DNA of 64,000 bases from Deltaproteobacteria bacterium (GTDB taxonomy: Bacteria; Desulfobacterota; Binatia; HRBIN30; CADEER01): positions 4,885 through 68,884 of the forward strand of contig JAJCZJ010000105.1 of the NCBI GenBank assembly GCA_029262455.1. The letters run 5' to 3'. Below, piece after piece: positions 1 to 64,000 of this stretch (its first letter is position 1; every line of letters starts with the position of its first letter). The notes under the pieces were generated by a model. It was given only the letters and a program-made list of their open reading frames with translations. It made no database searches and had not been told where the DNA came from. A program made the position numbers and the translations under genes.

Positions 1-794
1 CCTTCGATGACACGCGTGCCGCCGAGACACAGGACGACCAGCGTCCCGAGGCCCGAGGCGGTTCGCATGATCGGGCCCAGTTGGCCGCGTACGCGGGCGA
101 GAGCAAGACTCTCGTTGGTGAGATTGCGGTTGTTGCGTGAAAAACGGCGTACGGCGACATCTTCCGCTTCGTAGGATCGGATCACGTGGATGCCGGCGAT
201 GTTTTCTTGGACCACACTGCTCAGCGAAGCCAATTCCTCCTGGACGCGCAGAGTCTGCTCCATCATTTTTCTCGAAACACGTTTGACGATGAACAGCAGT
301 AGCGGGAAAGGGAGCAGGGCCGCGAGTGTCAACGTCGGATCGAGGGCAAGCATGATGGTGAGGCCGTAGGCGTAGTAGATCGGCGTGTTGAGCAAGTTGA
401 GAAAGCCGACGCCGAGAAGCATGCGGATCGCCGTGACGTCGTTGATCAGGCGCGACATCAGGTCGCCAGTTTGTTGGTATTGGTAGTATTCGAGCGGCAA
501 GGTCTCGAGGTGCGCGAAGAGATCGTTGCGCAAATCACATTCGACGTCGCGGCCGACGTTGAAGATCATCGATCGGGACAGGGTCCGGACGAATCCCTGG
601 ACGATCGCAATGGCCGCGATCAATCCGGCAAGGGACGCCACGTCCGCGAACGGTTTGCCGGCCTCGATCGATTCGATCGCCTGCTTCAGCAAGTAGGGCA
701 CCGCCATCGCGAGCGATGCGGTGAGCAGTAGGCAGGCCGCACCAAACGCGTAGCGCGGCCAGTAGCGCCGTAGATAGCCCCAGAGGCGTAACAC
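1..794 (-). CDS. ABC exporter, N-terminal transmembrane domain (MsbA-like); partial, C-terminus lies beyond window start
   Basis: Reverse-complement translation reads (V/M)LRLWGYLRRYWPRYAFGAACLLLTASLAMAVPYLLKQAIESIEAGKPF...LLGVGFLNLLNTPIYYAYGLTIMLALDPTLTLAALLPFPLLLFIVKRVSRKMMEQTL...IRSYEAEDVAVRRF, a typical type-I ABC exporter TMD. In-frame GTG start at 794. Absent from the ORF track only because it runs off the edge. Confidence 0.7.
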   Translation of the reverse strand, partial: MLRLWGYLRRYWPRYAFGAACLLLTASLAMAVPYLLKQAIESIEAGKPFADVASLAGLIAAIAIVQGFVRTLSRSMIFNVGRDVECDLRNDLFAHLETLPLEYYQYQQTGDLMSRLINDVTAIRMLLGVGFLNLLNTPIYYAYGLTIMLALDPTLTLAALLPFPLLLFIVKRVSRKMMEQTLRVQEELASLSSVVQENIAGIHVIRSYEAEDVAVRRFSRNNRNLTNESLALARVRGQLGPIMRTASGLGTLVVLCLGGTRVIE

Positions 795-910
795 CCGGGC
801 ATCATCCCATATGGCGACCCCGATGCAACGTAGCCCCAGTGGTCGCGATAGGGGCGGAGGGGCGGGGCGTGTTCGCCTTCGCCCCTCCGTTGTTCGCTTC
901 TTGCTTTACG

Positions 911-2239
911 TTACTTGAGAACCTTGCCATGCCACACGCGCATGCGACCGAAGTGCCCGCGTTGTGGCGTCGTTCCGGCGCGACCGGATTTCCAGTTGGG
1001 GTGGACGACATCGCCAAAGGCGACCCCGATGTCGAGAACGCCGTCGTTGTTCGTGTCCGCGATGTCAATGCCCCAGCTTCGCATCTCGCCGGTGCCCGGA
1101 AGGCCGGTAGCGGCCGCATGAGTCCAGTTGCCGTTCCCGTCGTTGAGATATGGGAACACGCCGTAAACGCCGCCGATCTGGTCGAGAGCCCGTTTGCCGA
1201 CTGCGACGAGATCTGCGTCGCCGTCGTTGTCGAGATCGCCAACCGCGACACCCAGCGCATTGATCGGCTTGATGCCCTTGTTGGAGAACTTCCAGGACCC
1301 GTCTGCTTGTTGCAGGAACACCTCAATGCCGCCGCCAGCGCAAACCTCGCTGTCTGGACCGCAGCCAGCCTGCGGCGGCATCTGGGAGCCAGAGACGACG
1401 TCGACAAGACCGTCGCCATTGAGGTCGCCGGTTGCGATGCCCCAGTACAAACCGTGGATGTCCGGTGCCGGCAATCCCACCGAAGACTCGGACCAACCGC
1501 CCTTGCCATCCCCCAGCCAAACGCGCGGGCCGGCCGAGTAGGCCGCGACGACGTCGAGATTGCCGTCGTTGTTGAAATCGTCCAAGTCGATGCCGTTGCC
1601 CCACTCTTCGATCGACAGGCCGTCCGAAGACTCCCGCCAAACCCCCTTACAGTTGCCGGTAAATGCGCGCACACCTTCTTCCGCGGCCGCCACCGAGACC
1701 AAATCAGCGCAGCCGTCGTTCGTGAAGTCCCCGAGCGCCACATCTTCGCTGCCGATCGTCGGCAGTCCGGATGACGCACCGCGCCAATTGCCCTGGCCGT
1801 CGCCGAGGAACACGAAGACTCCTTTGCAATGGTCGGCAATCGCTAGATCCATTAGACCGTCGTTGTCGACGTCGGCGAAATCGACACCACCTCCGCAGAA
1901 CTGTTCACGTGGTAATCCCTCGCCAGCGGCGCGCCAAGATCCTTTGCCGTCCGTAATCCAGGCCCAGGGCCCGTCGGATAGGCGCGACACCGCAGCCATG
2001 TCTGCGAATCCGTCGCCGTTCACGTCACCGAAGCCGACTTGCGACTTCCAGATCCGGGACTGTGGTAGCCCGTCGGATGCCTCGACATATCGCAAATTGG
2101 TGTTGGGTACGGGGTTGCTCGCTTCCCTGACCACCGCCCTCGCACTTTCCTTTGCACTTTCTGTTGCAGCCCCACCGAGCTGAGAGCAGCCGATTCCTGC
2201 CAGGCTGAACGCCAAAATAAATACCAAAATCCTACGCAT
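911..2239 (-). CDS. FG-GAP/VCBS-repeat extracellular protein with signal peptide (possible lipoprotein)
   Basis: At least seven FG-GAP-type Ca-binding repeats (DVNGDGFADMAAV, DVDNDGLMDLAIAD, DFTNDGCADLVSVAA, DFNNDGNLDVVAAY, DLNGDGLVDVVSG, DLDNDGDADLVAVG, DTNNDGVLDIGVAFGD). Internal Met start MRRILVFILAFSLAGIGCSQ at 2239 has a GGAGG RBS and an N-terminal signal. The longer track ORF (to 2839) is an upstream read-through. Confidence 0.8.
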   Translation of the reverse strand: MRRILVFILAFSLAGIGCSQLGGAATESAKESARAVVREASNPVPNTNLRYVEASDGLPQSRIWKSQVGFGDVNGDGFADMAAVSRLSDGPWAWITDGKGSWRAAGEGLPREQFCGGGVDFADVDNDGLMDLAIADHCKGVFVFLGDGQGNWRGASSGLPTIGSEDVALGDFTNDGCADLVSVAAAEEGVRAFTGNCKGVWRESSDGLSIEEWGNGIDLDDFNNDGNLDVVAAYSAGPRVWLGDGKGGWSESSVGLPAPDIHGLYWGIATGDLNGDGLVDVVSGSQMPPQAGCGPDSEVCAGGGIEVFLQQADGSWKFSNKGIKPINALGVAVGDLDNDGDADLVAVGKRALDQIGGVYGVFPYLNDGNGNWTHAAATGLPGTGEMRSWGIDIADTNNDGVLDIGVAFGDVVHPNWKSGRAGTTPQRGHFGRMRVWHGKVLK

Positions 2240-2464
2240 CTTCACTTCCTCCAGCCGTTCCATCACAAAGGTTCTCAGGCAGAGACTTCCCCACCGCTTC
2301 GAAAATTCACTTTCGAAGAACAACCCCGCGCTGTAGCACCGCCCCCCATGGGGGTCAAGAAATGCCCGCGAGGCCTCTCCTTCAAGCCGGATATGAGCCG
2401 TTTGCTGCGTCCCCGTGAGGCAAATCTGCCGCCCCGGTCCGCCCGCTGCGTGAACCCCAAATGC

Positions 2465-2479
2465 CTTTTCCGCTTGACA
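2465..2479 (+). promoter_or_regulatory. Promoter-like motif CTTTTCCGCTTGACA (contains -35 TTGACA) upstream of P1-P2 operon
   Basis: TTGACA at 2474-2479 with a possible -10 (TAACTG) 17 nt downstream. The motif is nearly identical to the one upstream of P3 at 19312-19327. Confidence 0.45.
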
Positions 2480-2642
2480 AGCGCTACGGGGTACAGTAAC
2501 TGGAGGCAGCTTTGCATCGTCCGGAACGAAAATCCGGTGGGTGCGGTTGCGCAAATAGCAATACGTAGTGTACTTCGGGACACTTGGTTTGAAAGGTAGG
2601 CAACGCAAAACGCGCGTGCTTGCCAAGGAAAGGAGACGGGTG

Positions 2643-3881
2643 ATGAGCAAGGGACTGAGGATGCGCTGTATGTTGAGCCTCTGCGGAGTGCTGACAGGCG
2701 TCTTCGGGCTCGCGCTAACAGCGGGAGCAGAAGTCACGTCAGATAGCAGCGGATCGGTCTTGGTGTATCCGAAGGTGATGTATTCGGATTCGGAAGGTGG
2801 GCGGGATACAATCATCCAGCTCTCCAATACGAGCAACAACCCGGTCTACGCACACTGTTTTTATGTGGATTCACGGGAGATCTTTGGCCGGCCGCTTTGG
2901 CAGGTGACCGATTTCCGGTTGGTCCTCACAAAGCAACAACCAACCCACTGGGTCGCGAGTATGGGTCGTTCTCAGAACAATAACGACAACTTCCAGACCC
3001 CTACTCAAGACGGTGCCGGACTCGATCCGGGCGGTATCCCGCCGGTAACGAGTGGTTTCCAGGGTGAACTGAAGTGTGTCCAGACCGACGCTTCAGGTAC
3101 TCCCTTTGGTGGAAACAGCCTCAAGGGTGAGGCTGTTTTGAGAAGCCGCGATGGCGATGTCAGTAAGTACAACGCGCTCGGCATCATCGCGAACCCCGAT
3201 TTCGCCAGCGACGGCGATCCGGACGAGCTACTGTTGAACAACACCGCGAACTTCGACGGTGAGTACAACTCGTGTTCGAACATGGTTCTGATGGATCACT
3301 TCGCAGATGGAGCGCCGGCGTGTCCGATTGAGACCTGTCTGACGCCTTCAAACGTTTGTAGCGGTTCAGGCGCGGCCTGCGCCGAAGACTCGGATTGCCC
3401 GATCACCTGCCCGATTCGCCCCTACCTGACCATGGTCCCGTGTCAGCAGGATCTCGAGAATCTGATTCCCGAGAGCGTTACGGTTCAGTTCGCAATCACG
3501 AACGAATTTGAGAACAACTTCTCGACGAGCACGACGGTCGATTGTTGGGAGAATACACGCCTCGCCGATATCGATGTCGGTAACGGTAACTGCACAGGAT
3601 CCACGACCCCATGTTCGGTGGATTCCGATTGCATCACGGGTCTGTGTGACAAGACGAACAGTGTGTTTTCGTTCGCTGTTCTAGGTAGCAACTCAGCGTT
3701 TACGACGATCACACCGGTGGGATTGGATGGTGGCATCATCGCGATCGGTGAGGAGCAGCACTACTCTCAGGGCGCGGCCGACCGTGCCTGGGCAGCGTGG
3801 AACCTGCATCAGATGGGGACTCGCTTCGACGCGACCGACACTCAGCGTGTTGACCGCATCCGCATCCCACAGCAGTTCTAG
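2643..3881 (+). CDS. Secreted Cys-rich protein, novel paralogous family member P1
   Basis: RBS AAGGAAAGGAG precedes the ATG. Signal peptide MSKGLRMRCMLSLCGVLTGVFGLALTAGA. Carries the family motifs VLVYPKV, DTIIQLSNTSN, AHCFYV, DFRLVLTKQQP, GELKCVQ, LKGEAV, YNALGI, LMDHFADGA, LTMVPC, VQFAITNEFENNFSTSTTVDCWE, plus two CxxDSDC inserts. Confidence 0.8.
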   Translation: MSKGLRMRCMLSLCGVLTGVFGLALTAGAEVTSDSSGSVLVYPKVMYSDSEGGRDTIIQLSNTSNNPVYAHCFYVDSREIFGRPLWQVTDFRLVLTKQQPTHWVASMGRSQNNNDNFQTPTQDGAGLDPGGIPPVTSGFQGELKCVQTDASGTPFGGNSLKGEAVLRSRDGDVSKYNALGIIANPDFASDGDPDELLLNNTANFDGEYNSCSNMVLMDHFADGAPACPIETCLTPSNVCSGSGAACAEDSDCPITCPIRPYLTMVPCQQDLENLIPESVTVQFAITNEFENNFSTSTTVDCWENTRLADIDVGNGNCTGSTTPCSVDSDCITGLCDKTNSVFSFAVLGSNSAFTTITPVGLDGGIIAIGEEQHYSQGAADRAWAAWNLHQMGTRFDATDTQRVDRIRIPQQF

Positions 3882-3942
3882 TTACGGGTGACGGAGAGAA
3901 GCCATGGTGTTTTCGTCGAGAGGTGAGGAAAGGAGTCAAGTG

Positions 3943-5286
3943 ATGAGCACGAAGATGGGGTTCTGGCGGTACGCCCTCGCGGGCACTGCAATGCTGCTTC
4001 TGTGCAGCAGCGCAGCCAGCGCTAGAATCATTGAAGCCAAAGGAATTAGCACGATCGAGAAGGGGGCAATTCTAGTTTATATTGACCTCGAACTCGATAC
4101 TGTTAACGGAATCGATACGCGGTTGCAGTTGACCAACACGTCGAACTTTTTGACGCGCGTCGATTGTTATTACGTCAACGCCAACAGCCACTGTGGTGGC
4201 GATGGCGGGCCGATTTGCGATTCGGACGCCCGCTGTGTCGAGTTGGGCTTTTCGTCCAATATTCGCTGTTTGCCGGGCTGGGCCAAGAGAGATTTTCGTC
4301 TGACCTTGACTAAGCGTCAGCCGCTTTCTTGGAATCTGGGCGATGGTCTCAGCCGGCTGCCACTTGCAGATCAGCCGAGCCAAGACGGGCAGTTCAACGA
4401 AGGTGCGATTCCGCCTGCACCGGAAGACCCGTTCATCGGTGAGCTGCGCTGTGTGCAGAAGGATGTCGGAGATCCCGATCGTCCGAGTGACCGCAATGAT
4501 CTCAAGGGTGAGATGACTGTTGTGCAAACCTCGAGCAACAACTCGATCGACGCGCGCAAGGCCAACGCCATTGCGATCAAGGCGATCGAAGGGGCGCAGG
4601 ACGGTGATCCGAACACTCTGAATATCGGTGGTCCCGAGGCCGAGTACGGATCGTTTCCGGCCGATGGCCAGGAAGGAAACGTTGGTTGTCCGAACATCTG
4701 GACGGTCAATCACTTCTTCGAGGGTGCGGAAGTCGTCTCTCACGAGGGGGGCGTCAACCAGAACGTCAACACGAAGATGACAGTCGTTCCTTGTGGGGCG
4801 AATTTTCTGACTGACATTGCTGGCACGGCGACGTTGCAGTTCCTGATCTACAACGAGTTCGAGCAGCGTTTGTCGACCTCCACCAGTGTGGACTGTTACA
4901 AAGAGACACTGCTGGCTGACATCGATACCCGTCCGGGTAACATCAACAATGAAAATCGTCGGTCGATTTTCAGTGTCGGTACCCAGGGCACGTTGACTGG
5001 TATGTCTCGCGTTCGTTCGGTCTCTGGTCCGGATGACAACGAAGACAATTACGATGGCAACGGCGTTCTCATCCAACTCGAAGAGTTGTGGGGGCTCGGT
5101 ACCTGTGGTGCAGCGCCTGCAAATGGTGAGACGAGAAACGCGGTCGCGCTTTGTGGGGTCGATTCGGATTGTCCGGATGGACAAGTTTGCAACCCGGTTT
5201 CCGGTGGTCTTCCGTACAAGACCACAGCGGCGAATGTGCAGTTCCAGGGGAATCGAAGCCAGGGCGATCAGATCATCCTGCCGTAA
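3943..5286 (+). CDS. Secreted Cys-rich protein, novel paralogous family member P2
   Basis: Starts 62 nt after P1 with an AGGAG RBS. Signal peptide MSTKMGFWRYALAGTAMLLLCSSAASA. Motifs DTRLQLTNTSN, CYYVNANSHC, DFRLTLTKRQP, GELRCVQ, LKGEM, NHFFEGAE, MTVVPC, LQFLIYNEFEQRLSTSTSVDCY, SIFSVGTQGTLTG, CGVDSDCPDGQVC. Ends ...IILP. Confidence 0.8.
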   Translation: MSTKMGFWRYALAGTAMLLLCSSAASARIIEAKGISTIEKGAILVYIDLELDTVNGIDTRLQLTNTSNFLTRVDCYYVNANSHCGGDGGPICDSDARCVELGFSSNIRCLPGWAKRDFRLTLTKRQPLSWNLGDGLSRLPLADQPSQDGQFNEGAIPPAPEDPFIGELRCVQKDVGDPDRPSDRNDLKGEMTVVQTSSNNSIDARKANAIAIKAIEGAQDGDPNTLNIGGPEAEYGSFPADGQEGNVGCPNIWTVNHFFEGAEVVSHEGGVNQNVNTKMTVVPCGANFLTDIAGTATLQFLIYNEFEQRLSTSTSVDCYKETLLADIDTRPGNINNENRRSIFSVGTQGTLTGMSRVRSVSGPDDNEDNYDGNGVLIQLEELWGLGTCGAAPANGETRNAVALCGVDSDCPDGQVCNPVSGGLPYKTTAANVQFQGNRSQGDQIILP

Positions 5287-5313
5287 CCCTGATCTAGTCA
5301 TCACTTGAATCAG

Positions 5314-5348
5314 CCCCGGGAGAGTCCGACTCTCCCGGGGTTTTTTTT
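5314..5348 (+). terminator. Rho-independent terminator after P2
   Basis: Perfect hairpin CCCCGGGAGAG-tccga-CTCTCCCGGGG followed by TTTTTTTT. Confidence 0.85.
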
Positions 5349-5536
5349 CGGCCGCAGCTCTGCTTGATCGAAAGAGGGTGAAGTTGGGGCAGGGGGCATC
5401 GCAACGTTGGGGGGCTTCTTGCGGTCGTGCCAAGCTCGAATCGTTGCGGCGGGGATTTGGCTTTACGAGGTAGGGCGGGCTTTCGCCCGCGGCGCCCGGC
5501 CGGCATGAGGGGGCGTTTGCGGATCAGAGGGACCTC

Positions 5537-5700
5537 ATGGGGCGTCGGCTGAGAGTGCCGCAACCGGGGCGGGGCACAGGGGCGTCGGCTGACCAGGCGT
5601 GCCAAGGGGCCGGCTTAGAGTGCCACACCCGGGCGAAGTGAGGGGGCGTCGGCTACCAGGCCTCCACGTAGGGTGGCTTAGAGTGCCTTACGTGGGGCGG
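5537..5700. repeat. Intergenic degenerate tandem repeat (~40-65 bp units; GGGGCGTCGGCT ... GGCTTAGAGTGCC)
   Basis: GGGGCGTCGGCT occurs at ~5538, ~5578 and ~5642. GGCTTAGAGTGCC occurs twice, plus a GAGAGTGCC variant. The array lies between convergent gene ends (P2 and the ABC permease). Confidence 0.6.
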
Positions 5701-5756
5701 CCGCAACGCACACGAGGTCGGATCCTCACGGCCAAGAGTGTGCCGGCTTGGGGTTG

Positions 5757-7532
5757 TCAGAGTTCCAGCCGCTCGAGCTTACCGATGCCGTGGCGGACAG
5801 ACATGGTGAAGACCGCGATGGTGAGGACGACCACCGCGCTAAGAGAAGTTATGACGCCGAACCAAGCGGAATGGCTGAGGGGCGTTCCAGAGAACTGGCT
5901 CGTGAAGATGACGTAGACCGGCCAGGCCTCGAGTGTGACGACTGCGCCAATGAACGACATGGCCTGCACCATGAATACGAGGCCGCCCGCGCTCGATGCG
6001 ACTTTCGCGGCGTTCTCAGCTTCGAAGTCGGGATAGCTGGCACCGACGGCGAGGGCTAGCGATACGATGGGAAAGATCATCGCCAGCAGAGTGGCGGTTG
6101 CCAGCCAGTTCATGAATGGCATCACTTGCAGATAGGCGTTTGTCGCGAGGATCAGGATTTCACCGAGAATGAGCAAGGGGACGAGGCCACTCCAGAATTT
6201 GGCCCACCACAGCTGTGCTGCGGAGACGGGGGCGGTCTTGATCGCCCAAAACGCGCGTCCCTCGAGACTGATGGAGGGATAGACGAAACGTGCCGCGACC
6301 GAGGCCGTCACGAATGCCGCAAGCGCGAGATTGACGAAGGCGATGACGTTTTTGAAGTAAAACGTAACCAGCGGGCTACCGTTAATTGGCAATACGCTAA
6401 AGTTGTAGACGTACACGACGATCAGCGCGGCGAGGAGAATCAGCTGGGACCACTGGCTCGTATCCCTGAAGAAGGTTTTGATTTCCTTCTCGACCAGAAC
6501 GCGCGTCGCTGACTGGAATGGAGAGGTCAGGATCCGCAGGACGGTTTCCCACACAGGGCGCATCGCCTTGCGGGTTTGGCGACCTTCTTGGGCCTTGGTC
6601 CAGCCTTTGTCGAACAGTCGCGTGACTACGGCTTCGCAAGCCATGACTGCCACGCCGGCCGTGGATAGGAGGACCATGTAGTAGAACAGGGGTTGCCCGT
6701 CGCGCAGGCCGAGCATCGGGAAAATGATCTCAGTCGCCCAGGTGCTGGGCAGGAATGCCCATTCGGGCGTCTGCATTGCGTTTAGAAAGGCGGTGAAGTC
6801 GGCAAAACCCTCGGGATTTACGAGCCTTTCTGGCCGAATCATGCGGAATAGCATGTACAGTAGCGCGACCGAGAACACCGCTAGGATGAGCAGGATGTCT
6901 TTGGTCCGGCGCGCCGGAAAGACGTTGACGAGAATCGTGGTCAGCATCACACCGATCGCAGCCGGGATCACCAAGAACGGTGGCAGGGTTGCCGCGGTGA
7001 CGAGGTAGAACGCCGGGCCAGTCCCGTGAACGACGCCGTAGGCGAGAAAGGCTGGCGCCGAGAAAAGCAGCATCATCCACGAGGAGTCGATGATGGTCTC
7101 GGCGAACCGGGCGTAAAAGAGGTTGCGTGTCGGGACCGGCGCGGCAACGACTCTTTCGAGCTCTCGGGCGAGAAAAAACGTCGACAGAGAAGCGACGATG
7201 TTGGAAAAAAGCAAGATCGAGAAGAACGTTACGAAAACCATGCCGAGTAGCTTGTAGGTCAGAATTGGTCCGAAGTCGGGAACTGCCAGAAAGTAGCTCA
7301 GTGCGCGGTAGAAAAATGCAAACACCGCCCCGGCAAACGCCAGCGCTAGGACTGCGAAGCCTCCTAGACGCACGCGGGCGGCGTGTGAGTACCGCTTGTA
7401 TCGGTTGCGCGAGGCCATGAACCGCGGCGCGAGTAACAATCGCAGCCAGCCGAAGAAACCGGGATCGGAAGCCGGCGTTTGCTGTGAGTGCCATGTCCCG
7501 GCGGTGGCCGTATCGGCAAGGGGCGGGGTCAT
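5757..7532 (-). CDS. Putative ABC exporter polytopic membrane protein (ABC-2-like permease partner)
   Basis: 591 aa with many hydrophobic helices throughout. Overlaps the upstream ABC ATPase by 4 nt (ATGA), indicating an operon. Confidence 0.65.
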   Translation of the reverse strand: MTPPLADTATAGTWHSQQTPASDPGFFGWLRLLLAPRFMASRNRYKRYSHAARVRLGGFAVLALAFAGAVFAFFYRALSYFLAVPDFGPILTYKLLGMVFVTFFSILLFSNIVASLSTFFLARELERVVAAPVPTRNLFYARFAETIIDSSWMMLLFSAPAFLAYGVVHGTGPAFYLVTAATLPPFLVIPAAIGVMLTTILVNVFPARRTKDILLILAVFSVALLYMLFRMIRPERLVNPEGFADFTAFLNAMQTPEWAFLPSTWATEIIFPMLGLRDGQPLFYYMVLLSTAGVAVMACEAVVTRLFDKGWTKAQEGRQTRKAMRPVWETVLRILTSPFQSATRVLVEKEIKTFFRDTSQWSQLILLAALIVVYVYNFSVLPINGSPLVTFYFKNVIAFVNLALAAFVTASVAARFVYPSISLEGRAFWAIKTAPVSAAQLWWAKFWSGLVPLLILGEILILATNAYLQVMPFMNWLATATLLAMIFPIVSLALAVGASYPDFEAENAAKVASSAGGLVFMVQAMSFIGAVVTLEAWPVYVIFTSQFSGTPLSHSAWFGVITSLSAVVVLTIAVFTMSVRHGIGKLERLEL

Positions 7533-8287
7533 GCGAGGAGCGCCTGGGCCTCGGGTTCCGTGTCGCCACCCGTCAGGCTAAGGAAAATCGACTCCAGACT
7601 CGAGTCCGCATCACGGCCGGCCTGGGAGCGAAGCTCCTCGACCGTCCCGAGCGCGATGAGTTGCCCCTTGAGGATGATTCCGACGCGGTCGCATAGCTCT
7701 TCCGCGACCTCGAGGCTGTGGGTCGACATGAAGACGGTGGCGCCGCGGTCCGCAGTGTCGCGAAAGATCCTCTTGAGCAGTCTTGCTCCGCGCGGATCCA
7801 TTCCGACGGTTGGTTCGTCGACGATGAGAAGGCTCGGCTGATGCATCAGCGCACTTGCCATGACGAGTCTCTGTTTCATGCCATGCGAGTATCCTTCGAT
7901 TAGCTCATCTCCCCAGTCGCCCAGATCAAACACTTCTAGAAATCGCTCTCGACGGGTGTTCCGTTCCTTCTCGGGCAAGGAGTAGAGCTGCGCTGCAAAG
8001 TCTAGGTACTCGGAGCCGGTCAGCTTGTCGTACACATGGGGCCGGTCCGGGACGAACCCGCACAGGGACTTTGCCGCCAGCGGGTTCTTAATGAGGTCGT
8101 AGCCGCCGAGATTGATCTGCCCCGAGGTCGGCTGTAGCAACCCCATCATCATTCGAATGGTGGTGGTCTTGCCCGCGCCGTTGGGGCCTAGGAAGCCGAA
8201 GATCTCCCCATCGGGTACCTGGAGGTTCAGCTGATTGACTGCCAGCGTACTGGCGTACTGTTTGGTCAGGGCGATTAGCTCGATCAT
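7529..8287 (-). CDS. ABC transporter ATP-binding protein (ABC-2/DrrA-like)
   Basis: Walker A GPNGAGKTT, signature YSHGMKQRL, Walker B LLIVDEPTVGMD. Confidence 0.9.
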   Translation of the reverse strand: MIELIALTKQYASTLAVNQLNLQVPDGEIFGFLGPNGAGKTTTIRMMMGLLQPTSGQINLGGYDLIKNPLAAKSLCGFVPDRPHVYDKLTGSEYLDFAAQLYSLPEKERNTRRERFLEVFDLGDWGDELIEGYSHGMKQRLVMASALMHQPSLLIVDEPTVGMDPRGARLLKRIFRDTADRGATVFMSTHSLEVAEELCDRVGIILKGQLIALGTVEELRSQAGRDADSSLESIFLSLTGGDTEPEAQALLA

Positions 8288-8377
8288 GTGGCCTCCTACG
8301 CAGATGGCAAACCGGTACGTCTCTGCGTTAAAGCAAAAAGAATGCCCGGTGGTTCGCTATATTTAGGCTTTGAGGTG

Positions 8378-8752
8378 TCATTTTCGCGAACTGGCGTCGG
8401 TGGCATTCACCCGCCGGTTTTTCGCGTTTCGCTGGCTGCCTGCCCATTGGAACCGCATCAGGTCGATACGCCCTGATCGACGCACATCGACACCCTCCGA
8501 TTCGAGCATGTCGCGCTGCAGAAAGGCTCGCTCGTCATCGCGTGCGCGACTGATTCCTTGCGCTGCGATGACTCGTTGCCACGGAATGATCGCTTCGAGA
8601 CGACGCGGCAGGCGGGCAAGGGCGGTTCCGACCGCACGGGCAGCGCGCGGGTGTCCGACGTATGCGGCGATCTGACCGTACGTCGCGACGCTACCTTTCG
8701 GTATCCGTCGGACCGCTGCATAAACTGCCGAGGTGAAACTTGTCTGTGTCAC
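8378..8752 (-). CDS. Alkyltransferase-like protein (ATL; MGMT DNA-binding domain with Trp replacing the active-site Cys)
   Basis: MGMT C-terminal domain signature YGQIAAYVG...PRAARAVGTAL. IPWQRVI stands where catalytic MGMTs have PCHRV. Confidence 0.7.
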   Translation of the reverse strand: MTQTSFTSAVYAAVRRIPKGSVATYGQIAAYVGHPRAARAVGTALARLPRRLEAIIPWQRVIAAQGISRARDDERAFLQRDMLESEGVDVRRSGRIDLMRFQWAGSQRNAKNRRVNATDASSRK

Positions 8753-8794
8753 TGCTGTGGCGTGCCGGGGGCCGACGCTAGATCGGCTCGAAAA

Positions 8795-9076
8795 CTACGA
8801 GTTGGGCGGCGGGAAGACTTGGAGGAAAGGATGGATATCGATTCGCTCGAAGATACCGTTTTCGACATAGGGATCCCGCGCCACGGTTTTCCAAACGTCG
8901 GCTTGCGACTCGGCTTCGACGACGATCAGCGAACCGGCGCCGTCAGTCAAGGGGCCGGCCAAGATCAATTTCCCGGCGCTTTGGATGTCTTCGAGGTGCG
9001 CCAAGTGAGCTGGGCGATGGACAGGGCGCCGGTCTTTCGCGTCGCGAGCGTCGTGGGCGATGATGGCAAACAACAT
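8795..9076 (-). CDS. YciI-like (Dabb-fold) protein
   Basis: MLFAIIAHDARDAKDRRPVHRPAHLAHL...GKLILAGPL...GSLIVVEAESQADVWKTVARDPYVENGIFERIDIHPF. Internal Met start has an AGGAGG RBS; the longer track ORF is a read-through. Confidence 0.7.
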   Translation of the reverse strand: MLFAIIAHDARDAKDRRPVHRPAHLAHLEDIQSAGKLILAGPLTDGAGSLIVVEAESQADVWKTVARDPYVENGIFERIDIHPFLQVFPPPNS

Positions 9077-9167
9077 GGGCTTCCCTCCTGGGCTTTCCTC
9101 CTGGGCTTCCTCCGCGGAGTGGTGCGCTTGTTTTGCTATGTGCGTCAGTCGCGCTACGATACCGAAC

Positions 9168-9536
9168 ATGGCCGAAGACCACCAACCGCAGATTCCGGCT
9201 GCCTTGGAGCAGATGCTTCTTGGCCTGACCGAGCTCGAGTCTGTTCTGGGTGAGGCGGGCCGCCGCCTCATCCCGGCGATTCACGGGCGTTTGCAGGAGG
9301 CGATGGCGGCACGTGATCGCGGCGACCCAGTTGGAATGTTCGAAGCCGTGGGTGCCGCAATGCGTGAAATTGCGGCCGTCGGCGATCAGTTGGAGCCGGG
9401 CGTCGGGAGCGCCATGGCAGCGCTCGCCGATCGTTTCCAGTCGGCGATGGTGCGCGGCGATATGGCCGAGGCCAAGAAGGGCATGGATATCATGTTCGAA
9501 CAGTCGGGTGCGCGCTATGTGCCGAAGAAGGATTGA
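9168..9536 (+). CDS. Hypothetical protein (Ala/Met-rich, likely helical)
   Basis: ORF of about 120 aa, MAEDHQPQIPAALEQMLLGLTELE..., with no recognisable motif. The start is chosen to avoid overlap with the divergent YciI-like gene. Confidence 0.4.
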   Translation: MAEDHQPQIPAALEQMLLGLTELESVLGEAGRRLIPAIHGRLQEAMAARDRGDPVGMFEAVGAAMREIAAVGDQLEPGVGSAMAALADRFQSAMVRGDMAEAKKGMDIMFEQSGARYVPKKD

Positions 9537-9595
9537 GCCGCGGGCCTTTCGAGGACGGTGACCATCCCGGCCGATGCCAGCGGCCGGGCCATAGC

Positions 9596-10789
9596 TCAGG
9601 CCGTTTCGTGCGAATCGACCTTGCTGGGCATGGCGGGATCGATGACCTCGATCCCGGCGTAGGCCTCTTCCACGAGCGCTTCGATATCGAGGTCGCGCTC
9701 CGCTGCGTTCGCCGCTCCGAGGTTCATTCGTGTCGAGGGATGTTTTGGAACGAAAAGCTGACAGCAGTCCTCGTCGGGCAGGATCGATGTTTCGTACGTA
9801 TTAATGCGGCGCGCTTGTGAGACGATTTCTTCCTTGTCCATGGCGATGAGAGGGCGCAGCATGGGAAGCGAACTAGCCTCTTCGACGACCGCCAAGTTTG
9901 GCAGAGTTTGCGACGCCACCTGGCCCAGGCTGTCTCCCGTTACGATAGCGGCGGCGCCGATCTCTCGCGCCAGCTTGGTTGCGATTCGCATCATCATTCT
10001 TCGGTACAGGACGACCCTCGGGCGCCGCGGCACGCGGGCGACGATCTGCTTCTGGACGGCCCCGAACGGAATGGAGTGAAGGCTGGTATCGGGTTGCCAC
10101 GCATTGAGGGTTCGCGCCAGCTCGATCGCTTTGTCGAGGCTCGCTCGGCTCTGGTAGGGGCCACCGTGAAAGTGGAGCAGCTCGACACGACACCCGCGGT
10201 ACATCATGCGGAATGCTGCGACCGGAGAGTCGATGCCGCCGGACAGGAGAGCGAGAACTTTTCCGCCGGTGCTTCCGGGTAGTCCGCCCGCGCCCGCAAC
10301 TTTGTCGATCGAGTACAGCATCTCGCGCGGTAGGATCTCGACGTGTATTTCGAAGTGAGGGTTGCTCAGGTTCACCGGGCGATTGGTACGTTCTTGGACA
10401 GCGGCGCCTATTTGCGCCGATACTTCGGGAGATTTGATCGGAAAGGTCTTGTCGCACCGCTTGGTGCGGACCGCGAAGTCCGTGAAGTCGTGGTTGGCGG
10501 CGATATCCGCCATGCGGTTGGCAAGCGCCGGGATCGAGGGGTGCACGCGCTCGCAAAGCAGAAAGTTGGCGATCCCGAAAACGCGTTGGAGCCGCTCGCG
10601 CACTGCGGGCCAAACGTCGATGGACGGGAGGTGGAGAATGATCCGACCTGGGGCGCGGTGGGTCTGGCGGACACCCGTCCCCTCGAGTGCGCGCACGATA
10701 TTGCGTGTGAGCTGCGCGACGAACGTCGTGCGGTTCGCCTTTTTTAGCGCGATTTCGTGATAGCGCACGACCACTCGATTCATTGCCAT
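9596..10789 (-). CDS. thiI: tRNA 4-thiouridine synthase ThiI (THUMP + PP-loop)
   Basis: N-terminal THUMP-like region (RYHEIALKKANRTTF) and PP-loop LALLSGGIDSPVAA. Overall length and architecture fit ThiI. Confidence 0.85.
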   Translation of the reverse strand: MAMNRVVVRYHEIALKKANRTTFVAQLTRNIVRALEGTGVRQTHRAPGRIILHLPSIDVWPAVRERLQRVFGIANFLLCERVHPSIPALANRMADIAANHDFTDFAVRTKRCDKTFPIKSPEVSAQIGAAVQERTNRPVNLSNPHFEIHVEILPREMLYSIDKVAGAGGLPGSTGGKVLALLSGGIDSPVAAFRMMYRGCRVELLHFHGGPYQSRASLDKAIELARTLNAWQPDTSLHSIPFGAVQKQIVARVPRRPRVVLYRRMMMRIATKLAREIGAAAIVTGDSLGQVASQTLPNLAVVEEASSLPMLRPLIAMDKEEIVSQARRINTYETSILPDEDCCQLFVPKHPSTRMNLGAANAAERDLDIEALVEEAYAGIEVIDPAMPSKVDSHETA

Positions 10790-10834
10790 GGATCCGGCAA
10801 CATAGGTGCGCTGCGGGTTCGCGGCAACTGGCGT

Positions 10835-11599
10835 ATGGCTTTCGACGATACAATAGAGACTTGGCTAGACGAGAAGCGCCGCGAGGTGGAGACCATTCGC
10901 GGCATTGCGACGCAGGCGATCGTCCCGAGTCGGCGGGACTTCTGCCAGTTCATCGCGAGCCAGAGGACGGCCGTGAACTTGGTGCCGCGCTTGGCTCGCC
11001 GCGACCCCGCAACCGAAACCCGCTGGCCCGATCTCGATTTAGTGGCGCTCGCCAAGGACCTCGATGATACCGATATCGGCGCTTTGGCGTTTCGCTCCGC
11101 TGCGCTCCATGGCGGCAGCTTGGACGAGTTGGCCGAGGTGAGTACCGCCGTCTCGGCACCCGTACTGCGAGACGACCTGTGCCTGCATGAGGCACAGGTC
11201 TATGACTCGCGCTTGCGCGGAGCCGATGCGATTTTGATTCCGGCGGGCATTCTCGACGATGAGGAAGTCGTGCGCATCGCCGATATCGCAGTCTCGTTGC
11301 ATATGACCCCGGTCGTCGCGGTGCGCGACCGAGACCAGCTGGCGCGTCTGGAGCCGCGTGCCCCGTGGTGCGTCGGCATTGAATGCACGATGGTTGATGG
11401 GTACGCGGATCTGAGCTTGGTGGGAGGGATTTCCGACGCGGTACCGCACCATTTGGTGGTCGTTCTGCTCTCCGAGCTGCGCACTTTGGATGATGCTGCG
11501 GCATTGAGCGGGCTGGTTGACGCCGTCGTGGTGGGAAAGTCGCTCTTCGATCGCGCCGATCCGGTTGCCGCTGTCGAAAGCTATTTGGCTGCATTGTGA
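10835..11599 (+). CDS. Indole-3-glycerol-phosphate synthase (TrpC)-like TIM-barrel protein, divergent
   Basis: Core region PVLRDDLCLHEAQVYDSRLRGADAILI...VAVRDRDQLARL aligns by eye to TrpC ([27 protein letters not shown]). Key catalytic positions look substituted. ATG at 10835. Confidence 0.5.
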   Translation: MAFDDTIETWLDEKRREVETIRGIATQAIVPSRRDFCQFIASQRTAVNLVPRLARRDPATETRWPDLDLVALAKDLDDTDIGALAFRSAALHGGSLDELAEVSTAVSAPVLRDDLCLHEAQVYDSRLRGADAILIPAGILDDEEVVRIADIAVSLHMTPVVAVRDRDQLARLEPRAPWCVGIECTMVDGYADLSLVGGISDAVPHHLVVVLLSELRTLDDAAALSGLVDAVVVGKSLFDRADPVAAVESYLAAL

Positions 11600-12105
11600 C
11601 GATTCGGGCGGCGGTGTTGATTCCGGTGCGAACCGTACCAGGGGTCGGTCTGGTGATGACGATGATTCGGCGATCCGACGGGGGCACGCATGCCGGACAG
11701 ATGGCTTTTCCCGGGGGCCGATTTGAAGACGGTATCGACGGGAGCCTTCTGGCGACGGCGGTGCGCGAGACTTACGAAGAGGTGGGCATCGCGCCATCGG
11801 ATATCGAGATGGTGGGTGCCCTACCGGAGCGCCGCACGTATAGCTCCGCGTACGTCGTCAGTCCGTTCGTCGGCCGCATTCCCCACCCCTACGAATTCGC
11901 AGCCGAGGTTCGCGAGGTCGACCGTATTATCGATGCACCAATAGAAGCGTTTCGGGAAAGAGCGAAGCGTCGTTTTGTGCCTTGGCAGTATCAAGGGAAG
12001 GCGGTCGAAGCGCCAGCGGTCGAAGTCGAGGGTGAGCTCGTCTGGGGATTGTCCCTCAACATTATCGAAGATTTGTTGGCATCTGATTTGGCTGGTCGAT
12101 TGTGA
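11596..12105 (+). CDS. NUDIX hydrolase, CoA pyrophosphatase-like
   Basis: LIPV...GLVMTMIRRSD...HAGQMAFPGGRFEDG, and Nudix box AVRETYEEVGI. Confidence 0.8.
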   Translation: MTIRAAVLIPVRTVPGVGLVMTMIRRSDGGTHAGQMAFPGGRFEDGIDGSLLATAVRETYEEVGIAPSDIEMVGALPERRTYSSAYVVSPFVGRIPHPYEFAAEVREVDRIIDAPIEAFRERAKRRFVPWQYQGKAVEAPAVEVEGELVWGLSLNIIEDLLASDLAGRL

Positions 12106-12113
12106 TCGTGCGC

Positions 12114-13694
12114 TCACTTCGCTTCCTTCCCGGCGCAAAGGTCCAAAGCGCGGCGTCGTAGTTCGCTGCGATCGACTTTACCGCTGCCCAGTGTCGGGAC
12201 AGCCCCGGGCTCGAGTTCGAAGAAGTGGCGTGGGACCTTGTAGGTGGCAAGAACTTTCCCGCAGTGATCGAGGAGGGCGGTTCGATCGAAATTTTCGTTT
12301 GCCGACACGATGAAGGCAGCTACGTTTTCTCCGCGGATGCGATCCGGGACGGGGACGACGTATGCACTCTCGATGTCGGGGTGTTGCTGTAGTGCCTGCT
12401 CAACCTCAGCGGCGGCGACGTTGACCCCGGCACTTTTGATGACATCGCCGAGCCGGCCGAGAAAGTGTAGGTGCCCGGTGTCGTCAAGGCGCCCGCGATC
12501 GCCGGTGTGGAAGTACCCGTCGGGGTCAAAAGCATCACCGTCTATTTGTCCGTAGTAGCCGCGCATCAGGCTGTCACCACGCACGAGAACCTCTCCCGCG
12601 GTGCCGGACGGCGCGTGCGATCCATCGTTCGCCGCGATGCGGATCTCGAGACCGGGCATTGGCCTGCCGTGCGAGCCCGCCCTCACTTCGAGCGGATCGT
12701 CGTATCCCGTGCAAGCCGCCATCGGCCCGGTTTCGCTCATCCCCCACGTGCCGACACATTGGTGGTCGTCGGCGAGGAGGGAGCGCGCCCAAGGCGCGTT
12801 GGCTCCCGGCCCTTTGTGCAGTCGCAGATTCTCGCGCCGGAAGTCGGGGTGACCGGCGATGGCCTCGGCTTGGTGGGGCCATCCGAAGAAGACCGTGCAG
12901 CCGTGCGTCTCCATCAGACGAATCGCTTCTTTGGGCGAGAAGATGTCTTGCAGGAGTAGGGCGCCGCCGCGATTGAGCGTTGCGAGAGCTACGCCGACAA
13001 GTCCTCCGTTGAAGAACATTGGCAAGTAGCCGTACGTCCGGTCGTCGTTGTCGAGACCCAATCGATGGCCGACGTTCTCCGCCGCGCGTAGCATGCTGGC
13101 ATGAGTGTGGACGACACCTTTCGGGTCGGCGGTGCTGCCGGAGGTGAAAAAGATGGCTGCGTCATCCGACCCGTGCACCGGGCCATCGTCCTCTGCTGCT
13201 TCGACTGCAGCGGCGACGGCTGCTGCCCAGTCACCGTCGGGTCCTGAGAATGCGACGCGGCGCAGGGCCGGTAGATCCCTCGTGCGTCCAGCGGCTTGGC
13301 CACCGAAGAGACGGGGGCAAATTTCGGCCAGATTCGAACGATAGTCGTGTCCCAGGAACTCGTTTTCTGCGACCACAATTTCAACCTCGGCGAGGCGCAG
13401 CGAGTGGGCCAGCTCGCGGGGGCGATAGAGGGTGTTCAGCGGTACGAGGATGGCACCGACTTGCCACGCGCCGAACGCGCACGCCAACCATTCCGGGCGG
13501 TTGGGCAGGAGCAGCCCGATGTGTGTGCCCCGACTCGCACCGATGCTGCGGAATGCTGCCGCCCGGCGCTGACTTTCGTGATGCAGGTCTTTGTAGGTCC
13601 AGGTCGTCACGCGGTCGATGAGAGCGGGCGCGTCGGGCCATTTTCTTGCCCATTCTGCGGAGACGGTGGGCAAGGTTCTGTGTTTGGAGTTCAT
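12114..13694 (-). CDS. AMP-dependent acyl-CoA synthetase/ligase
   Basis: AMP-binding motifs FTSGSTADPKGVVHTH and TWGMSETG, and the C-terminal GDRGRLDDTGHLHFLGRLGDVIKSAG block. Confidence 0.9.
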   Translation of the reverse strand: MNSKHRTLPTVSAEWARKWPDAPALIDRVTTWTYKDLHHESQRRAAAFRSIGASRGTHIGLLLPNRPEWLACAFGAWQVGAILVPLNTLYRPRELAHSLRLAEVEIVVAENEFLGHDYRSNLAEICPRLFGGQAAGRTRDLPALRRVAFSGPDGDWAAAVAAAVEAAEDDGPVHGSDDAAIFFTSGSTADPKGVVHTHASMLRAAENVGHRLGLDNDDRTYGYLPMFFNGGLVGVALATLNRGGALLLQDIFSPKEAIRLMETHGCTVFFGWPHQAEAIAGHPDFRRENLRLHKGPGANAPWARSLLADDHQCVGTWGMSETGPMAACTGYDDPLEVRAGSHGRPMPGLEIRIAANDGSHAPSGTAGEVLVRGDSLMRGYYGQIDGDAFDPDGYFHTGDRGRLDDTGHLHFLGRLGDVIKSAGVNVAAAEVEQALQQHPDIESAYVVPVPDRIRGENVAAFIVSANENFDRTALLDHCGKVLATYKVPRHFFELEPGAVPTLGSGKVDRSELRRRALDLCAGKEAK

Positions 13695-13800
13695 TGAGGT
13701 AAGTGGGCCACACGTCGTGCCGCTACATCAAGAGCTGAGCCAGGGAGGGGTTGACCCGGTTGTTGAATGTAAGCCCCGCCGCTAACGTCATCCTTCGACT

Positions 13801-15090
13801 ATGGACTTCGATAGATTGTTGGATCGCCTGCGAGCCGGTTTCTTCCGAAACTTTCTCCACTTCTTGTTGTTTGCGAGCAGCGTTGCAATGTGGGCTGTTC
13901 CGGTCTGGGTAGGCCACAATCTCGGCACGTTTCGTCTCTCCTTTGGTAGCCAGGTCGCGGGCGTTCTTGCGGTGTACGGTTTGAACTGGGTCGTGCTGCG
14001 CCGACCCGGGTTGTCGCCCAGGCGCTGGTTGCGCCGTTACTCGGCGTTGGCCTTTGGCTTGCTGCTGTGTTTCGCGTTTCTCATCTTCACGACGGTCGTT
14101 TTTAGTGCCGGGCGCGCGGTTCTTGCGGTCGTGGATCCAGATCTCGCCCTCTTGGCGACGACTGCTGAGCAAGCCGTCGGTTTGGCGGGCGTTGCGACGA
14201 TCTTGGGATTGCTTGTGTTTGGCTATACCGGGGGGCAGCGCCAGCTGCAGATCAACCACGTGCCGATTTCGATGCCCGGGCTGGGTGGCGCGCTACGAGT
14301 TGTGCAGTTGAGTGACATTCATGTCGGTCAGAACCTTGGGTTCGAACAGCTGGTCGATTTTGTGGAGAGAGTGAATGCGCTGGACCCCGACTTGGTGATT
14401 CTAACCGGCGATATCGCCGATGGACCGAAATCTGATCTCGAACGGTTTTTTCCGGTGTTGGGCGGGATTCGCGCGCGTCATGGAACCTTGGCGATTCTCG
14501 GCAATCACGATCACAACGCCGGTGCGGACCGAGTCGAGGCCGCACTGGTCGAGGTTGGCATCGACGTGCTGCGGGACCGGGCGACGACGCTCGATCTCGA
14601 CGGGTGCGTGTTGCATGTGATGGGACTCGACGATCGCGGGCCCGACTGGGCACGTGGTTACCGGGAAGACTTGACTCTCGGCCGGTTGTTGGCAGAAGCC
14701 CCACCGGAGGTGCCGCGGCTTTTGCTGGTGCATCGTCCCGATGTCTTTCGGCAGGCCGCCGAGCTCAAGGTGAACCTGACTCTGTCCGGGCACACGCACG
14801 GAGGGCAGCTGGCGTTGCCCTGGTTTGGTGGTCGTCGTCGCAATCTGGCCGAGTTTGTCACCAAGTTTGATCGCGGATTGTTTCGCGCCGGTGAATCCTC
14901 GCTCTATGTCAACTGCGGTCTCGGTGTCACTGCGCAACGGATTCGGTTGTTTACGCCGCGAGAGATCACGGTTCTCGATCTTGCCGCGGTGTCGGTAGGG
15001 GGCGAGATCGAAGTGGAACCGAGACTGCGCCGTGTGATTCAATCACACGGCGCAATGTGGCGGCGAAGCGGAGCCGGTCGAGTCGCATAG
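13801..15090 (+). CDS. Membrane-anchored calcineurin-like metallophosphoesterase
   Basis: N-terminal TM helices followed by phosphoesterase motifs LSDIHVG, GDIAD, GNHDH and GHTHGGQ. Confidence 0.85.
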   Translation: MDFDRLLDRLRAGFFRNFLHFLLFASSVAMWAVPVWVGHNLGTFRLSFGSQVAGVLAVYGLNWVVLRRPGLSPRRWLRRYSALAFGLLLCFAFLIFTTVVFSAGRAVLAVVDPDLALLATTAEQAVGLAGVATILGLLVFGYTGGQRQLQINHVPISMPGLGGALRVVQLSDIHVGQNLGFEQLVDFVERVNALDPDLVILTGDIADGPKSDLERFFPVLGGIRARHGTLAILGNHDHNAGADRVEAALVEVGIDVLRDRATTLDLDGCVLHVMGLDDRGPDWARGYREDLTLGRLLAEAPPEVPRLLLVHRPDVFRQAAELKVNLTLSGHTHGGQLALPWFGGRRRNLAEFVTKFDRGLFRAGESSLYVNCGLGVTAQRIRLFTPREITVLDLAAVSVGGEIEVEPRLRRVIQSHGAMWRRSGAGRVA

Positions 15091-15931
15091 CACCTCGTCG
15101 CAGGAGGGTGGTGTTGCCAGGATCCCAGAGCAGGACCGGTTTTCCGCGAGACAGGGCTTCGAGGCAGATCGACTCGACTGTGCCGCCCTTGCGGGCGCTG
15201 GTAACGAAGATCACATGCCCTAGCGCGGCGATCAGTTCATCACGCCTTCTGCCGTTGTTGGGTGCTGCGTGGTCCTCTGGTCGAAACGGAGACAGCGCGA
15301 GCGCCGTGTCCCGGTCGAATACGGTGCGACTCACACCGCTGCCGAATGGGTCGCGTCGATAATCTCCATTGAATGCTGTGAATAAGCCCCGATCGAGGAC
15401 GACGATGCGGTTGGCGTTGATTGCGCGTGCGGATATCGCGGCGAGCCGGTGGGTGGTCTTCATCCCACCGACCGCCAGGACGAGGTTCAGGGTACGGGCG
15501 GTTCGTATGGCCGTCACGATCGCTTGAACTGTGTCTTCGAGAATCTCTCGGGAGCTCAAAATGGCCAGGCAGGGACTGTTGAGCAGCGTCCGGTTTCCGA
15601 GAGTGAATATCAGCGGTGGCGTATGCCTTAGGTCGGAGTGGAAGCGGCTAGGGAATCCGGGTGAGTCCGGCGACAGGGCGCGCGCCCCGACGCGGTCTAG
15701 TTGGTCGACGATTCGTCGACATCGATCCATGTGCTCCGATCGCTGTGAGATCAGGCGACGGATGGCGTCGGTGGGTAGTCGGTAGAATCGCGCAAGGTGT
15801 TCCGGTGATGCTGCCAAGACCGATTCGGGAGAGGTGTTCGACACCGACGCCTGCGACTGAAGTCGTGCGAGAATTCGCTCACCTACCCCGGGTAGTTCTC
15901 TGATCGCCACCCATGCCGACGTGCGTCGCAT
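14966..15931 (-). CDS. dprA: DNA-processing protein DprA/Smf family
   Basis: N-terminal LPGVG helix-hairpin-helix-like region, then a Rossmann-like domain (FPSRF...PPLIFTLGN..LLNSPCLAILSSREI...). Overlaps the convergent phosphoesterase gene by 125 nt. Confidence 0.7.
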   Translation of the reverse strand: MRRTSAWVAIRELPGVGERILARLQSQASVSNTSPESVLAASPEHLARFYRLPTDAIRRLISQRSEHMDRCRRIVDQLDRVGARALSPDSPGFPSRFHSDLRHTPPLIFTLGNRTLLNSPCLAILSSREILEDTVQAIVTAIRTARTLNLVLAVGGMKTTHRLAAISARAINANRIVVLDRGLFTAFNGDYRRDPFGSGVSRTVFDRDTALALSPFRPEDHAAPNNGRRRDELIAALGHVIFVTSARKGGTVESICLEALSRGKPVLLWDPGNTTLLRRGAMRLDRLRFAATLRRVIESHGAVSVPLRSRPLPTPRQDREP

Positions 15932-15983
15932 GGTCTAGCTATGTAGTACTATTTTAGATAGCTGTAAAGAGTACCCGGTTACA

Positions 15984-16292
15984 TCAGGACAGGGGACGCG
16001 TCTTGTCGTAGGATGGTCCTCGATCGTCGCGCAGTCGTTCGAAGTCCCTTTCCGCCTCGCGAAAGACCCGTTGCTTTCGCTGGGCGAGGCCATAGAGCGC
16101 CATCAGCCCGGCGAGCACCGCGATAGCGGTGCGCGGGTGTTCGCGAATCCAGACGAGTATTTCTATGGCCGCATCCATCGGGATTGCTGCCAGGTTACCT
16201 CGGCAATGCTGTGCATCAAGCGTCAAATCGCCTGATCGTATTGATTTGTAACAATATGCAGCAAAGTGACCGGCCGCTGCATCCCGTAACAA
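15984..16292 (-). CDS. Hypothetical small membrane protein
   Basis: One predicted TM helix (AIAVLAGLMALYGL). No homology recognised; it may be non-coding. Confidence 0.25.
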   Translation of the reverse strand: MLRDAAAGHFAAYCYKSIRSGDLTLDAQHCRGNLAAIPMDAAIEILVWIREHPRTAIAVLAGLMALYGLAQRKQRVFREAERDFERLRDDRGPSYDKTRPLS

Positions 16293-16399
16293 GATGAGTC
16301 ATCGCTGCAACCTCTGTGGACGCCTGTTTGGCGATTGCAATGCGGAATCGCATGGCTATATAGGTGCAGCCGTTGGTTCGTGATGAGGGGTGGATCTTG

Positions 16400-18913
16400 A
16401 TGATGAAGTGGGGGCGCTTCAGCTCACTGGCACGCGTCGCTGGCTTGCTGGCTTGCCTGAGCTTGCCGGTAGTCGCAGTCGGGCAGGAAGTAGCCGGGGA
16501 CGCGAATTGCGACCAAGTCGTGGATGCCAGCGACTTGAACGACTTGGCGACCGCGGTCTTTGAAGGCAGCGATTGCCTGACGGCCGACGTCAATGAGGAT
16601 GGCGGACTGAGTGCCGCTGACTTGATTGCGCTGGTTTTCGCGCTAGATGCGACCCAGGTTACCGCCACCCCAACCGAGACGGAAGGACTCAATCCTACCG
16701 ATACTCCCACTGAGACTGGGGGCCCCGATCCGACCGAAACTCCGACCGAGACGGGCACGGAAGTGCCTGAAACTGAGACCCCAACCTCGACGGTGACTCC
16801 AACAGCAACGAGGATTCCGACGCCAACGGCGACGCGAATGCCGACTGCCGATGGCCCGACGCCGACGCCGCCGGCGACTTTCACGGCCAGCGCGACCCCG
16901 ACCGCGACGCGTACCGATACCAATACGCGGACGCCCTCGCAGACCGCGACTCCGTCCAATACCCAGACGCCGACGCGGACGGGCACACCGACGCGCACAG
17001 GCACCTCGACGCGGACGCCAACCGTGACCCGGACGCCACCTCCGACGCGTACTCCAACGCGTACCGGAACGACGACGCGCACGCGGACGCCGTCGCGCAC
17101 CGGCACTCCGACGCGAACCCAGACCGCGACGCGTACGCCACCGCCAACGTTTACCTCAACACGTACCGGAACGACGACGCGCACGCGGACGCCGTCGCGC
17201 ACCGGCACTCCGACGCGAACCCAGACCGCGACACGTACGCCACCGCCAACGTTCACCGCAACACGTACCGGAACGCCGACGCGCACACGGACGCCGACGC
17301 GCACCGGCACTTCGACGCGCACCACGACAAGGACCCGTACGGGTACGTTGACCCCGACGCCCTCTCGCACAGGGACCTCGACGCGCACGCGCACGGGGAC
17401 GCGTACCTGGACTCCGAGTCGCACGCCGACCGGAACCCGCTCATTTACCGCGACTCGTTCGCCGATCGGTACTCTGACTCCAACGCGGACGGGGACGTCG
17501 AGCCGTACGCCGACGTTGACGGGCACGCCGACCGGAACCCGTACCCCGACTGGGACACGCACGGCGACGAGTACGGGCACCCGGACGCGTACGGGGACGC
17601 CGACCCGCAGCGCCACGCCGACCCGGACGAATACCTCGACCAGGACCTCGACTGGCACGCCGACCAATACTCGGACTGGCACGGCCACACGAACCCATAC
17701 GGGAACCAGGACGCCGACGCCCACGCGTACCCCGATCGGGACCAACACCGCGACGCGGACCCAGACGTTTACGCGGACGCAAACCCACACGCGTACAGCG
17801 ACCTTGACGCGTACGCCGACTGGTACGAGAACGCCGAGCGCCACCCTTACGTCGACCCGGACCGGGACTCAGACACGCACGCCGACGGCCACTCGCACGC
17901 ACACCTTCACTCGCACGAATACGCCGACGCGGACGTCCACCGGCACGCGAACTTCGACCAGAACTGGGACATCGACGCGGACCTTTACGCTTACGCGAAC
18001 TCCTACTGGAACCAGAACCTGGACGCCGACCCGTACCTCGACCGGCACGCCTACTTCGACGCGTACGCGGACGTTCACGCGCACCCAGACGTTTACAAAT
18101 ACCCCGACACTCACTCAGACCCCGGTGTTTTCGTTCACGCCGAGCCAGACCGGCACACCGACGCAAACGGGAACCAATACACTGACTCCATCGCAAACGG
18201 GTACGCCGACGCAGACTGGTACTCCGACGTCAACCACCGACCGCATTGGTCCGCCCGTGGTTGCGTTTCAGGCCGTGCGTCAGAACGGATGTCCCGGGTG
18301 CTGCAATTTCAGCTGCCGGCTGACCCCGACGCCGACGCCAGAATTCGACGCCGAAGGGCGTCCGGTCTTCAATACCAATGACCGATTCTTGTTGGTGGTC
18401 GAGACCTCGGTCGGGCAGTCGGTGCTGCATGCCGGTAGTCAAGGCGTGATGGTGGGTGACGACGTTGACGACATCACCCACTCGAGTGGGCGCCCGTCCC
18501 TTCAACTGCTTGCCTCAATGGATCTCGGCAACGGCAGTAGCCAGGTTTGCGATGGATCCCCAGTGAATCCTCCAGGCGGCGTCCCGGGCTTCGCTCCTCC
18601 GATCATAGACTGTGATGATCCCGATCTGACACCGGCCCAACAACTCGCTTGCCAGTCGCAGGAGTCAGAGGTCACTGACGCCCTGGTCGATGTCGCGTGT
18701 CGATTTGCTTTCGTCACTTCAGAGGGCAACGCCTGCACAAAGAATCCGTTCGGGGACTTTGCTTTTCTGGCGGATAACACGACCCGACAGTATTGCTTTC
18801 AGATCCCAACCGATTCGCAGCTGCCGGCCGGTGAGACGGTTCTAAAAGTCCAAGCCAGAGATGGTGCCGGATTCCTCGGTCCAGCCAGCGAGATCGTCAT
18901 CCGCGTACCATAA
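16400..18913 (+). CDS. Secreted Thr/Arg/Pro-repeat (TRT) protein 1 with N-terminal dockerin-like repeats and conserved C-terminal domain
   Basis: Signal peptide [28 protein letters not shown]. Two dockerin-like repeats ([21 protein letters not shown] and [20 protein letters not shown]). About 550 aa of (T-R-T-[PG]-T) low complexity. C-terminal ~210-aa Cys-containing domain homologous to the C-terminus of TRT2, ending ...IVIRVP. Confidence 0.8.
17060..17263 (+). repeat. Near-perfect 102-bp tandem duplication inside TRT1 gene (34-aa unit [32 protein letters not shown][ST])
   Basis: Direct reading: units at 17060-17161 and 17162-17263 differ at only a few positions. They lie within a larger ~1.6-kb ACG/CGT-periodic low-complexity region (~16650-18240). 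Confidence 0.85.
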
Positions 18914-19140
18914 GAACTTCGCGCCGGCCGACAGCGGTCTTTCGACAGACTGGCCCGGTTGCCGAAATCCTCAACCAAAGCCGGGGCGTTCCCTCCAGTT
19001 TCGCGCCTTGGCAGTGCGCTGAAATCCTCGTTTTCGCTCGCTCGCCGGTTTTTCAACGGACGGCTCGAGGCCACTTTGTGGAAGAGCTCTGTCCCCATGC
19101 CCGGGTGGCGGCGCTCATGGCTCACTGCCAAGCGACCATT

Positions 19141-19185
19141 TAGCTTTCCAAAAGCCTACCAATTAGCTTGCCAGAAGCTTACCAA
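19141..19185 (+). promoter_or_regulatory. Imperfect 22-bp direct repeat pair (TAGCTTKCCARAAGCYTACCAA x2)
   Basis: tagctttccaaaagcctaccaa / tagcttgccagaagcttaccaa, separated by 1 nt and matching at 18 of 22 positions. They sit ~135 nt upstream of the shared promoter motif of the P3-P6 operon. Confidence 0.45.
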
Positions 19186-19311
19186 GCCCCTATGGTCCCG
19201 TTGCAGAAGATCGGTTTTTTCCCCATTACTCGGATGTAGTGCAAAAATCCCTTTCCTCTGTCGAAACCTATGTCATTATTGAGCATGCCAACGGAAAAAC
19301 CGTCCCCCGAC

Positions 19312-19327
19312 CTTTTTCCGCTTGACA
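19312..19327 (+). promoter_or_regulatory. Promoter-like motif CTTTTTCCGCTTGACA (contains -35 TTGACA) upstream of P3-P6 operon
   Basis: TTGACA at 19322-19327 with a 17-nt spacer to AATAAC. Same motif as at 2465-2479. Confidence 0.5.
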
Positions 19328-19418
19328 GGCCCGGACTAAACTGGAATAACGCCGACGGGTTCGAATGCGAAGTCACCGAACTCATATGCAGGCTGCAGTG
19401 AAAAAAAGGAGGCGTGCA

Positions 19419-20801
19419 ATGCGATTGCTGGAGCGAAACCCGCGGCTGACGGGCACTATCATGGGACTAGCGGTATTAGCCCTTGTTGGTGCGCAGGCCC
19501 AGGCGCAGGATCTTGAAATTACCTCAACCGAACCCGGGTCGATCGTTCTGTATCCGAAGGTTATCTCCGACGGTACCCGGGACACGATCATCTCACTCAC
19601 CAATACCTCGAACATGGTTGTGTACGCGCACTGCGTTTACACCAACGGTATCGGTCAGTGCAGTGCGTCGCCCGACCCGGCCAACCAGATCTACTACTGC
19701 AACACCTTTGATGACTGTCAGGGTGTGACGCCGCCGGGATCGACAGGCCCGCCGATTGATGTCGGTACCTGTAACCTGTTGTGGCAAGCGATTGACTTCG
19801 ACGTCACGCTGACCGCGCAGCAGCCGACTTTCTGGCGTGTGTCGACCGGACGTGTGCAGGATCCTGCACTCCAGTTCGGTGTCGATTGCGCCGCGTCGGG
19901 AAACAGTCAGATTTGTCCGGGTTTCTTCATCGGCGACTCGATCGCCGGAAGTAACGTGCCCGGTCAAAACGGTTTTCGCGGCGAATTGCGTTGCTATCAA
20001 GTCATGGAAGACGGCGACCTGCTACCCGCGGACGCTCTCAAGGGCGAGGCGTTCATCGAAAGCCTAGCTCTCGGCGGCGATCCGCCGGCTCCTGGCAACG
20101 GACGCATCAGCGGTTACAACTCGATCAATGTCGAGGGTTTCGGCGAAGGCACAGCCGATCCAGCCGTCGCTTCATTGGACGGAACTGAGTATGCGCGCTG
20201 TCCCGACGCTGTCGGCCTTGACTATCTCCACCCGGGCGTCCCGGAGCCGTCAACTGGCGCCGACGTGGATGTGGAGCTCACCTTCATTCCGTGTACGGCC
20301 AATCAGGATGGCCAGACGGGATTCTCGGTGCAGCTGTTCACCTTTGACGAGTTCGAAACCAGGCAATCTCAGGGTATCCCTGCGGTCTGTTGGTCGAACG
20401 TCAACGGCGACAGCCTGAACCTCACTGCCAACCCGACGACCACATACCTACGGTCGGAGGCGCAGCAGACTCTTGGCTCCGGAAACTGTCAGGGCGGAAA
20501 CCCGACAGGCTTCGGCTGTTTCGCCGACTCCGACTGCGGCGGCGAAGGCATCTGTAACAACGGAAGCTGCCAGGGCGGTGATTCGACAGGCCGCGTCTGT
20601 ACGAACGTCACGCAGTGTGGCCCGGGCGCAACCGCCTGTAATATTCCTGGTACGTCGTTCTTGGCCCTCGTTGAAACCATCTACTCAGGTGGGACTCCGG
20701 GTGGTTCGAACGCCGACGTCGGTTACGAGCTCGTTCCGGGCACAACCGACGACTCAATGGGCTTCATCGGGAACTTTCCCGATCCGAACCCGGTGCCGTA
20801 A
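19419..20801 (+). CDS. Secreted Cys-rich protein, novel paralogous family member P3
   Basis: AGGAGG RBS 6 nt before the ATG. Signal peptide MRLLERNPRLTGTIMGLAVLALVGAQAQA. Motifs IVLYPKV, DTIISLTNTSN, AHCVYT, DFDVTLTAQQP, GELRCYQ, LKGEAF, YNSINV, LTFIPC, FDEFETRQS, and a CFADSDCGGEGICNNGSCQGG insert. It is the most divergent member. Confidence 0.8.
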   Translation: MRLLERNPRLTGTIMGLAVLALVGAQAQAQDLEITSTEPGSIVLYPKVISDGTRDTIISLTNTSNMVVYAHCVYTNGIGQCSASPDPANQIYYCNTFDDCQGVTPPGSTGPPIDVGTCNLLWQAIDFDVTLTAQQPTFWRVSTGRVQDPALQFGVDCAASGNSQICPGFFIGDSIAGSNVPGQNGFRGELRCYQVMEDGDLLPADALKGEAFIESLALGGDPPAPGNGRISGYNSINVEGFGEGTADPAVASLDGTEYARCPDAVGLDYLHPGVPEPSTGADVDVELTFIPCTANQDGQTGFSVQLFTFDEFETRQSQGIPAVCWSNVNGDSLNLTANPTTTYLRSEAQQTLGSGNCQGGNPTGFGCFADSDCGGEGICNNGSCQGGDSTGRVCTNVTQCGPGATACNIPGTSFLALVETIYSGGTPGGSNADVGYELVPGTTDDSMGFIGNFPDPNPVP

Positions 20802-20833
20802 CGGCTGCGTCAGGAAAGAAAGGGGAAACTCGA

Positions 20834-21994
20834 ATGTCTAGCAAGACGACAATCGCAATAATCGCCTCAGCGGCCGCTGGCTCGTTGATGATAGCTTCGG
20901 TCGCTACTGCTGCGCCGACCCACGACAAGCCCGCGGGTCTCGTGATCTACCCGAAGATCCAAGTGAGCAGTGCTGACGGTCTCGATACCCGTATGCATCT
21001 GTCGAACACTTCCGGGCTTCCGCAGATGGCTCACTGCTTCTATGTGAATGCAAACAGCCACTGCACGAATAACGGAAACGTCTGCGACACATTCCTCGAT
21101 TGCGAGGACACTGCGTCCGGTACATTCGGGTCGTGTGAAGCGGGCTGGATCGAGACCAATTTCGACATCTTCCTCACGGCGGAGCAGCCAATCGGTTGGC
21201 TCGCCTCCGAGGGTCTGTCGGTCAACGACCTTCCGTGTCGTGCGACTTTCCAAAACCCCAACCCGTGCATCGGTGGTGACAACAACGGTACGCGCATCCC
21301 GCCTGTCGAGGATCCATTCATCGGCGAGCTGAAGTGTATCCAGGCCGACTCAGTTACTCGTCTGCCAGTGGCCTGTGACGGCGACAACTGCCGCAACGAT
21401 CTCACGGGTAAGGCAGTGATCATGTCTTCTAGTCTCCTCGACGGTGCTTCGTACCCGGCGGCCGGTCTCCGGCAGGTCCGCAACGATGGCGGCAATGATC
21501 TCCAGGTCGGCGGCGACTCCGGTTCAGTCGAGTACGAAAACTGTGCCGAGGTTCTCGTCATGGACTTCGTCTACGACGGTGCCACCGATCCGATCTCGGG
21601 CACGCTGCAGGGCCAATCTCAGCTGACCCTGGTTCCTTGCACTCAGGACTTTCGCGGACAGACCACCGACGCGGTCACCGCACAATTCCTCGTTTACAAC
21701 GAATTCGAGCAGCGCCTCTCGACGAGTCGTCGTGTTGAATGTTTGCTCGATTCTCAGATCTCTCTGATTGACACGTCTCAGCCCAATCGCTCGATCTTCT
21801 CTTTCCCGATCGGCGGTACCATTACAGGGCAAGCTCGTATTCGTGGCGTCGGTGGCGGTCTCGCAGGGGTCGCAGTTCTCGGGTTAGCCACGAACTGGTT
21901 GGACCCAGACAACGACACCCGTCAGGGCTTGGCCGGGTATGCTCTCGACTCAGTCGTAGACACGTCAACTCCGGACATTATCTCACTACCGTAG
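20834..21994 (+). CDS. Secreted Cys-rich protein, novel paralogous family member P4
   Basis: Signal peptide MSSKTTIAIIASAAAGSLMIASVATAA. Motifs LVIYPKI, DTRMHLSNTSG, AHCFYVNANSHC, FDIFLTAEQP, GELKCIQ, LTGKAV, LTLVPC, AQFLVYNEFEQRLSTSRRVEC, SIFSFPIGGTITGQARIRGV. Ends ...IISLP. Confidence 0.8.
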   Translation: MSSKTTIAIIASAAAGSLMIASVATAAPTHDKPAGLVIYPKIQVSSADGLDTRMHLSNTSGLPQMAHCFYVNANSHCTNNGNVCDTFLDCEDTASGTFGSCEAGWIETNFDIFLTAEQPIGWLASEGLSVNDLPCRATFQNPNPCIGGDNNGTRIPPVEDPFIGELKCIQADSVTRLPVACDGDNCRNDLTGKAVIMSSSLLDGASYPAAGLRQVRNDGGNDLQVGGDSGSVEYENCAEVLVMDFVYDGATDPISGTLQGQSQLTLVPCTQDFRGQTTDAVTAQFLVYNEFEQRLSTSRRVECLLDSQISLIDTSQPNRSIFSFPIGGTITGQARIRGVGGGLAGVAVLGLATNWLDPDNDTRQGLAGYALDSVVDTSTPDIISLP

Positions 21995-22049
21995 CGTTTA
22001 GCTGAGAATCCGCATCAACTTGAAGAATCGATCTGTAGGAGGAACACGC

Positions 22050-23078
22050 ATGAGGACTTTCGCGGTACGTCCTGCCGTCACTGCCGGCGCATTGGGACTC
22101 GCTTTCGCTCTAGCAGCGACGAGCGCCAGCGCCCAAGATTCATACACGGTCGAGCAGCCGACCTCAGTGCTGATCTTCCCCAAGGTCGTGAACGACGAGG
22201 GGCGGGACACGGTGCTCCAGGTTACGAATAATCACAACGTGATGGTCTACGCCCACTGTTTCTACACGGACGGGCAGACCATCAACGGAGTTCCCCGTTG
22301 GACGGTGACGGATTTTCAATTGAACCTCACTCGCCAGCAGACAACGACGTGGCCTGCCAGTACCGGCCGACCGCAGAACCCAAGCGACGACCAGAACGGG
22401 ATTGACCCGGGTGGTGTGCCGCCGACGGTTGACGGTTTTACGGGCAGTTTGGTTTGCGTTCAGATCGGCTCATCGCATGGGAATCCCATAGGTGGGAACA
22501 GTCTGACGGGTCGGGCGAGCGTCGCCGGCGCGGACTACAATGCCGTCGGAATTCCGGGCATCAACGTCGATGGGGATAAAACCCTTATGTTGGACGGCTT
22601 AGAGTACGCCCGCTGTCCGTCGTCGTATCACTTGGACTTTGTTACCCCGGGTTCGGGCGGAGCGGTTGCGCTTGGCTCGATGGTCGGGTTCGGTCTGGGT
22701 GACGCTGTGGCGACAGTCAGTACGAGTTTGACGGTCGTTCCTTGTAATTACGACTTTGCGACCTTCTTCCCAGCGTCGGTCCGGTTGGGTTTTAATCCGA
22801 TTGTCGATGAGTTCGAGAATCGGAACTCGGTCGGAACGGCGGAGGACGTGGTCTGTTGGGAAAATGTACAGTTGGACAACGCTGTGTTCGAGCTTGGTCC
22901 GAGTACGTTTAATACGGCAAGGGTCAACGGTAACGACTCGACGGGAGCTGCGGCGCCTTTTGTAGGTGTGGCAAACGTCCTGAGGGTTGGCGGCACGAGC
23001 CTTGGGATGGATTCGGCTACGACGAACTTGCACGCCGTCACGGGTGCACTCGCCGATGGGCAGATTATCATCCCGTAA
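22050..23078 (+). CDS. Secreted protein, novel paralogous family member P5 (shortest; lacks Cys-rich inserts)
   Basis: AGGAGG RBS. Signal peptide MRTFAVRPAVTAGALGLAFALAATSASA. Motifs VLIFPKV, DTVLQVTNNHN, AHCFYT, DFQLNLTRQQ, YNAVGI, LTVVPC, VDEFENRNS. Ends ...QIIIP. Confidence 0.8.
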   Translation: MRTFAVRPAVTAGALGLAFALAATSASAQDSYTVEQPTSVLIFPKVVNDEGRDTVLQVTNNHNVMVYAHCFYTDGQTINGVPRWTVTDFQLNLTRQQTTTWPASTGRPQNPSDDQNGIDPGGVPPTVDGFTGSLVCVQIGSSHGNPIGGNSLTGRASVAGADYNAVGIPGINVDGDKTLMLDGLEYARCPSSYHLDFVTPGSGGAVALGSMVGFGLGDAVATVSTSLTVVPCNYDFATFFPASVRLGFNPIVDEFENRNSVGTAEDVVCWENVQLDNAVFELGPSTFNTARVNGNDSTGAAAPFVGVANVLRVGGTSLGMDSATTNLHAVTGALADGQIIIP

Positions 23079-23135
23079 GGTGTTGGACCGCTAAAGTAAG
23101 CTTGTACACTCGGACGCTTGAAAAGGAGCCAGCGA

Positions 23136-24404
23136 ATGGTCAAAGGACGAACGATTTGGAATTTCACCGCGGTTGTAGGCGCGGTTGCCTTGGTTGGCAT
23201 CGTCCTCGGCACGGTCGAACGGAGTGATGCGCAGCCACCTGATCCCGCGGATTCGACTTCTGCGGTGGTGACTGGTGGGTATCTGCACTTCCCAAAGATT
23301 CTCGTGCATACGACGGGAGACTTGGCGAACCCGGCATTAGCTGGTGACGACTTCGCGATGGACACGGTCATCCAGATTACGAACACATCGGATGTCCGGG
23401 TTACGGCCAACTGCTTTTACGTAACGGCGGTGAGCCGGTGCGGCTCGGCGACCGGCCCAGTGTGTCGGGACGATAGCGAGTGCGTGCCGGGGATTCGATG
23501 CCTTCCGACGTGGAGTTCGGATGACTTCCGGATCGATTTTACCCCGTTGCAGCCGATTGGTTGGAGCGCGGCAACCGGACTCTCGATTTTGCCATGTGGA
23601 ATCGGCGGCGTCTGTCCGGGGAATCCGGGACAGAGCGGGCAGATCCCTGTGGTTTCGGTGGATCCGTTTGTCGGTGAGTTGAGATGTATTCAAGTCGAGA
23701 CCGATGATGACGGCATGGCGACTGGGCCGACAACCGATAGCGATCTGATTGGGAAAGCTACGATTGTCGAGAGCGGCCCGTTCAGTGGACCGTCGGAGGT
23801 GCTGGCAGCGGGTTATAATGCGATCGGATTTCAGGGTGTATCGTCGGATGCCTTGGGTACAGATGCTTGCTTTGGCGGGGCACCGGCGGGTGCAAACTGT
23901 GGTGTTACCTACACGCCATGTGCGGCGCACTTGTCGCTGCAGCACTTCTTTGAAGGTGCCGAGACGCCGGCTGGATTCGTATCCACACATTTGACGTTGT
24001 CGCCGTGCAGCACGGAGTTGGAGATTGGCGACGTGTTTGCACCGTCGAATCGGGTCGTTGCGCAGATGCTCGTCTACAATGAGTTTGAGCAGCGGTTCTC
24101 GATTGCGGAACCGGTCGATTGTGTTGAGACACAGCGTCTTGTGGACATCGACACTCCAGCGGGCCCGTCGGGCGATTCTAGTTCGATCTTTTCCATCGGC
24201 ACGCAGGGGACACTGGGTGGACAGACTCGGATCAGAGGCGTTAGCGACGATTCGGGTTTCGGGCGCGGGATCGTGGGTCTAGCCCATCAGTACTTCTCGG
24301 CCTCGATGGGCGGGACGCCCACGAGTTCGTCGGCTTACCATGTAAACGGTGAGTTGGCGGCGCAGCCGGATCCGGATGCAGTTTACGGACCGCTTTTTCA
24401 GTAA
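23136..24404 (+). CDS. Secreted Cys-rich protein, novel paralogous family member P6
   Basis: AAAAGGAG RBS precedes the ATG at 23136; the track ORF begins at an earlier ATG that overlaps this RBS. Signal/TM segment WNFTAVVGAVALVGIVLG. Motifs HFPKI, DTVIQITNTSD, ANCFYV, DFRIDFTPLQP, GELRCIQ, YNAIGF, LQHFFEGAE, LTLSPC, AQMLVYNEFEQRFS, SIFSIGTQGTLGGQTRIRGV. Confidence 0.75.
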   Translation: MVKGRTIWNFTAVVGAVALVGIVLGTVERSDAQPPDPADSTSAVVTGGYLHFPKILVHTTGDLANPALAGDDFAMDTVIQITNTSDVRVTANCFYVTAVSRCGSATGPVCRDDSECVPGIRCLPTWSSDDFRIDFTPLQPIGWSAATGLSILPCGIGGVCPGNPGQSGQIPVVSVDPFVGELRCIQVETDDDGMATGPTTDSDLIGKATIVESGPFSGPSEVLAAGYNAIGFQGVSSDALGTDACFGGAPAGANCGVTYTPCAAHLSLQHFFEGAETPAGFVSTHLTLSPCSTELEIGDVFAPSNRVVAQMLVYNEFEQRFSIAEPVDCVETQRLVDIDTPAGPSGDSSSIFSIGTQGTLGGQTRIRGVSDDSGFGRGIVGLAHQYFSASMGGTPTSSSAYHVNGELAAQPDPDAVYGPLFQ

Positions 24405-24430
24405 TTAGGCGGAGTTCATACTAGATCGGG

Positions 24431-24470
24431 GAGCCGGAACGCCAGAAGGCGTTCCGGCTCTTTGTTTTTG
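24431..24470 (+). terminator. Rho-independent terminator after P6
   Basis: GAGCCGGAACGCC-agaa-GGCGTTCCGGCTC followed by TTTGTTTTTG. Confidence 0.85.
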
Positions 24471-24501
24471 AGCTCGTAGGCAGACTTCAAGGGTAGAGAC
24501 G

Positions 24502-24882
24502 ATGTCGACTAAGCGAATTCTGGTAGTTGAAGACAACCTGGATAACCGGCGTATTCTGGTGTATCGGCTGAAACGAATTGGCGAATTCGAGATCTTGGAA
24601 GCAAGTAACGGCGAGGAGGCGCTCGCGATTGTTCAGCGGGACGAACCCCCTGACCTTGTGTTCATGGATCTGAAGATGCCGGTCATGGACGGGTGGGAGG
24701 CCACGCGACAGATCCGGAAGCTCGAGGGTGGGGAGAAGATCCCGATTATCGCGTTGACGGCACAGGCGATGGCTGGCGACGAGCAGAAGGCGTTGGCCGC
24801 AGGTTGCGACGACTACCTTGCGAAGCCGATCGTCGATCTGGGTGTTGTACGGACAAAAATGGAGCGGTTGTTGGATAGGTAG
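24502..24882 (+). CDS. Single-domain response regulator (CheY-like receiver)
   Basis: ILVVEDNLDNRRIL, phospho-acceptor region FMDLKMPVMDG, and the IIALTA...YLAKP residues. 126 aa with no output domain. Confidence 0.9.
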   Translation: MSTKRILVVEDNLDNRRILVYRLKRIGEFEILEASNGEEALAIVQRDEPPDLVFMDLKMPVMDGWEATRQIRKLEGGEKIPIIALTAQAMAGDEQKALAAGCDDYLAKPIVDLGVVRTKMERLLDR

Positions 24883-24957
24883 AGCCGGGTCCGCGCTTTC
24901 CGGGGGGAAGCCGGATGGTGTCGTAGTGAGGCACGAGTTGGCGATTCGGGGGGTCGG

Positions 24958-27138
24958 TTGGAAGTAGCGCGCGTTTGCGGGCTGGTCGCATTGTGGCTGG
25001 TCTGCGGGTTTGATGTAGAAGCGTTTGGGCAGGGCGAGGGGCAGCCCTGTTCCGGGGTCACGCGTGTCGTCGCTGCCCTGTTCGATCCGGATGTTTGCGT
25101 AGCGGACGCGAACGGGGACGGACGGGTCAGCGCGGCGGATATTGTGTTCGTGGTTCGCCAGGGCGACGTCGCGACGCCGTCCCCGACGCCGACTGAGATC
25201 GGTACCACTGCGGTGGTTGATGTGACACCGACGCCGACTGCGACGGGGACACCTACGGCCGAAAGTACGGCGAGTTCTACCGCAAGTGCGACAGCGACCG
25301 GGACGCCGGGGAGAGTTCTGACGTCGACTGCGACGGCTAGTGCGACGGCTAGTGCGACGGAAGTGCCGACGGTCGTGGTCGGGACGCCGACGCAGACGGG
25401 GACCCCGACGCAGACGGGAACACAGACGCGGACGGGGACCCGTACCCGGACGTTCACTCGCACGCGGACCTTTACACGGACGCGTCCGGCGACGAGAACG
25501 CCACGAGCAACGTCGACCTCGACTCGTACGCGCACGGCGACCTTGACACGGACCCCATCGCGTACGCGGACGCCGAGTCAAACACGGACCCCATCTCGCA
25601 CCGGGACAAGTACTCGGACCTTTCGATTCTCGCGCACTCCTTCGGCGACGCGTACGATCACAGGGACGCCGACTTCGTCGCGCACCCGGACGTTTACGCG
25701 GACACGGACGTTCACGCGTACCACGACTGTAACGCGGACCAGGACCGGGACCCGAGGGCCGTCGGCGACACGAACGGTCACGTCGACGCGGACGCCGAGT
25801 CGAACCGGAACCGCGACGCGCACCAGGACCGCGACGCGCACCAGAACCGGGACGCGGGCGCCGTCGGCGACGCGCACCGTAACCTCGACGCGTACACCGA
25901 GTCGAACGGGAACCGCGACGCGCACCGGGACTGCGACGCGGACCATGACGGCAACGCGTACCATGACGGCAACCCGTACCAGGACCGGGACCCGAGGGCC
26001 GTCGGCGACGCGCACAGTCACTTCGACGCGTACACCGAGTCGGACCGGAACCGCGACGCGCACCAGAACGTTTACACGGACACCGTCCGTGTCGCGGACA
26101 CCAACGGGAACGCGAACGCAGACCGGGACTCGTACGGAGACCCGTACGCGTACGACCACACGTACAAGAACAGCCACGCGGACGGGGACAGACACTCGTA
26201 CCCCGACTGGGACGCGAACTCAGACGGGAACCAGGACGGAAACGGCGACCCGGACGGCGTCGCGCACGGGGACTGCTACGCGGACACCGACCGGTACGCG
26301 GCCTTTCACGGCGACAAGGACACCGAGCGCGACACGTACGTCGACGGGGACTCCGACGAATACTCGGACGAGGACGGCGACTCGCACGAGGACGGCTACA
26401 CGAACTCCTTCGGGGACGCGACTCCCGACGAACACGAGAACGCATACGCGTACTCGCACCTCGACTCGAACCAAGACGGCGACTCGCACATCAACGCTGA
26501 CGGGCACGCCGACGTCGACCGGAACAATCACACCGACTCCGTCGATCACGCCGACGGTTCCCACCATCGGTCCTATCGTTACAGCGTTTGGTGTCGCCCG
26601 AGCCGACGGATTGATCGTTCCGCCGAGCGGTTTCGCGCCGGGGGGATTTCCCCTGTTCATCAGGCCGGTTGCGAGTGGATTTTTTCTTTATGCCGAATTC
26701 AAGCGCCCGCCCGACTTCGCGCCGATCAATACCTCGACGTTTAACGACGATGTGTTTTCGTTGCCAGGCTTCCGGATTGCCACGGACCGTCCGCTCGGTG
26801 ATGGTAGCCCGGAGGTTTGTGATGCAGGGCCTGCGCCGTCCTTACCGATCGGAGGTGTACCGGCGATAGCCGATGGTGACTTTGGATCGAATCCACCAGC
26901 GGTGAACGACTTTTCGTGTCGATTCGACGTGAGGTCGGCCGGAGGGACGGGACCGTGCACCCGTCGCGGCAATGGTTCGGACGCCTTCGAGAACTCGGAA
27001 TCAATCCGTCAGTTTTGCACGATCGTAGGAGCGGAGGTCGCCTTCCCAGTTGGAGATACGAGGCTCACCGTCAGCGCCGTCGATCTGTTTGGTCGCCCCG
27101 GAGAGCCGGTCTCTATTGTGATTCGGATCGAACCGTAG
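24958..27138 (+). CDS. Secreted Thr/Arg/Pro-repeat (TRT) protein 2 with dockerin-like repeat and conserved C-terminal domain
   Basis: TTG start in the same frame as, and 75 nt after, the receiver gene. Signal-like MEVARVCGLVALWLVCGF. Dockerin-like DANGDGRVSAADIVFVV. About 470 aa of TRT low complexity. C-terminal domain homologous to TRT1 (IGPIVTAFGVARADG...LGDGSPEVCDAGP...GGVP...SCRF...VSIVIRIEP). Confidence 0.7.
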   Translation: MEVARVCGLVALWLVCGFDVEAFGQGEGQPCSGVTRVVAALFDPDVCVADANGDGRVSAADIVFVVRQGDVATPSPTPTEIGTTAVVDVTPTPTATGTPTAESTASSTASATATGTPGRVLTSTATASATASATEVPTVVVGTPTQTGTPTQTGTQTRTGTRTRTFTRTRTFTRTRPATRTPRATSTSTRTRTATLTRTPSRTRTPSQTRTPSRTGTSTRTFRFSRTPSATRTITGTPTSSRTRTFTRTRTFTRTTTVTRTRTGTRGPSATRTVTSTRTPSRTGTATRTRTATRTRTGTRAPSATRTVTSTRTPSRTGTATRTGTATRTMTATRTMTATRTRTGTRGPSATRTVTSTRTPSRTGTATRTRTFTRTPSVSRTPTGTRTQTGTRTETRTRTTTRTRTATRTGTDTRTPTGTRTQTGTRTETATRTASRTGTATRTPTGTRPFTATRTPSATRTSTGTPTNTRTRTATRTRTATRTPSGTRLPTNTRTHTRTRTSTRTKTATRTSTLTGTPTSTGTITPTPSITPTVPTIGPIVTAFGVARADGLIVPPSGFAPGGFPLFIRPVASGFFLYAEFKRPPDFAPINTSTFNDDVFSLPGFRIATDRPLGDGSPEVCDAGPAPSLPIGGVPAIADGDFGSNPPAVNDFSCRFDVRSAGGTGPCTRRGNGSDAFENSESIRQFCTIVGAEVAFPVGDTRLTVSAVDLFGRPGEPVSIVIRIEP
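25735..26080 (+). repeat. About three tandem ~100-140-bp repeats inside TRT2 (unit TRTGTR[GA][22 protein letters not shown]...)
   Basis: AGGACCGGGACCCGAGGGCCGTCGGCGAC recurs at 25741 and 25981, with a diverged copy near 25851. Confidence 0.75.
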
Positions 27139-27181
27139 GTTGATTGACGGCAATAGCCCCGCGGGTGCGACGCAGGATCGT

Positions 27182-27421
27182 TTAGTGGATCTGTTTGTCG
27201 GGTGTTGTGTTTGTGTGGTCTGGGTCTGTAGATAGGTGGACCCCGTGGCGCCTGGCGAACTCGAGAATTGTCGCTCGAGCCAGCTTGCTGGGTCGAAATC
27301 GGCCGTTTTCCCAACGGTTAACCGTACCCACTGTGATACCGAGGGCGTGGGCGAACTCTTCTTGTGTCATACCTAGCTGCTGACGGACTTGACGTATGTA
27401 GTGACTCATGTCTTCGCTCAT
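27182..27421 (-). CDS. XRE-family helix-turn-helix transcriptional regulator
   Basis: IRQVRQQLGMTQEEFAHALGITVGTVNRWENGRFRPS is a classic HTH_3 motif. Confidence 0.85.
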   Translation of the reverse strand: MSEDMSHYIRQVRQQLGMTQEEFAHALGITVGTVNRWENGRFRPSKLARATILEFARRHGVHLSTDPDHTNTTPDKQIH

Positions 27422-27616
27422 CGGGACCCCTCGGGCAGTTTCCTCGCGCATGGATGCCCACACTACTAAGCAATCAGCATGCCGAAACGCTGCCGACTAG
27501 TCGGCCTGCCCGAAGATCACCTGGTACAAGGGCCGTGTCGCCAAGATTTCGCCAAATTGCGCACTATTGGCAAAGAATCATTGACTTTTTTGGTCCCCAT
27601 AGCCCATTGTTCGGCG

Positions 27617-28318
27617 ATGAGAGGGCTACAACTGTATAGTGTCTCGGACTGGGGATGGGTGGCGAGACTGTCCACTGCACTTTCCCTGGTCGTCGCAGCG
27701 TTGCTCTTTTCCGGTGGGCTGAGCCCAGCGGTGGCAGAGGGTAGCGGGCTCGGCCATCAGGCGGGCCTGCCGTCGCTGATCCGGGTTCAGGACGATGTCC
27801 CCGTCGAAAAGCGCTTTCAGGTGGCGCTCAAGGGCCTCTATAAGGATGTGCGTCGGTCGTTTAAACGATCCCGCTACTTCGTTTTCAATAGCCCGACGTG
27901 GTGGTGGCGCAGGGCTAAGCGCAGCGTTTTTCCGATCGTGTTTGCGCTTGGAGCGTTGCTATTCGATGCGTCGTTGTTGGCGGCCTGGAAGAACGACGGC
28001 ATGCGGGTGTTGACCGCTTATATTCCGATGATGGTCTACGTGTACGGTCGGCTATTTTTTTCGAGTCGAGCGAGCGTAGTCGCCCGTGTCGCTGTGGTGC
28101 TCGCCATTGTTTACGGCGTTTGGCGTCACGATCTGATACGCGATGGACGATGGTCTTCCCTCGGGATCCATCGCCTCGACGACTTTCTTATTATCGTCGC
28201 CGCGGTCAGGTTCTTCGTATACTCCTGCTCTGAGGAGCTTGTGCAGGCTTACGCAGGTCGAGCCATCGAACTCCGCAATAGAGTCCTCAACGCTACCGGA
28301 AGCCAGGCGGCCGGCTGA
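27617..28318 (+). CDS. Hypothetical integral membrane protein
   Basis: Several hydrophobic helices and a Trp/Arg-rich loop (SPTWWWRRAKR). No homology recognised. Confidence 0.45.
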   Translation: MRGLQLYSVSDWGWVARLSTALSLVVAALLFSGGLSPAVAEGSGLGHQAGLPSLIRVQDDVPVEKRFQVALKGLYKDVRRSFKRSRYFVFNSPTWWWRRAKRSVFPIVFALGALLFDASLLAAWKNDGMRVLTAYIPMMVYVYGRLFFSSRASVVARVAVVLAIVYGVWRHDLIRDGRWSSLGIHRLDDFLIIVAAVRFFVYSCSEELVQAYAGRAIELRNRVLNATGSQAAG

Positions 28319-28323
28319 CGCGC

Positions 28324-28803
28324 TTATAAGTCGCCGATCGTGCCGTCCATCGCCCGTTTAGGAAGCGCTCGGGCTTCGTTCCCCTGCGGGCGAATTTCCT
28401 CTTTTTCGAGGTTTACCCGCCACAAGGCGACACGTGTTGTCTGATTCTCTTTCCATTGAAGCTCGACTTCGAACTCGGGCCCATTCTTTTGTCTCGCATC
28501 CCAGCTGAATTCGCCGACGTAGGCGCGCTCACCGGCTTCGGTTTTCAAGTCCCGGACCTTCAGGGAATATCCCTTGAGCATATCGCCCAAAGTGAGACCG
28601 CCGCCTTCTGGGGGTTTCGAGTCACGAACGACGGCAGCAGCTTCCGGTTCCTTGCCATTCCAGATCTCGCCAGAGCGGATTTGGTTGATGACCAGGTAGG
28701 CAAACCCTGCCATGAAGAGCAGAAGCCCTCCCCATCCAATGAGTGCTCCAATAGCCGAACCTTGCTTCTTCTCGCCTTCGGACATTGCCATCCCCTTCGA
28801 CAC
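28324..28803 (-). CDS. Hypothetical N-terminally membrane-anchored protein
   Basis: One TM helix (AIGALIGWGGLLLFMAGFAYLVI), then a ~110-aa soluble domain. No homology recognised. Confidence 0.45.
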   Translation of the reverse strand: MSKGMAMSEGEKKQGSAIGALIGWGGLLLFMAGFAYLVINQIRSGEIWNGKEPEAAAVVRDSKPPEGGGLTLGDMLKGYSLKVRDLKTEAGERAYVGEFSWDARQKNGPEFEVELQWKENQTTRVALWRVNLEKEEIRPQGNEARALPKRAMDGTIGDL

Positions 28804-28883
28804 AATCGTTATTGAGCCTAACGCAAAGACCCAATCTCTACCGAACAGCGTTTGTCATCGCAAGCTGGCCGATGGATCCTCGA

Positions 28884-29621
28884 CTATCCGCGGCCTGGTT
28901 TGAGGCGCTGATTGCGCTCGCGATTTTGGCCGCGCCACGAGGACAGACTTTTCGCGCCCTCAGAGGACAGCAGGTCCCAAAGGACCCCTCTGGGCCTGGG
29001 ATATAGGCTGGGAGCCGCTATGACGTTGTCCGGGGTGACCGCGAAATCGACCGGCACATCGTGTGCTCGCATCGGGATTCGTTCGTCGATGACCTGGACA
29101 GAGTGGACGGTCGTGACGACTGGAGTGTATTCGCGAATCTTGCCGAGGTGTCGCAAGAGTCCATATTCGAGGTCGAAGCGGCCGCCGCCGCGGCCCAACA
29201 TTGCGCCTTGGCGGTTCACTGCCAGAGCGCCTGTGATCACCAGGTCGAGGGATGGCAGTTGCTCTGCGGTGACGAGACGACCGTAGCGGACCGCGTTTCT
29301 CAAGCTGACGGCTCGCCACGCGTGCGACCCCAGCCGCGCCGGGTCGACCTCGAGGAAACTCGGCTCGGAGTGCTGGTTTCCGATGGGTAGGTAGAGTGTC
29401 TTCCCCTCGGCGATCGCGGCGCGCCGCAACCAAACCTGGGGGGCGCTGACTTCACACTTGATGGCCCGAGCGCGGCGCCAGATGGTCAACCTCCTGAGGA
29501 GGGCGGCGGCGTTCTCGGCGCCCCGAAAGTTGGGTACACTTCGGCCCTCGGACGGGAAGCGTGCGAGGCCCCCGCGTTCGAGTCGCTCTATCGCGCGACG
29601 ACGGATTGTATCCTTGCTCAT
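28884..29621 (-). CDS. 5-formyltetrahydrofolate cyclo-ligase (MTHFS) family protein
   Basis: RSVPNFRGAENAAALL...GKTLYLP... and C-terminal GRGGGRFDLEYGLL resemble MTHFS nucleotide-binding motifs. Confidence 0.55.
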   Translation of the reverse strand: MSKDTIRRRAIERLERGGLARFPSEGRSVPNFRGAENAAALLRRLTIWRRARAIKCEVSAPQVWLRRAAIAEGKTLYLPIGNQHSEPSFLEVDPARLGSHAWRAVSLRNAVRYGRLVTAEQLPSLDLVITGALAVNRQGAMLGRGGGRFDLEYGLLRHLGKIREYTPVVTTVHSVQVIDERIPMRAHDVPVDFAVTPDNVIAAPSLYPRPRGVLWDLLSSEGAKSLSSWRGQNRERNQRLKPGRG

Positions 29622-29741
29622 GAACGAGTTTTCGAGTTGCTGAAGCCGAGAGACGGTCAATCACATCCCGTCCTCGCCCTGCCAGCTACTACACGGTCGT
29701 AAGTCGAGTCAAATCTCCCTTGGTCTTGACAGAGCTCCGAT

Positions 29742-30632
29742 TCATCGAGTCGCCATTCTGCGGGCGAAGATGACGAATCCGGTGTGGGCTACCATCCGGT
29801 GCTCGGGCCGAACGCTCATGCCCTCGACGTGCCAATCGCGCACCAGACTCTCCATGGCCTGAATAGCGCCGAAGCCCGCTGTACGGGCTTGATCGACGAA
29901 CTGTTTGATTTGCAAGACGGTCGGCACGTAGGCGACGAGAACAGCGCCGGGACGGAGGGTTCGCCATGCTTCAGGCAGGAGACGCCAAGGCTCCGGGAGG
30001 TCGATGACGATGCGGTCGAGGTCGGTTTCCTCAATTCCGTCGGCGATGTCGGCTCGCTTGAGCGTCCACTGTGGCGCGGGGCCGAAAAACCGTTCGACGT
30101 TCCCCCGGGCCATCTCGGCGAAGTCCTCGCGCAGCTCGTAAGAGTATAGATGGCCGTCGGGCCCGACAGCGCGCAGTAGAGCCATTGTGAGGGCTGCCGG
30201 TCCGGTGCCGACCTCGAGGACACGGGCACCCGGGTAGATGTCGCCCCAAAGCAGGATCAGCCCGACGTCTTTTGGATAGATCACTTGCGCCTTGCGCGGT
30301 AGGTGAGGGATCAAGCGCGCGTAGGTCGGCCTGAGGACGAGGAACTTTTCGCCGCCTGAATTCTCGATTACGCTGCAGTCCGGAAGCCCGATGATATCGT
30401 CCATCGCCAGATTGCCGCTGCGCAGATGAATGCTGGAGCCTGGCTTTAGGGCTCTCAGGTATTCGCGATCCTTGCGGTCGATGAGCAGTACGTCATCGCC
30501 GGCCTGGAGGCGCGCCCGGTCGGAAATCTCGGCACTATCTTCCAGGCTTGGTACGGTCTCGGGAGCTGGCACGACCGAGGCGTCGTCGCCGGGTGTTGTT
30601 TCACTGGGAGTCTCTTCTTCCGCGTCGCTCAT
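29742..30632 (-). CDS. trmI: tRNA (adenine58-N1)-methyltransferase TrmI (GCD14 family)
   Basis: N-terminal beta domain (GDDVLLIDRKDREYLRALKPGSSIHLRSG) and SAM-binding VLEVGTGPAALTMALLRAVGPDGHLYSYE. Confidence 0.85.
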   Translation of the reverse strand: MSDAEEETPSETTPGDDASVVPAPETVPSLEDSAEISDRARLQAGDDVLLIDRKDREYLRALKPGSSIHLRSGNLAMDDIIGLPDCSVIENSGGEKFLVLRPTYARLIPHLPRKAQVIYPKDVGLILLWGDIYPGARVLEVGTGPAALTMALLRAVGPDGHLYSYELREDFAEMARGNVERFFGPAPQWTLKRADIADGIEETDLDRIVIDLPEPWRLLPEAWRTLRPGAVLVAYVPTVLQIKQFVDQARTAGFGAIQAMESLVRDWHVEGMSVRPEHRMVAHTGFVIFARRMATR

Positions 30633-31558
30633 TCTGAACGAGCCCGATCAGCGTAGCGGGCTCGTTTGGTTTGCACTTCACGCACCAGGCGGCAGCGCGA
30701 ACACCGCTCGGTGAAACTCGGCATCCCGCACCCCTCGCAGGTCAGAGGCGGGCGGTTGGCTTCACTTTGCATCATCGGGCGGGCCCTTTCGAGAAAATCT
30801 TGGACGAATGACAGTTTGGTGCCGGGACTAGCGGCTTCCAACTGATTCATCACCTCTTTGTGTTTGAGCTGAGTCGCTCCGGCGCTGTTGGGGCACTCGT
30901 CTAGGATGTAGTCGATCTTGCGAAAAAAGCAGTAGGCGGCGCTCTCGAACTCCGTCGTGCGGTAAAGTGGTTTGACCTTGCGAACGAAACGTTCGTGCGT
31001 TGGCTCGAGGACTGGCTTCTGGCGCGCCAGGTAGTCCATTTGCCAGTGCAGGACGTTGCCCAAGAGTCGTGCGGCTTCGTCGTCGAGGTTGTGACCGGTT
31101 GCCACGACCGGAAATCCGCGATCGATCGCCAGCTTGTCGAAGTAGTGGCGCTTGAGGGTCCCGCAGGCTGAACAGGCTGGGCGGTTCGTAAACGCCGTTG
31201 CGTCGTCGACGGCCAGCCCTTCCTCGCGCAGCGAAATATTGAGGAGAGGGAGATTCCTGGCTTCGGCAAATGCCACGGCTAGTTCGGTCGATTGATCGGA
31301 ATAATCCCCGATTCCGAGCGAAAGGTGTAGTCCCGTGGTCTGGTAGCCGAGTTCGATTAGGATGTCCCATAGCGCTAGACTGTCTTTACCACCGGACACG
31401 GCCACGAGAATGTGTTCGTCGAGACTGAACATCTTCTGCTTGCGGATGCTGCGGCGCACGTGCTTTTGCAAGAGCGGTACAAAGCAGGTGCGACAAAAGG
31501 CAGCGTTGTGTTGGCGCAGTTTGATCTCGGCACGTTCACCGCAGCGATTGCACTTCAT
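30629..31558 (-). CDS. ttuA: tRNA 2-thiolation PP-loop ATPase TtuA/NcsA-like with N- and C-terminal zinc fingers
   Basis: CNRCGERAE...CRTC, PP-loop VAVSGGKDS, and C-terminal CEGCGMPSF..CSRC. Overlaps trmI by 4 nt. Confidence 0.8.
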   Translation of the reverse strand: MKCNRCGERAEIKLRQHNAAFCRTCFVPLLQKHVRRSIRKQKMFSLDEHILVAVSGGKDSLALWDILIELGYQTTGLHLSLGIGDYSDQSTELAVAFAEARNLPLLNISLREEGLAVDDATAFTNRPACSACGTLKRHYFDKLAIDRGFPVVATGHNLDDEAARLLGNVLHWQMDYLARQKPVLEPTHERFVRKVKPLYRTTEFESAAYCFFRKIDYILDECPNSAGATQLKHKEVMNQLEAASPGTKLSFVQDFLERARPMMQSEANRPPLTCEGCGMPSFTERCSRCRLVREVQTKRARYADRARSE

Positions 31559-31576
31559 CGATGGTCCCGAACCCTC

Positions 31577-31774
31577 TCAGATTCCGCCCGAAATGACCGA
31601 GCGAATTTCGATCTCGTCGTCCGCTTCGATCATTTCACCTTCCGGGATAAGTTCGTCTCCGCGGATCACCATGGCCGTGCCAGGCAGGTACCCGAGATCG
31701 CGCAGCACATTCGAGACGAGCCGCCGACCCGACAGCTCGACAGTCTTTCTTTCCGGAAGGATCGTGATTCGCAT
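31577..31774 (-). CDS. ttuB: ThiS/MoaD-like sulfur-carrier protein (TtuB-like), C-terminal ...SGGI
   Basis: 65-aa beta-grasp-like protein immediately upstream of ttuA. It ends Gly-Gly plus one extra Ile. Confidence 0.7.
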   Translation of the reverse strand: MRITILPERKTVELSGRRLVSNVLRDLGYLPGTAMVIRGDELIPEGEMIEADDEIEIRSVISGGI

Positions 31775-31895
31775 CGAGCCGTGGGAGAATATGGGCTGAT
31801 AGGGGTGCTGTCAATTCACAGCTCGGGAACTGCTGTTGACTCTCGGAGGGGGCTCCAGTAGCGAGCTAACATTGTGATTAGCGTGAGGAATCGAC

Positions 31896-33401
31896 GTGGA
31901 GGGTGACGAAACAGAGGGGCGCCGGCAAAAGCTCCAAGCGATGCGCGATGCAGGAGTGAATCCGTATCCGAACGATTTTCGCCCAGAGCACACCACGCGC
32001 GAAGTCAAAACCGATCTCGGTGAGGCCGACGCCGCCGCGCTCGAGGCGTTCGAAGGCGTCTTCTGCTTGGCTGGGCGCATCGTGTCTCGGCGCGACTTTG
32101 GCAAAGCTTCCTTCTTGCACTTGCAGGACCGCAGTGGCCGGCTCCAAGTCTACGTCAAACGCAACATCGTGGGGGACGAGGCCTTCGCCGCGTTCAAGCA
32201 ATGGGATCTAGGAGATTTCCTCGGAGTGCGCGGTCGGCCGTTTCTCACCAAGACGGGTGAATTGACGATCGAAGCGAGTGAGGTCCACTTGCTCGGTAAG
32301 GCGCTGCGACCACTCCCCGAGAAGTGGCATGGGCTCACCGATGTCGAGGCCCGCTACCGCCAGCGCTATCTCGATACGGTTACGAGTGAAGAAGTTCGTG
32401 AGACTTTTCGCAAGCGGTCGCGCATCATCCAGGCGATACGAGAGTTCTTCATTTCTCGCGACTACTTCGAGGCGGAAACGCCGATGATGCAGGCCGTGGC
32501 GGGCGGCGCGGCAGCGCGTCCGTTCGTCACGCATCACAATGCGCTCGATATTGATCTCTACTTGCGAATTGCGCCCGAGCTTTACCTCAAGCGCCTCTTG
32601 GTCGGTGGTTTCGATCGTGTCTTCGAACTCAGTCGGGTGTTTCGCAACGAGGGGGTTTCGACGCGCCACAACCCGGAGTTTACGTTGGTCGAGTTCTATC
32701 AGGCCTACGCGACCTATCGTGACATGATGGATCTGACCGAGGAATTGTTCGTCGAACTCGCGGACTCGATCGTCGGCTCGCGCACGATGAGCTGGGCGGA
32801 GCACGCCCTTGATTTGACTCCGCCGTGGCGACGCGTGTCGATCCCGGAACACGTTGCGGAAAAGATGGGCCTGGATATCGATGCGGTCCGCGGGCTCGAC
32901 TACGAGCTGTTGCGCAAAGCCGGCGACGAAGTGGGTGGTCCGCTGCGGCAGGACTACCGCGCAAAGTATGGTGAAGCCGCCGCCGGGTATTTGTTGATGG
33001 ATCTTTTCGAGACGATCGCCGAAGAAGAGTTGATCCAGCCCACTTTTGTCGAGGAGTATCCTGTGGCGGTTTCGCCTCTGGCTCGTCGCAACCAGGAATC
33101 GCCGAACTTTGTCGACCGATTTGAGCTGTTCATCGGAGCGAAGGAAATGGCGAATGCATTTTCTGAGCTCAACGACCCGGTGGATCAGCGGCAGCGCTTG
33201 GAAGCTCAGTTGCAACACCGAGCCGCGGGCGATGACGAAGCCCACGCCATGGACGAGGATTTTCTGCGCGCCCTCGAGCATGGCATGCCGCCGGCTGCGG
33301 GTGAGGGAATCGGGATCGATCGCTTGGTGATGATGCTGACAGATTCTGCTTCGATTCGTGACGTAATCCTGTTTCCACACATGCGTCCGGACAAGCCGTA
33401 G
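31896..33401 (+). CDS. lysS: Lysine--tRNA ligase (class II)
   Basis: OB-fold anticodon-binding domain (GRIVSRRDFGKASFLHLQDRSGRLQVYV) and class II motifs (FEAETPMMQ, FRNEG, GEGIGIDRLVMMLT). GTG start. Confidence 0.95.
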   Translation: MEGDETEGRRQKLQAMRDAGVNPYPNDFRPEHTTREVKTDLGEADAAALEAFEGVFCLAGRIVSRRDFGKASFLHLQDRSGRLQVYVKRNIVGDEAFAAFKQWDLGDFLGVRGRPFLTKTGELTIEASEVHLLGKALRPLPEKWHGLTDVEARYRQRYLDTVTSEEVRETFRKRSRIIQAIREFFISRDYFEAETPMMQAVAGGAAARPFVTHHNALDIDLYLRIAPELYLKRLLVGGFDRVFELSRVFRNEGVSTRHNPEFTLVEFYQAYATYRDMMDLTEELFVELADSIVGSRTMSWAEHALDLTPPWRRVSIPEHVAEKMGLDIDAVRGLDYELLRKAGDEVGGPLRQDYRAKYGEAAAGYLLMDLFETIAEEELIQPTFVEEYPVAVSPLARRNQESPNFVDRFELFIGAKEMANAFSELNDPVDQRQRLEAQLQHRAAGDDEAHAMDEDFLRALEHGMPPAAGEGIGIDRLVMMLTDSASIRDVILFPHMRPDKP

Positions 33402-33431
33402 CCTTCGCGTGTCGCGACACCCAAAGGCGTC

Positions 33432-34679
33432 TTGAGCTTTCCGCTGTTCATCGGCCTGCGTTACCTGCGGGCGCGCAAGCGAGAAGCGTTCCTGTCCCTG
33501 ATCGGCGTCATCGCCACCGTGGGGATCGCTCTGGGCGTGATGACCCTCGATGTCGTGCTGAGCGTGATGAGTGGATTCGAGCGGGATCTGCGCGATCGTA
33601 TCCTTGGTTTGACTCCGCACGTGACCGTCGAGTCGCCGTCGGGTTCCTTTGTGCCATCGCCAGGACTAGTGGAGCGATTGCGAGCCGTGCGGGGCGTCTC
33701 CGCGGCCTCGCCGTACGTGGTCGGGCAGGTCGTCTTGTCGTCGGGCGACGAGCTTGCGGGAGTCGAATTGCGTGGTGTTTCGGGCCAGGGCGGTGCGACA
33801 GATCTTGCACGACACGTTGTCGGTGGCGATCTCGCGGAGATCGAGGAGCGCCACGCCTTGGGGGGGGATGACGCGTCGGCAGTGCTCTTGTCGGGGATCG
33901 TGCTCGGCCGCGATGTTGCTCGAAGGCTGCGGGTGGGTCGAGGAGACCCGGTAACGGTCGTCTCGCCTCAGGGAATGCCGACCGCGGTCGGGCTCGTTCC
34001 GCGGGTGAAGCGGTTTGTTGTGGTTGGCGTGTTTCGATCTGGGATGTCGGAATACGACGGGTCGCGGGCGTTTGTCTCGCTCGATCAGGGGCGCCGCTTT
34101 TTTCGTCTCGGGGCCCGGGTAAATGGCGTCGAGGTCCGGGCCGACGAGGCCGATGAAGCAGACGTGATCGCTAAGCTCCTGGCGCCGCTGTTGGATATCG
34201 GCCTGACGACAACTGATTGGAAGCTGAGCAATCGGACTCTGTTTTCGGCTCTGCAACTGGAAAAGACGGTGTACTTTATCGTGCTCCTTCTGATCGTCCT
34301 GGTCGCGGCCTTCAATATCGTTGCGACGTTGATTATGGTTGTGATGAACAAGCGCAAGGATATCGCGGTCCTCAAGTCGATGGGTGCTCGCAACGCGGAC
34401 ATCGCCAAGATTTTTCTCTGGAGTGGTCTGTCGATCGGCGTCGTTGGCGCGACGACGGGATCTCTGCTTGGGTGGATCCTGTGTTGGGCGCTGCAACGCT
34501 TTGAGTTCGTCCAGCTGCCTCCGGATGTATTTTACGTGTCGACGCTTCCCGTGGAGATTTACCCGCAGTATTTCTTGGGCGTGTTGCTCATGGCGCTGCT
34601 GATTTGCTCGTTGGCTAGCGCCTACCCGGCCAGCAAGGCAGCGCGCATCATCCCGGTCGACGTATTGCGCTATGAGTGA
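33432..34679 (+). CDS. lolC: Lipoprotein-releasing system permease LolC/LolE (FtsX/MacB-like)
   Basis: N-terminal TM helix, periplasmic domain and C-terminal FtsX 3-TM bundle. Followed by lolD with an 8-nt overlap. TTG start. Confidence 0.85.
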   Translation: MSFPLFIGLRYLRARKREAFLSLIGVIATVGIALGVMTLDVVLSVMSGFERDLRDRILGLTPHVTVESPSGSFVPSPGLVERLRAVRGVSAASPYVVGQVVLSSGDELAGVELRGVSGQGGATDLARHVVGGDLAEIEERHALGGDDASAVLLSGIVLGRDVARRLRVGRGDPVTVVSPQGMPTAVGLVPRVKRFVVVGVFRSGMSEYDGSRAFVSLDQGRRFFRLGARVNGVEVRADEADEADVIAKLLAPLLDIGLTTTDWKLSNRTLFSALQLEKTVYFIVLLLIVLVAAFNIVATLIMVVMNKRKDIAVLKSMGARNADIAKIFLWSGLSIGVVGATTGSLLGWILCWALQRFEFVQLPPDVFYVSTLPVEIYPQYFLGVLLMALLICSLASAYPASKAARIIPVDVLRYE

Positions 34680-35343
34680 CCTGATTCGCGCCGAGGCGCT
34701 CTCTAAGGAGTATGGTGATGCGCGGCGGCGCGTTACTGTATTCGAGAATCTGTCTTTTCGAGTCGCCCGTGGCGAGAAGCTCATCATCGTAGGGCAGTCG
34801 GGGGTGGGCAAGAGCACGTTGCTGCACGTGTTGGGGGCGCTCGACCGCCCAACTTCCGGTAAGATTTGGTTCGACGAGACCCCGCTCGATGAGCTGAACG
34901 AGGCGCAGCTCGCAGAGTTTCGCAACCGCCAGATCGGGTTCGTCTTCCAATTTCACCATCTCTTGCCGGATTTTACGGCGTTGGAGAACGTGATGATGCC
35001 GTGCCTGATCGGTGGCGCGGGGCGCGACCAGGCGGCCGAGAAGGCCCGGCGCATTCTCTCTGAGGTCGGCCTGGATGCTCGTCTGGAGCACAAACCGGGG
35101 GAATTGTCGGGCGGTGAACAGCAGAGGGTGGCGATAGCGCGTGCGGTGGTTCTCGAGCCGCGTGCACTCCTCGCCGATGAGCCGACTGGTAACCTCGATC
35201 CTGAGACCGCCGAAGGTGTCCATCAACTCCTGGAGGATCTCAACCAACGACTGGGTCTCACCCTGGTCATAGTGACGCACAACGACCGGCTTGCGGCCCT
35301 AGCCGACCGTACTCTTCGCCTAGATCGTGGAGCACTGGTTTGA
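34672..35343 (+). CDS. lolD: Lipoprotein-releasing system ATP-binding protein LolD
   Basis: Walker [10 protein letters not shown], signature [14 protein letters not shown], Walker [12 protein letters not shown]. Confidence 0.9.
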
Positions 35344-35433
35344 GCGGGAACTGGGCGGTCGTTCGGCGCAAGTTGGGGTGCGGGGTTGGTCCCGATCGGT
35401 TGCTCTGGTAGTGACGGTTGTTTGCCCCTTCTC

Positions 35434-37860
35434 ATGCCGCAAACGATTTCAATAGCGCTGGCCCTCGTATTGGCCTGTGTTCTCTCGGCTCGGCCAGGGA
35501 TGGCCCAGCTACCGGGGCCAGATTTGGCGGTCGGCGCGGATCGGGTTGCCGAGCCGGTTGATATCGGGTTGGTCGCAATCGAGGGAAATCGACGTGTCGA
35601 CGAGAGTGCGATCCGCGTCCGCTTGAAGATGCTACCCGGCGCCAAGTTCGATGAGAAGGTCGTCGACGACGATATCCGGTCGCTCTTCGAGATGGGATTC
35701 TTTCGCAACATCACCGCTTCTCTCGAGGGCAGTGGAGTGCAGTGGGTGCTGACGTATTTGGTCGAGGAGCGTCCCTTTGTGCGCTCCATCGAGGTCGTCG
35801 GTGAAGATGAGATCGACGAAGAAGAGATCCAGGGCATGATTCGAGTTCGCCCCAACACGATCCTGGACCCGGAGAAGGCCCGCGCGGGAATCTCGGAAAT
35901 CAAGAAAGCTTACGAGAAAAAGGGCTACCTCGATGCCGAGGTCGAGTACGAGACCGCGCCGGTAGGGGAAGACGAAGTCGCGGTCACCTTCCGCATCGAA
36001 GAAGGCGATCCGGTGCGCATCGAGGAACTCCGCCTCGAGGGCAATGAGGGGATAAGCGATCGCACCTTGAGGAGCATTCTCGCGACGACAGAGAGCGGCT
36101 GGTTTTCGTTTATTACAGGCGCCGGAAACCTCGACCGCGAAGTGCTGCAGACCGATGCCGAGCGCTTGACTGCGTACTACTACGAAAACGGTTACATCGA
36201 TGTGCGTGTCGACGAGCCCCAGATCGAGCGAACCTCGGAGGGCCTCGAGGTAACGTTCCGAATCGAGGAGGGTGAGGTCTACCGCTTCGGCGAGGTGAGT
36301 GTCCTCGGGGAGACGCTCGAGGGGCTGGAGACGGCGGATCTGGACCTTGCCAGTGACAGTGGAGATATCTTTCGGCCGAGTAAGTTGCGCGAAGACATGA
36401 ACGTTGTGACGGAGCTCTACGGAGACCGCGGATATGCGTTTGTCAATGTTACGCCCGACACACGGATCGACGCCGCCGCCAAGACCGTGGACTTGGGCTT
36501 TCGTGTCGTGCGCGGTCCGGAGGTCTTCATCGATCGGATCGAAGTGACGGGTAACACCAAGACCCGCGACAACGTGGTCCGGCGCGAGATGGAACTTATC
36601 GAGCAGGAGCGATTTTCGGGGGCCAGGTTGCGACGGTCGCAGGAGCGGATCCAACGGCTCGGTTTTTTCCAGGACGTCAACATTACGACGCGAAAAGCCG
36701 ACCGCGACGATCGACTCGACGTGCTGGTGGACGTGCGCGAAGGGAACACGGGGACCTTTTCGGCCGGCGCCGGTATCAGCTCTGGCAACCAGTTTCTGTT
36801 TAACGTCAGTCTTTCCGAGATCAACCTGTTCGGCCGCGGTCAGCGTCTGCTTCTGCAGCTAGACTTGGGTACGATCCGTCGCAACCTTACCCTGAGCCTG
36901 ACCGAGCCTTACTTTCTCGACACGGAACTCAGCGTTGGCTTGGACGTATTCAATTGGCAACTCGAGTTTGACGAGTTTACGCGCGGCGGCACCGGCGGTG
37001 GGATCCGCTTGCTTTATCCGTTCCGCGCTCTCGGAATTGAGGATTTGAAGCTCGGACCGGTGACGATTCCCTTGATCGATACGAGGATGGGTCTCGAGTA
37101 TCGTATCGAGCAGGCCGATATCTCTGGAGTCAGCGCGCGGCGATCGTCGGCCATCAGTTCTGAGCAGGGGACCCGGATCACCAGCGCGATCATTCCGCGA
37201 ATCTTTCGTGATACGCGCAACCATCCGTTCGATCCGACGCGCGGTTCGATGCAGGATCTCTCCGTCGAGATTGCCGGATTGGGCGGCAACACGCGCTTCA
37301 TCAAGGCGGAGACCCGGGCCCGTTGGTATGTTCCCGTCTACAAGCACGATGCGCTCGGCGAGCTGACGTTTTCGACCGGGTGGAATCTCGGTTTTGGCTA
37401 TGGCTACGGCGGCCAGAGAGAGATCCCTCTCTTTGAACGGTATTTTCCGGGCGGCATCAATACCGTGCGCGGGTATCGCATCCGCACCATGGGGCCGCGC
37501 GTGGCTCTGTTCGACCAGTCTCTCGGGCCTGCGAGTACCTGCCCGACCGGGTCTTTGACATGCGGGCGATTCCTCGGCACCGACGTCATCGGCGGAAGTA
37601 GTCAGCTGATTATCAACAACGAGCTGATTTTTCCGCTAGTCAAATCACTTGGCCTAAAAGGCGTGGTGTTTTTCGACGCAGGTAATGCATTTTCGGCAGC
37701 CCAAGGGATCGACTTCAACGAGTTGAGGATGTCGGCAGGTGCTGGGATTCGTTGGCTTTCTCCCATCGGACCGCTTCGAATCGAGATCGGTGTACCGCTC
37801 AACGAACGAGAGAGCGACGACACCCAAACGGTTCAATTTTCGTTCGGTGGAGTGCGCTAA
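35434..37860 (+). CDS. bamA: Outer membrane protein assembly factor BamA (POTRA domains + Omp85 barrel)
   Basis: Signal peptide, repeated POTRA-like segments (IEGNRRVDESAIRVRL..., IEVVGEDEIDEEEI..., LRLEGNEGISDRTL..., IEVTGNTKTRDNVVRREM) and a C-terminal barrel ending ...QFSFGGVR. Confidence 0.95.
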   Translation: MPQTISIALALVLACVLSARPGMAQLPGPDLAVGADRVAEPVDIGLVAIEGNRRVDESAIRVRLKMLPGAKFDEKVVDDDIRSLFEMGFFRNITASLEGSGVQWVLTYLVEERPFVRSIEVVGEDEIDEEEIQGMIRVRPNTILDPEKARAGISEIKKAYEKKGYLDAEVEYETAPVGEDEVAVTFRIEEGDPVRIEELRLEGNEGISDRTLRSILATTESGWFSFITGAGNLDREVLQTDAERLTAYYYENGYIDVRVDEPQIERTSEGLEVTFRIEEGEVYRFGEVSVLGETLEGLETADLDLASDSGDIFRPSKLREDMNVVTELYGDRGYAFVNVTPDTRIDAAAKTVDLGFRVVRGPEVFIDRIEVTGNTKTRDNVVRREMELIEQERFSGARLRRSQERIQRLGFFQDVNITTRKADRDDRLDVLVDVREGNTGTFSAGAGISSGNQFLFNVSLSEINLFGRGQRLLLQLDLGTIRRNLTLSLTEPYFLDTELSVGLDVFNWQLEFDEFTRGGTGGGIRLLYPFRALGIEDLKLGPVTIPLIDTRMGLEYRIEQADISGVSARRSSAISSEQGTRITSAIIPRIFRDTRNHPFDPTRGSMQDLSVEIAGLGGNTRFIKAETRARWYVPVYKHDALGELTFSTGWNLGFGYGYGGQREIPLFERYFPGGINTVRGYRIRTMGPRVALFDQSLGPASTCPTGSLTCGRFLGTDVIGGSSQLIINNELIFPLVKSLGLKGVVFFDAGNAFSAAQGIDFNELRMSAGAGIRWLSPIGPLRIEIGVPLNERESDDTQTVQFSFGGVR

Positions 37861-38089
37861 CAGGCCGCCGATCTCCCCGTCCGCGGCGATGGATCTCTAG
37901 TGGGTTTGGTCACCCCCTGCGGGAGCGCGACGGACGGCTAGGTTGTTTGCCTGTGCAGCGTGAAATCTGTCGCGTTTCTCGCTATGAACAAAGGTTCTAG
38001 GCATCGGGGGTTTGCTCGGTGCTTATGGGGAAAATGCCAATCGAAGTGATACGACGGCGTTGGTCGTCGGTCGGGAGGAACTTAATCAG

Positions 38090-38608
38090 ATGAGAATTTT
38101 GCTTATGGCCGTTGTGGCGGCTGTCTTGATCGGTGCTCCGGCGGCGGAAGTTTCAGCCCAAGACATCCGGGTTGGGACGATCAACTTGCAGCGCGCGCTC
38201 AACGAATCGAGCGCCGGCAAGGCTGCCAAGGTCAAGTTCAAGGAGCAGCTCGATCGGTTGCAGCGCGACCTCGAACGCCAGAAGAGTGAGGTTGATGCTC
38301 TCAAGGACCAGCTGGCGAAAAAGGCCCTGGTGATGAAGGCAGATGAGCGCCGCAACCTGGAGATGGACTACCAGCGCAAGGCACGAGAATTCGAAAGAGC
38401 CTACGAAGACTCGCAGGGCGAGTTGCAGCTGAAGGATTCAGAGATGACTCGCGACCTGTTGAAGGAGTTACAGCAGGTGATCCAGGAGTACGGCCGGCGC
38501 GGTGGCTACACCGTGATCCTCGAGCAGGCCGGCGGTGCGTTGTTGTACGGCGCCGCGCATATCGACGTCACCGACGCGATCATCGCCGAGTTCAACCAGA
38601 AGCGCTAG
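38090..38608 (+). CDS. skp: Periplasmic chaperone Skp/OmpH
   Basis: Signal peptide MRILLMAVVAAVLIGAPAAEVSAQ, then IRVGTINLQRALNESSAGKAAK and a long coiled-coil. Located after bamA. Confidence 0.9.
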   Translation: MRILLMAVVAAVLIGAPAAEVSAQDIRVGTINLQRALNESSAGKAAKVKFKEQLDRLQRDLERQKSEVDALKDQLAKKALVMKADERRNLEMDYQRKAREFERAYEDSQGELQLKDSEMTRDLLKELQQVIQEYGRRGGYTVILEQAGGALLYGAAHIDVTDAIIAEFNQKR

Positions 38609-38621
38609 GCGGGCATCGGGC

Positions 38622-39401
38622 GTGAGTCAGCGGATACATCCCAGCGCACTAGTCGACGCTGGGGCCGAACTCGGACCGGATGTCGAGGTCGGCCCTTTTG
38701 CGATCATTGGTGAGGGCGTTGAGATCGGTGCTCGCTGCGTCGTCGGCGCGCATGCGGTGGTCCTGGGACGTACCTCGCTCGGTGAGGACAATGTGGTCTT
38801 TCACCACGCATCCCTGGGCGCGCCGCCGCAGGACTTGAAGTTTCACGGCGAGCCGAGTCAGTTGGTGATCGGTGATCGCAACCAAATCAGAGAGTTCGCG
38901 ACGCTTCATCTTGGCACCGAGAGTGGTGGCATGGTGACCCGTGTCGGTGACGACAACATGCTGATGAACTACACGCACGTTGCCCACGATTGTGTGCTCG
39001 GCAATCGCAATGTGTTGGCCAACGGTGTGCAGCTAGGTGGTCACGTCACATTGCAAGATTGGATCGTTGTCGGGGCGCTGAGTGGTATTCACCAATTCGT
39101 TCGCATCGGCGAGTCGGCGATGATTGGGGCCGGTTCGATGGTGTCTCTCGATGTGGTTCCGTTTTGCAATGCGACAGGGGATCGCGCCGAAGTGCGTGGC
39201 CTCAACGTGGTAGGATTGAAGCGACGAGGCCTTTCGACGGAGGTCCGGTCTCGGGTCAAGTCGGCGTACAAGGCGTTGTTTCAGTCTGGCTTGAAGGCTG
39301 TCGATGCGGTCGCCCAGCTTCGAGCGGAGACTCCGGCGATTGACGAGATTGACGCGATGTTGCGTTTCGTTGAGTCGTCCGAGCGTGGCATTTGCCGTTG
39401 A
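38622..39401 (+). CDS. lpxA: UDP-N-acetylglucosamine O-acyltransferase LpxA
   Basis: Left-handed beta-helix hexapeptide repeats (IHPSALVDAGAELGPDVEVGPFAIIGEGVEIGARCVVGAHAVV...). GTG start 14 nt after the skp stop. Confidence 0.9.
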   Translation: MSQRIHPSALVDAGAELGPDVEVGPFAIIGEGVEIGARCVVGAHAVVLGRTSLGEDNVVFHHASLGAPPQDLKFHGEPSQLVIGDRNQIREFATLHLGTESGGMVTRVGDDNMLMNYTHVAHDCVLGNRNVLANGVQLGGHVTLQDWIVVGALSGIHQFVRIGESAMIGAGSMVSLDVVPFCNATGDRAEVRGLNVVGLKRRGLSTEVRSRVKSAYKALFQSGLKAVDAVAQLRAETPAIDEIDAMLRFVESSERGICR

Positions 39402-39422
39402 TTGTCGCGGGAGCGTGATTGA

Positions 39423-40241
39423 TTGCCGCAACCAGGGGAAACGATTGGGCTGATCGCGGGAAACGGTCAGTTCCCGAAGCTGTTCGCCGAAACAGCTCGA
39501 GCCGCTGGGTTGCGTGTGGTGGCTGTCGCGCACGAGGGCGAATGCCTGCCGGGATTCGAGCCCTTCGTCGAGCATGTCACTTGGATCAAGGTCGGCCAGA
39601 TCAACACCATGTTCGAAGTGTTTCGTCGCCATGGAGTCCGGCGCGCCGTCATGGCGGGAGGGATCGACAAGGCCAGCCTGATGGAACACTTTGCCCCGGA
39701 CGAACGCGGAGTCCGACTGTTGGAGCGGCTCACACAGTGGAGCGATGATGCGCTGCTGCGCGAGCTCGCCGCAGATCTCGAGAGCGAAGGCATCGAGATC
39801 GTCGAGTCGACGCTGTTTCTGGACTCGATTTTGACCCGCGAGGGTACATTCACAAAGGCCGAGCCGGATGAAGCTCAGTGGGGAGACGTCCGATTTGGGA
39901 TGGAAGTGCTGCGCTCGATTGGTCGTTTTGACATCGGTCAGACACTGGTCGTCAAGTCGGGAATCGTCCTGGCAGTGGAGGCGATCGAGGGGACCGATGC
40001 AGCTCTTCGCCGCGGTGGCGAGCTCGGTCGGGGTGGTGCAGTGGCGGTCAAAGCGAGCAAGTCGACGCAGGACCTGCGGTTTGATGTTCCGGCGGTCGGG
40101 TTGGAGACGATCGCGGTTTGTCGCGAGTCTGGCGTCGCCGTGCTGGCTCTCGAGGCCGGCAAGACTCTGATGTTCGACCGTGAACAAGTGATCGATGCGG
40201 CCAATGATTGTGACATCGCGGTCGTTGGCGTCGGTCTGTAG
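39423..40241 (+). CDS. lpxI: UDP-2,3-diacylglucosamine hydrolase LpxI (DUF1009)
   Basis: IGLIAGNGQFPKLFAETARAAGLRVVAVAHEGE..., sited between lpxA and lpxB as in LpxI-using lineages. No LpxH-type phosphoesterase in the cluster. TTG start. Confidence 0.7.
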   Translation: MPQPGETIGLIAGNGQFPKLFAETARAAGLRVVAVAHEGECLPGFEPFVEHVTWIKVGQINTMFEVFRRHGVRRAVMAGGIDKASLMEHFAPDERGVRLLERLTQWSDDALLRELAADLESEGIEIVESTLFLDSILTREGTFTKAEPDEAQWGDVRFGMEVLRSIGRFDIGQTLVVKSGIVLAVEAIEGTDAALRRGGELGRGGAVAVKASKSTQDLRFDVPAVGLETIAVCRESGVAVLALEAGKTLMFDREQVIDAANDCDIAVVGVGL

Positions 40242-41191
40242 TGGCGGCGATGGCGGATCGGGTACGAGCGGCGGTCGTCGGGGTAGGCTATCTGGGAGCG
40301 TTCCACGCCCAAAAGTATGCCAGCCTCGATGGAGTCGATCTGGTGGCTGTGGTCGACTCGGATCTGGATCGGGCCCAGAAGGTTGCGCGTGATGTGGGAA
40401 CGGTTGCGTTTCCGACGGTCTCATCACTGCGCGGCAAAGTTGATTGTGTCAGCTTGGCAGTTCCGACCACCGCCCATCACGCGATTGGGATCGAGCTGCT
40501 CGCCGCCGGCATCGACCTATTGGTCGAGAAGCCGATTACCCCGACCGCCGCGGAGGGTCGAGCCCTGGTGGAGTTGGCGGAGCAGCGTGGTTTGATCTTG
40601 CAGGTCGGGCACCTCGAACGCTTCAACCCAGCGATTCGCTCATTGTCTGGCGTGATCTCGCAGCCGCGCTTCATCGAATGTCACCGGTTGGCGCCTTTCG
40701 TTCAACGCGGAACGGAAGTCGATGTAATCCTCGACCTGATGATTCACGATCTCGACATCATTCTAAGTGTCGTCGATAGCGATGTCGTGTCGACCGAGAC
40801 AGTCGGGGTACCGGTGATTTCGGAGGAAGTGGACATCGCCAACGCCCGTCTGCGGTTTGCTTGCGGGACGATCGCCAATGTCACTGCGAGCCGTGTCGCC
40901 CTCAAGAAGGAACGCAAGATTCGTTTTTTCCAGTCAGACACCTACGTTTCGGTCGACTATGGTGAGCGCCAGATTAGGATCTGTCGGCGCAAGGCGTCCG
41001 GCGCACCCGGCGCGCTCCCTGAAATTGATATCGAAGAGACCAATTTCGGGGATGCGGATCCGCTCTTCGATGAGGTTGAGGCGTTTGTCGGAGCCGTGCG
41101 GAGTCGGGAGAAGCCGCTCGTGGATGGTGCCACGGCGGTGCGAGTCCTCGAATTGGCCGAGCGGCTGCGCAACGGCATGGAGACTGAATGA
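40241..41191 (+). CDS. Gfo/Idh/MocA-family NAD(P)-dependent oxidoreductase within lipid A cluster
   Basis: Rossmann motif VGVGYLGAFHAQKY plus the C-terminal alpha/beta domain of this family. Confidence 0.8.
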   Translation: MAAMADRVRAAVVGVGYLGAFHAQKYASLDGVDLVAVVDSDLDRAQKVARDVGTVAFPTVSSLRGKVDCVSLAVPTTAHHAIGIELLAAGIDLLVEKPITPTAAEGRALVELAEQRGLILQVGHLERFNPAIRSLSGVISQPRFIECHRLAPFVQRGTEVDVILDLMIHDLDIILSVVDSDVVSTETVGVPVISEEVDIANARLRFACGTIANVTASRVALKKERKIRFFQSDTYVSVDYGERQIRICRRKASGAPGALPEIDIEETNFGDADPLFDEVEAFVGAVRSREKPLVDGATAVRVLELAERLRNGMETE

Positions 41192-42312
41192 CACGGCCTC
41201 TGCGTGTCATGCTGGTTGCCGGTGAGGCTTCTGGCGATTTGCACGCTGCAGCCTTGGTTCGCGAGTTGAAGGCGCGGCGAGAGGATGTCGAAGTATGGGG
41301 TCTCGGCGGTGCGCGGCTGCGTGCGGTCGGGATGCGCACTGTTTTTGATAGTGAACACGCCGCGACCATGGGGTTTGTGGAAACCTTTGGCCAGATCGGG
41401 CGTCACCTTCGAATGTTCCGCCGTTTAGTCACCGAGATGCGCGAGCAGCGGCCCGACTTGGTGATCTTGGTAGACTATCCGGAGTTCAATATGTTGCTCG
41501 CCTCTCGCGCTAAGAAGATGGGAATCCCGGTCTTCTATTTTATCGCGCCGCAGGTGTGGGCGTGGCGCAAGGGGCGGGTCGAGAAGATTCGCCAGCGGGT
41601 AGACAAACTTGGCGTTGTATTTCCGTTCGAGGCTGACCTCTACAATCGCGGCGGCGATGAATTGGCCGTATTCCTCGGTCACCCGCTGCTCGATGTCGTG
41701 CACACGACGCGCGATCGTGCCGCGACGCGGAGTCGGTACGGGCTCGACGAGTCTCGCCAGGTACTGGCGCTCTTGCCCGGGAGCCGCCGCAAGGAAGTGG
41801 ATCTAATCGGGCCGGAAATGATCGCCGGTGCCAACCTGTTGGTCGAAGAGGGGTGGCAGCCGGCGCTGGCCCTCGCGCCGGGCATCGACGACGAACAGGT
41901 CCGGGTGCTGCGGGCAGCGTGTCCGGGGCTAGTGGTCGTCGAGGATGATACGTACAACTTGATAGGCTGCGCCGATGCGGCGGTGGTTGCGTCGGGTACT
42001 GCGACGGTCGAGACGGCGATGCTGGGATGTCCGATGGTCATCGTGTACCGGATGGCGCCCGTGTCGTACTGGTTGGCCAAGCGCTTGGTGACTGTGGAGC
42101 AGATCGGCATGCCGAACATCATTTTAGGTAAATCAGTGTTCCCAGAACTCGTGCAGGACGACGTGACCCCACAGGCGATCGCTGAATCTGTGCGGTCGCT
42201 GGCGGAGCGGGCGCCTGAGATGAAAGCGGCCCTCGCTGAGCTTCGCGCGGCGTTGGGCGAGCCCGGCGCCGCCGGCCGCGCCGCCGAGGTGGCCCTGGAG
42301 TTGGTGCAGTGA
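41188..42312 (+). CDS. lpxB: Lipid-A-disaccharide synthase LpxB
   Basis: N-terminal AGEASGDLHAAALVRELK motif, length, and context in the lpx cluster. Confidence 0.9.
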   Translation: MTRPLRVMLVAGEASGDLHAAALVRELKARREDVEVWGLGGARLRAVGMRTVFDSEHAATMGFVETFGQIGRHLRMFRRLVTEMREQRPDLVILVDYPEFNMLLASRAKKMGIPVFYFIAPQVWAWRKGRVEKIRQRVDKLGVVFPFEADLYNRGGDELAVFLGHPLLDVVHTTRDRAATRSRYGLDESRQVLALLPGSRRKEVDLIGPEMIAGANLLVEEGWQPALALAPGIDDEQVRVLRAACPGLVVVEDDTYNLIGCADAAVVASGTATVETAMLGCPMVIVYRMAPVSYWLAKRLVTVEQIGMPNIILGKSVFPELVQDDVTPQAIAESVRSLAERAPEMKAALAELRAALGEPGAAGRAAEVALELVQ

Positions 42313-44048
42313 CCTCAAACTGGCGACGCTTGATGGGCTACTTGCGTCCTTACGTCTGGCCGCACTTTGTCGGTGCGATCTTCTGCATGGTCTTCTTCGG
42401 CGCGACCAATGGAGTCATGCCGTTTCTGGTTCAATTCATCTTTGACGACATCTTCGACAACAAAGACGTCGAAGTACTGTGGGCTCTGCCGTTCGTCATC
42501 ATCGCCACGTTTCTGGTGCGCGGAATTTTCGCGTTTGGCAGTACGTATCTGAGCGAGTACGTCGGTCAGCGCATCGTCGCCGATCTCCGCAGCGAGCTCA
42601 ACGCCCACATCCAGAGCCTGTCGCAGAGCTATTTTGATCGCAACGCCACGGGCACGGTCGTGTCGAGGGTCGCCAATGACGTGTTCGTCGTCGGTGCTTC
42701 GTTGACCACGACGGTCGCGTCGATCCTGCGCGATACGGTTTCGCTCGTGGCCCTGGTCGCGGTGGCGTTTTACCAAGACTGGGTTCTTGCACTGATCGCG
42801 TTTGTCGCCTTTCCGGCGTCGGTCGGGCCGATCCTCGGGATGTCGAAAAGGCTGCGTGGTTTCGCCCGCAATGTCCAAGTATCTCTTGGGCGCCTGACGG
42901 CGTTGGTGCAGGAAACGGTGCAGGGGGGCCGCGTCGTCAAAGCGTTCGGCATGGAGCCATATGAGCGACGCCGCTTTGATGAGGAGACGGAGAGCTTGCG
43001 CGTCCTGGCGATGCGGGTGGTGAAAATCCGCGCCTTCACGTCTCCGATGATGGAGGTTTTGGCTGCGTTTGGGATCGCCGGTGTGGTCCTCTACGGTGGG
43101 CTGAGTGTCATCGAAGGTGAACGCACCCAGGGCGCGTTCATCGCCTTCTTGACCGCAATCTTCCTGCTCTACGATCCGTTCAAGAAGCTCGGCCGAGCCA
43201 ATAGCACTCTGCAGCAGGGGTTGGCGGCCGCGGACCGGGTCTTCGAGCTCCTCGATACGCGATCGGAAGTAGTCGAAAGCCCGGATGCGAGGGTGTTGGG
43301 GCCTTTCGAGAGTGAGATAGCCTTTGACCGCGTTGGCTTTCGCTATGACGCCGATCTCGTGCTCAACGACGTCTGCTTGAACATTCCGCGCGGTAGCGCG
43401 GTCGCTCTGGTCGGGCCCAGCGGCGGCGGCAAGAGCACTCTGGCTGATCTCTTGCTCCGCTTTTACGATGTTTCCGAAGGTGCGATCCGGATCGATGGGC
43501 ATGACCTGCGGGAAATTACCCAGGCCAGTCTGCGCTCTCAGATCGCTTTGGTGACCCAGCACACGTTTCTCTTCAACGACACAGTGCGCAACAACATCGG
43601 CTACGGTTTGGCTGGTACCAGCGAGGAGGCGATCGTTGCTGCCGCTCGTGCGGCCCACGCGGACCAGTTTATCCGCGAACTGCCGAAGGGGTATGATACC
43701 GAGATCGGTGAGCTCGGGCTGCGCCTGTCCGGCGGGCAGCGCCAACGCGTGGCGATTGCGCGAGCTTTGCTCAAGGACGCACCGATCCTGGTATTGGACG
43801 AAGCGACTTCGGCCCTCGACAACGAGTCCGAACGGTTGGTGCAAGAGGCTCTGGAAGTCTTGATGCGAGGCCGAACGAGCCTGGTGATTGCGCATCGACT
43901 TTCGACGATTCGGTCGGCGGACAAGATCGTCGTCTTGGTCCATGGTCAGATCATCGAGCAGGGGACTCACGAAGAATTATTGGCTCTCGATGCCGAGTAC
44001 CGCAAACTCTACGATTTGCAGTTCGCCGGTCGGTCGGGGGCTGCGTGA
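42309..44048 (+). CDS. msbA: Lipid A export ABC transporter MsbA (fused TMD-NBD)
   Basis: Six-TM exporter domain, Walker A GPSGGGKST, signature [16 protein letters not shown]. Located in the lpx cluster. Confidence 0.9.
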   Translation: MTSNWRRLMGYLRPYVWPHFVGAIFCMVFFGATNGVMPFLVQFIFDDIFDNKDVEVLWALPFVIIATFLVRGIFAFGSTYLSEYVGQRIVADLRSELNAHIQSLSQSYFDRNATGTVVSRVANDVFVVGASLTTTVASILRDTVSLVALVAVAFYQDWVLALIAFVAFPASVGPILGMSKRLRGFARNVQVSLGRLTALVQETVQGGRVVKAFGMEPYERRRFDEETESLRVLAMRVVKIRAFTSPMMEVLAAFGIAGVVLYGGLSVIEGERTQGAFIAFLTAIFLLYDPFKKLGRANSTLQQGLAAADRVFELLDTRSEVVESPDARVLGPFESEIAFDRVGFRYDADLVLNDVCLNIPRGSAVALVGPSGGGKSTLADLLLRFYDVSEGAIRIDGHDLREITQASLRSQIALVTQHTFLFNDTVRNNIGYGLAGTSEEAIVAAARAAHADQFIRELPKGYDTEIGELGLRLSGGQRQRVAIARALLKDAPILVLDEATSALDNESERLVQEALEVLMRGRTSLVIAHRLSTIRSADKIVVLVHGQIIEQGTHEELLALDAEYRKLYDLQFAGRSGAA

Positions 44049-44773
44049 GTGCTTCCGAGTCGCGTCCGGGTGGGTTGCGGTCGTCGCTGAGGCAGGCTTT
44101 GGCGGGGCTAGCACCGCCGGTGGCAACCGCAGTTCTGGGGTTGCTCAACTCGACCTATCGAGTCGAATTCGTTGGCGATGAACCGTTGATGAAGAGCGTC
44201 GCCGGTGGCGAGAGCGTTCTGATGTCTTTTTGGCATGGTAGCCTGGTTGCGATGGCGGTTGCGGCGCGCGCCAAGGGGATCCCGATCTGCATCTTGGTGA
44301 GCCAGCATCGCGATGGGGAAATTGCGTCACGGGTGTTGCGCAGGTGGGGCATCGATACGGTTCGGGGATCGGCGACGCGGGGCGGTGCTCAGGGCTTTCT
44401 CAGCTTGCTGCGCGCACACAGGCGCGGTTCGAACTTGGCGGTGGTTCCCGACGGCCCCAAGGGTCCGCCCAAAATTGCGAAGCTTGGTGTGGTGCACCTG
44501 GCGCGGACGACGGGGGCCCGGATGTTTCCACTCGCCTTCGAGGCGGATCGATTTTGGCGCCTGGGGAGTTGGGATCGCATGGTCGTGCCGAAGCCGTTTG
44601 CACGCATCACGATCGTCGTGGGCGACCCGATCACGGTGGCCCGCGACACGGCTGGCGAGGATCTCGAAACCGCCCGGTTGCGAATCGAAGCAAGCCTCAA
44701 CGACCTGGCGGCTGGAGTCGCGCGGCATCGGGATCTATTGGGCGCTGCGGAGCGGCCGGGGACTGAGGCGTGA
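44045..44773 (+). CDS. DUF374-like (lysophospholipid acyltransferase-like) protein commonly found upstream of waaA
   Basis: FWHGSLVAM...VVPDGPKGP block, and its position immediately upstream of waaA. Confidence 0.55.
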   Translation: MSASESRPGGLRSSLRQALAGLAPPVATAVLGLLNSTYRVEFVGDEPLMKSVAGGESVLMSFWHGSLVAMAVAARAKGIPICILVSQHRDGEIASRVLRRWGIDTVRGSATRGGAQGFLSLLRAHRRGSNLAVVPDGPKGPPKIAKLGVVHLARTTGARMFPLAFEADRFWRLGSWDRMVVPKPFARITIVVGDPITVARDTAGEDLETARLRIEASLNDLAAGVARHRDLLGAAERPGTEA

Positions 44774-46038
44774 GCGAACGACTTGCCTATGCGGGGTACG
44801 ATGCGTTGGGTTTGGTGCTTGCCGCGCTGGCAGTACCAGCCGCGCCGCTGCTTTGGTACCGCGGACTGACGGCAGGAGCATGCCAGCGCCTGGGGAGGGT
44901 GCCCGCGCCCGCCCAAGGTTTCGCGCAACGGCCGATTTGGTTGCACGCTGCCTCGGTCGGGGAAACTCTATCGGCCGTACCGCTTGTCGAAGCCCTACGC
45001 CGTTCTTGCGACTTGCCCCTCATCGTTTCCAATACGACGCTGACCGGGCGCGCGGTTGCGCGTCGCGAGCTATTGCCGGAAGTTTCGACGCTGCTTCCGA
45101 TCGATCCTCTGCGGATCGTGGATCGCGTCTTCCGACGCTTCCGTCCCAGGGTTTTGGTGATTGTAGAGACCGAGATATGGCCGGGTTTGTTGCGCGCCGC
45201 GCGCCGCAGCGGCACGGCGATTGTCGTGGTGAGCGGCCGGATGAGCGAACAGTCGCTGCGCCGCTACCAGTGGGCGAGCTCGCTGATTCGGGTTGCGCTG
45301 CGCGAGATCGATGCGTTCTGCATGCAGAGCGAAGCGGATGCGGACCGTGTTCGCCGGCTTGGTGCCTTGCCGGAACGAGTTTTTGTGACCGGCAGTCTCA
45401 AGGCTGTGCGTGCGGCCAATAAGGAGTGTCAGAAACAGGTCGGGTTTGGCGGTCGCCCTTACCTTGTCGCGGCCAGTACACACCCCGGAGAAGAGGCGTT
45501 GGTCCTCGCGGCGTGTCTCAGCATTTGGGAGCAGGGCGTGGAGTGCGTTCTAGTGCTCGCTCCGAGACGACCCGAGCGGTTCCCCGAAGTGGTTCGGATG
45601 CTCGAAGATTCCGGTCTGCGTTTCCAACGGCGCAGTGGCAGAGACGCAGACGTTGCTGCCGATACCAAGGTTCTGTTGGTCGATACCCTGGGTGAGCTGG
45701 CCAGCTTTTTCGGCGGTGCGACCGGAGTTTTCGTCGGTGGCTCAATCGCGGAGGTCGGTGGTCACAATGTACTGGAGCCGGCGATGGCTGGGGTCGCCGT
45801 CAGCTTTGGGCCGAACCTAGCCAACGTACGCGCCGAAGCGGATGCCCTGATGACTGCTGGCGGAGGTTTGCGGATCGGCTCAGCGACTGAACTGGCGGCG
45901 CACTGGTCCAAATTGATCACCGATCCGTCCGCAGCGGAAGCGACGGGAAAGCGGGCGGCAGCGGTAGCCGAGGATCGAGCGAATGCGTTGCCACGCACGC
46001 TGGAGCACGTCTTGCCCCTCGTCGAAGACGGCTCGTGA
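44770..46038 (+). CDS. waaA: 3-deoxy-D-manno-octulosonic acid (Kdo) transferase WaaA/KdtA
   Basis: N-terminal WLHAASVGE motif and the C-terminal GT-B fold region. Confidence 0.9.
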   Translation: MSERLAYAGYDALGLVLAALAVPAAPLLWYRGLTAGACQRLGRVPAPAQGFAQRPIWLHAASVGETLSAVPLVEALRRSCDLPLIVSNTTLTGRAVARRELLPEVSTLLPIDPLRIVDRVFRRFRPRVLVIVETEIWPGLLRAARRSGTAIVVVSGRMSEQSLRRYQWASSLIRVALREIDAFCMQSEADADRVRRLGALPERVFVTGSLKAVRAANKECQKQVGFGGRPYLVAASTHPGEEALVLAACLSIWEQGVECVLVLAPRRPERFPEVVRMLEDSGLRFQRRSGRDADVAADTKVLLVDTLGELASFFGGATGVFVGGSIAEVGGHNVLEPAMAGVAVSFGPNLANVRAEADALMTAGGGLRIGSATELAAHWSKLITDPSAAEATGKRAAAVAEDRANALPRTLEHVLPLVEDGS

Positions 46039-47150
46039 GTGCATCGGACTTCGTACGGGACCGGGCTTGGAAACGCTCCGATCCGGCTGGGCGGATCGTA
46101 GCGCTCCTGTTGCGGCCTCTGAGTTGGGTTTTTGGAGCGTTGATTGCGTTGCGATCCTTTGGCTTTCGGGTTGGCCTTCTGGCCAGTCATCCTGCTCCGA
46201 TCGCGGTCGTCAGTGTCGGAAACTTGAGTGTTGGAGGAACCGGCAAGACTCCCTTCGCTCTCTGGTTGGCGCGTCGGTTGCGCGATCGAGGACTTTCAAC
46301 CGCGATCGTTTCGCGAGGCTACCGGGGCAGCGCCAGGGGGGTCACGGTGGTATCGCACGGCGCCGGTGAAGTGCTTGCGGCCGAGTTGGTTGGTGACGAA
46401 CCCGCGATGATGGCGCGTAGTTTTGCCGGTGTCGTGGTGACCGCGGCGCGGCGGATCGACGGAGTTGCTGAAGCGGCGCGTCTCGGGTGTACGGTGGCGG
46501 TGCTCGACGACGGCTTTCAACACAGGAAATTGGCGCGCAACTTCGACATCGTGCTCTTCGACGGTAGCACCGGGCCGCTGTTGCCAGCGGGTCCGTTGCG
46601 CGAGGGGCCGTCGGCGTTGCGTCGGGCCGACGCAATCATTTTGACGCCCGCCGCAGACGGAGCGGCTGAGGCGCGGGTCCCTGCGGATGTGCCGGCGTTT
46701 CGAATGAAGCCCGAGGTCGTCGGGCTGGTGGAGTCGGTTGGCGGCGAATGGCAGTCCCGCACGACCGGGTGCTTGGCGGGTAAGAGAGTCGTTGCGATCG
46801 TCGGCATCGCCCATCCTGAGCGCTTCTATGAAACGATTCACGGTTGGGATGCAACGATCGAAGAAGTTTTCGAGTATCCGGATCACCACGAATACACGCG
46901 CTCGGATTGGCAGGAGATTTCGCGCCGCGGTCAGGCTTGCGATTTAATGGTCACGACGGAAAAAGACTTGGTTAAGCTGGAGAACTTCCCTTTTGCCCGA
47001 GGGATGTTGATGGCCTTGCGGATCGAACCGAGCGTCGATGGTGAAGAGCGCTTGTTTGAACTGATCTTGGCATCATTGCACGGGTCGCCTGTGGGTTCGT
47101 CGGGGAGTTCGTCAGAGGGCTCGTTTGAAGAGAGCGACGCCGCTGATTGA
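46035..47150 (+). CDS. lpxK: Tetraacyldisaccharide 4'-kinase LpxK
   Basis: P-loop VGNLSVGGTGKTP. Followed by a Trm112-like small ORF, the typical arrangement. Confidence 0.9.
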   Translation: MSASDFVRDRAWKRSDPAGRIVALLLRPLSWVFGALIALRSFGFRVGLLASHPAPIAVVSVGNLSVGGTGKTPFALWLARRLRDRGLSTAIVSRGYRGSARGVTVVSHGAGEVLAAELVGDEPAMMARSFAGVVVTAARRIDGVAEAARLGCTVAVLDDGFQHRKLARNFDIVLFDGSTGPLLPAGPLREGPSALRRADAIILTPAADGAAEARVPADVPAFRMKPEVVGLVESVGGEWQSRTTGCLAGKRVVAIVGIAHPERFYETIHGWDATIEEVFEYPDHHEYTRSDWQEISRRGQACDLMVTTEKDLVKLENFPFARGMLMALRIEPSVDGEERLFELILASLHGSPVGSSGSSSEGSFEESDAAD

Positions 47151-47203
47151 ACGTTGCAAGTCGTCGGACCCTCGGGTAGCCAGAGCAGTGGAAGGAGTAT
47201 GCC

Positions 47204-47377
47204 ATGCCGATCAGTGAAGATTTACTCGAGATCCTCGCCTGTCCCAAGTGTAAGGGCGATGTCGTTTTGACCGAGGCCGGTGACGGTCTGACCTGTGCGG
47301 CGTGCTCGCTGCGTTATCCGATCAAGGACGACATTCCCGTCATGTTGATTGATGAGGCGGAAAGTACCGCGTCCTGA
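47204..47377 (+). CDS. Trm112/YcaR-like (UPF0434) small zinc-ribbon protein
   Basis: MPISEDLLEILACPKCKGDVVLTEAGDGLTCAACSLRYPIKDDIPVMLIDEAE. GAAGGAG RBS. Not in the ORF track (57 aa) but found by direct reading. Confidence 0.85.
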   Translation: MPISEDLLEILACPKCKGDVVLTEAGDGLTCAACSLRYPIKDDIPVMLIDEAESTAS

Positions 47378-47436
47378 TTTACGGCTCGGGGCTTGTCTCG
47401 CCCGCCTGAGAATGTCCGCGCCGATTTGGACCTCCC

Positions 47437-48171
47437 TTGACTCAAGTCGATCTCGATCCGTTCGAACAACGTCGTCGGGGGCTCTCGCAGTTCTTGGTCC
47501 GCAGTGACATCGCCGATGATTTAGTCGGGCTTCTTGGGCTCTGGGCGTCCCGAGATTTACCGGCGCCGCGCCCTCTCTTGGGAGGGCGCGGCGGAGTCGG
47601 CCTCTACGATGCCGGCGAGCTGCGCGACGTAGTTGTTCGTCCGAGTCGGCGCGGCGGCTTTGTGGCCCGATTCAATCGAGAATTCTACTTTGGTTTTCGA
47701 CCCCGCGCCTTTCGCGAGGTGCGGAGGACCGAAATCCTGCGTCGCCGCGGTGTCCCGACAGTTGAGATGCTCGGGGCAGCCGTGCATTGGTCAGGGCCGG
47801 GCTGCTACCGTTCGGCCGTGGCCAGCGCCTATGCGGTCGGGGCAGTCAATCTGTGGGAGTTCCTGCGCGCTGCGAGTCCGTTGGACCGCGTCTTGGCCTG
47901 CGAAATCGCGGCTCGGTCAACGCGCGTGTTGCACGATTCTGGCGGCGTGCATCCGGATCTGAATCTGAAAAACTACCTCGTACGCCGGCGGCAAGGTGAG
48001 TTGGAGGTGTTGATCATTGATTGCGACCGGATCGTATTGCGCCACGTCGAGGCACGAGACCGCCAACACGCCTTTGATCGGCTGTGTAGGTCGATACGTC
48101 GGTTGGACCCGACCTCGGCGGTTCTGTCGCTCGAATGCGTCGAGGCACTGCGGCGAGTAGCCACCAAGTGA
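47437..48171 (+). CDS. Lipopolysaccharide kinase family protein (Kdo kinase KdkA/WaaP-like)
   Basis: Kinase catalytic-loop-like HPDLNLKNYLV, and the LPS-core gene context. Confidence 0.5.
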   Translation: MTQVDLDPFEQRRRGLSQFLVRSDIADDLVGLLGLWASRDLPAPRPLLGGRGGVGLYDAGELRDVVVRPSRRGGFVARFNREFYFGFRPRAFREVRRTEILRRRGVPTVEMLGAAVHWSGPGCYRSAVASAYAVGAVNLWEFLRAASPLDRVLACEIAARSTRVLHDSGGVHPDLNLKNYLVRRRQGELEVLIIDCDRIVLRHVEARDRQHAFDRLCRSIRRLDPTSAVLSLECVEALRRVATK

Positions 48172-48271
48172 AGGTCCTGGCCCAATCGGCAAAGCGTCTG
48201 CTTTCCCTTCGAAGTGTCCAAGAATGCGGCAGGGAGGCTGAATCTCGGCGAAGTCGCTCGAGGCTGAGGCG

Positions 48272-49144
48272 CTAGCTCGGGATCAGCAGGTAGTTGCGTC
48301 GCTCGCCGACGCGAAAGCCGAGGATGCAGTTTTCGAGCCACGAGAGAGCTCGTTGGTCGAGCTTGTCGTGTTTGCGCTGGGTCTCTGTCGGCTCAGCTGT
48401 CCAGTCGCATTGGGCGATTCGGTCTTGCATGACGCTCGGGTGTGTCCCGCGGTAGCGGATTCGTCCGTGTAGCTGGCCGTAGTCGTAGGCGCCGGGGGCG
48501 TGCTCGCGTTCGGCTTGCTCACTGCCGACATAGAGCGTTGCAAAAGCGCGATTCTTGGCTGACATCTGCAGTGGTGGTCTGACCCAGCCGTAGTGAAAGA
48601 CGCGTGCCTCTGCCGGCACAACTTGGATCTTTTCGCGGCCGCGGCGGAATCCTTGCGCGTCGTGCCACGAGTTGATCCCGACGTTGTTGCGAATCAGGCG
48701 GACCTCGCGGCGATACCATGGGTGGCAGTCGAGATAGTGGTCGTAGTCGGCGAAGAAGTGGCGGTACTCGAAAAGGAAGCCGTCGACCCGTTCGTCGTCG
48801 AGATAGGTCTCCGCCTTTTCGATGATCGTGGAGTAGTCGTCTTCGTGAAAGGCCTCGTCGGCTTGGACGTACAGCGCCCAGTCCCCGGTGCATGCGTCGA
48901 GCGCGATGTCTGTTTGCTCGGCGTTGATGGCGCCACGGACAAACTGACTTTCGTCCCAAACGGTCTCGATGATGCGAATTTTCGGGTCGTCGATCGAGCG
49001 CAGTAGCTCGGTCGTACCGTCGCGCGAGTTGCCGGCGGCAATGACGAATTCATCGCAAAGGGGAAGCGCCGAGCGAATCGACTCGACCACCGGATAGTAC
49101 AGGTCGATGGCGTTGCGCACGAAAGTGAAGCCGCTGATCCGCAT
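48272..49144 (-). CDS. Family 2 glycosyltransferase
   Basis: GT-A fold motifs (FVIAAGNSRDGT, DWALYVQADE). Start at MRISGFTFVRN. Confidence 0.75.
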   Translation of the reverse strand: MRISGFTFVRNAIDLYYPVVESIRSALPLCDEFVIAAGNSRDGTTELLRSIDDPKIRIIETVWDESQFVRGAINAEQTDIALDACTGDWALYVQADEAFHEDDYSTIIEKAETYLDDERVDGFLFEYRHFFADYDHYLDCHPWYRREVRLIRNNVGINSWHDAQGFRRGREKIQVVPAEARVFHYGWVRPPLQMSAKNRAFATLYVGSEQAEREHAPGAYDYGQLHGRIRYRGTHPSVMQDRIAQCDWTAEPTETQRKHDKLDQRALSWLENCILGFRVGERRNYLLIPS

Positions 49145-49214
49145 GGGTAAGTTCAACCTCGCGGAACTAGTGTTGTTGCGCAAGCAAACCGCGCGGGGCT
49201 ATTGTCGGGCCGTC

Positions 49215-50081
49215 ATGTTCTCGCGATACCGCTGGATAGCGCTCACGGCGGTTGCTGTTGGGATTCTGGTTGCGGCGAGCGCGACTGCGAACCGTGATGC
49301 GTCGACCTCTTTGATCGATCTCGCCCTGTCAGTGCTGGCGTTCGGTTCGTTGTGTGAGGTCGTCTTTCGTTGGTCTGCTGCGGTCAACGGGGAGCGCGCG
49401 GCGGCTGCTGCGGTCGTTCTGGTCGCGACTTGTCCCTTGTGGCTTGGAACCTTTGGCCTATGGGACTTCCAATTGCCCGCGGCTCTAGCGATGCTTTCTC
49501 TCTATTGGCTGAATCGCTACGCCTACGACCCGTCGATCGCTGTAGCTCTGGGAATAGGGGTGGCGGCAGGCTTCAGTGGCTACCACGGGGTCTGGATAAT
49601 GTTTGTGGCCTATATTGCTGGGGGGCTTCGAGTGATTCGCCCATCTCGCCACGAATCGTGGGGGCGTGTGATTCTGGCGACCATAACTCTGGTCGGCATC
49701 GTCTGGGGACTACTTCTAGCATTCGGGAAGTGGGTGTTGGTGTATCTGCCGAAGAGTTGGCCGGAAGGTGAGTTGTCCCTCCTGGTGATCCCTGTCGGGA
49801 TCCTGGTGCCGCTGGTACTACGGCCCTGGCGAAATCAGAGGATCTTTTCTGACTGGCTTGCCATTGGAGCGGTGGCAACGATCGTGATGATGCCACGCAG
49901 CCTCAATCCGGGTTCTCTCAGCACCGCGGTGGCTCCGTTGGCCGTCCTTGCGTCGGCGACGTGGGACCGGGCCGAGCCGGCGAGTGACTGGCGCCGACGT
50001 GTCTCGATCGCAGCCATCGTAGTTCAAATTGTAGTGGTGGCCTGGGCCTGTTTGTCGGGGCAGCGGTGGACTCTTAGTTGA
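49215..50081 (+). CDS. Hypothetical polytopic membrane protein (possible LPS/O-antigen-related)
   Basis: Eight or more hydrophobic helices. Its position among LPS-core glycosyltransferase genes suggests an LPS-related role. Confidence 0.45.
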   Translation: MFSRYRWIALTAVAVGILVAASATANRDASTSLIDLALSVLAFGSLCEVVFRWSAAVNGERAAAAAVVLVATCPLWLGTFGLWDFQLPAALAMLSLYWLNRYAYDPSIAVALGIGVAAGFSGYHGVWIMFVAYIAGGLRVIRPSRHESWGRVILATITLVGIVWGLLLAFGKWVLVYLPKSWPEGELSLLVIPVGILVPLVLRPWRNQRIFSDWLAIGAVATIVMMPRSLNPGSLSTAVAPLAVLASATWDRAEPASDWRRRVSIAAIVVQIVVVAWACLSGQRWTLS

Positions 50082-51096
50082 GCGCGTCTTCCACTTTGCT
50101 GACGACGTCCGCTACTTCGATCCGCTCCATGAGGTGGCGACCTTTTACGCGCGGTCCCCAAGGTAGCTCGGTCCACGGCTTGCCGAATTGCTCCAAGACT
50201 GCCTGATCGTAGACGGACACGACGCGATCGCGGTCGTTGTACGGGCCTGTCCGGCGTGGGTTGCTGTGCGCGTAGAGGCCGATCACGGGTGTGCCGACGG
50301 TTGTAGCCATATGGGCGGGGCCGGTGTCTGGTGCGATCATCAGCTGGGCCTCGGCGGCGAGGGCGCGCAACTGTTTCAACGTAGTACGGCCGACGTAGTC
50401 GTCGCTGATACAAGTCGCAGACGATAGGACTTCGTCGGTGAGTTGTCGGTCGAGGGGGGCTGGGCCGCCGCAGAGTACAACGCGCAGGCCGCGGTCGGTC
50501 AGGTGTTGAGCGACGGCGCCGTAACGATCCGCTAGCCAATTTCGTTCGGCGCTGCTCGCCGCTGCGTTGATGATTGCGAACGGCCCCAAGCGGTCGGCTT
50601 CGGTGCGAGCCCAGTCTCGATCACTTGATGAGATAGGGAGATCCCAGATGGGGCGTCCCGTGGCGGTTGCGCCGATCGCTTCGGCGAAGCCCATAAATCC
50701 GTCGAGTACGTGCGGGTGTTGCATCGCCGCGACGCGTTCGCGCGCGAAGAGCCAGTGCAACTCGCGGCTGCGCGCCCAGTCGAAGCCGATGCGGCGATCT
50801 GCGTGGATGAAAGTGGCGGCGAGGTTGGCGCGGAAGGCTGTCTGCATCAGGAGCAGTGCGTCGAATCTCTCGCCGGCGAGTGTGGCTCGAAGGTCGCTGT
50901 AGGCTTGGCGACCGCGCTTCTTGTCGAAGGTGACGAAGCGTACCCCTGGCATATCCCGCACCAACGAGTGCTCGACCGAGCCGATGACCCAGGTGATGGC
51001 GCTGTCGGGGTACCTGCTGCGAATCCGGTGGACGGCGGCGGCGGCGTGGCATACGTCGCCGATCCCGGACAGCCGCAGGACGCAAATACGATTCAC
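50074..51096 (-). CDS. Family 9 glycosyltransferase (ADP-heptose:LPS heptosyltransferase)
   Basis: N-terminal ICVLRLSGIGDVCHAAAAV and C-terminal MIAPDTGPAHMATTVGTPVIGLY motifs. Confidence 0.85.
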   Translation of the reverse strand: MNRICVLRLSGIGDVCHAAAAVHRIRSRYPDSAITWVIGSVEHSLVRDMPGVRFVTFDKKRGRQAYSDLRATLAGERFDALLLMQTAFRANLAATFIHADRRIGFDWARSRELHWLFARERVAAMQHPHVLDGFMGFAEAIGATATGRPIWDLPISSSDRDWARTEADRLGPFAIINAAASSAERNWLADRYGAVAQHLTDRGLRVVLCGGPAPLDRQLTDEVLSSATCISDDYVGRTTLKQLRALAAEAQLMIAPDTGPAHMATTVGTPVIGLYAHSNPRRTGPYNDRDRVVSVYDQAVLEQFGKPWTELPWGPRVKGRHLMERIEVADVVSKVEDALN

Positions 51097-51289
51097 CTAG
51101 TTGGTCTCCAAGCTCGCAGGTTGATTGGCGAGGGTTGGATACGCGAGAGTAGCCGCATCGAGCGACCGTAGACTGTCCAGAGCCCGGAGCCAATCGCTTG
51201 CGCAGCCTGCTCTTGGTGCGGGCTCGAAGCCGTCGGCAGTTCCGGGTACAGTCGCAGAGATTTCGTCGGCGAGATAGAAAGAGGGGGTT

Positions 51290-52309
51290 GTGGGAGCTGT
51301 TCTCAAAGGAAGGATGAGTCGTCCGGAGGGCTGGATTCGGCGCTTTTCCGGGTGCCGTGTCTTGGTCGTCGGTGATCTCATGCTGGATCACTTTGTTTGG
51401 GGCGACGTGACCCGCGTCTCGCCCGAGGCGCCGGTCCCGGTGGTACGGGTGAGACGCGAGAGCTACCGGCTCGGTGGTGCTGCGAATGTCATGAGCAACC
51501 TGCGCTCGCTCGGCGGCGAGGTGCTCGCGTGCGGTGTCATTGGAGCCGACCAGGCGGGGCGTGAGTTGCTGCAATTGCTGCTCGATTTGGAGATCGACGC
51601 TGAGGGGATCTACCGGGCGCGGGATGCCGGGACGATCCGCAAGACGCGGGTGCTGGCGCAGCAACAGCAGATGGTACGTCTCGACCGTGAGGACGACGCG
51701 ATAGCGGACAGCTCGGCGGCGGCGCGCGCCCGCGGCTACCTGTTGGCGAACCTTTGGGCGGCTGATGTGGTCATCTTGTCCGATTACGGCAAGGGGATGA
51801 TCACACCCGAACTCCTCGAGACTTTGTCGGAAGTTCGCAAGAAGCGGCCGTTTCAGCTGGTGATCGACCCGAAGGATGCTAATTTTTCAGCTTACGCTGG
51901 CGCGAGTCTAGTCACACCGAATCGCGACGAAGCGAGTCGGGCCTCTGGCGTCGAGATTCGCGACCTAGCGTCGCTCGAGAGGGCTGGGCGAATCTTGTTG
52001 GAGCGCTGGCGCGCCGATTCGGTGCTCATTACGCGTGGTGAAGAAGGCATGAGCTTGTTCTGTACCGGTGTCGAGACGCGCCACTTTCCTACTGTCGCGC
52101 GGCGGGTTTTTGACGTCACTGGGGCGGGAGATACGGTCGTCGCGACTTGTTCATTGGCGCTGGCGGCGGGGGCGGACTTGCCAACCGCAGCGGTCCTGGC
52201 GAATCATGCAGCGGGTCTGGTCGTCGGTGAAGTTGGGACGGCGGCAGTTTCGGCGGCAGAGTTGCGCGAAGATCTGCGCCAGCGGGCGATTGCGCCGGCA
52301 AGGAAGTGA
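51290..52309 (+). CDS. hldA: D-glycero-beta-D-manno-heptose-7-phosphate kinase (RfaE domain I; pfkB family), stand-alone
   Basis: VLVVGDLMLDHFVWGDVTRVSPEAPVPVV... and C-terminal VFDVTGAGDTVVA, typical of the HldE kinase domain. Confidence 0.8.
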   Translation: MGAVLKGRMSRPEGWIRRFSGCRVLVVGDLMLDHFVWGDVTRVSPEAPVPVVRVRRESYRLGGAANVMSNLRSLGGEVLACGVIGADQAGRELLQLLLDLEIDAEGIYRARDAGTIRKTRVLAQQQQMVRLDREDDAIADSSAAARARGYLLANLWAADVVILSDYGKGMITPELLETLSEVRKKRPFQLVIDPKDANFSAYAGASLVTPNRDEASRASGVEIRDLASLERAGRILLERWRADSVLITRGEEGMSLFCTGVETRHFPTVARRVFDVTGAGDTVVATCSLALAAGADLPTAAVLANHAAGLVVGEVGTAAVSAAELREDLRQRAIAPARK

Positions 52310-52322
52310 GAGGAGGCGGGGT

Positions 52323-53198
52323 ATGCGTAGTATGACGGGGTTTGGCCAAGCTGCGTCCGAAGGGCGCGGCGGGCGCTATTCGGTCGAGGTGCGAGGCGTC
52401 AATCATCGATTTCTCGACGTGCGGTTGGCGGTGCCGCGCGATAGTCAGAGCTGGGAACCCGAGCTCAAGCCACTCGTGGCGGAAATGGTCGAGCGCGGCA
52501 AAGTAGATGTCACCATCAGCCGGGTTGCCGGTGCCGCCGCCGAGAAGCGGGTGGAGGTGGACGAAGAACTCGCCAAGTCGGCGCTACAGGCGTGGCGTAA
52601 GCTGCAGAAGGGACTGGGCCTGGCGGGTGAAATCGATGTTGGATTCTTGCTCTCACGCTCGGAGTTTGTCCGCGTCACCGAGGCCCGCGCCGATCCGGGC
52701 GATGATCTACCGCAGGTGCGGAAGCTCCTGGCAAAAGCGCTGCGCTCCTTCGACAAGGCCCGCGTGCGCGAAGGGGCTGCGTTGCAAGCCGATATGAAGG
52801 CGCGCTGCACTCGCCTTGCCGGCATTGAGAAGGATCTCCGCAAGCGCAGCGCCGATATCGTGCCGGAGTTGGCGGCCCGTCTGCGAGGTCGGCTCAACAA
52901 ACTCTTGGAAGGGCAGCAGATCGACGAGCAGCGATTGCTGCAGGAGACGGCGGTGATGGCCGAGCGCTGCGATGTCCACGAGGAGTTGGTGAGACTTGCC
53001 AGCCACCTGAAGCGATTGGCGGGTTTGGTCCGGCAAAAGGGATCGGTCGGCAAGCCGATCGACTTCCTACTGCAGGAAGTTCACCGCGAGCTAAACACGA
53101 TTGCCTCGAAGAGCTCCGACGTGGAGGTCACCCGATTGACCCTCGATGGGCGGGCCGAGGTAGAGAAACTGCGCGAACAAACACAGAATGTGGAGTAA
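52323..53198 (+). CDS. yicC: YicC-family stress-induced protein (endoribonuclease)
   Basis: MRSMTGFGQA N-terminus and the C-terminal DUF1732-like region LLQEVHRELNTIASKS. Confidence 0.85.
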   Translation: MRSMTGFGQAASEGRGGRYSVEVRGVNHRFLDVRLAVPRDSQSWEPELKPLVAEMVERGKVDVTISRVAGAAAEKRVEVDEELAKSALQAWRKLQKGLGLAGEIDVGFLLSRSEFVRVTEARADPGDDLPQVRKLLAKALRSFDKARVREGAALQADMKARCTRLAGIEKDLRKRSADIVPELAARLRGRLNKLLEGQQIDEQRLLQETAVMAERCDVHEELVRLASHLKRLAGLVRQKGSVGKPIDFLLQEVHRELNTIASKSSDVEVTRLTLDGRAEVEKLREQTQNVE

Positions 53199-53257
53199 GC
53201 AAGCAGCCCGGACTGCTAGGGGTTGGGAGTGGCGTCGATGAGGCCTATGATTGTCCC

Positions 53258-53806
53258 ATGTTGGTTACGATCTCGGGAGTGCCCGGTAGCGGCAAGACGA
53301 CGGTAGCGAGACTATTGGCCGGGCGACTGGGCCTTTCTCACGTCTATGCGGGGGACCTCTACCGGCAGGAGGCCAAGCGTCGGAAACTGACACTCGAGGA
53401 GTTCAACCGTCTGTGCGAGTCGGACCACAGCATCGACCGCAAGCTCGATGACGATATGGCGGCGCGGGCGCGAGACGGCGATTGTGTTCTCGAGGGGCGC
53501 CTGGCGGGCTACCTCGCTGAGCAGAATCAGCTTCGAGCCCTCAAGGTTTGGCTGACGGCGAGCGATGAGGTGCGCGCCCGCCGTGTCGCACAACGCGACG
53601 GCGGGGACTGGGAACAGAACGAGCGGGAAAATCGTATCCGCCATGCCTCAGACGTGAAGCGATATCGGGAAATTTACGGTTTCGATCTGGCCGACAAGGG
53701 GGTCTATGATCTTCTGTTGAGCTCGGACGACCGCACCCCCGAGGACTTGGTAGAAGAGCTCGAGAGGCACGTTCGAGAGCATTTTGCATCGGATCCTGCG
53801 CCATGA
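53258..53806 (+). CDS. Archaeal-type (family 2) cytidylate kinase-like P-loop kinase
   Basis: MLVTISGVPGSGKTTVARLLAGRLGLSHVYAGDLYRQEAKRRKLTLEEF...VLEGRLAGYLA...LKVWLTASDEVRARRVAQRDG matches the Cytidylate_kin2 pattern rather than guanylate kinase. Confidence 0.7.
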   Translation: MLVTISGVPGSGKTTVARLLAGRLGLSHVYAGDLYRQEAKRRKLTLEEFNRLCESDHSIDRKLDDDMAARARDGDCVLEGRLAGYLAEQNQLRALKVWLTASDEVRARRVAQRDGGDWEQNERENRIRHASDVKRYREIYGFDLADKGVYDLLLSSDDRTPEDLVEELERHVREHFASDPAP

Positions 53807-56007
53807 GCACGCTGAAGATAAGCACGCTGAAGCCGAGCACGTTGACGACGAGCGCGGCCGGAGCCAAGGGGCTGGTCGAAAAAGTCGCTGCCTATCATTC
53901 GGCGGCGGATCGCGAGCTGCTGCACCGGGCGTACGACTATTCGGAGAAGATGCACGAAGGGCAGCGCCGACAGTCGGGCGACCCGTATTTTATCCATCCG
54001 GTCGGCGTGGCGAATTTGATTGCCGATTTGAAGCTCGATGTGCCCAGTGTCTGCGCCGGCCTGTTGCACGACGTCGTCGAGGATACGCTGGCTTCCCTCG
54101 AAGAGGTCGAGGCACAGTTTGGAGCTGAGATCTGCGAATTGGTCGACGGCGTCACCAAGATTTCGCAGGTCAACTTCATCAGCCGCGAGGAGAAGCAGGC
54201 CGAGAATTTTCGCAAGATGATCCTGGCTATGGCGCGCGACATCCGGGTGATCCTCATCAAGTTGGCCGATCGCACAGATAACATGCGGACGCTCGGGCAT
54301 CTGGCGCCGGATCGGCAGCGCGATATCGCGCAAGAGACCCTCGATGTTTACGCGCCGATTGCCCATCGCTTGGGTATCTACTGGCTCAAGAACGACCTCG
54401 AAGACAATGCGCTTCGATTCCAGCGACCGGAGGTCTACTACCAGCTCAAGCGCAACATCGCGAAGAAGAAAGTCGAACGCCAGCGCTACATTGAGGACTT
54501 CATCGGTGAAGTGAGTGCGGTGATGAAGAGCTCGGGGATCGCCGCCGACGTAGCGGGGCGTCCAAAGCACTTCTACTCGATATACCACAAGATGCAGCGC
54601 TACGATCTGCTCTACGATCAGATTTACGATCTCGTCGGTTTCCGCGTCATCGTCGACAGCGTAACCGACTGTTACGCAGCCCTGGGCGTGATTCACGCCA
54701 AGTGGAAACCGGTTCCCGGGCGCTTCAAAGACTACATCGCGCTGCCGAAGAACAATCTGTATCAGTCCCTGCACACCACGGTGATCGGGACTTCTGGCGA
54801 GCGCGTCGAAGTGCAAATTCGCACTCACGAAATGCACCGCGTCTCGGAGTTCGGGATCGCGGCCCACTGGAGTTATAAGGAGGGCGAGGTTAGCGGCCAA
54901 CACGAGGCTCAGCAGTTTGCCTGGCTGCGGCAGTTGGTTGAATGGCAGCAGAACCTTTCCGACCCACGTGAGTTCCTCGGATCGATCAAAGAGGATTTGT
55001 TCAGTGACGAGGTCTTCGTCTTCACGCCGGCGGGGGATGTTCTGAATTTTCCCGAGGGTGCCTCGGTGATCGATTTTGCCTACAGAATCCACTCCGAGGT
55101 TGGGCAGCATTGCGCCGGTGCCCGGGTCAACGGTCGCTTGGTACCATTGGGTTACCAACTCCAGAACGGTGACACGGTCGAAATCGTCACGACAGCTAGT
55201 CAAACCCCGAGCAAGGACTGGCTCGGCCTGGTGAAGACCAGTCGCGCGAGGACGCGAATTCGGGCATGGCTCAAGTATCTCGAGCGCAGTCGCTCGCTAT
55301 CGGTGGGGCGCGATCTGATCGAGCGCGACCTGCGTCGGCATCGGCTCGATTTCAAGCGGCTCACCAAGCAGGGACTCTTCGCCGAAGTCGCAGCATCCTT
55401 GGGCATGCGTGACGCCGATGCGCTGATTTCCAGCGTCGGCTACGGCAAGATCACGACGCGGCAGATCCTCGCGAAACTGCTTCCAGATGATGTGTTGGCG
55501 AAAGGTGGTGCCGACGAAGGCGTTCTGTCGAGGTTTCTTCGTCGCGTCACCGGACGCTCACCCGGGGTCGTGGTCGGTGGCGAAGAGGACCTGATGGTGC
55601 GTTTCGGGCGTTGCTGCGATCCTCTGCCGGGCGAGGAGATTTGCGGTTTCATCACGCGCGGTCGAGGCGTGACGGTTCACACGACGGATTGTGTGCAGGT
55701 CTTGGCCAGCGATCCGGCGCGCCGTGTCGAGGTGAGGTGGCAACGGGGCGCCAACGGTGTGCGACCGATTCGGCTCGAAGTCCGGTGCCTCGACAAACCT
55801 GGAATGCTGGCGGCGATTACCAAGTCGATCGGCGCGGCCGGAGTCAACATCAGCAGCGCCCAGGTGCAGAGTACGCCGGACAAGCAGGCGCTGAATAGCT
55901 TCGAGGTCATGGTTCAAGATGCCGCCCAGCTCAATGGAGTGATGCGATCGATTGGAAAACTGGGCGGGGTATTGAGCGTGCGCCGTCCGCGCTCTGGAAC
56001 TACGTAA
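53803..56007 (+). CDS. rel: Bifunctional (p)ppGpp synthetase/hydrolase Rel (RelA/SpoT)
   Basis: HD hydrolase motif [31 protein letters not shown], synthetase domain, TGS and C-terminal ACT domains. Confidence 0.95.
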
Positions 56008-56167
56008 TTCGGCTGCGCTAAACAGGGAGCCAAGTCAAGACCTTACGAGAGTTGCCTCATGCGACTTCGAGATAGACTGTGGTTCCGGCAGCGGGCGATT
56101 GTTCTCGCCGTTTCAGCATGCTAAGTGTGCCGATTCCGCGATCGGCGCGGCGCAGGAGAGATTGAAC

Positions 56168-56371
56168 ATGGCCAGAATATGTGAACTTTGCGGCAAGCGC
56201 CCTGGTGTGGGGAACAACGTCAGCCACGCCAACAACAAGACCAGGCGGCGCTGGAAGCCGAACTTGCAGCGAGTCCGCGCCAGTGTCGACGGCGGCGCGC
56301 GACGCATCCTCGCATGCACCCGGTGCATCCGCACGGGTAAGGTCGTCAAGGTCGCGACGCGCGCGGCCTGA
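56168..56371 (+). CDS. rpmB: 50S ribosomal protein L28
   Basis: [36 protein letters not shown]... Confidence 0.9.
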
Positions 56372-56403
56372 CGGCTCGTTAACCCGACCTCAGGGTCGTC
56401 ACG

Positions 56404-56793
56404 ATGCAGCGACGCCGCGTCGAAGCTGCTGGGGCACCGGCGGCAATTGGGCCCTACAGCCAGGCCGTTCGCGGTGGCGATTGGGTCTTCCTATCTGGGC
56501 AGATTGGTCTAGATCCCGCGACCGGCGAGTTGGTTGCGGGGGGCACGGTGGCCGAGGCTACCCGAGCGCTCGACAACTTGGGAGAAGTCCTGCGAGCTGC
56601 TGGGGCGTCTTTTTCCGATGTCGTGCGCTGCACGATTTACCTGGTCGACCTGGCGGACTTTTCGGCCGTCAACGAGGCCTACGGTGCCCGCCTTTCGCAA
56701 CCGTATCCGGCCCGGGCGACCGTCGGCGTTGCCAGCCTCCCGAAGGGTGCGCGGGTCGAAATCGACGCGATCGCCTTGGCACCAGTCGGCTAG
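56404..56793 (+). CDS. ridA: RidA/YjgF-family reactive enamine/imine deaminase
   Basis: APAAIGPYSQAV...VFLSGQIGLDP...ARATVGVASLPKGARVEIDAIA. Confidence 0.9.
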   Translation: MQRRRVEAAGAPAAIGPYSQAVRGGDWVFLSGQIGLDPATGELVAGGTVAEATRALDNLGEVLRAAGASFSDVVRCTIYLVDLADFSAVNEAYGARLSQPYPARATVGVASLPKGARVEIDAIALAPVG

Positions 56794-56795
56794 CG

Positions 56796-57275
56796 ATGGG
56801 CGCTGTCCTCGACCGGTCGGAGCTCGTTCGAGCGTTGGACGAGAGACGCCGTAGCGGTCAGCAGATTGTCTTCACCAATGGCTGCTTCGACATCTTGCAC
56901 GTCGGGCACGTTCGCTACTTGGAAGAGGCGCGCAGCCTGGGAGACGTTCTCGTCGTTGGGGTCAACACGGACGCCTCGGTTCGGCGTTTGGGCAAAGGCA
57001 GCGCTCGGCCGTTCAACAGCGAGGGAGAGCGGGCTGAGGTCTTGGCGGCGCTGGGAGTCGTCGGCTACGTGACGCTCTTCGACGAGGATACTCCCCTCGA
57101 GCTGATTCGGCGGGTTCGGCCGAATACTCTCGTCAAAGGTGGAGACTGGCAGCCGAACCAGATCGTCGGCGGCGACCTGGTGCTGGCGGCGGGTGGGACC
57201 GTGCGAAGTTTGCCGTTTGCCGAGGGGTACTCGACCACTGGGCTCGTCGATCGAATTCGAAGTTCGACGGATTGA
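56796..57275 (+). CDS. hldC: D-glycero-beta-D-manno-heptose 1-phosphate adenylyltransferase (RfaE domain II), stand-alone
   Basis: Cytidylyltransferase-fold motif VFTNGCFDILHVGHVRYLEEA. ATG at 56796; the longer track ORF (56181-) is spurious upstream read-through across rpmB and ridA. Confidence 0.85.
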   Translation: MGAVLDRSELVRALDERRRSGQQIVFTNGCFDILHVGHVRYLEEARSLGDVLVVGVNTDASVRRLGKGSARPFNSEGERAEVLAALGVVGYVTLFDEDTPLELIRRVRPNTLVKGGDWQPNQIVGGDLVLAAGGTVRSLPFAEGYSTTGLVDRIRSSTD

Positions 57276-57330
57276 TCCCGGACCGGCGCCTGGCATTGTA
57301 ATCCGTATCGCGGCGGTGTTACGTCGGTGC

Positions 57331-59160
57331 ATGGCTGCACTAGGAGCTGTCGACAGCGGCGGCACGGGGCGGCGCATTCGAGTCTTGCCGGATGTGATCG
57401 CCAACCAAATCGCGGCTGGAGAAGTCGTTGAGCGACCCGCTTCGGTGGTGAAGGAGCTCGTCGAGAATTCGCTGGATGCTGGGGCGACGCGTGTTGCTGT
57501 CGACCTCGAGCAAGCCGGGACGGCGATGATTGCAGTGGTCGACGATGGCGAGGGGATGTCGAGTGAGGACGCATCGTGTGCGTTCGCGCGCCATGCGACC
57601 AGCAAGCTCTCGGGCGTCGATGATCTATTGCGCATCTCGACGCTAGGTTTTCGCGGCGAGGCACTGGCCAGTATTGGCGCCGTCGGCGAGACGACATTGG
57701 TGACGCGGCGGCGCGATGATCTCGCGGCGACACGGGTGCTGGTGCGGGAGAGTGAGATCGTCGAGGTCGGAGAAACCGGCGCCCCTATCGGTACGCGGAT
57801 CGAGGTAGCGGATCTGTTCGGCAACACCCCTGCGCGGCGTAAGTTTTTAAAGGCTCCCTCAACTGAAGTCGGCCACGTCAGTGAGTTGTTGACGCGTTTG
57901 GCGTTGGCGTGGCCTCAGGTCGGGTTTCGCCTGACCCACAACGGCCGCACCATTCTCGATCACAGCGCCGTGGACGACCATTTAGAGCGAGTGCGACAGG
58001 TCCTGCGCGCCGAGCGCGCACAAGCCCTGATGAGCTTTCATCACCGCACCGGCGCCGGCGTGGTCAGTGGTTGGATCTCCAACTCAAGTCTTACGTTCCC
58101 CAGCCAAAGGCAGATTTTCACGTACGTCAATCGGCGTTATGTCAAAGATCGTGTCGTTACCCATGCCCTGTTGGCCGGATACAGTACCTTGCTGATGCAC
58201 GGGCGCTACCCGGCTGCGGTGGTGTTCATCGACGTCCCATTCGAAGAGGTTGATGTGAACGTGCATCCGGCAAAGTCGGAAGTCCGATTCCGCCGCTCCG
58301 GGGCGGTCCATGATCTGCTCGTCCAGGCGGTGCAAAAGCGCTTGCGCTCGCAAGATCTAGAGCAGCGCAGTGGCGACGCTGTCGCCCAGCCTGTAGCTGG
58401 TCAGATTCCGTTCGGCGGGCAACCTGGATTCGGCGCGTCGCCGCGGCTGTTGTTGCGGCCGTCCCCATCTGACGCGGCGATGCCTGGGGCGGCTTTCCCG
58501 GTAGCGCCGGTGCCGTCCGATCCGGCGTCGCTTGGGCGCCCCAACCCGTTACCGGAACGCGCGACGGCTGGGGACGGTTTTTTTTCGCGTCTGCGGGTCC
58601 TCGGGCAGGTCTTTAGTGGTTACCTGATCTGTCAGGGGGACGACGAGTTGGTTTTGATCGATCAACACGCGGCTCACGAGCGGGTCATGTTTGAGCGGCT
58701 GCGCGACTCGGAACGCGATGGAATGGTCCCGCGTCAGCAACTTCTGGTGCCCGTCGTGGTCGACCTCGGCGCGCGCGAAGCGGCGTTGTTGCGCGACCAC
58801 ATCGACCGGCTCACGTCGGTCGGCTTCGAGGTCGAGCCGCACGCTGGCGATTCGTTTGCCGTGCGTGCGGTGCCGGCGTTGCTCGGCGACCTGGATGCCG
58901 CAGAGCTCGTCCGCGATCTCGCCGAGGACCTCGTGGAGATCGGGCGATCTCGCCGGCTCGACGAGGCATCGGAATCAATCTTGTCGCGGTTGGCCTGTCA
59001 CAGCGCTGTCCGTGTCGGCCAGAACATGAGCAGCGAGCAAGTCCAGGCGCTGCTGCGATCGATGGATCACACGGATTTTTCGGGTCACTGTCCCCACGGT
59101 CGTCCGTCCTTCATCACGATGTCGCGCGGCGACCTCGAGCGCTGGTTCAAGAGGACATAG
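57331..59160 (+). CDS. mutL: DNA mismatch repair protein MutL
   Basis: GHKL ATPase motifs (IRVLPDVIANQIAAGEVVERPASVVKELVENSLDAG, GFRGEALASI) and the C-terminal dimerisation domain. Confidence 0.9.
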   Translation: MAALGAVDSGGTGRRIRVLPDVIANQIAAGEVVERPASVVKELVENSLDAGATRVAVDLEQAGTAMIAVVDDGEGMSSEDASCAFARHATSKLSGVDDLLRISTLGFRGEALASIGAVGETTLVTRRRDDLAATRVLVRESEIVEVGETGAPIGTRIEVADLFGNTPARRKFLKAPSTEVGHVSELLTRLALAWPQVGFRLTHNGRTILDHSAVDDHLERVRQVLRAERAQALMSFHHRTGAGVVSGWISNSSLTFPSQRQIFTYVNRRYVKDRVVTHALLAGYSTLLMHGRYPAAVVFIDVPFEEVDVNVHPAKSEVRFRRSGAVHDLLVQAVQKRLRSQDLEQRSGDAVAQPVAGQIPFGGQPGFGASPRLLLRPSPSDAAMPGAAFPVAPVPSDPASLGRPNPLPERATAGDGFFSRLRVLGQVFSGYLICQGDDELVLIDQHAAHERVMFERLRDSERDGMVPRQQLLVPVVVDLGAREAALLRDHIDRLTSVGFEVEPHAGDSFAVRAVPALLGDLDAAELVRDLAEDLVEIGRSRRLDEASESILSRLACHSAVRVGQNMSSEQVQALLRSMDHTDFSGHCPHGRPSFITMSRGDLERWFKRT

Positions 59161-59191
59161 TTCAGTCTTCGGCGTTCGCCGATCGTCGTCG

Positions 59192-60109
59192 ATGACGCAA
59201 ACTCTGGCTATTGTCGGACCGACCGGGACAGGCAAGACGGAGCTGTCCCTCGGTCTTGCGGAGCTTCTGCGCGGCGAGATCGTCAACTGTGACTCGCGGC
59301 AGATCTATCGCGGGCTCGATATCGGCAGCGCCAAGCCGACGCTGGTTGAGCGCGAACGCGTGCCGCATCACCTCTTCGATTTGATCGCGCCGAGCGAAAC
59401 CTTTGATTGTGCGCGCTATCGCTCCATGGCGCGCGCTGCGATCGACGAAATTGGCGGACGGGATAAGCGGAGCATCTTGGTGGGAGGGACCGGTCTCTAT
59501 TTGAAGACCGTGCGCTACGGACTCTTCGAAGGGCCGCCGCGCGACGAGGCGCTGCGATCCGAGTTGACGGCCCGCGAGGCCGCCGACCGTGGTTGCCTGC
59601 ACGCTGAGTTGACTGCAGCGGACCCGCCGACTGCGGCGCGCTTGCACCCGAACGACACTCATCGGGTCGTGCGGGCACTGGAGGTACAAAAGCTGTCGGG
59701 TCGTCCGCTTTCGAGCTGGCATGCCGAGCACGGATTTCGCCAAAGTGAAATCTCTGTGCGTGTCTTCGGTTTGTCGATGCCGCGAGAGAAGCTGTACGAA
59801 CGCATCGATCAGCGTTGTCGCGAAATGGTCGAGCGCGGCTTCGTCGAAGAGGTCCGAGGCCTCTTGGACGCAGGTCTGAGTGCCGATCTCCCGGCGCTGC
59901 GAAGCATTGGGTATCGCGAGATCGGAGACTATTTGCGCGGTCGCTGCCAACTCGACGACGCGATCGAGGCGATGGCCCGGGCTACCCGGAGATTCGCCAA
60001 GCGGCAGCTGACGTGGTTCCGCGCTGACCCGACGATCGAATGGGTCGAAGCGATATCGGCGAAAGCGGAAGTCTTGGCGCAGCGAGCCAACGACGGCCCG
60101 ACTCCCTGA
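59192..60109 (+). CDS. miaA: tRNA dimethylallyltransferase MiaA
   Basis: P-loop IVGPTGTGKTELSL and substrate motif NCDSRQIYRGLDIGSAKP. Confidence 0.9.
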   Translation: MTQTLAIVGPTGTGKTELSLGLAELLRGEIVNCDSRQIYRGLDIGSAKPTLVERERVPHHLFDLIAPSETFDCARYRSMARAAIDEIGGRDKRSILVGGTGLYLKTVRYGLFEGPPRDEALRSELTAREAADRGCLHAELTAADPPTAARLHPNDTHRVVRALEVQKLSGRPLSSWHAEHGFRQSEISVRVFGLSMPREKLYERIDQRCREMVERGFVEEVRGLLDAGLSADLPALRSIGYREIGDYLRGRCQLDDAIEAMARATRRFAKRQLTWFRADPTIEWVEAISAKAEVLAQRANDGPTP

Positions 60110-60197
60110 CGCGTCGAGGTACCGGCTGGTCGCAGACCCGGGCTGGTGGGTGGGGCGGCGCTAGAACCGTGTCCGGGGATCGGATACGACTGGGCCC

Positions 60198-61310
60198 GTG
60201 GCGAAAAAAGTTTCAAAAGTGTCCATTGATACGCTGCGCGGTCGCATCGACAAGATTGACCAGCAGTTGACCAGCCTGCTCAATCGACGCGCCCGATTGG
60301 CGATGGCGATTGGCGAACGCAAGGCGACCGCGGGCCGGACGGTCTATGCTCCTGACCGCGAGAAGCGTGTGTTTCAGAAGCTGGCTGCGGCCAATGTGGG
60401 GCCTCTTTCCGACCAGCACCTGCAGTCGATCTTTCGCGAAGTGATTTCGAGCTGTTTGTCTCTCGAGAAACCGCTGCGCGTATCGTTTCTCGGTCCGCAG
60501 GGGACCTACTCGCAGCAGGCGGCGTCTGTTCAGTTCGGCTCCGGAGCGGATCTGGTTCCAGCCGGCTCGATTGATTCGATCTTCGAAGAAGTAGAGCGCG
60601 GGCGTACGGACTACGGTGTCGTTCCGGTGGAAAACTCGACGGAGGGCGTCGTGGCGCAGACTCTCGATCGATTTATCCAGTCGCCACTATCGATCAAGGC
60701 GGAGATCTTGTTGCGCGTCGATCACTGCCTGCTCAGGCAGAAGGGGCGGAGCCCACGTCTGCGCCGCATCGTGTCTCATGCCCAGTCGCTCGCGCAATGT
60801 CGCGATTGGCTGGCGCGATCGTACCCGGAGGTTCCGTTGGAAGAGGTTGCCAGCAACGCGGTGGCGGCCGAGCTCGCGGCGCGCGCTGCGACGACCGCGG
60901 CAATCGCCGGCCGGCAGGCGGCCGAACAATACGACCTCGACGTGATCGCCGAGAACATTCAGGACTTGCCGAACAACGTAACGCGCTTCCTGGTCATCTC
61001 TTCCGATGCGCCGAGTGCCCGCACCGAGGACGACAAGACCTCGGTGCTTTTTGCCGTTCCGCATCGATCGGGAGCGTTGTTCAAGGTCCTCGAAGGGTTC
61101 GCCAAAGAGCATATCAATCTCAGCACGATCGAATCGCGCCCGCTGCGCGGCCGCGCCTGGGAGTATGTGTTCTTCTTGGACTTGTCGGGCCATGTCGACG
61201 AGCCTGGGATGGCGCGGGCTCTGGTGGCGCTGGAGAAACGAGCGCTGTTCGTCAAGGTTCTGGGCTCGTACCCGGCATGGCACTGGCCCGATCCGAAAGA
61301 GAAACGGTGA
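60198..61310 (+). CDS. pheA: Chorismate mutase / prephenate dehydratase (P-protein) with C-terminal ACT domain
   Basis: CM domain (LRGRIDKIDQQLTSLLNRRARLAMAIGERK), PDT domain (VSFLGPQGTYSQQAA...) and ACT domain (TSVLFAVPHRSGALFKVL). Confidence 0.9.
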   Translation: MAKKVSKVSIDTLRGRIDKIDQQLTSLLNRRARLAMAIGERKATAGRTVYAPDREKRVFQKLAAANVGPLSDQHLQSIFREVISSCLSLEKPLRVSFLGPQGTYSQQAASVQFGSGADLVPAGSIDSIFEEVERGRTDYGVVPVENSTEGVVAQTLDRFIQSPLSIKAEILLRVDHCLLRQKGRSPRLRRIVSHAQSLAQCRDWLARSYPEVPLEEVASNAVAAELAARAATTAAIAGRQAAEQYDLDVIAENIQDLPNNVTRFLVISSDAPSARTEDDKTSVLFAVPHRSGALFKVLEGFAKEHINLSTIESRPLRGRAWEYVFFLDLSGHVDEPGMARALVALEKRALFVKVLGSYPAWHWPDPKEKR

Positions 61311-61382
61311 TGGTGGCCGTACCGGGCTCGGACGTGCGGTGCGAGTTGTCTCAATGCTTCGATCTGCACTTGCCGGTGCGCC

Positions 61383-62288
61383 TTGAAGCCGTTGGGGTCG
61401 ACCCGATCTGCGCTGGTTCATGCGGAGGCCCCGGTGTTGTTTGAGCGCGCTGCGGTGATTGGTGTCGGCTTGATTGGCGGCTCTCTGGCTGCGGCGTCTC
61501 GGCGGATCGGGTCGATCGCGGAAGTCGTCGGGGTCGGTCGAACGCAGGCCAATCTCGACACGGCCTTGGAGAATGACCTCGTCGATCGCGTCACCACAAA
61601 CATTAGTGAGATTGGCGATGTGGATCTCGTCGTCCTGGCGGTACCGGTGCGGTCCACGGGAAACGTCGTCGAATCCCTGGCCCCGCACTTGCGCGAAGGC
61701 ACCGTCGTCACCGACGTCGGTAGTGTCAAGGAATCTGTCGTGATCGAGGCGAGTGCCGCTCTGCCGCCGGGGTGTCATTTTGTCGGGGCCCACCCGATCG
61801 CTGGCAGCGAGCAGACGGGGGCCGCAGCAGCGCGGGCGGATCTGTTCCGTGGTCAGTTGTGCGTCGTCACACCGTCCAGCTCGGTTCCATCGAAGATCAC
61901 CGAATCGGTTGCCGAGTTGTGGCGGCTGACCGGTGCGCGGGTTGTTCAGATGCCGCCGGCCGAACACGACCGGGCTCTGGCTTGGACCAGTCACGTGGTC
62001 CATGTCGTGGCTTACGCATTGGCTGCTTCGCTGGACGAGGGCGGTGATGGGGTGCTCGACTTTGCCGGCCCGGGACTTGTGGATGCAACGCGCATGGCGG
62101 GTGGCAGCGTGCCGATGTGGCGGGACATTTTTATTGCCAATCGGTCCGCGGTGCTTGCCTCTCTAGACGGGTTTAGCGGAGTCTTGGCAGAGCTGCGAGC
62201 GGCGATCGATGCTGGCGACGACGACCGAGTCGACGCGCTGTTGCAGCGCGGTTTGGATATCCGCAGGAAGCTCGAGCGCAAGCGATGA
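61383..62288 (+). CDS. tyrA: Prephenate/arogenate dehydrogenase
   Basis: Rossmann AVIGVGLIGGSLAAA and the catalytic domain HFVGAHPIAGSE. The exact start is uncertain; an alternative GTG lies near 61431. Confidence 0.8.
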   Translation: MKPLGSTRSALVHAEAPVLFERAAVIGVGLIGGSLAAASRRIGSIAEVVGVGRTQANLDTALENDLVDRVTTNISEIGDVDLVVLAVPVRSTGNVVESLAPHLREGTVVTDVGSVKESVVIEASAALPPGCHFVGAHPIAGSEQTGAAAARADLFRGQLCVVTPSSSVPSKITESVAELWRLTGARVVQMPPAEHDRALAWTSHVVHVVAYALAASLDEGGDGVLDFAGPGLVDATRMAGGSVPMWRDIFIANRSAVLASLDGFSGVLAELRAAIDAGDDDRVDALLQRGLDIRRKLERKR

Positions 62289-63565
62289 GGGACCCTGTGC
62301 GGGTCGTCGAACCTCTGCGAAATCCTCCTGACACGACCGTGCGGGTGCCGGGCTCGAAGTCGATCACCAACCGGGCGCTATTGCTTGCTGCGCTGGCCGA
62401 GGGGGAGTCGCGGCTCACCGGGGCGTTGTTCAGTGATGATACGCGCTACATGGCCTCGGCCCTGAACGATCTTGGAGTCGCGGTCGAAGCCGACGAAGAC
62501 GCCCGCGAAATTCGCGTCGCCGGCAGCGGTGGGCAGTGGCCGAAAGACGCCGGCGATCTCTTCGTCGGCAACGCCGGGACCGCGATGCGTTTCTTGGTCG
62601 CGGCGCTGTGTCTCGGCCAAGGTTCCTACCGGATCGACGGAACGGAGCGAATGCGGCAGCGGCCGATCCAAGACTTAGTGGACGCGCTGCGCGGTTTGGG
62701 CGCGGATATCGAGTGCGAGCTGGCCAATGGGGCCCCGCCGGTGATCTGTCGCGCGCGTGGGCTCGCTGGCGGGACGGTCGTTGTCGATGCTTCGCGTAGC
62801 AGTCAGTTCTTGTCTGCTGTCTTGCAAGTCTCGCCGTACTCCGATCGAGATGTGTCGATCGAAGTCGCCGGCGAGCTGATCTCCGAACCGTACGTCGACA
62901 TGACCATCGGAGTCATGAAAGCGTTTGGGGTTGAAGTGCGACGTGTCGAAAAGGCATGGCTCATTGAAACCGGCAAGTCTTATCGCGGGACGGATTATGC
63001 GATCGAACCGGATGCCTCGGCGGCACACTACTTTTGGGCTGCGGCTGCGTTGACCGGCGGACGCCTGCGGGTCGACGGGCTCGACCGCCGATCGATTCAA
63101 GGTGATGTGGCTTTTGTCGATCTATTGAGCGCGATGGGCGCCGAAGTCGATGACGGTCCGGGCTACGTGGAAGTCACGGGCCGCGGGAAGCTGAAGGGGA
63201 TCGACGTCGATATGAATGCAATCTCGGATACCGCCCCGACCTTAGCCGTGATGGGTGCGTTTTGTAGCGAGCCAGTGCGTATTCGCAATGTCGAGCATAT
63301 GCGTTGGCAAGAGAGTGATCGGTTGAGTGCGGTTGCCACGGAGTTGGCCCGTCTCGGTGTGCGCGTGGACGAAGAGCGCGACGGCCTCACGGTGTATCCG
63401 ACCGCACCGCACGGTGGCACGATTGAGACGTATGATGACCATCGCATCGCGATGAGTTTTGCCCTTGCCGGTTTGATGACCCAGGGAATATCGATCTCCA
63501 ATCCCAATTGCGTGAGCAAAACTTTTCCCGACTACTTCGAAAGACTCGAGGAGCTGCGTCGATGA
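62285..63565 (+). CDS. aroA: 3-phosphoshikimate 1-carboxyvinyltransferase (EPSP synthase)
   Basis: VPGSKSITNRALLLAALAEGES..., plus length and context. Confidence 0.95.
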   Translation: MRDPVRVVEPLRNPPDTTVRVPGSKSITNRALLLAALAEGESRLTGALFSDDTRYMASALNDLGVAVEADEDAREIRVAGSGGQWPKDAGDLFVGNAGTAMRFLVAALCLGQGSYRIDGTERMRQRPIQDLVDALRGLGADIECELANGAPPVICRARGLAGGTVVVDASRSSQFLSAVLQVSPYSDRDVSIEVAGELISEPYVDMTIGVMKAFGVEVRRVEKAWLIETGKSYRGTDYAIEPDASAAHYFWAAAALTGGRLRVDGLDRRSIQGDVAFVDLLSAMGAEVDDGPGYVEVTGRGKLKGIDVDMNAISDTAPTLAVMGAFCSEPVRIRNVEHMRWQESDRLSAVATELARLGVRVDEERDGLTVYPTAPHGGTIETYDDHRIAMSFALAGLMTQGISISNPNCVSKTFPDYFERLEELRR

Positions 63566-64000
63566 TCTCCGTAATCGCAATCGATGGTCCGGCGGGAGCT
63601 GGTAAGAGCACGGTCAGTCGTCGATTGGCACAGGCCTTGGACTGGCAATACGTCGATACTGGCGCGATGTACCGCGTCGTCGGCTTTATAGCGGTTGGGG
63701 CCGGGGTCGATTTCTCCGATGTCGATGGATTGCGAAAAGTTTGTGACAATCTCGACCTGAGATTCGAGGAGGAAGGCGACGGTGTGCGAACCATCGCAAA
63801 TGGCCGCGACGTCTCTCATGCGATTCGCTCCGCCGAGGCAGGGCAGCTCGCTTCGAAGGTCTCTGTCGTGCCGATTGTGCGTGAGCGGCTGGTCGCCCTG
63901 CAGCGTGCGATGGGCGAAAAACGACCGACCGTGATGGAGGGCCGCGATATCGGCACAGTCGTATTTCCCGATGCCCAGCTTAAGATTTTCCTGCGTGCGA
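63562..64000 (+). CDS. cmk: Cytidylate kinase (canonical bacterial Cmk), partial at window end
   Basis: VIAIDGPAGAGKSTVSRRLAQALDWQYVDTGAMYR. Confidence 0.9.
   Translation, partial: MISVIAIDGPAGAGKSTVSRRLAQALDWQYVDTGAMYRVVGFIAVGAGVDFSDVDGLRKVCDNLDLRFEEEGDGVRTIANGRDVSHAIRSAEAGQLASKVSVVPIVRERLVALQRAMGEKRPTVMEGRDIGTVVFPDAQLKIFLRA

Follow-up and report, generated by a model that had tools for sequence, protein, structure and literature searches.

Genes and locus

Within the window, the whole 64-kb stretch of DNA analyzed here, two genes that we call TRT1 (16400..18913) and TRT2 (24958..27138) were identified from the list of open reading frames; they and the other features described lie on the forward strand unless stated otherwise. 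TRT1 encodes 837 aa (88 kDa) and most likely begins at the ATG at 16400, which has an RBS-like GAGGGG 8–13 nt upstream; starting instead at a GTG in the same frame (16364) would lengthen the product to 849 aa. TRT2 encodes 726 aa (76 kDa) from a TTG that follows a G-rich, RBS-like run. At 726–837 aa, these are not the giant proteins that the original prediction had announced. Both have the same order of parts: a signal peptide, a dockerin-type calcium-loop module, a low-complexity spacer of 476–540 aa, and a homologous C-terminal domain of about 200 aa. The Sec-type signal peptide of TRT1 (16400..16486) and the signal peptide of TRT2 (24958..25029) are predictions read from the sequence, with cleavage sites placed by eye before Q and after EAFG, respectively. 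Equivalent n, h, and c regions are seen in the TRT1 orthologues. TRT1 has orthologues in L001, L005, L006, L007, and L008, and TRT2 in L001, L005, and L006.

Four secreted paralogous genes (19365–20801, 20834–21994, 22020–23078, and 23118–24404) always lie between TRT1 and TRT2. At least 457 proteins make up their family, for which Pfam has no model, and the four-gene unit is closed by a strong intrinsic terminator (24427..24464; 17-bp stem with 11 G-C pairs, then a T-run). A stand-alone gene for a CheY-like response-regulator receiver follows (24502..24882; Pfam Response_reg, E 8e-26) and is also present at the locus in L001, L005, and L006. Synteny of all seven genes extends to these three, and the locus is conserved in at least four genomes. 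The host is a diderm of the Binatia type that makes lipid A/LPS.

Dockerin-type module

In TRT1, the dockerin-type module (16493..16648) has two EF-hand-like calcium loops (16499–16534 and 16586–16621), each followed by a helix, and a Cys pair (NCD...GSDC). It matches positions 1–52 of the 57 in the Pfam Dockerin_1 profile with 18.3 bits (E 0.0026), which is below the Pfam cut-off of 22.9 bits. Relatives exceed this cut-off, with 30.2 bits for the L006 orthologue and 25.3 bits for P0143. In TRT2, only half a dockerin is found (25030..25164), consisting of a Cys-bracketed helix, the single calcium loop DANGDGRVSAAD (25105–25140), and another helix. This half matches profile positions 35–54 only, with 18.6 bits, also below the cut-off, and the TRT2 orthologues give an equal half-match. 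The dockerin-type repeats that had been proposed for both proteins are thus borne out for TRT1, where orthologues pass the threshold that TRT1 itself does not, and reduced to one loop for TRT2. A protein partner had also been expected. No cohesin-like candidate was found within the 64-kb window, and models of the four neighboring secreted paralogues show a TM1070/ASRT-like sandwich rather than a cohesin.

C-terminal domain

The C-terminal domains of TRT1 (18236..18910; 225 aa, 10 Cys) and TRT2 (26563..27135; 191 aa, 4 Cys) are about 30–36% identical over some 220 aa. The TRT1 domain carries an N-terminal Cys cluster and the conserved loop LGNGSxxVCD...GGVPG, while that of TRT2 lacks the cluster and represents the commoner subtype of the family. 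Every motif quoted in the original prediction is present: IGPPVVAF in TRT1 and IGPIVTAF in TRT2, LGDGSPEVCD in TRT2, GGVP in both, ACRF and SCRF, and the terminal VIRV.P and VIRI.P. The domain is, as had been suggested, shared, conserved, and unannotated, with no model in Pfam. The family to which it belongs comprises at least 608 representative clusters, and two to four tandem copies often stand behind a dockerin. Many relatives consist of a signal peptide, a dockerin, and then two to four repeats of the domain plus a T/P/S/R linker, and the multi-copy relatives are true homologues (profile E down to 1e-171). Structure prediction gave a generic Ig-like sandwich with moderate confidence. The most conserved loop (residues 98–122) is the least confident part of the model (pLDDT <50), and a fold search with the model returned no function-specific match.

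Composition and periodicity of the spacer

The spacer was originally described as a threonine–arginine–proline stretch of about 500 aa. Its length of 476–540 aa agrees with this, but the Arg-rich core accounts for only 365–420 aa, and toward its N-terminus the spacer is acidic or neutral (TPTETEG...). In TRT1, a composition scan places this T/P/E-rich, acidic to neutral proximal section at 16649..16903, followed at 16904..18163 (aa 169–588) by the polycationic (T-X)n core of 420 aa, in which Thr makes up 46% and Arg 15%, with a net charge of +64 and an Arg period of 6. A 102-bp (34-aa) unit is tandemly duplicated 3.7 times at 16967–17341. Near the distal end lies the motif PVFSFT (18122..18139; TP[VILM]F[ST][FL]TPS), which is kept in TRT1 of the window, L001, L005, and L006, 30–45 aa ahead of the domain. 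The TRT2 core (25408..26502; aa 151–515, 365 aa) has 44% Thr, 22% Arg, and a net charge of +77, with 102-bp and 138-bp tandem duplications at 25714–26129. The cores contain 0–1 Lys and 1–3 Asp plus Glu, and the modules at both of their ends are acidic (pI 4.0–4.5). The claim that the core is strongly polycationic therefore holds in this genome.

The pattern exceeds chance by far. Thr is followed by another Thr at i+2 in 86–89% of cases (0.44–0.46 in shuffles, sd 0.03), and only 3% of Thr adjoin another Thr. Arg does not recur at every second or third residue, as had been stated, but sits at the X of (T-X)n and most often at every sixth residue: gaps of exactly six make up 0.40–0.59 of Arg–Arg gaps against about 0.12 expected, a level reached in 0 of 5000 shuffles. 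Elsewhere in the 64-kb window, no reading frame contains a (T-X)n tract of at least five units.

Across 12 related (class A) genes, the spacers are 368–660 aa long and cannot be aligned with one another. Thr alternation is mostly 0.77–0.86 (0.56 in the two L002 genes), and all 12 spacers are net positive and acid-depleted, with 1–4% D+E vs. 12% in housekeeping proteins. It would appear from this pattern that length, Thr alternation, and acid depletion are selected while the exact sequence is not. Shorter TRT/TPT/TAT tracts serve as interdomain linkers of 40–150 aa in relatives and are also seen in secreted proteins that are not related, one of them from another candidate phylum, OLB16. P0014 joins dockerin and domain by only about 30 aa, and in P0015 the domain directly follows the signal peptide. 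What had been called a highly unusual spacer is so in its length; its sequence type is the ordinary linker of the protein family.

Possible roles of the spacer

We consider it probable, though well short of certain, that TRT1 and TRT2 are Sec-exported proteins built as anchor, stalk, and head, with a dockerin end, an expanded (Thr-X)n tether, and an Ig-like head, and that they work with the other proteins of the locus. The original prediction put the weight on the middle, as a functional polycationic ribbon that binds LPS, EPS, eDNA, or polyphosphate and glues the protein to a matrix, the end modules being accessory. The charge of the cores between their acidic modules, the general acid depletion, and the host's production of lipid A/LPS speak for such a role, as does the six-residue Arg spacing, which is significant in 10 of the 12 spacers, including those where Arg is scarce. 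Furthermore, the TRT2-type spacer is always Arg-richer than the TRT1-type within a genome, and Arg content shows no dependence on GC (r = -0.11), which makes simple mutational drift unlikely. However, genes that share the same architecture and locus differ in Arg (4–20%) and in net charge (+7 to +77), and most orthologous spacers are close to the proteome mean for Arg (8.4%). The use of similar tracts as short generic linkers also counts against it, and an Arg period of six can also arise when an 18-nt unit evolves in concert, weak 18-nt arrays being present. The original inference of polyanion binding finds no backing in the Arg content or charge of the orthologues, although their acid depletion and six-residue Arg period are conserved. 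We regard the ribbon as unlikely to be the main explanation, but the two readings overlap because a tether can be sticky too; polyanion binding is possible but not required.

It is considerably more doubtful that (T-X)n folds into a regular beta-solenoid or ribbon whose flat face consists of Thr alone, as in ice-binding or antifreeze proteins of the TXT type, and that it attaches to ice, mineral, or crystalline polysaccharide. The strict TXT alternation and hexapeptide rhythm would suit it, and Thr has a high beta-propensity. However, hydrophobic core residues are nearly missing, Pro and Gly (~12–18%) occupy X positions in no fixed phase, and a conserved coil period of 12–19 residues is absent, leaving only weak 18/24/36/54-nt arrays and the recent 102/138-nt duplications. 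The spacers also vary in length beyond alignment, and similar sequence works as linkers of 40–110 aa.

Coding strand and assembly

Long antisense ORFs (542 and 652 aa) also cover the spacers, and JGI, NCBI, and ENA gene calls picked such ORFs in L001, L002, L005, and L006. If these VRVGV... and RRR-rich readings were real, the forward-strand frame over the spacer would be accidental, and codon-position statistics do not tell the two apart. Related genes do: the sense frame is stop-free across the spacer in 12 of 12, and stops break up the five others in most, which effectively refutes the antisense ORFs as real genes. At any spacer length, the sense frame joins signal peptide and dockerin to the conserved domain, a fusion that the short-linker relatives prove. 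The antisense products have no signal, no domains, and no homologues outside the repeat. The (ACN-SSN)n coding repeat gives rise to the VRVGV ORF (16216..17844, reverse strand) as a by-product, and likewise to those at 17441–18196, 24487–26445, 24813–25535, 25578–26195, and 26220–26660 on the same strand, which use wobble positions common to the sense frame. Thr codons in the spacer are used as they are in housekeeping genes, so what is maintained is the amino acid, not a DNA repeat built from one codon. The original prediction had named the antisense ORFs as the possible real genes; its forward-strand genes are upheld, and the chance that they are accidental is minimal. An assembly artefact, in which a collapsed or chimeric repeat produced the low-complexity stretch, or a decaying pseudogene, either of them without biological meaning, is just as improbable: short-read contigs do end at spacers (L004, 4.7 kb; P0001, 2.2 kb), but intact frames and the same architecture recur in assemblies that are independent of one another, some of them on long contigs (4.77 Mb, 699 kb, 321 kb, 179 kb, and 112 kb), and at the DNA level the spacer is mostly non-identical (TRF matches 61–86%).

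Discussion

In the anchor, stalk, and head arrangement that we favor, the dockerin-type module would be the docking end, presumably for a partner encoded elsewhere in the genome. The middle may be seen as the (Thr-X)n linker that this clade ordinarily uses between domains, expanded to an extreme (476–540 aa vs. 40–150 aa in relatives). Net cationic, poor in acidic residues, and probably non-globular, it has a T-R-T-x-T-x hexapeptide rhythm and appears to grow by tandem duplication of 34–46-aa blocks. It is most likely a long, extended tether, and its Thr could be O-glycosylated by analogy with other bacterial Thr/Pro linkers. The predicted disulfide-rich Ig-like beta-sandwich, from a large uncharacterized family, would offer its most conserved feature, the loop LG[ND]GSxxVCD...GGVPG, as a probable ligand- or partner-binding head. 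A Sec signal peptide alone accounts for export to the periplasm of a diderm, and a final location at the surface is presumed. Since TRT1 and TRT2 bracket the four beta-sandwich paralogues and the orphan receiver gene, they probably act together in one extracellular or envelope structure.

Dockerin-bearing proteins outside cellulosomes (PF00404, Dockerin_1) were reportedly surveyed by Peer et al. in 2009. Such proteins share with ours a signal peptide, the duplicated EF-hand-like loop and helix (TRT1), and low-complexity linkers, and need no catalytic domain. Here, in contrast, the dockerin is N-terminal and scores below the Pfam cut-off, TRT2 has one loop, the window holds no cohesin partner, and the host is an uncultured, LPS-making diderm rather than a cellulolytic Firmicute. 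Multi-copy relatives from the family of the C-terminal domain (such as P0142, P0143, P0145, and P0150) have dockerin, domain, and T/P/S/R linkers in common with TRT1 and TRT2, but carry two to four domain copies with linkers of 40–150 aa, whereas ours have one copy, a single linker of 476–540 aa, and a dedicated seven-gene locus.

The Pro/Thr-rich "PT box" linkers of bacterial glycoside hydrolases, such as Cellulomonas fimi CenA and Cex, are O-glycosylated and extended. They resemble the TRT spacers in Thr dipeptide alternation between folded extracellular modules, variable length among orthologues, growth by duplication, and a presumed extended, flexible state. The TRT spacers differ in being 10–20 times longer, with Arg rather than Pro as the commonest partner residue, a net charge of +64 or +77, and a six-residue Arg rhythm. 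The periplasmic spacer of TonB, (Glu-Pro)n-(Lys-Pro)n, is about 70 aa long and Pro-based, with acidic and basic halves. It likewise is a rigid or extended, charged dipeptide repeat that, within the envelope of a diderm, lies between an anchor and a binding domain at the C-terminus, but TonB is anchored in the membrane and not by a dockerin, and its spacer has no sequence relationship to ours. Serine-rich repeat adhesins of the SraP/GspB type, like other mucin-like stalks of bacteria, are Gram-positive and use Ser, not Thr. They are anchored through LPXTG, exported by an accessory Sec system, and served by dedicated glycosyltransferases, and none of this was found in the window.

With a dockerin-like anchor joined to an Ig-like domain by a hugely lengthened cationic linker, TRT1 and TRT2 vary a familiar modular design in an unusual way. 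Gene-finding software routinely calls such genes on the wrong strand. The conserved six-residue Arg period would be needless for an inert tether, and the spacer may do more.

The locus and its host

The window DNA is chromosomal, with a GC content of about 61%, and belongs to a diderm bacterium. It encodes BamA, a LolC/E-like permease, LysRS, RelA/SpoT, MutL, ThiI and a lipid A cluster. An outer-membrane biogenesis block at 35386-47150 (BamA, LpxA, LpxI, a GFO/IDH/MocA oxidoreductase, LpxB, an MsbA-like ABC exporter and LpxK) confirms the envelope of an LPS-bearing diderm. An Rfam scan of the window matched no RNA family, and two adjacent + strand ORFs at 2568-3881 and 3904-5286 (437 and 460 aa) had no Pfam match at E <= 1e-5.

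Seven + strand genes were listed between 16400 and 27138. The first and last, TRT1 (16400-18913; 837 aa from the ATG at 16400) and TRT2 (24958-27138; 726 aa), encode secreted proteins that join a dockerin-type N-terminus to a shared C-terminal domain through a long Thr/Arg spacer. Between them, also on the + strand, lie the genes of four mutually homologous secreted proteins (19365-24404) and a 126-aa CheY-like receiver (24502-24882). A very strong intrinsic terminator at 24427-24464 (17-bp stem with 11 G-C pairs, followed by a T-run) sits directly 3' of the fourth paralogue and divides the four-paralogue unit from the receiver gene and TRT2; with that unit closed, at least three transcription units make up the locus. 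TRT1 is separated from the first paralogue by 450 nt, which contain a 23-bp tandem repeat (2.2 copies, 19135-19196) that overlaps the sole promoter-like match upstream of the paralogue operon. Paralogues 2-4 share 27-39% identity with the first and have many conserved Cys residues and an invariant EFE-R-S motif, and the first bears a Cys-rich DUF7107 insert at aa 385-425. Their N-terminal half models as a TM1070/ASRT-like beta-sandwich, and the C-terminal half is poorly modelled. This unannotated family has at least 457 members, mostly from Binatia-like MAGs.

Among named relatives, Candidatus Binatia MAGs are the closest. The order DprA, small ORFs, TRT1, four paralogues, receiver, TRT2 recurs in three of the related loci: L001 (a 112-kb contig), L005 (a 4.77-Mb contig) and L006 (Binatia GCA_050247415.1). 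In L002, from the hot-spring Binatia MAG GCA_026004215.1, two tandem genes of TRT architecture are found instead of the seven-gene arrangement. The same locus encodes a 1151-aa polymorphic-membrane-protein-like repeat protein (12869-16324) and a 695-aa RCC1-like repeat protein (17192-19279), both ending in a Cys-flanked dockerin preceded by a T/P linker.

Architecture of TRT1 and TRT2

Both proteins start with a Sec-type signal peptide and would be located beyond the inner membrane. At 726-837 aa and 76-88 kDa, they are not the giant proteins originally described. The N-termini had been called dockerin-like, and this holds better for TRT1 than for TRT2. A type I dockerin (Dockerin_1, PF00404) consists of two tandem segments of ~22 residues, each a 12-residue EF-hand-like loop (D/N at positions 1, 3 and 5, D at 12) followed by a helix. 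TRT1 has two such loops, which start 29 residues apart and each lead into a helix; its match spans profile positions 1-52 of 57, but at 15.0-18.3 bits stays below the gathering score of 22.9. In TRT2, a Cys-bracketed helix that has no loop of its own comes before the only loop, DANGDGRVSAAD, and the two-segment arrangement is seen in TRT1 only. The match of TRT2 (14.9-18.6 bits against the same 22.9) covers profile positions 35-54 only, and TRT2-type modules in general match just the second half of the profile. Three relatives exceed the cut-off, namely the TRT1 of L006 (30.2 bits) and the proteins P0164 (28.9) and P0143 (25.3), and the related protein P0014 carries a precomputed PF00404 annotation. 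Among the secreted proteins of this lineage, dockerins seem to be in common use. The cohesin-like partner for which a search had been proposed was not found among the about 39 window ORFs scanned, and the four neighbouring paralogues are not cohesin-like in predicted fold.

The shared C-terminal domain of about 200 aa was correctly recognized: the two copies are 30-36% identical and contain all of the motifs originally listed. Its predicted structure is a sandwich of seven to nine strands that superposes on Ig-like domains, with fold hits at 5-16% sequence identity. Neither copy matched Pfam, NCBIfam or PDB sequences, which leaves the domain outside the curated Ig-like families (PKD, fn3, Big_x). 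The fold search returned generic Ig-like hits only, and the assignment of a specific function from fold was dropped. An exhaustive profile search gathered 608 representative clusters, 318 of them at E <= 1e-30. Many members have an N-terminal dockerin followed by 2-4 copies of the domain, joined by T/P/S/R-rich linkers of 40-150 aa.

The spacer and its relatives

The low-complexity stretch between the end modules is 540 residues long in TRT1 and 476 in TRT2. The cores (420 and 365 aa, respectively) are 44-46% Thr and 15-22% Arg, essentially without Lys, Asp or Glu, and are flanked by acidic modules (pI 4.0-4.5). With net charges of +64 (TRT1) and +77 (TRT2), they are polycationic in this genome, as predicted. 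Their grammar is strictly (Thr-X)n: Thr is followed by Thr at i+2 in 86-89% of cases, compared with 44-46% in shuffled sequences, and only 3% of Thr residues adjoin another Thr. The X position is occupied in the order Arg > Pro ~ Gly > Ser/Ala. Arg had been thought to recur every second or third residue, whereas it preferentially occupies every sixth: gaps of six account for 0.40-0.59 of Arg-Arg gaps against about 0.12 expected, a value reached in 0/5000 shuffles. Recent tandem duplications of 102 bp and 138 bp show how the length changes. No further tract of this kind occurs in any frame of the window.

The original prediction proposed comparing spacer length among relatives. Among the 12 class A genes (signal peptide, dockerin, long (T-X)n spacer, C-terminal domain), length stays at 368-660 aa, and alternation and acid depletion are kept. 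The two L002 genes have a Thr alternation of 0.56 and the others one of 0.77-0.86; Asp plus Glu make up 1-4%, compared with 12% in housekeeping proteins, so every class A spacer is net positive. Linkers measure 30 aa in P0014, 90-111 aa in class B and 40-150 aa in the relatives with several domain copies. The spacers have the properties of Thr-rich interdomain linkers, namely low complexity, variable length and an unconserved sequence that keeps its alternation without being alignable. The sole alignable element inside them is a short hydrophobic motif near the distal end of TRT1-type spacers, TP[VILM]F[ST][FL]TPS, which lies 30-45 residues ahead of the domain in four TRT1 orthologues (the window, at 18122-18139, L001, L005 and, in three copies, L006).

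Across class A, the spacers contain 4-20% Arg and carry net charges of +7 to +77, with the window and L005 as the extremes; in most orthologues, the Arg fraction is close to the 8.4% average of the proteome. Within any one genome, Arg is always more abundant in the TRT2-type spacer than in its TRT1-type counterpart. The six-residue Arg rhythm, with its multiples of 12 and 18, is significant in 10/12 spacers, low-Arg ones included. GC-driven enrichment of Arg was considered and rejected (spacer Arg against genomic GC, r = -0.11).

In class B (L010-L015 and P0164), the order is signal peptide, domain, (T-X)n linker, a CarboxypepD_reg-like domain, a dockerin-like module and a C-terminal region of ~115 aa. 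This last region resembles cohesins only below significance (Pfam E 0.11; the top match among PDB profiles is cohesin 2xdh, E 0.32). If the similarity is real, proteins of the family could dock onto each other.

With the spacer as query, a composition-corrected HMMER search gave 13 marginal hits only, which serve only as examples of TRT linkers elsewhere. Secreted proteins unrelated to this family also have TRT-type tracts, as a linker or a tail: one beta-propeller-like protein, one RCC1-repeat protein and one weak-cohesin protein. The last of these, P0297 (L016, 10001-10897), is small, with a weak Pfam cohesin match and a TRT-type tail (TRTPTLTRTRSSTRTPSLTRTKTSTRTRT...). Its contig is binned to phylum OLB16, so TRT-type linkers are not limited to Binatia. 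P0297 adjoins a 2388-aa FG-GAP/Ig-rich protein. The spacer had been described as highly unusual; its composition is a lineage-typical linker style, and what stands out is its exceptional length and, in this genome, its Arg density.

Proposed mechanism and alternatives

The best-supported mechanism is an anchor-stalk-head design. The dockerin-type module would dock the protein onto a partner in a Ca-dependent manner. The expanded, acid-free, Thr-alternating linker, in whatever conformation it adopts and with any Thr modification it may carry, would keep the head at a distance, and the Ig-like domain, with its conserved loop, would bind something. Of this picture, the modular architecture, the family relationships and the pattern of selection on the spacer are established.

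It was originally suggested that the Arg-studded spacer binds polyanions. This is possible, and some electrostatic role is suggested by the acid depletion and the Arg rhythm, both of which are conserved. However, charge varies ten-fold among orthologues and the same tracts are used as ordinary linkers, both of which argue against polyanion binding as the defining function. A bolder version would make the spacer a new functional polymer, a Thr-faced, Arg-studded cationic ribbon zipping onto an anionic polymer of the envelope or matrix (LPS O-chain, EPS or eDNA). The ribbon, the four paralogues and the orphan receiver would then make up a hitherto unrecognised, Binatia-specific system for cell-surface or matrix assembly, hidden by wrong-strand annotation, with the rhythm, acid depletion and length of the spacer selected for ribbon function. 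We consider this improbable. If the ribbon is functional, it would offer a simple, designable polyanion-binding motif. A beta-solenoid fold of the spacer is unlikely: the cores lack Cys and have almost no hydrophobic residues, and their periodicity appears limited to the Arg rhythm and the recent 34/46-aa duplications. TXT-type beta-solenoid ice-binding proteins, in contrast, have a regular 12-19-residue coil with TXT on one face and a conserved core or Cys ladder, features that the spacers do not seem to share.

Dockerin-bearing modular proteins and Thr-rich linkers are well known; comparable systems include non-cellulosomal dockerins, the PT boxes of cellulases, the TonB spacer and serine-rich repeat adhesins. 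These adhesins have an LPXTG anchor, accessory SecA2/Y2 export, glycosyltransferase genes and Ser-X repeats. TRT1 and TRT2, however, lack LPXTG, both end in an Ig-like domain and have Thr-X repeats; no aSec or GT genes adjoin the locus, and the host is a diderm with BamA and Lpx genes. No locus-specific glycosyltransferase was found, a GT2 gene at 48272-49183 and the lipid A genes being unrelated housekeeping functions. TRT1 and TRT2 differ as a variant in combining an N-terminal (half-)dockerin, a cationic T-R-T-x-T-x linker at 10-20 times the usual length, a domain of a large uncharacterised Ig-like family and a conserved seven-gene locus in an uncultured phylum.

Coding strand and database annotation

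Because spacer DNA has the form (ACN-SSN)n, two antisense frames are largely open, one reading VRVGV and the other Arg-rich; in the window, minus-strand ORFs run opposite the spacers at 16216-17844 and 24487-26445. Because wobble positions are common to the sense frame and the VRV antisense frame, scoring by codon position and synonymous usage failed to identify the coding strand and was dropped in favor of counting stop codons over 12 homologous spacers. The sense frame, from dockerin to C-terminal domain, is stop-free in 12/12 spacers from six genomes, and each of the other five frames is interrupted in most of the 12 genes. In short-linker relatives, the dockerin and domain are joined by about 30 aa (P0014), or the domain directly follows the signal peptide (P0015). 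Spacer Thr codons (ACG 0.46-0.48, ACC 0.26-0.32, ACA 0.08-0.15, ACT 0.12) mirror those of housekeeping genes (0.45/0.38/0.08/0.09 in the same order); Thr is therefore kept at the protein level, rather than by a single-codon microsatellite. At the level of sequence, these observations settle the + strand frame as the coding one, as originally predicted, and the VRVGV ORFs are unlikely to be real genes.

In every related record inspected, from JGI (L001), NCBI (L002, L006) and ENA (L005), antisense ORFs had been called and the true genes cut to their last ~200 aa. The minus-strand calls, VRVGV or Arg-rich, lie at 8578-9999 (L001), 7855-9984 (L002), 5460-6743 (L006), and 6056-7729 and 14371-15852 (L005). 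Databases therefore hold spurious antisense proteins and miss the real dockerin proteins. This shortening explains why most proteins recovered by our first word-indexed search were 150-300 aa long. When the sense and antisense products of the window were looked up by exact sequence, no match was obtained, a result made uninformative by alternative starts and included stops. In short-read assemblies of the same organism, the breaks fall precisely at the two spacers; one 4.7-kb Logan contig (L004) holds the four paralogues only and a 2.2-kb contig (P0001) the TRT1 C-terminal domain only. An origin of the spacers as an assembly artefact is unlikely, and homologous spacers are present in six genomes.

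Implications for Binatia

The Binatia (Binatota) are globally distributed and uncultured, and to our knowledge nothing is known of their cell surface. Our literature search found no paper connecting Binatia with dockerins and none on TRT-type proteins or their locus, and none of these features appears in the Binatota genomics paper (PMC8262859). Two unannotated families are defined by the locus, that of the C-terminal domain, with at least 608 clusters, and that of the four paralogues, with at least 457 proteins. The locus also defines a lineage-typical linker grammar of (Thr-X)n with periodic Arg. The choice of the antisense strand by standard gene callers across (T-X)n linkers is systematic. 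Given these antisense calls, the truncation of genes and the assembly breaks at linkers, dockerin surface proteins of these lineages are under-counted in public databases. Of the concrete by-products of this analysis, the most useful are these two families and the finding that wrong-strand annotation is systematic.
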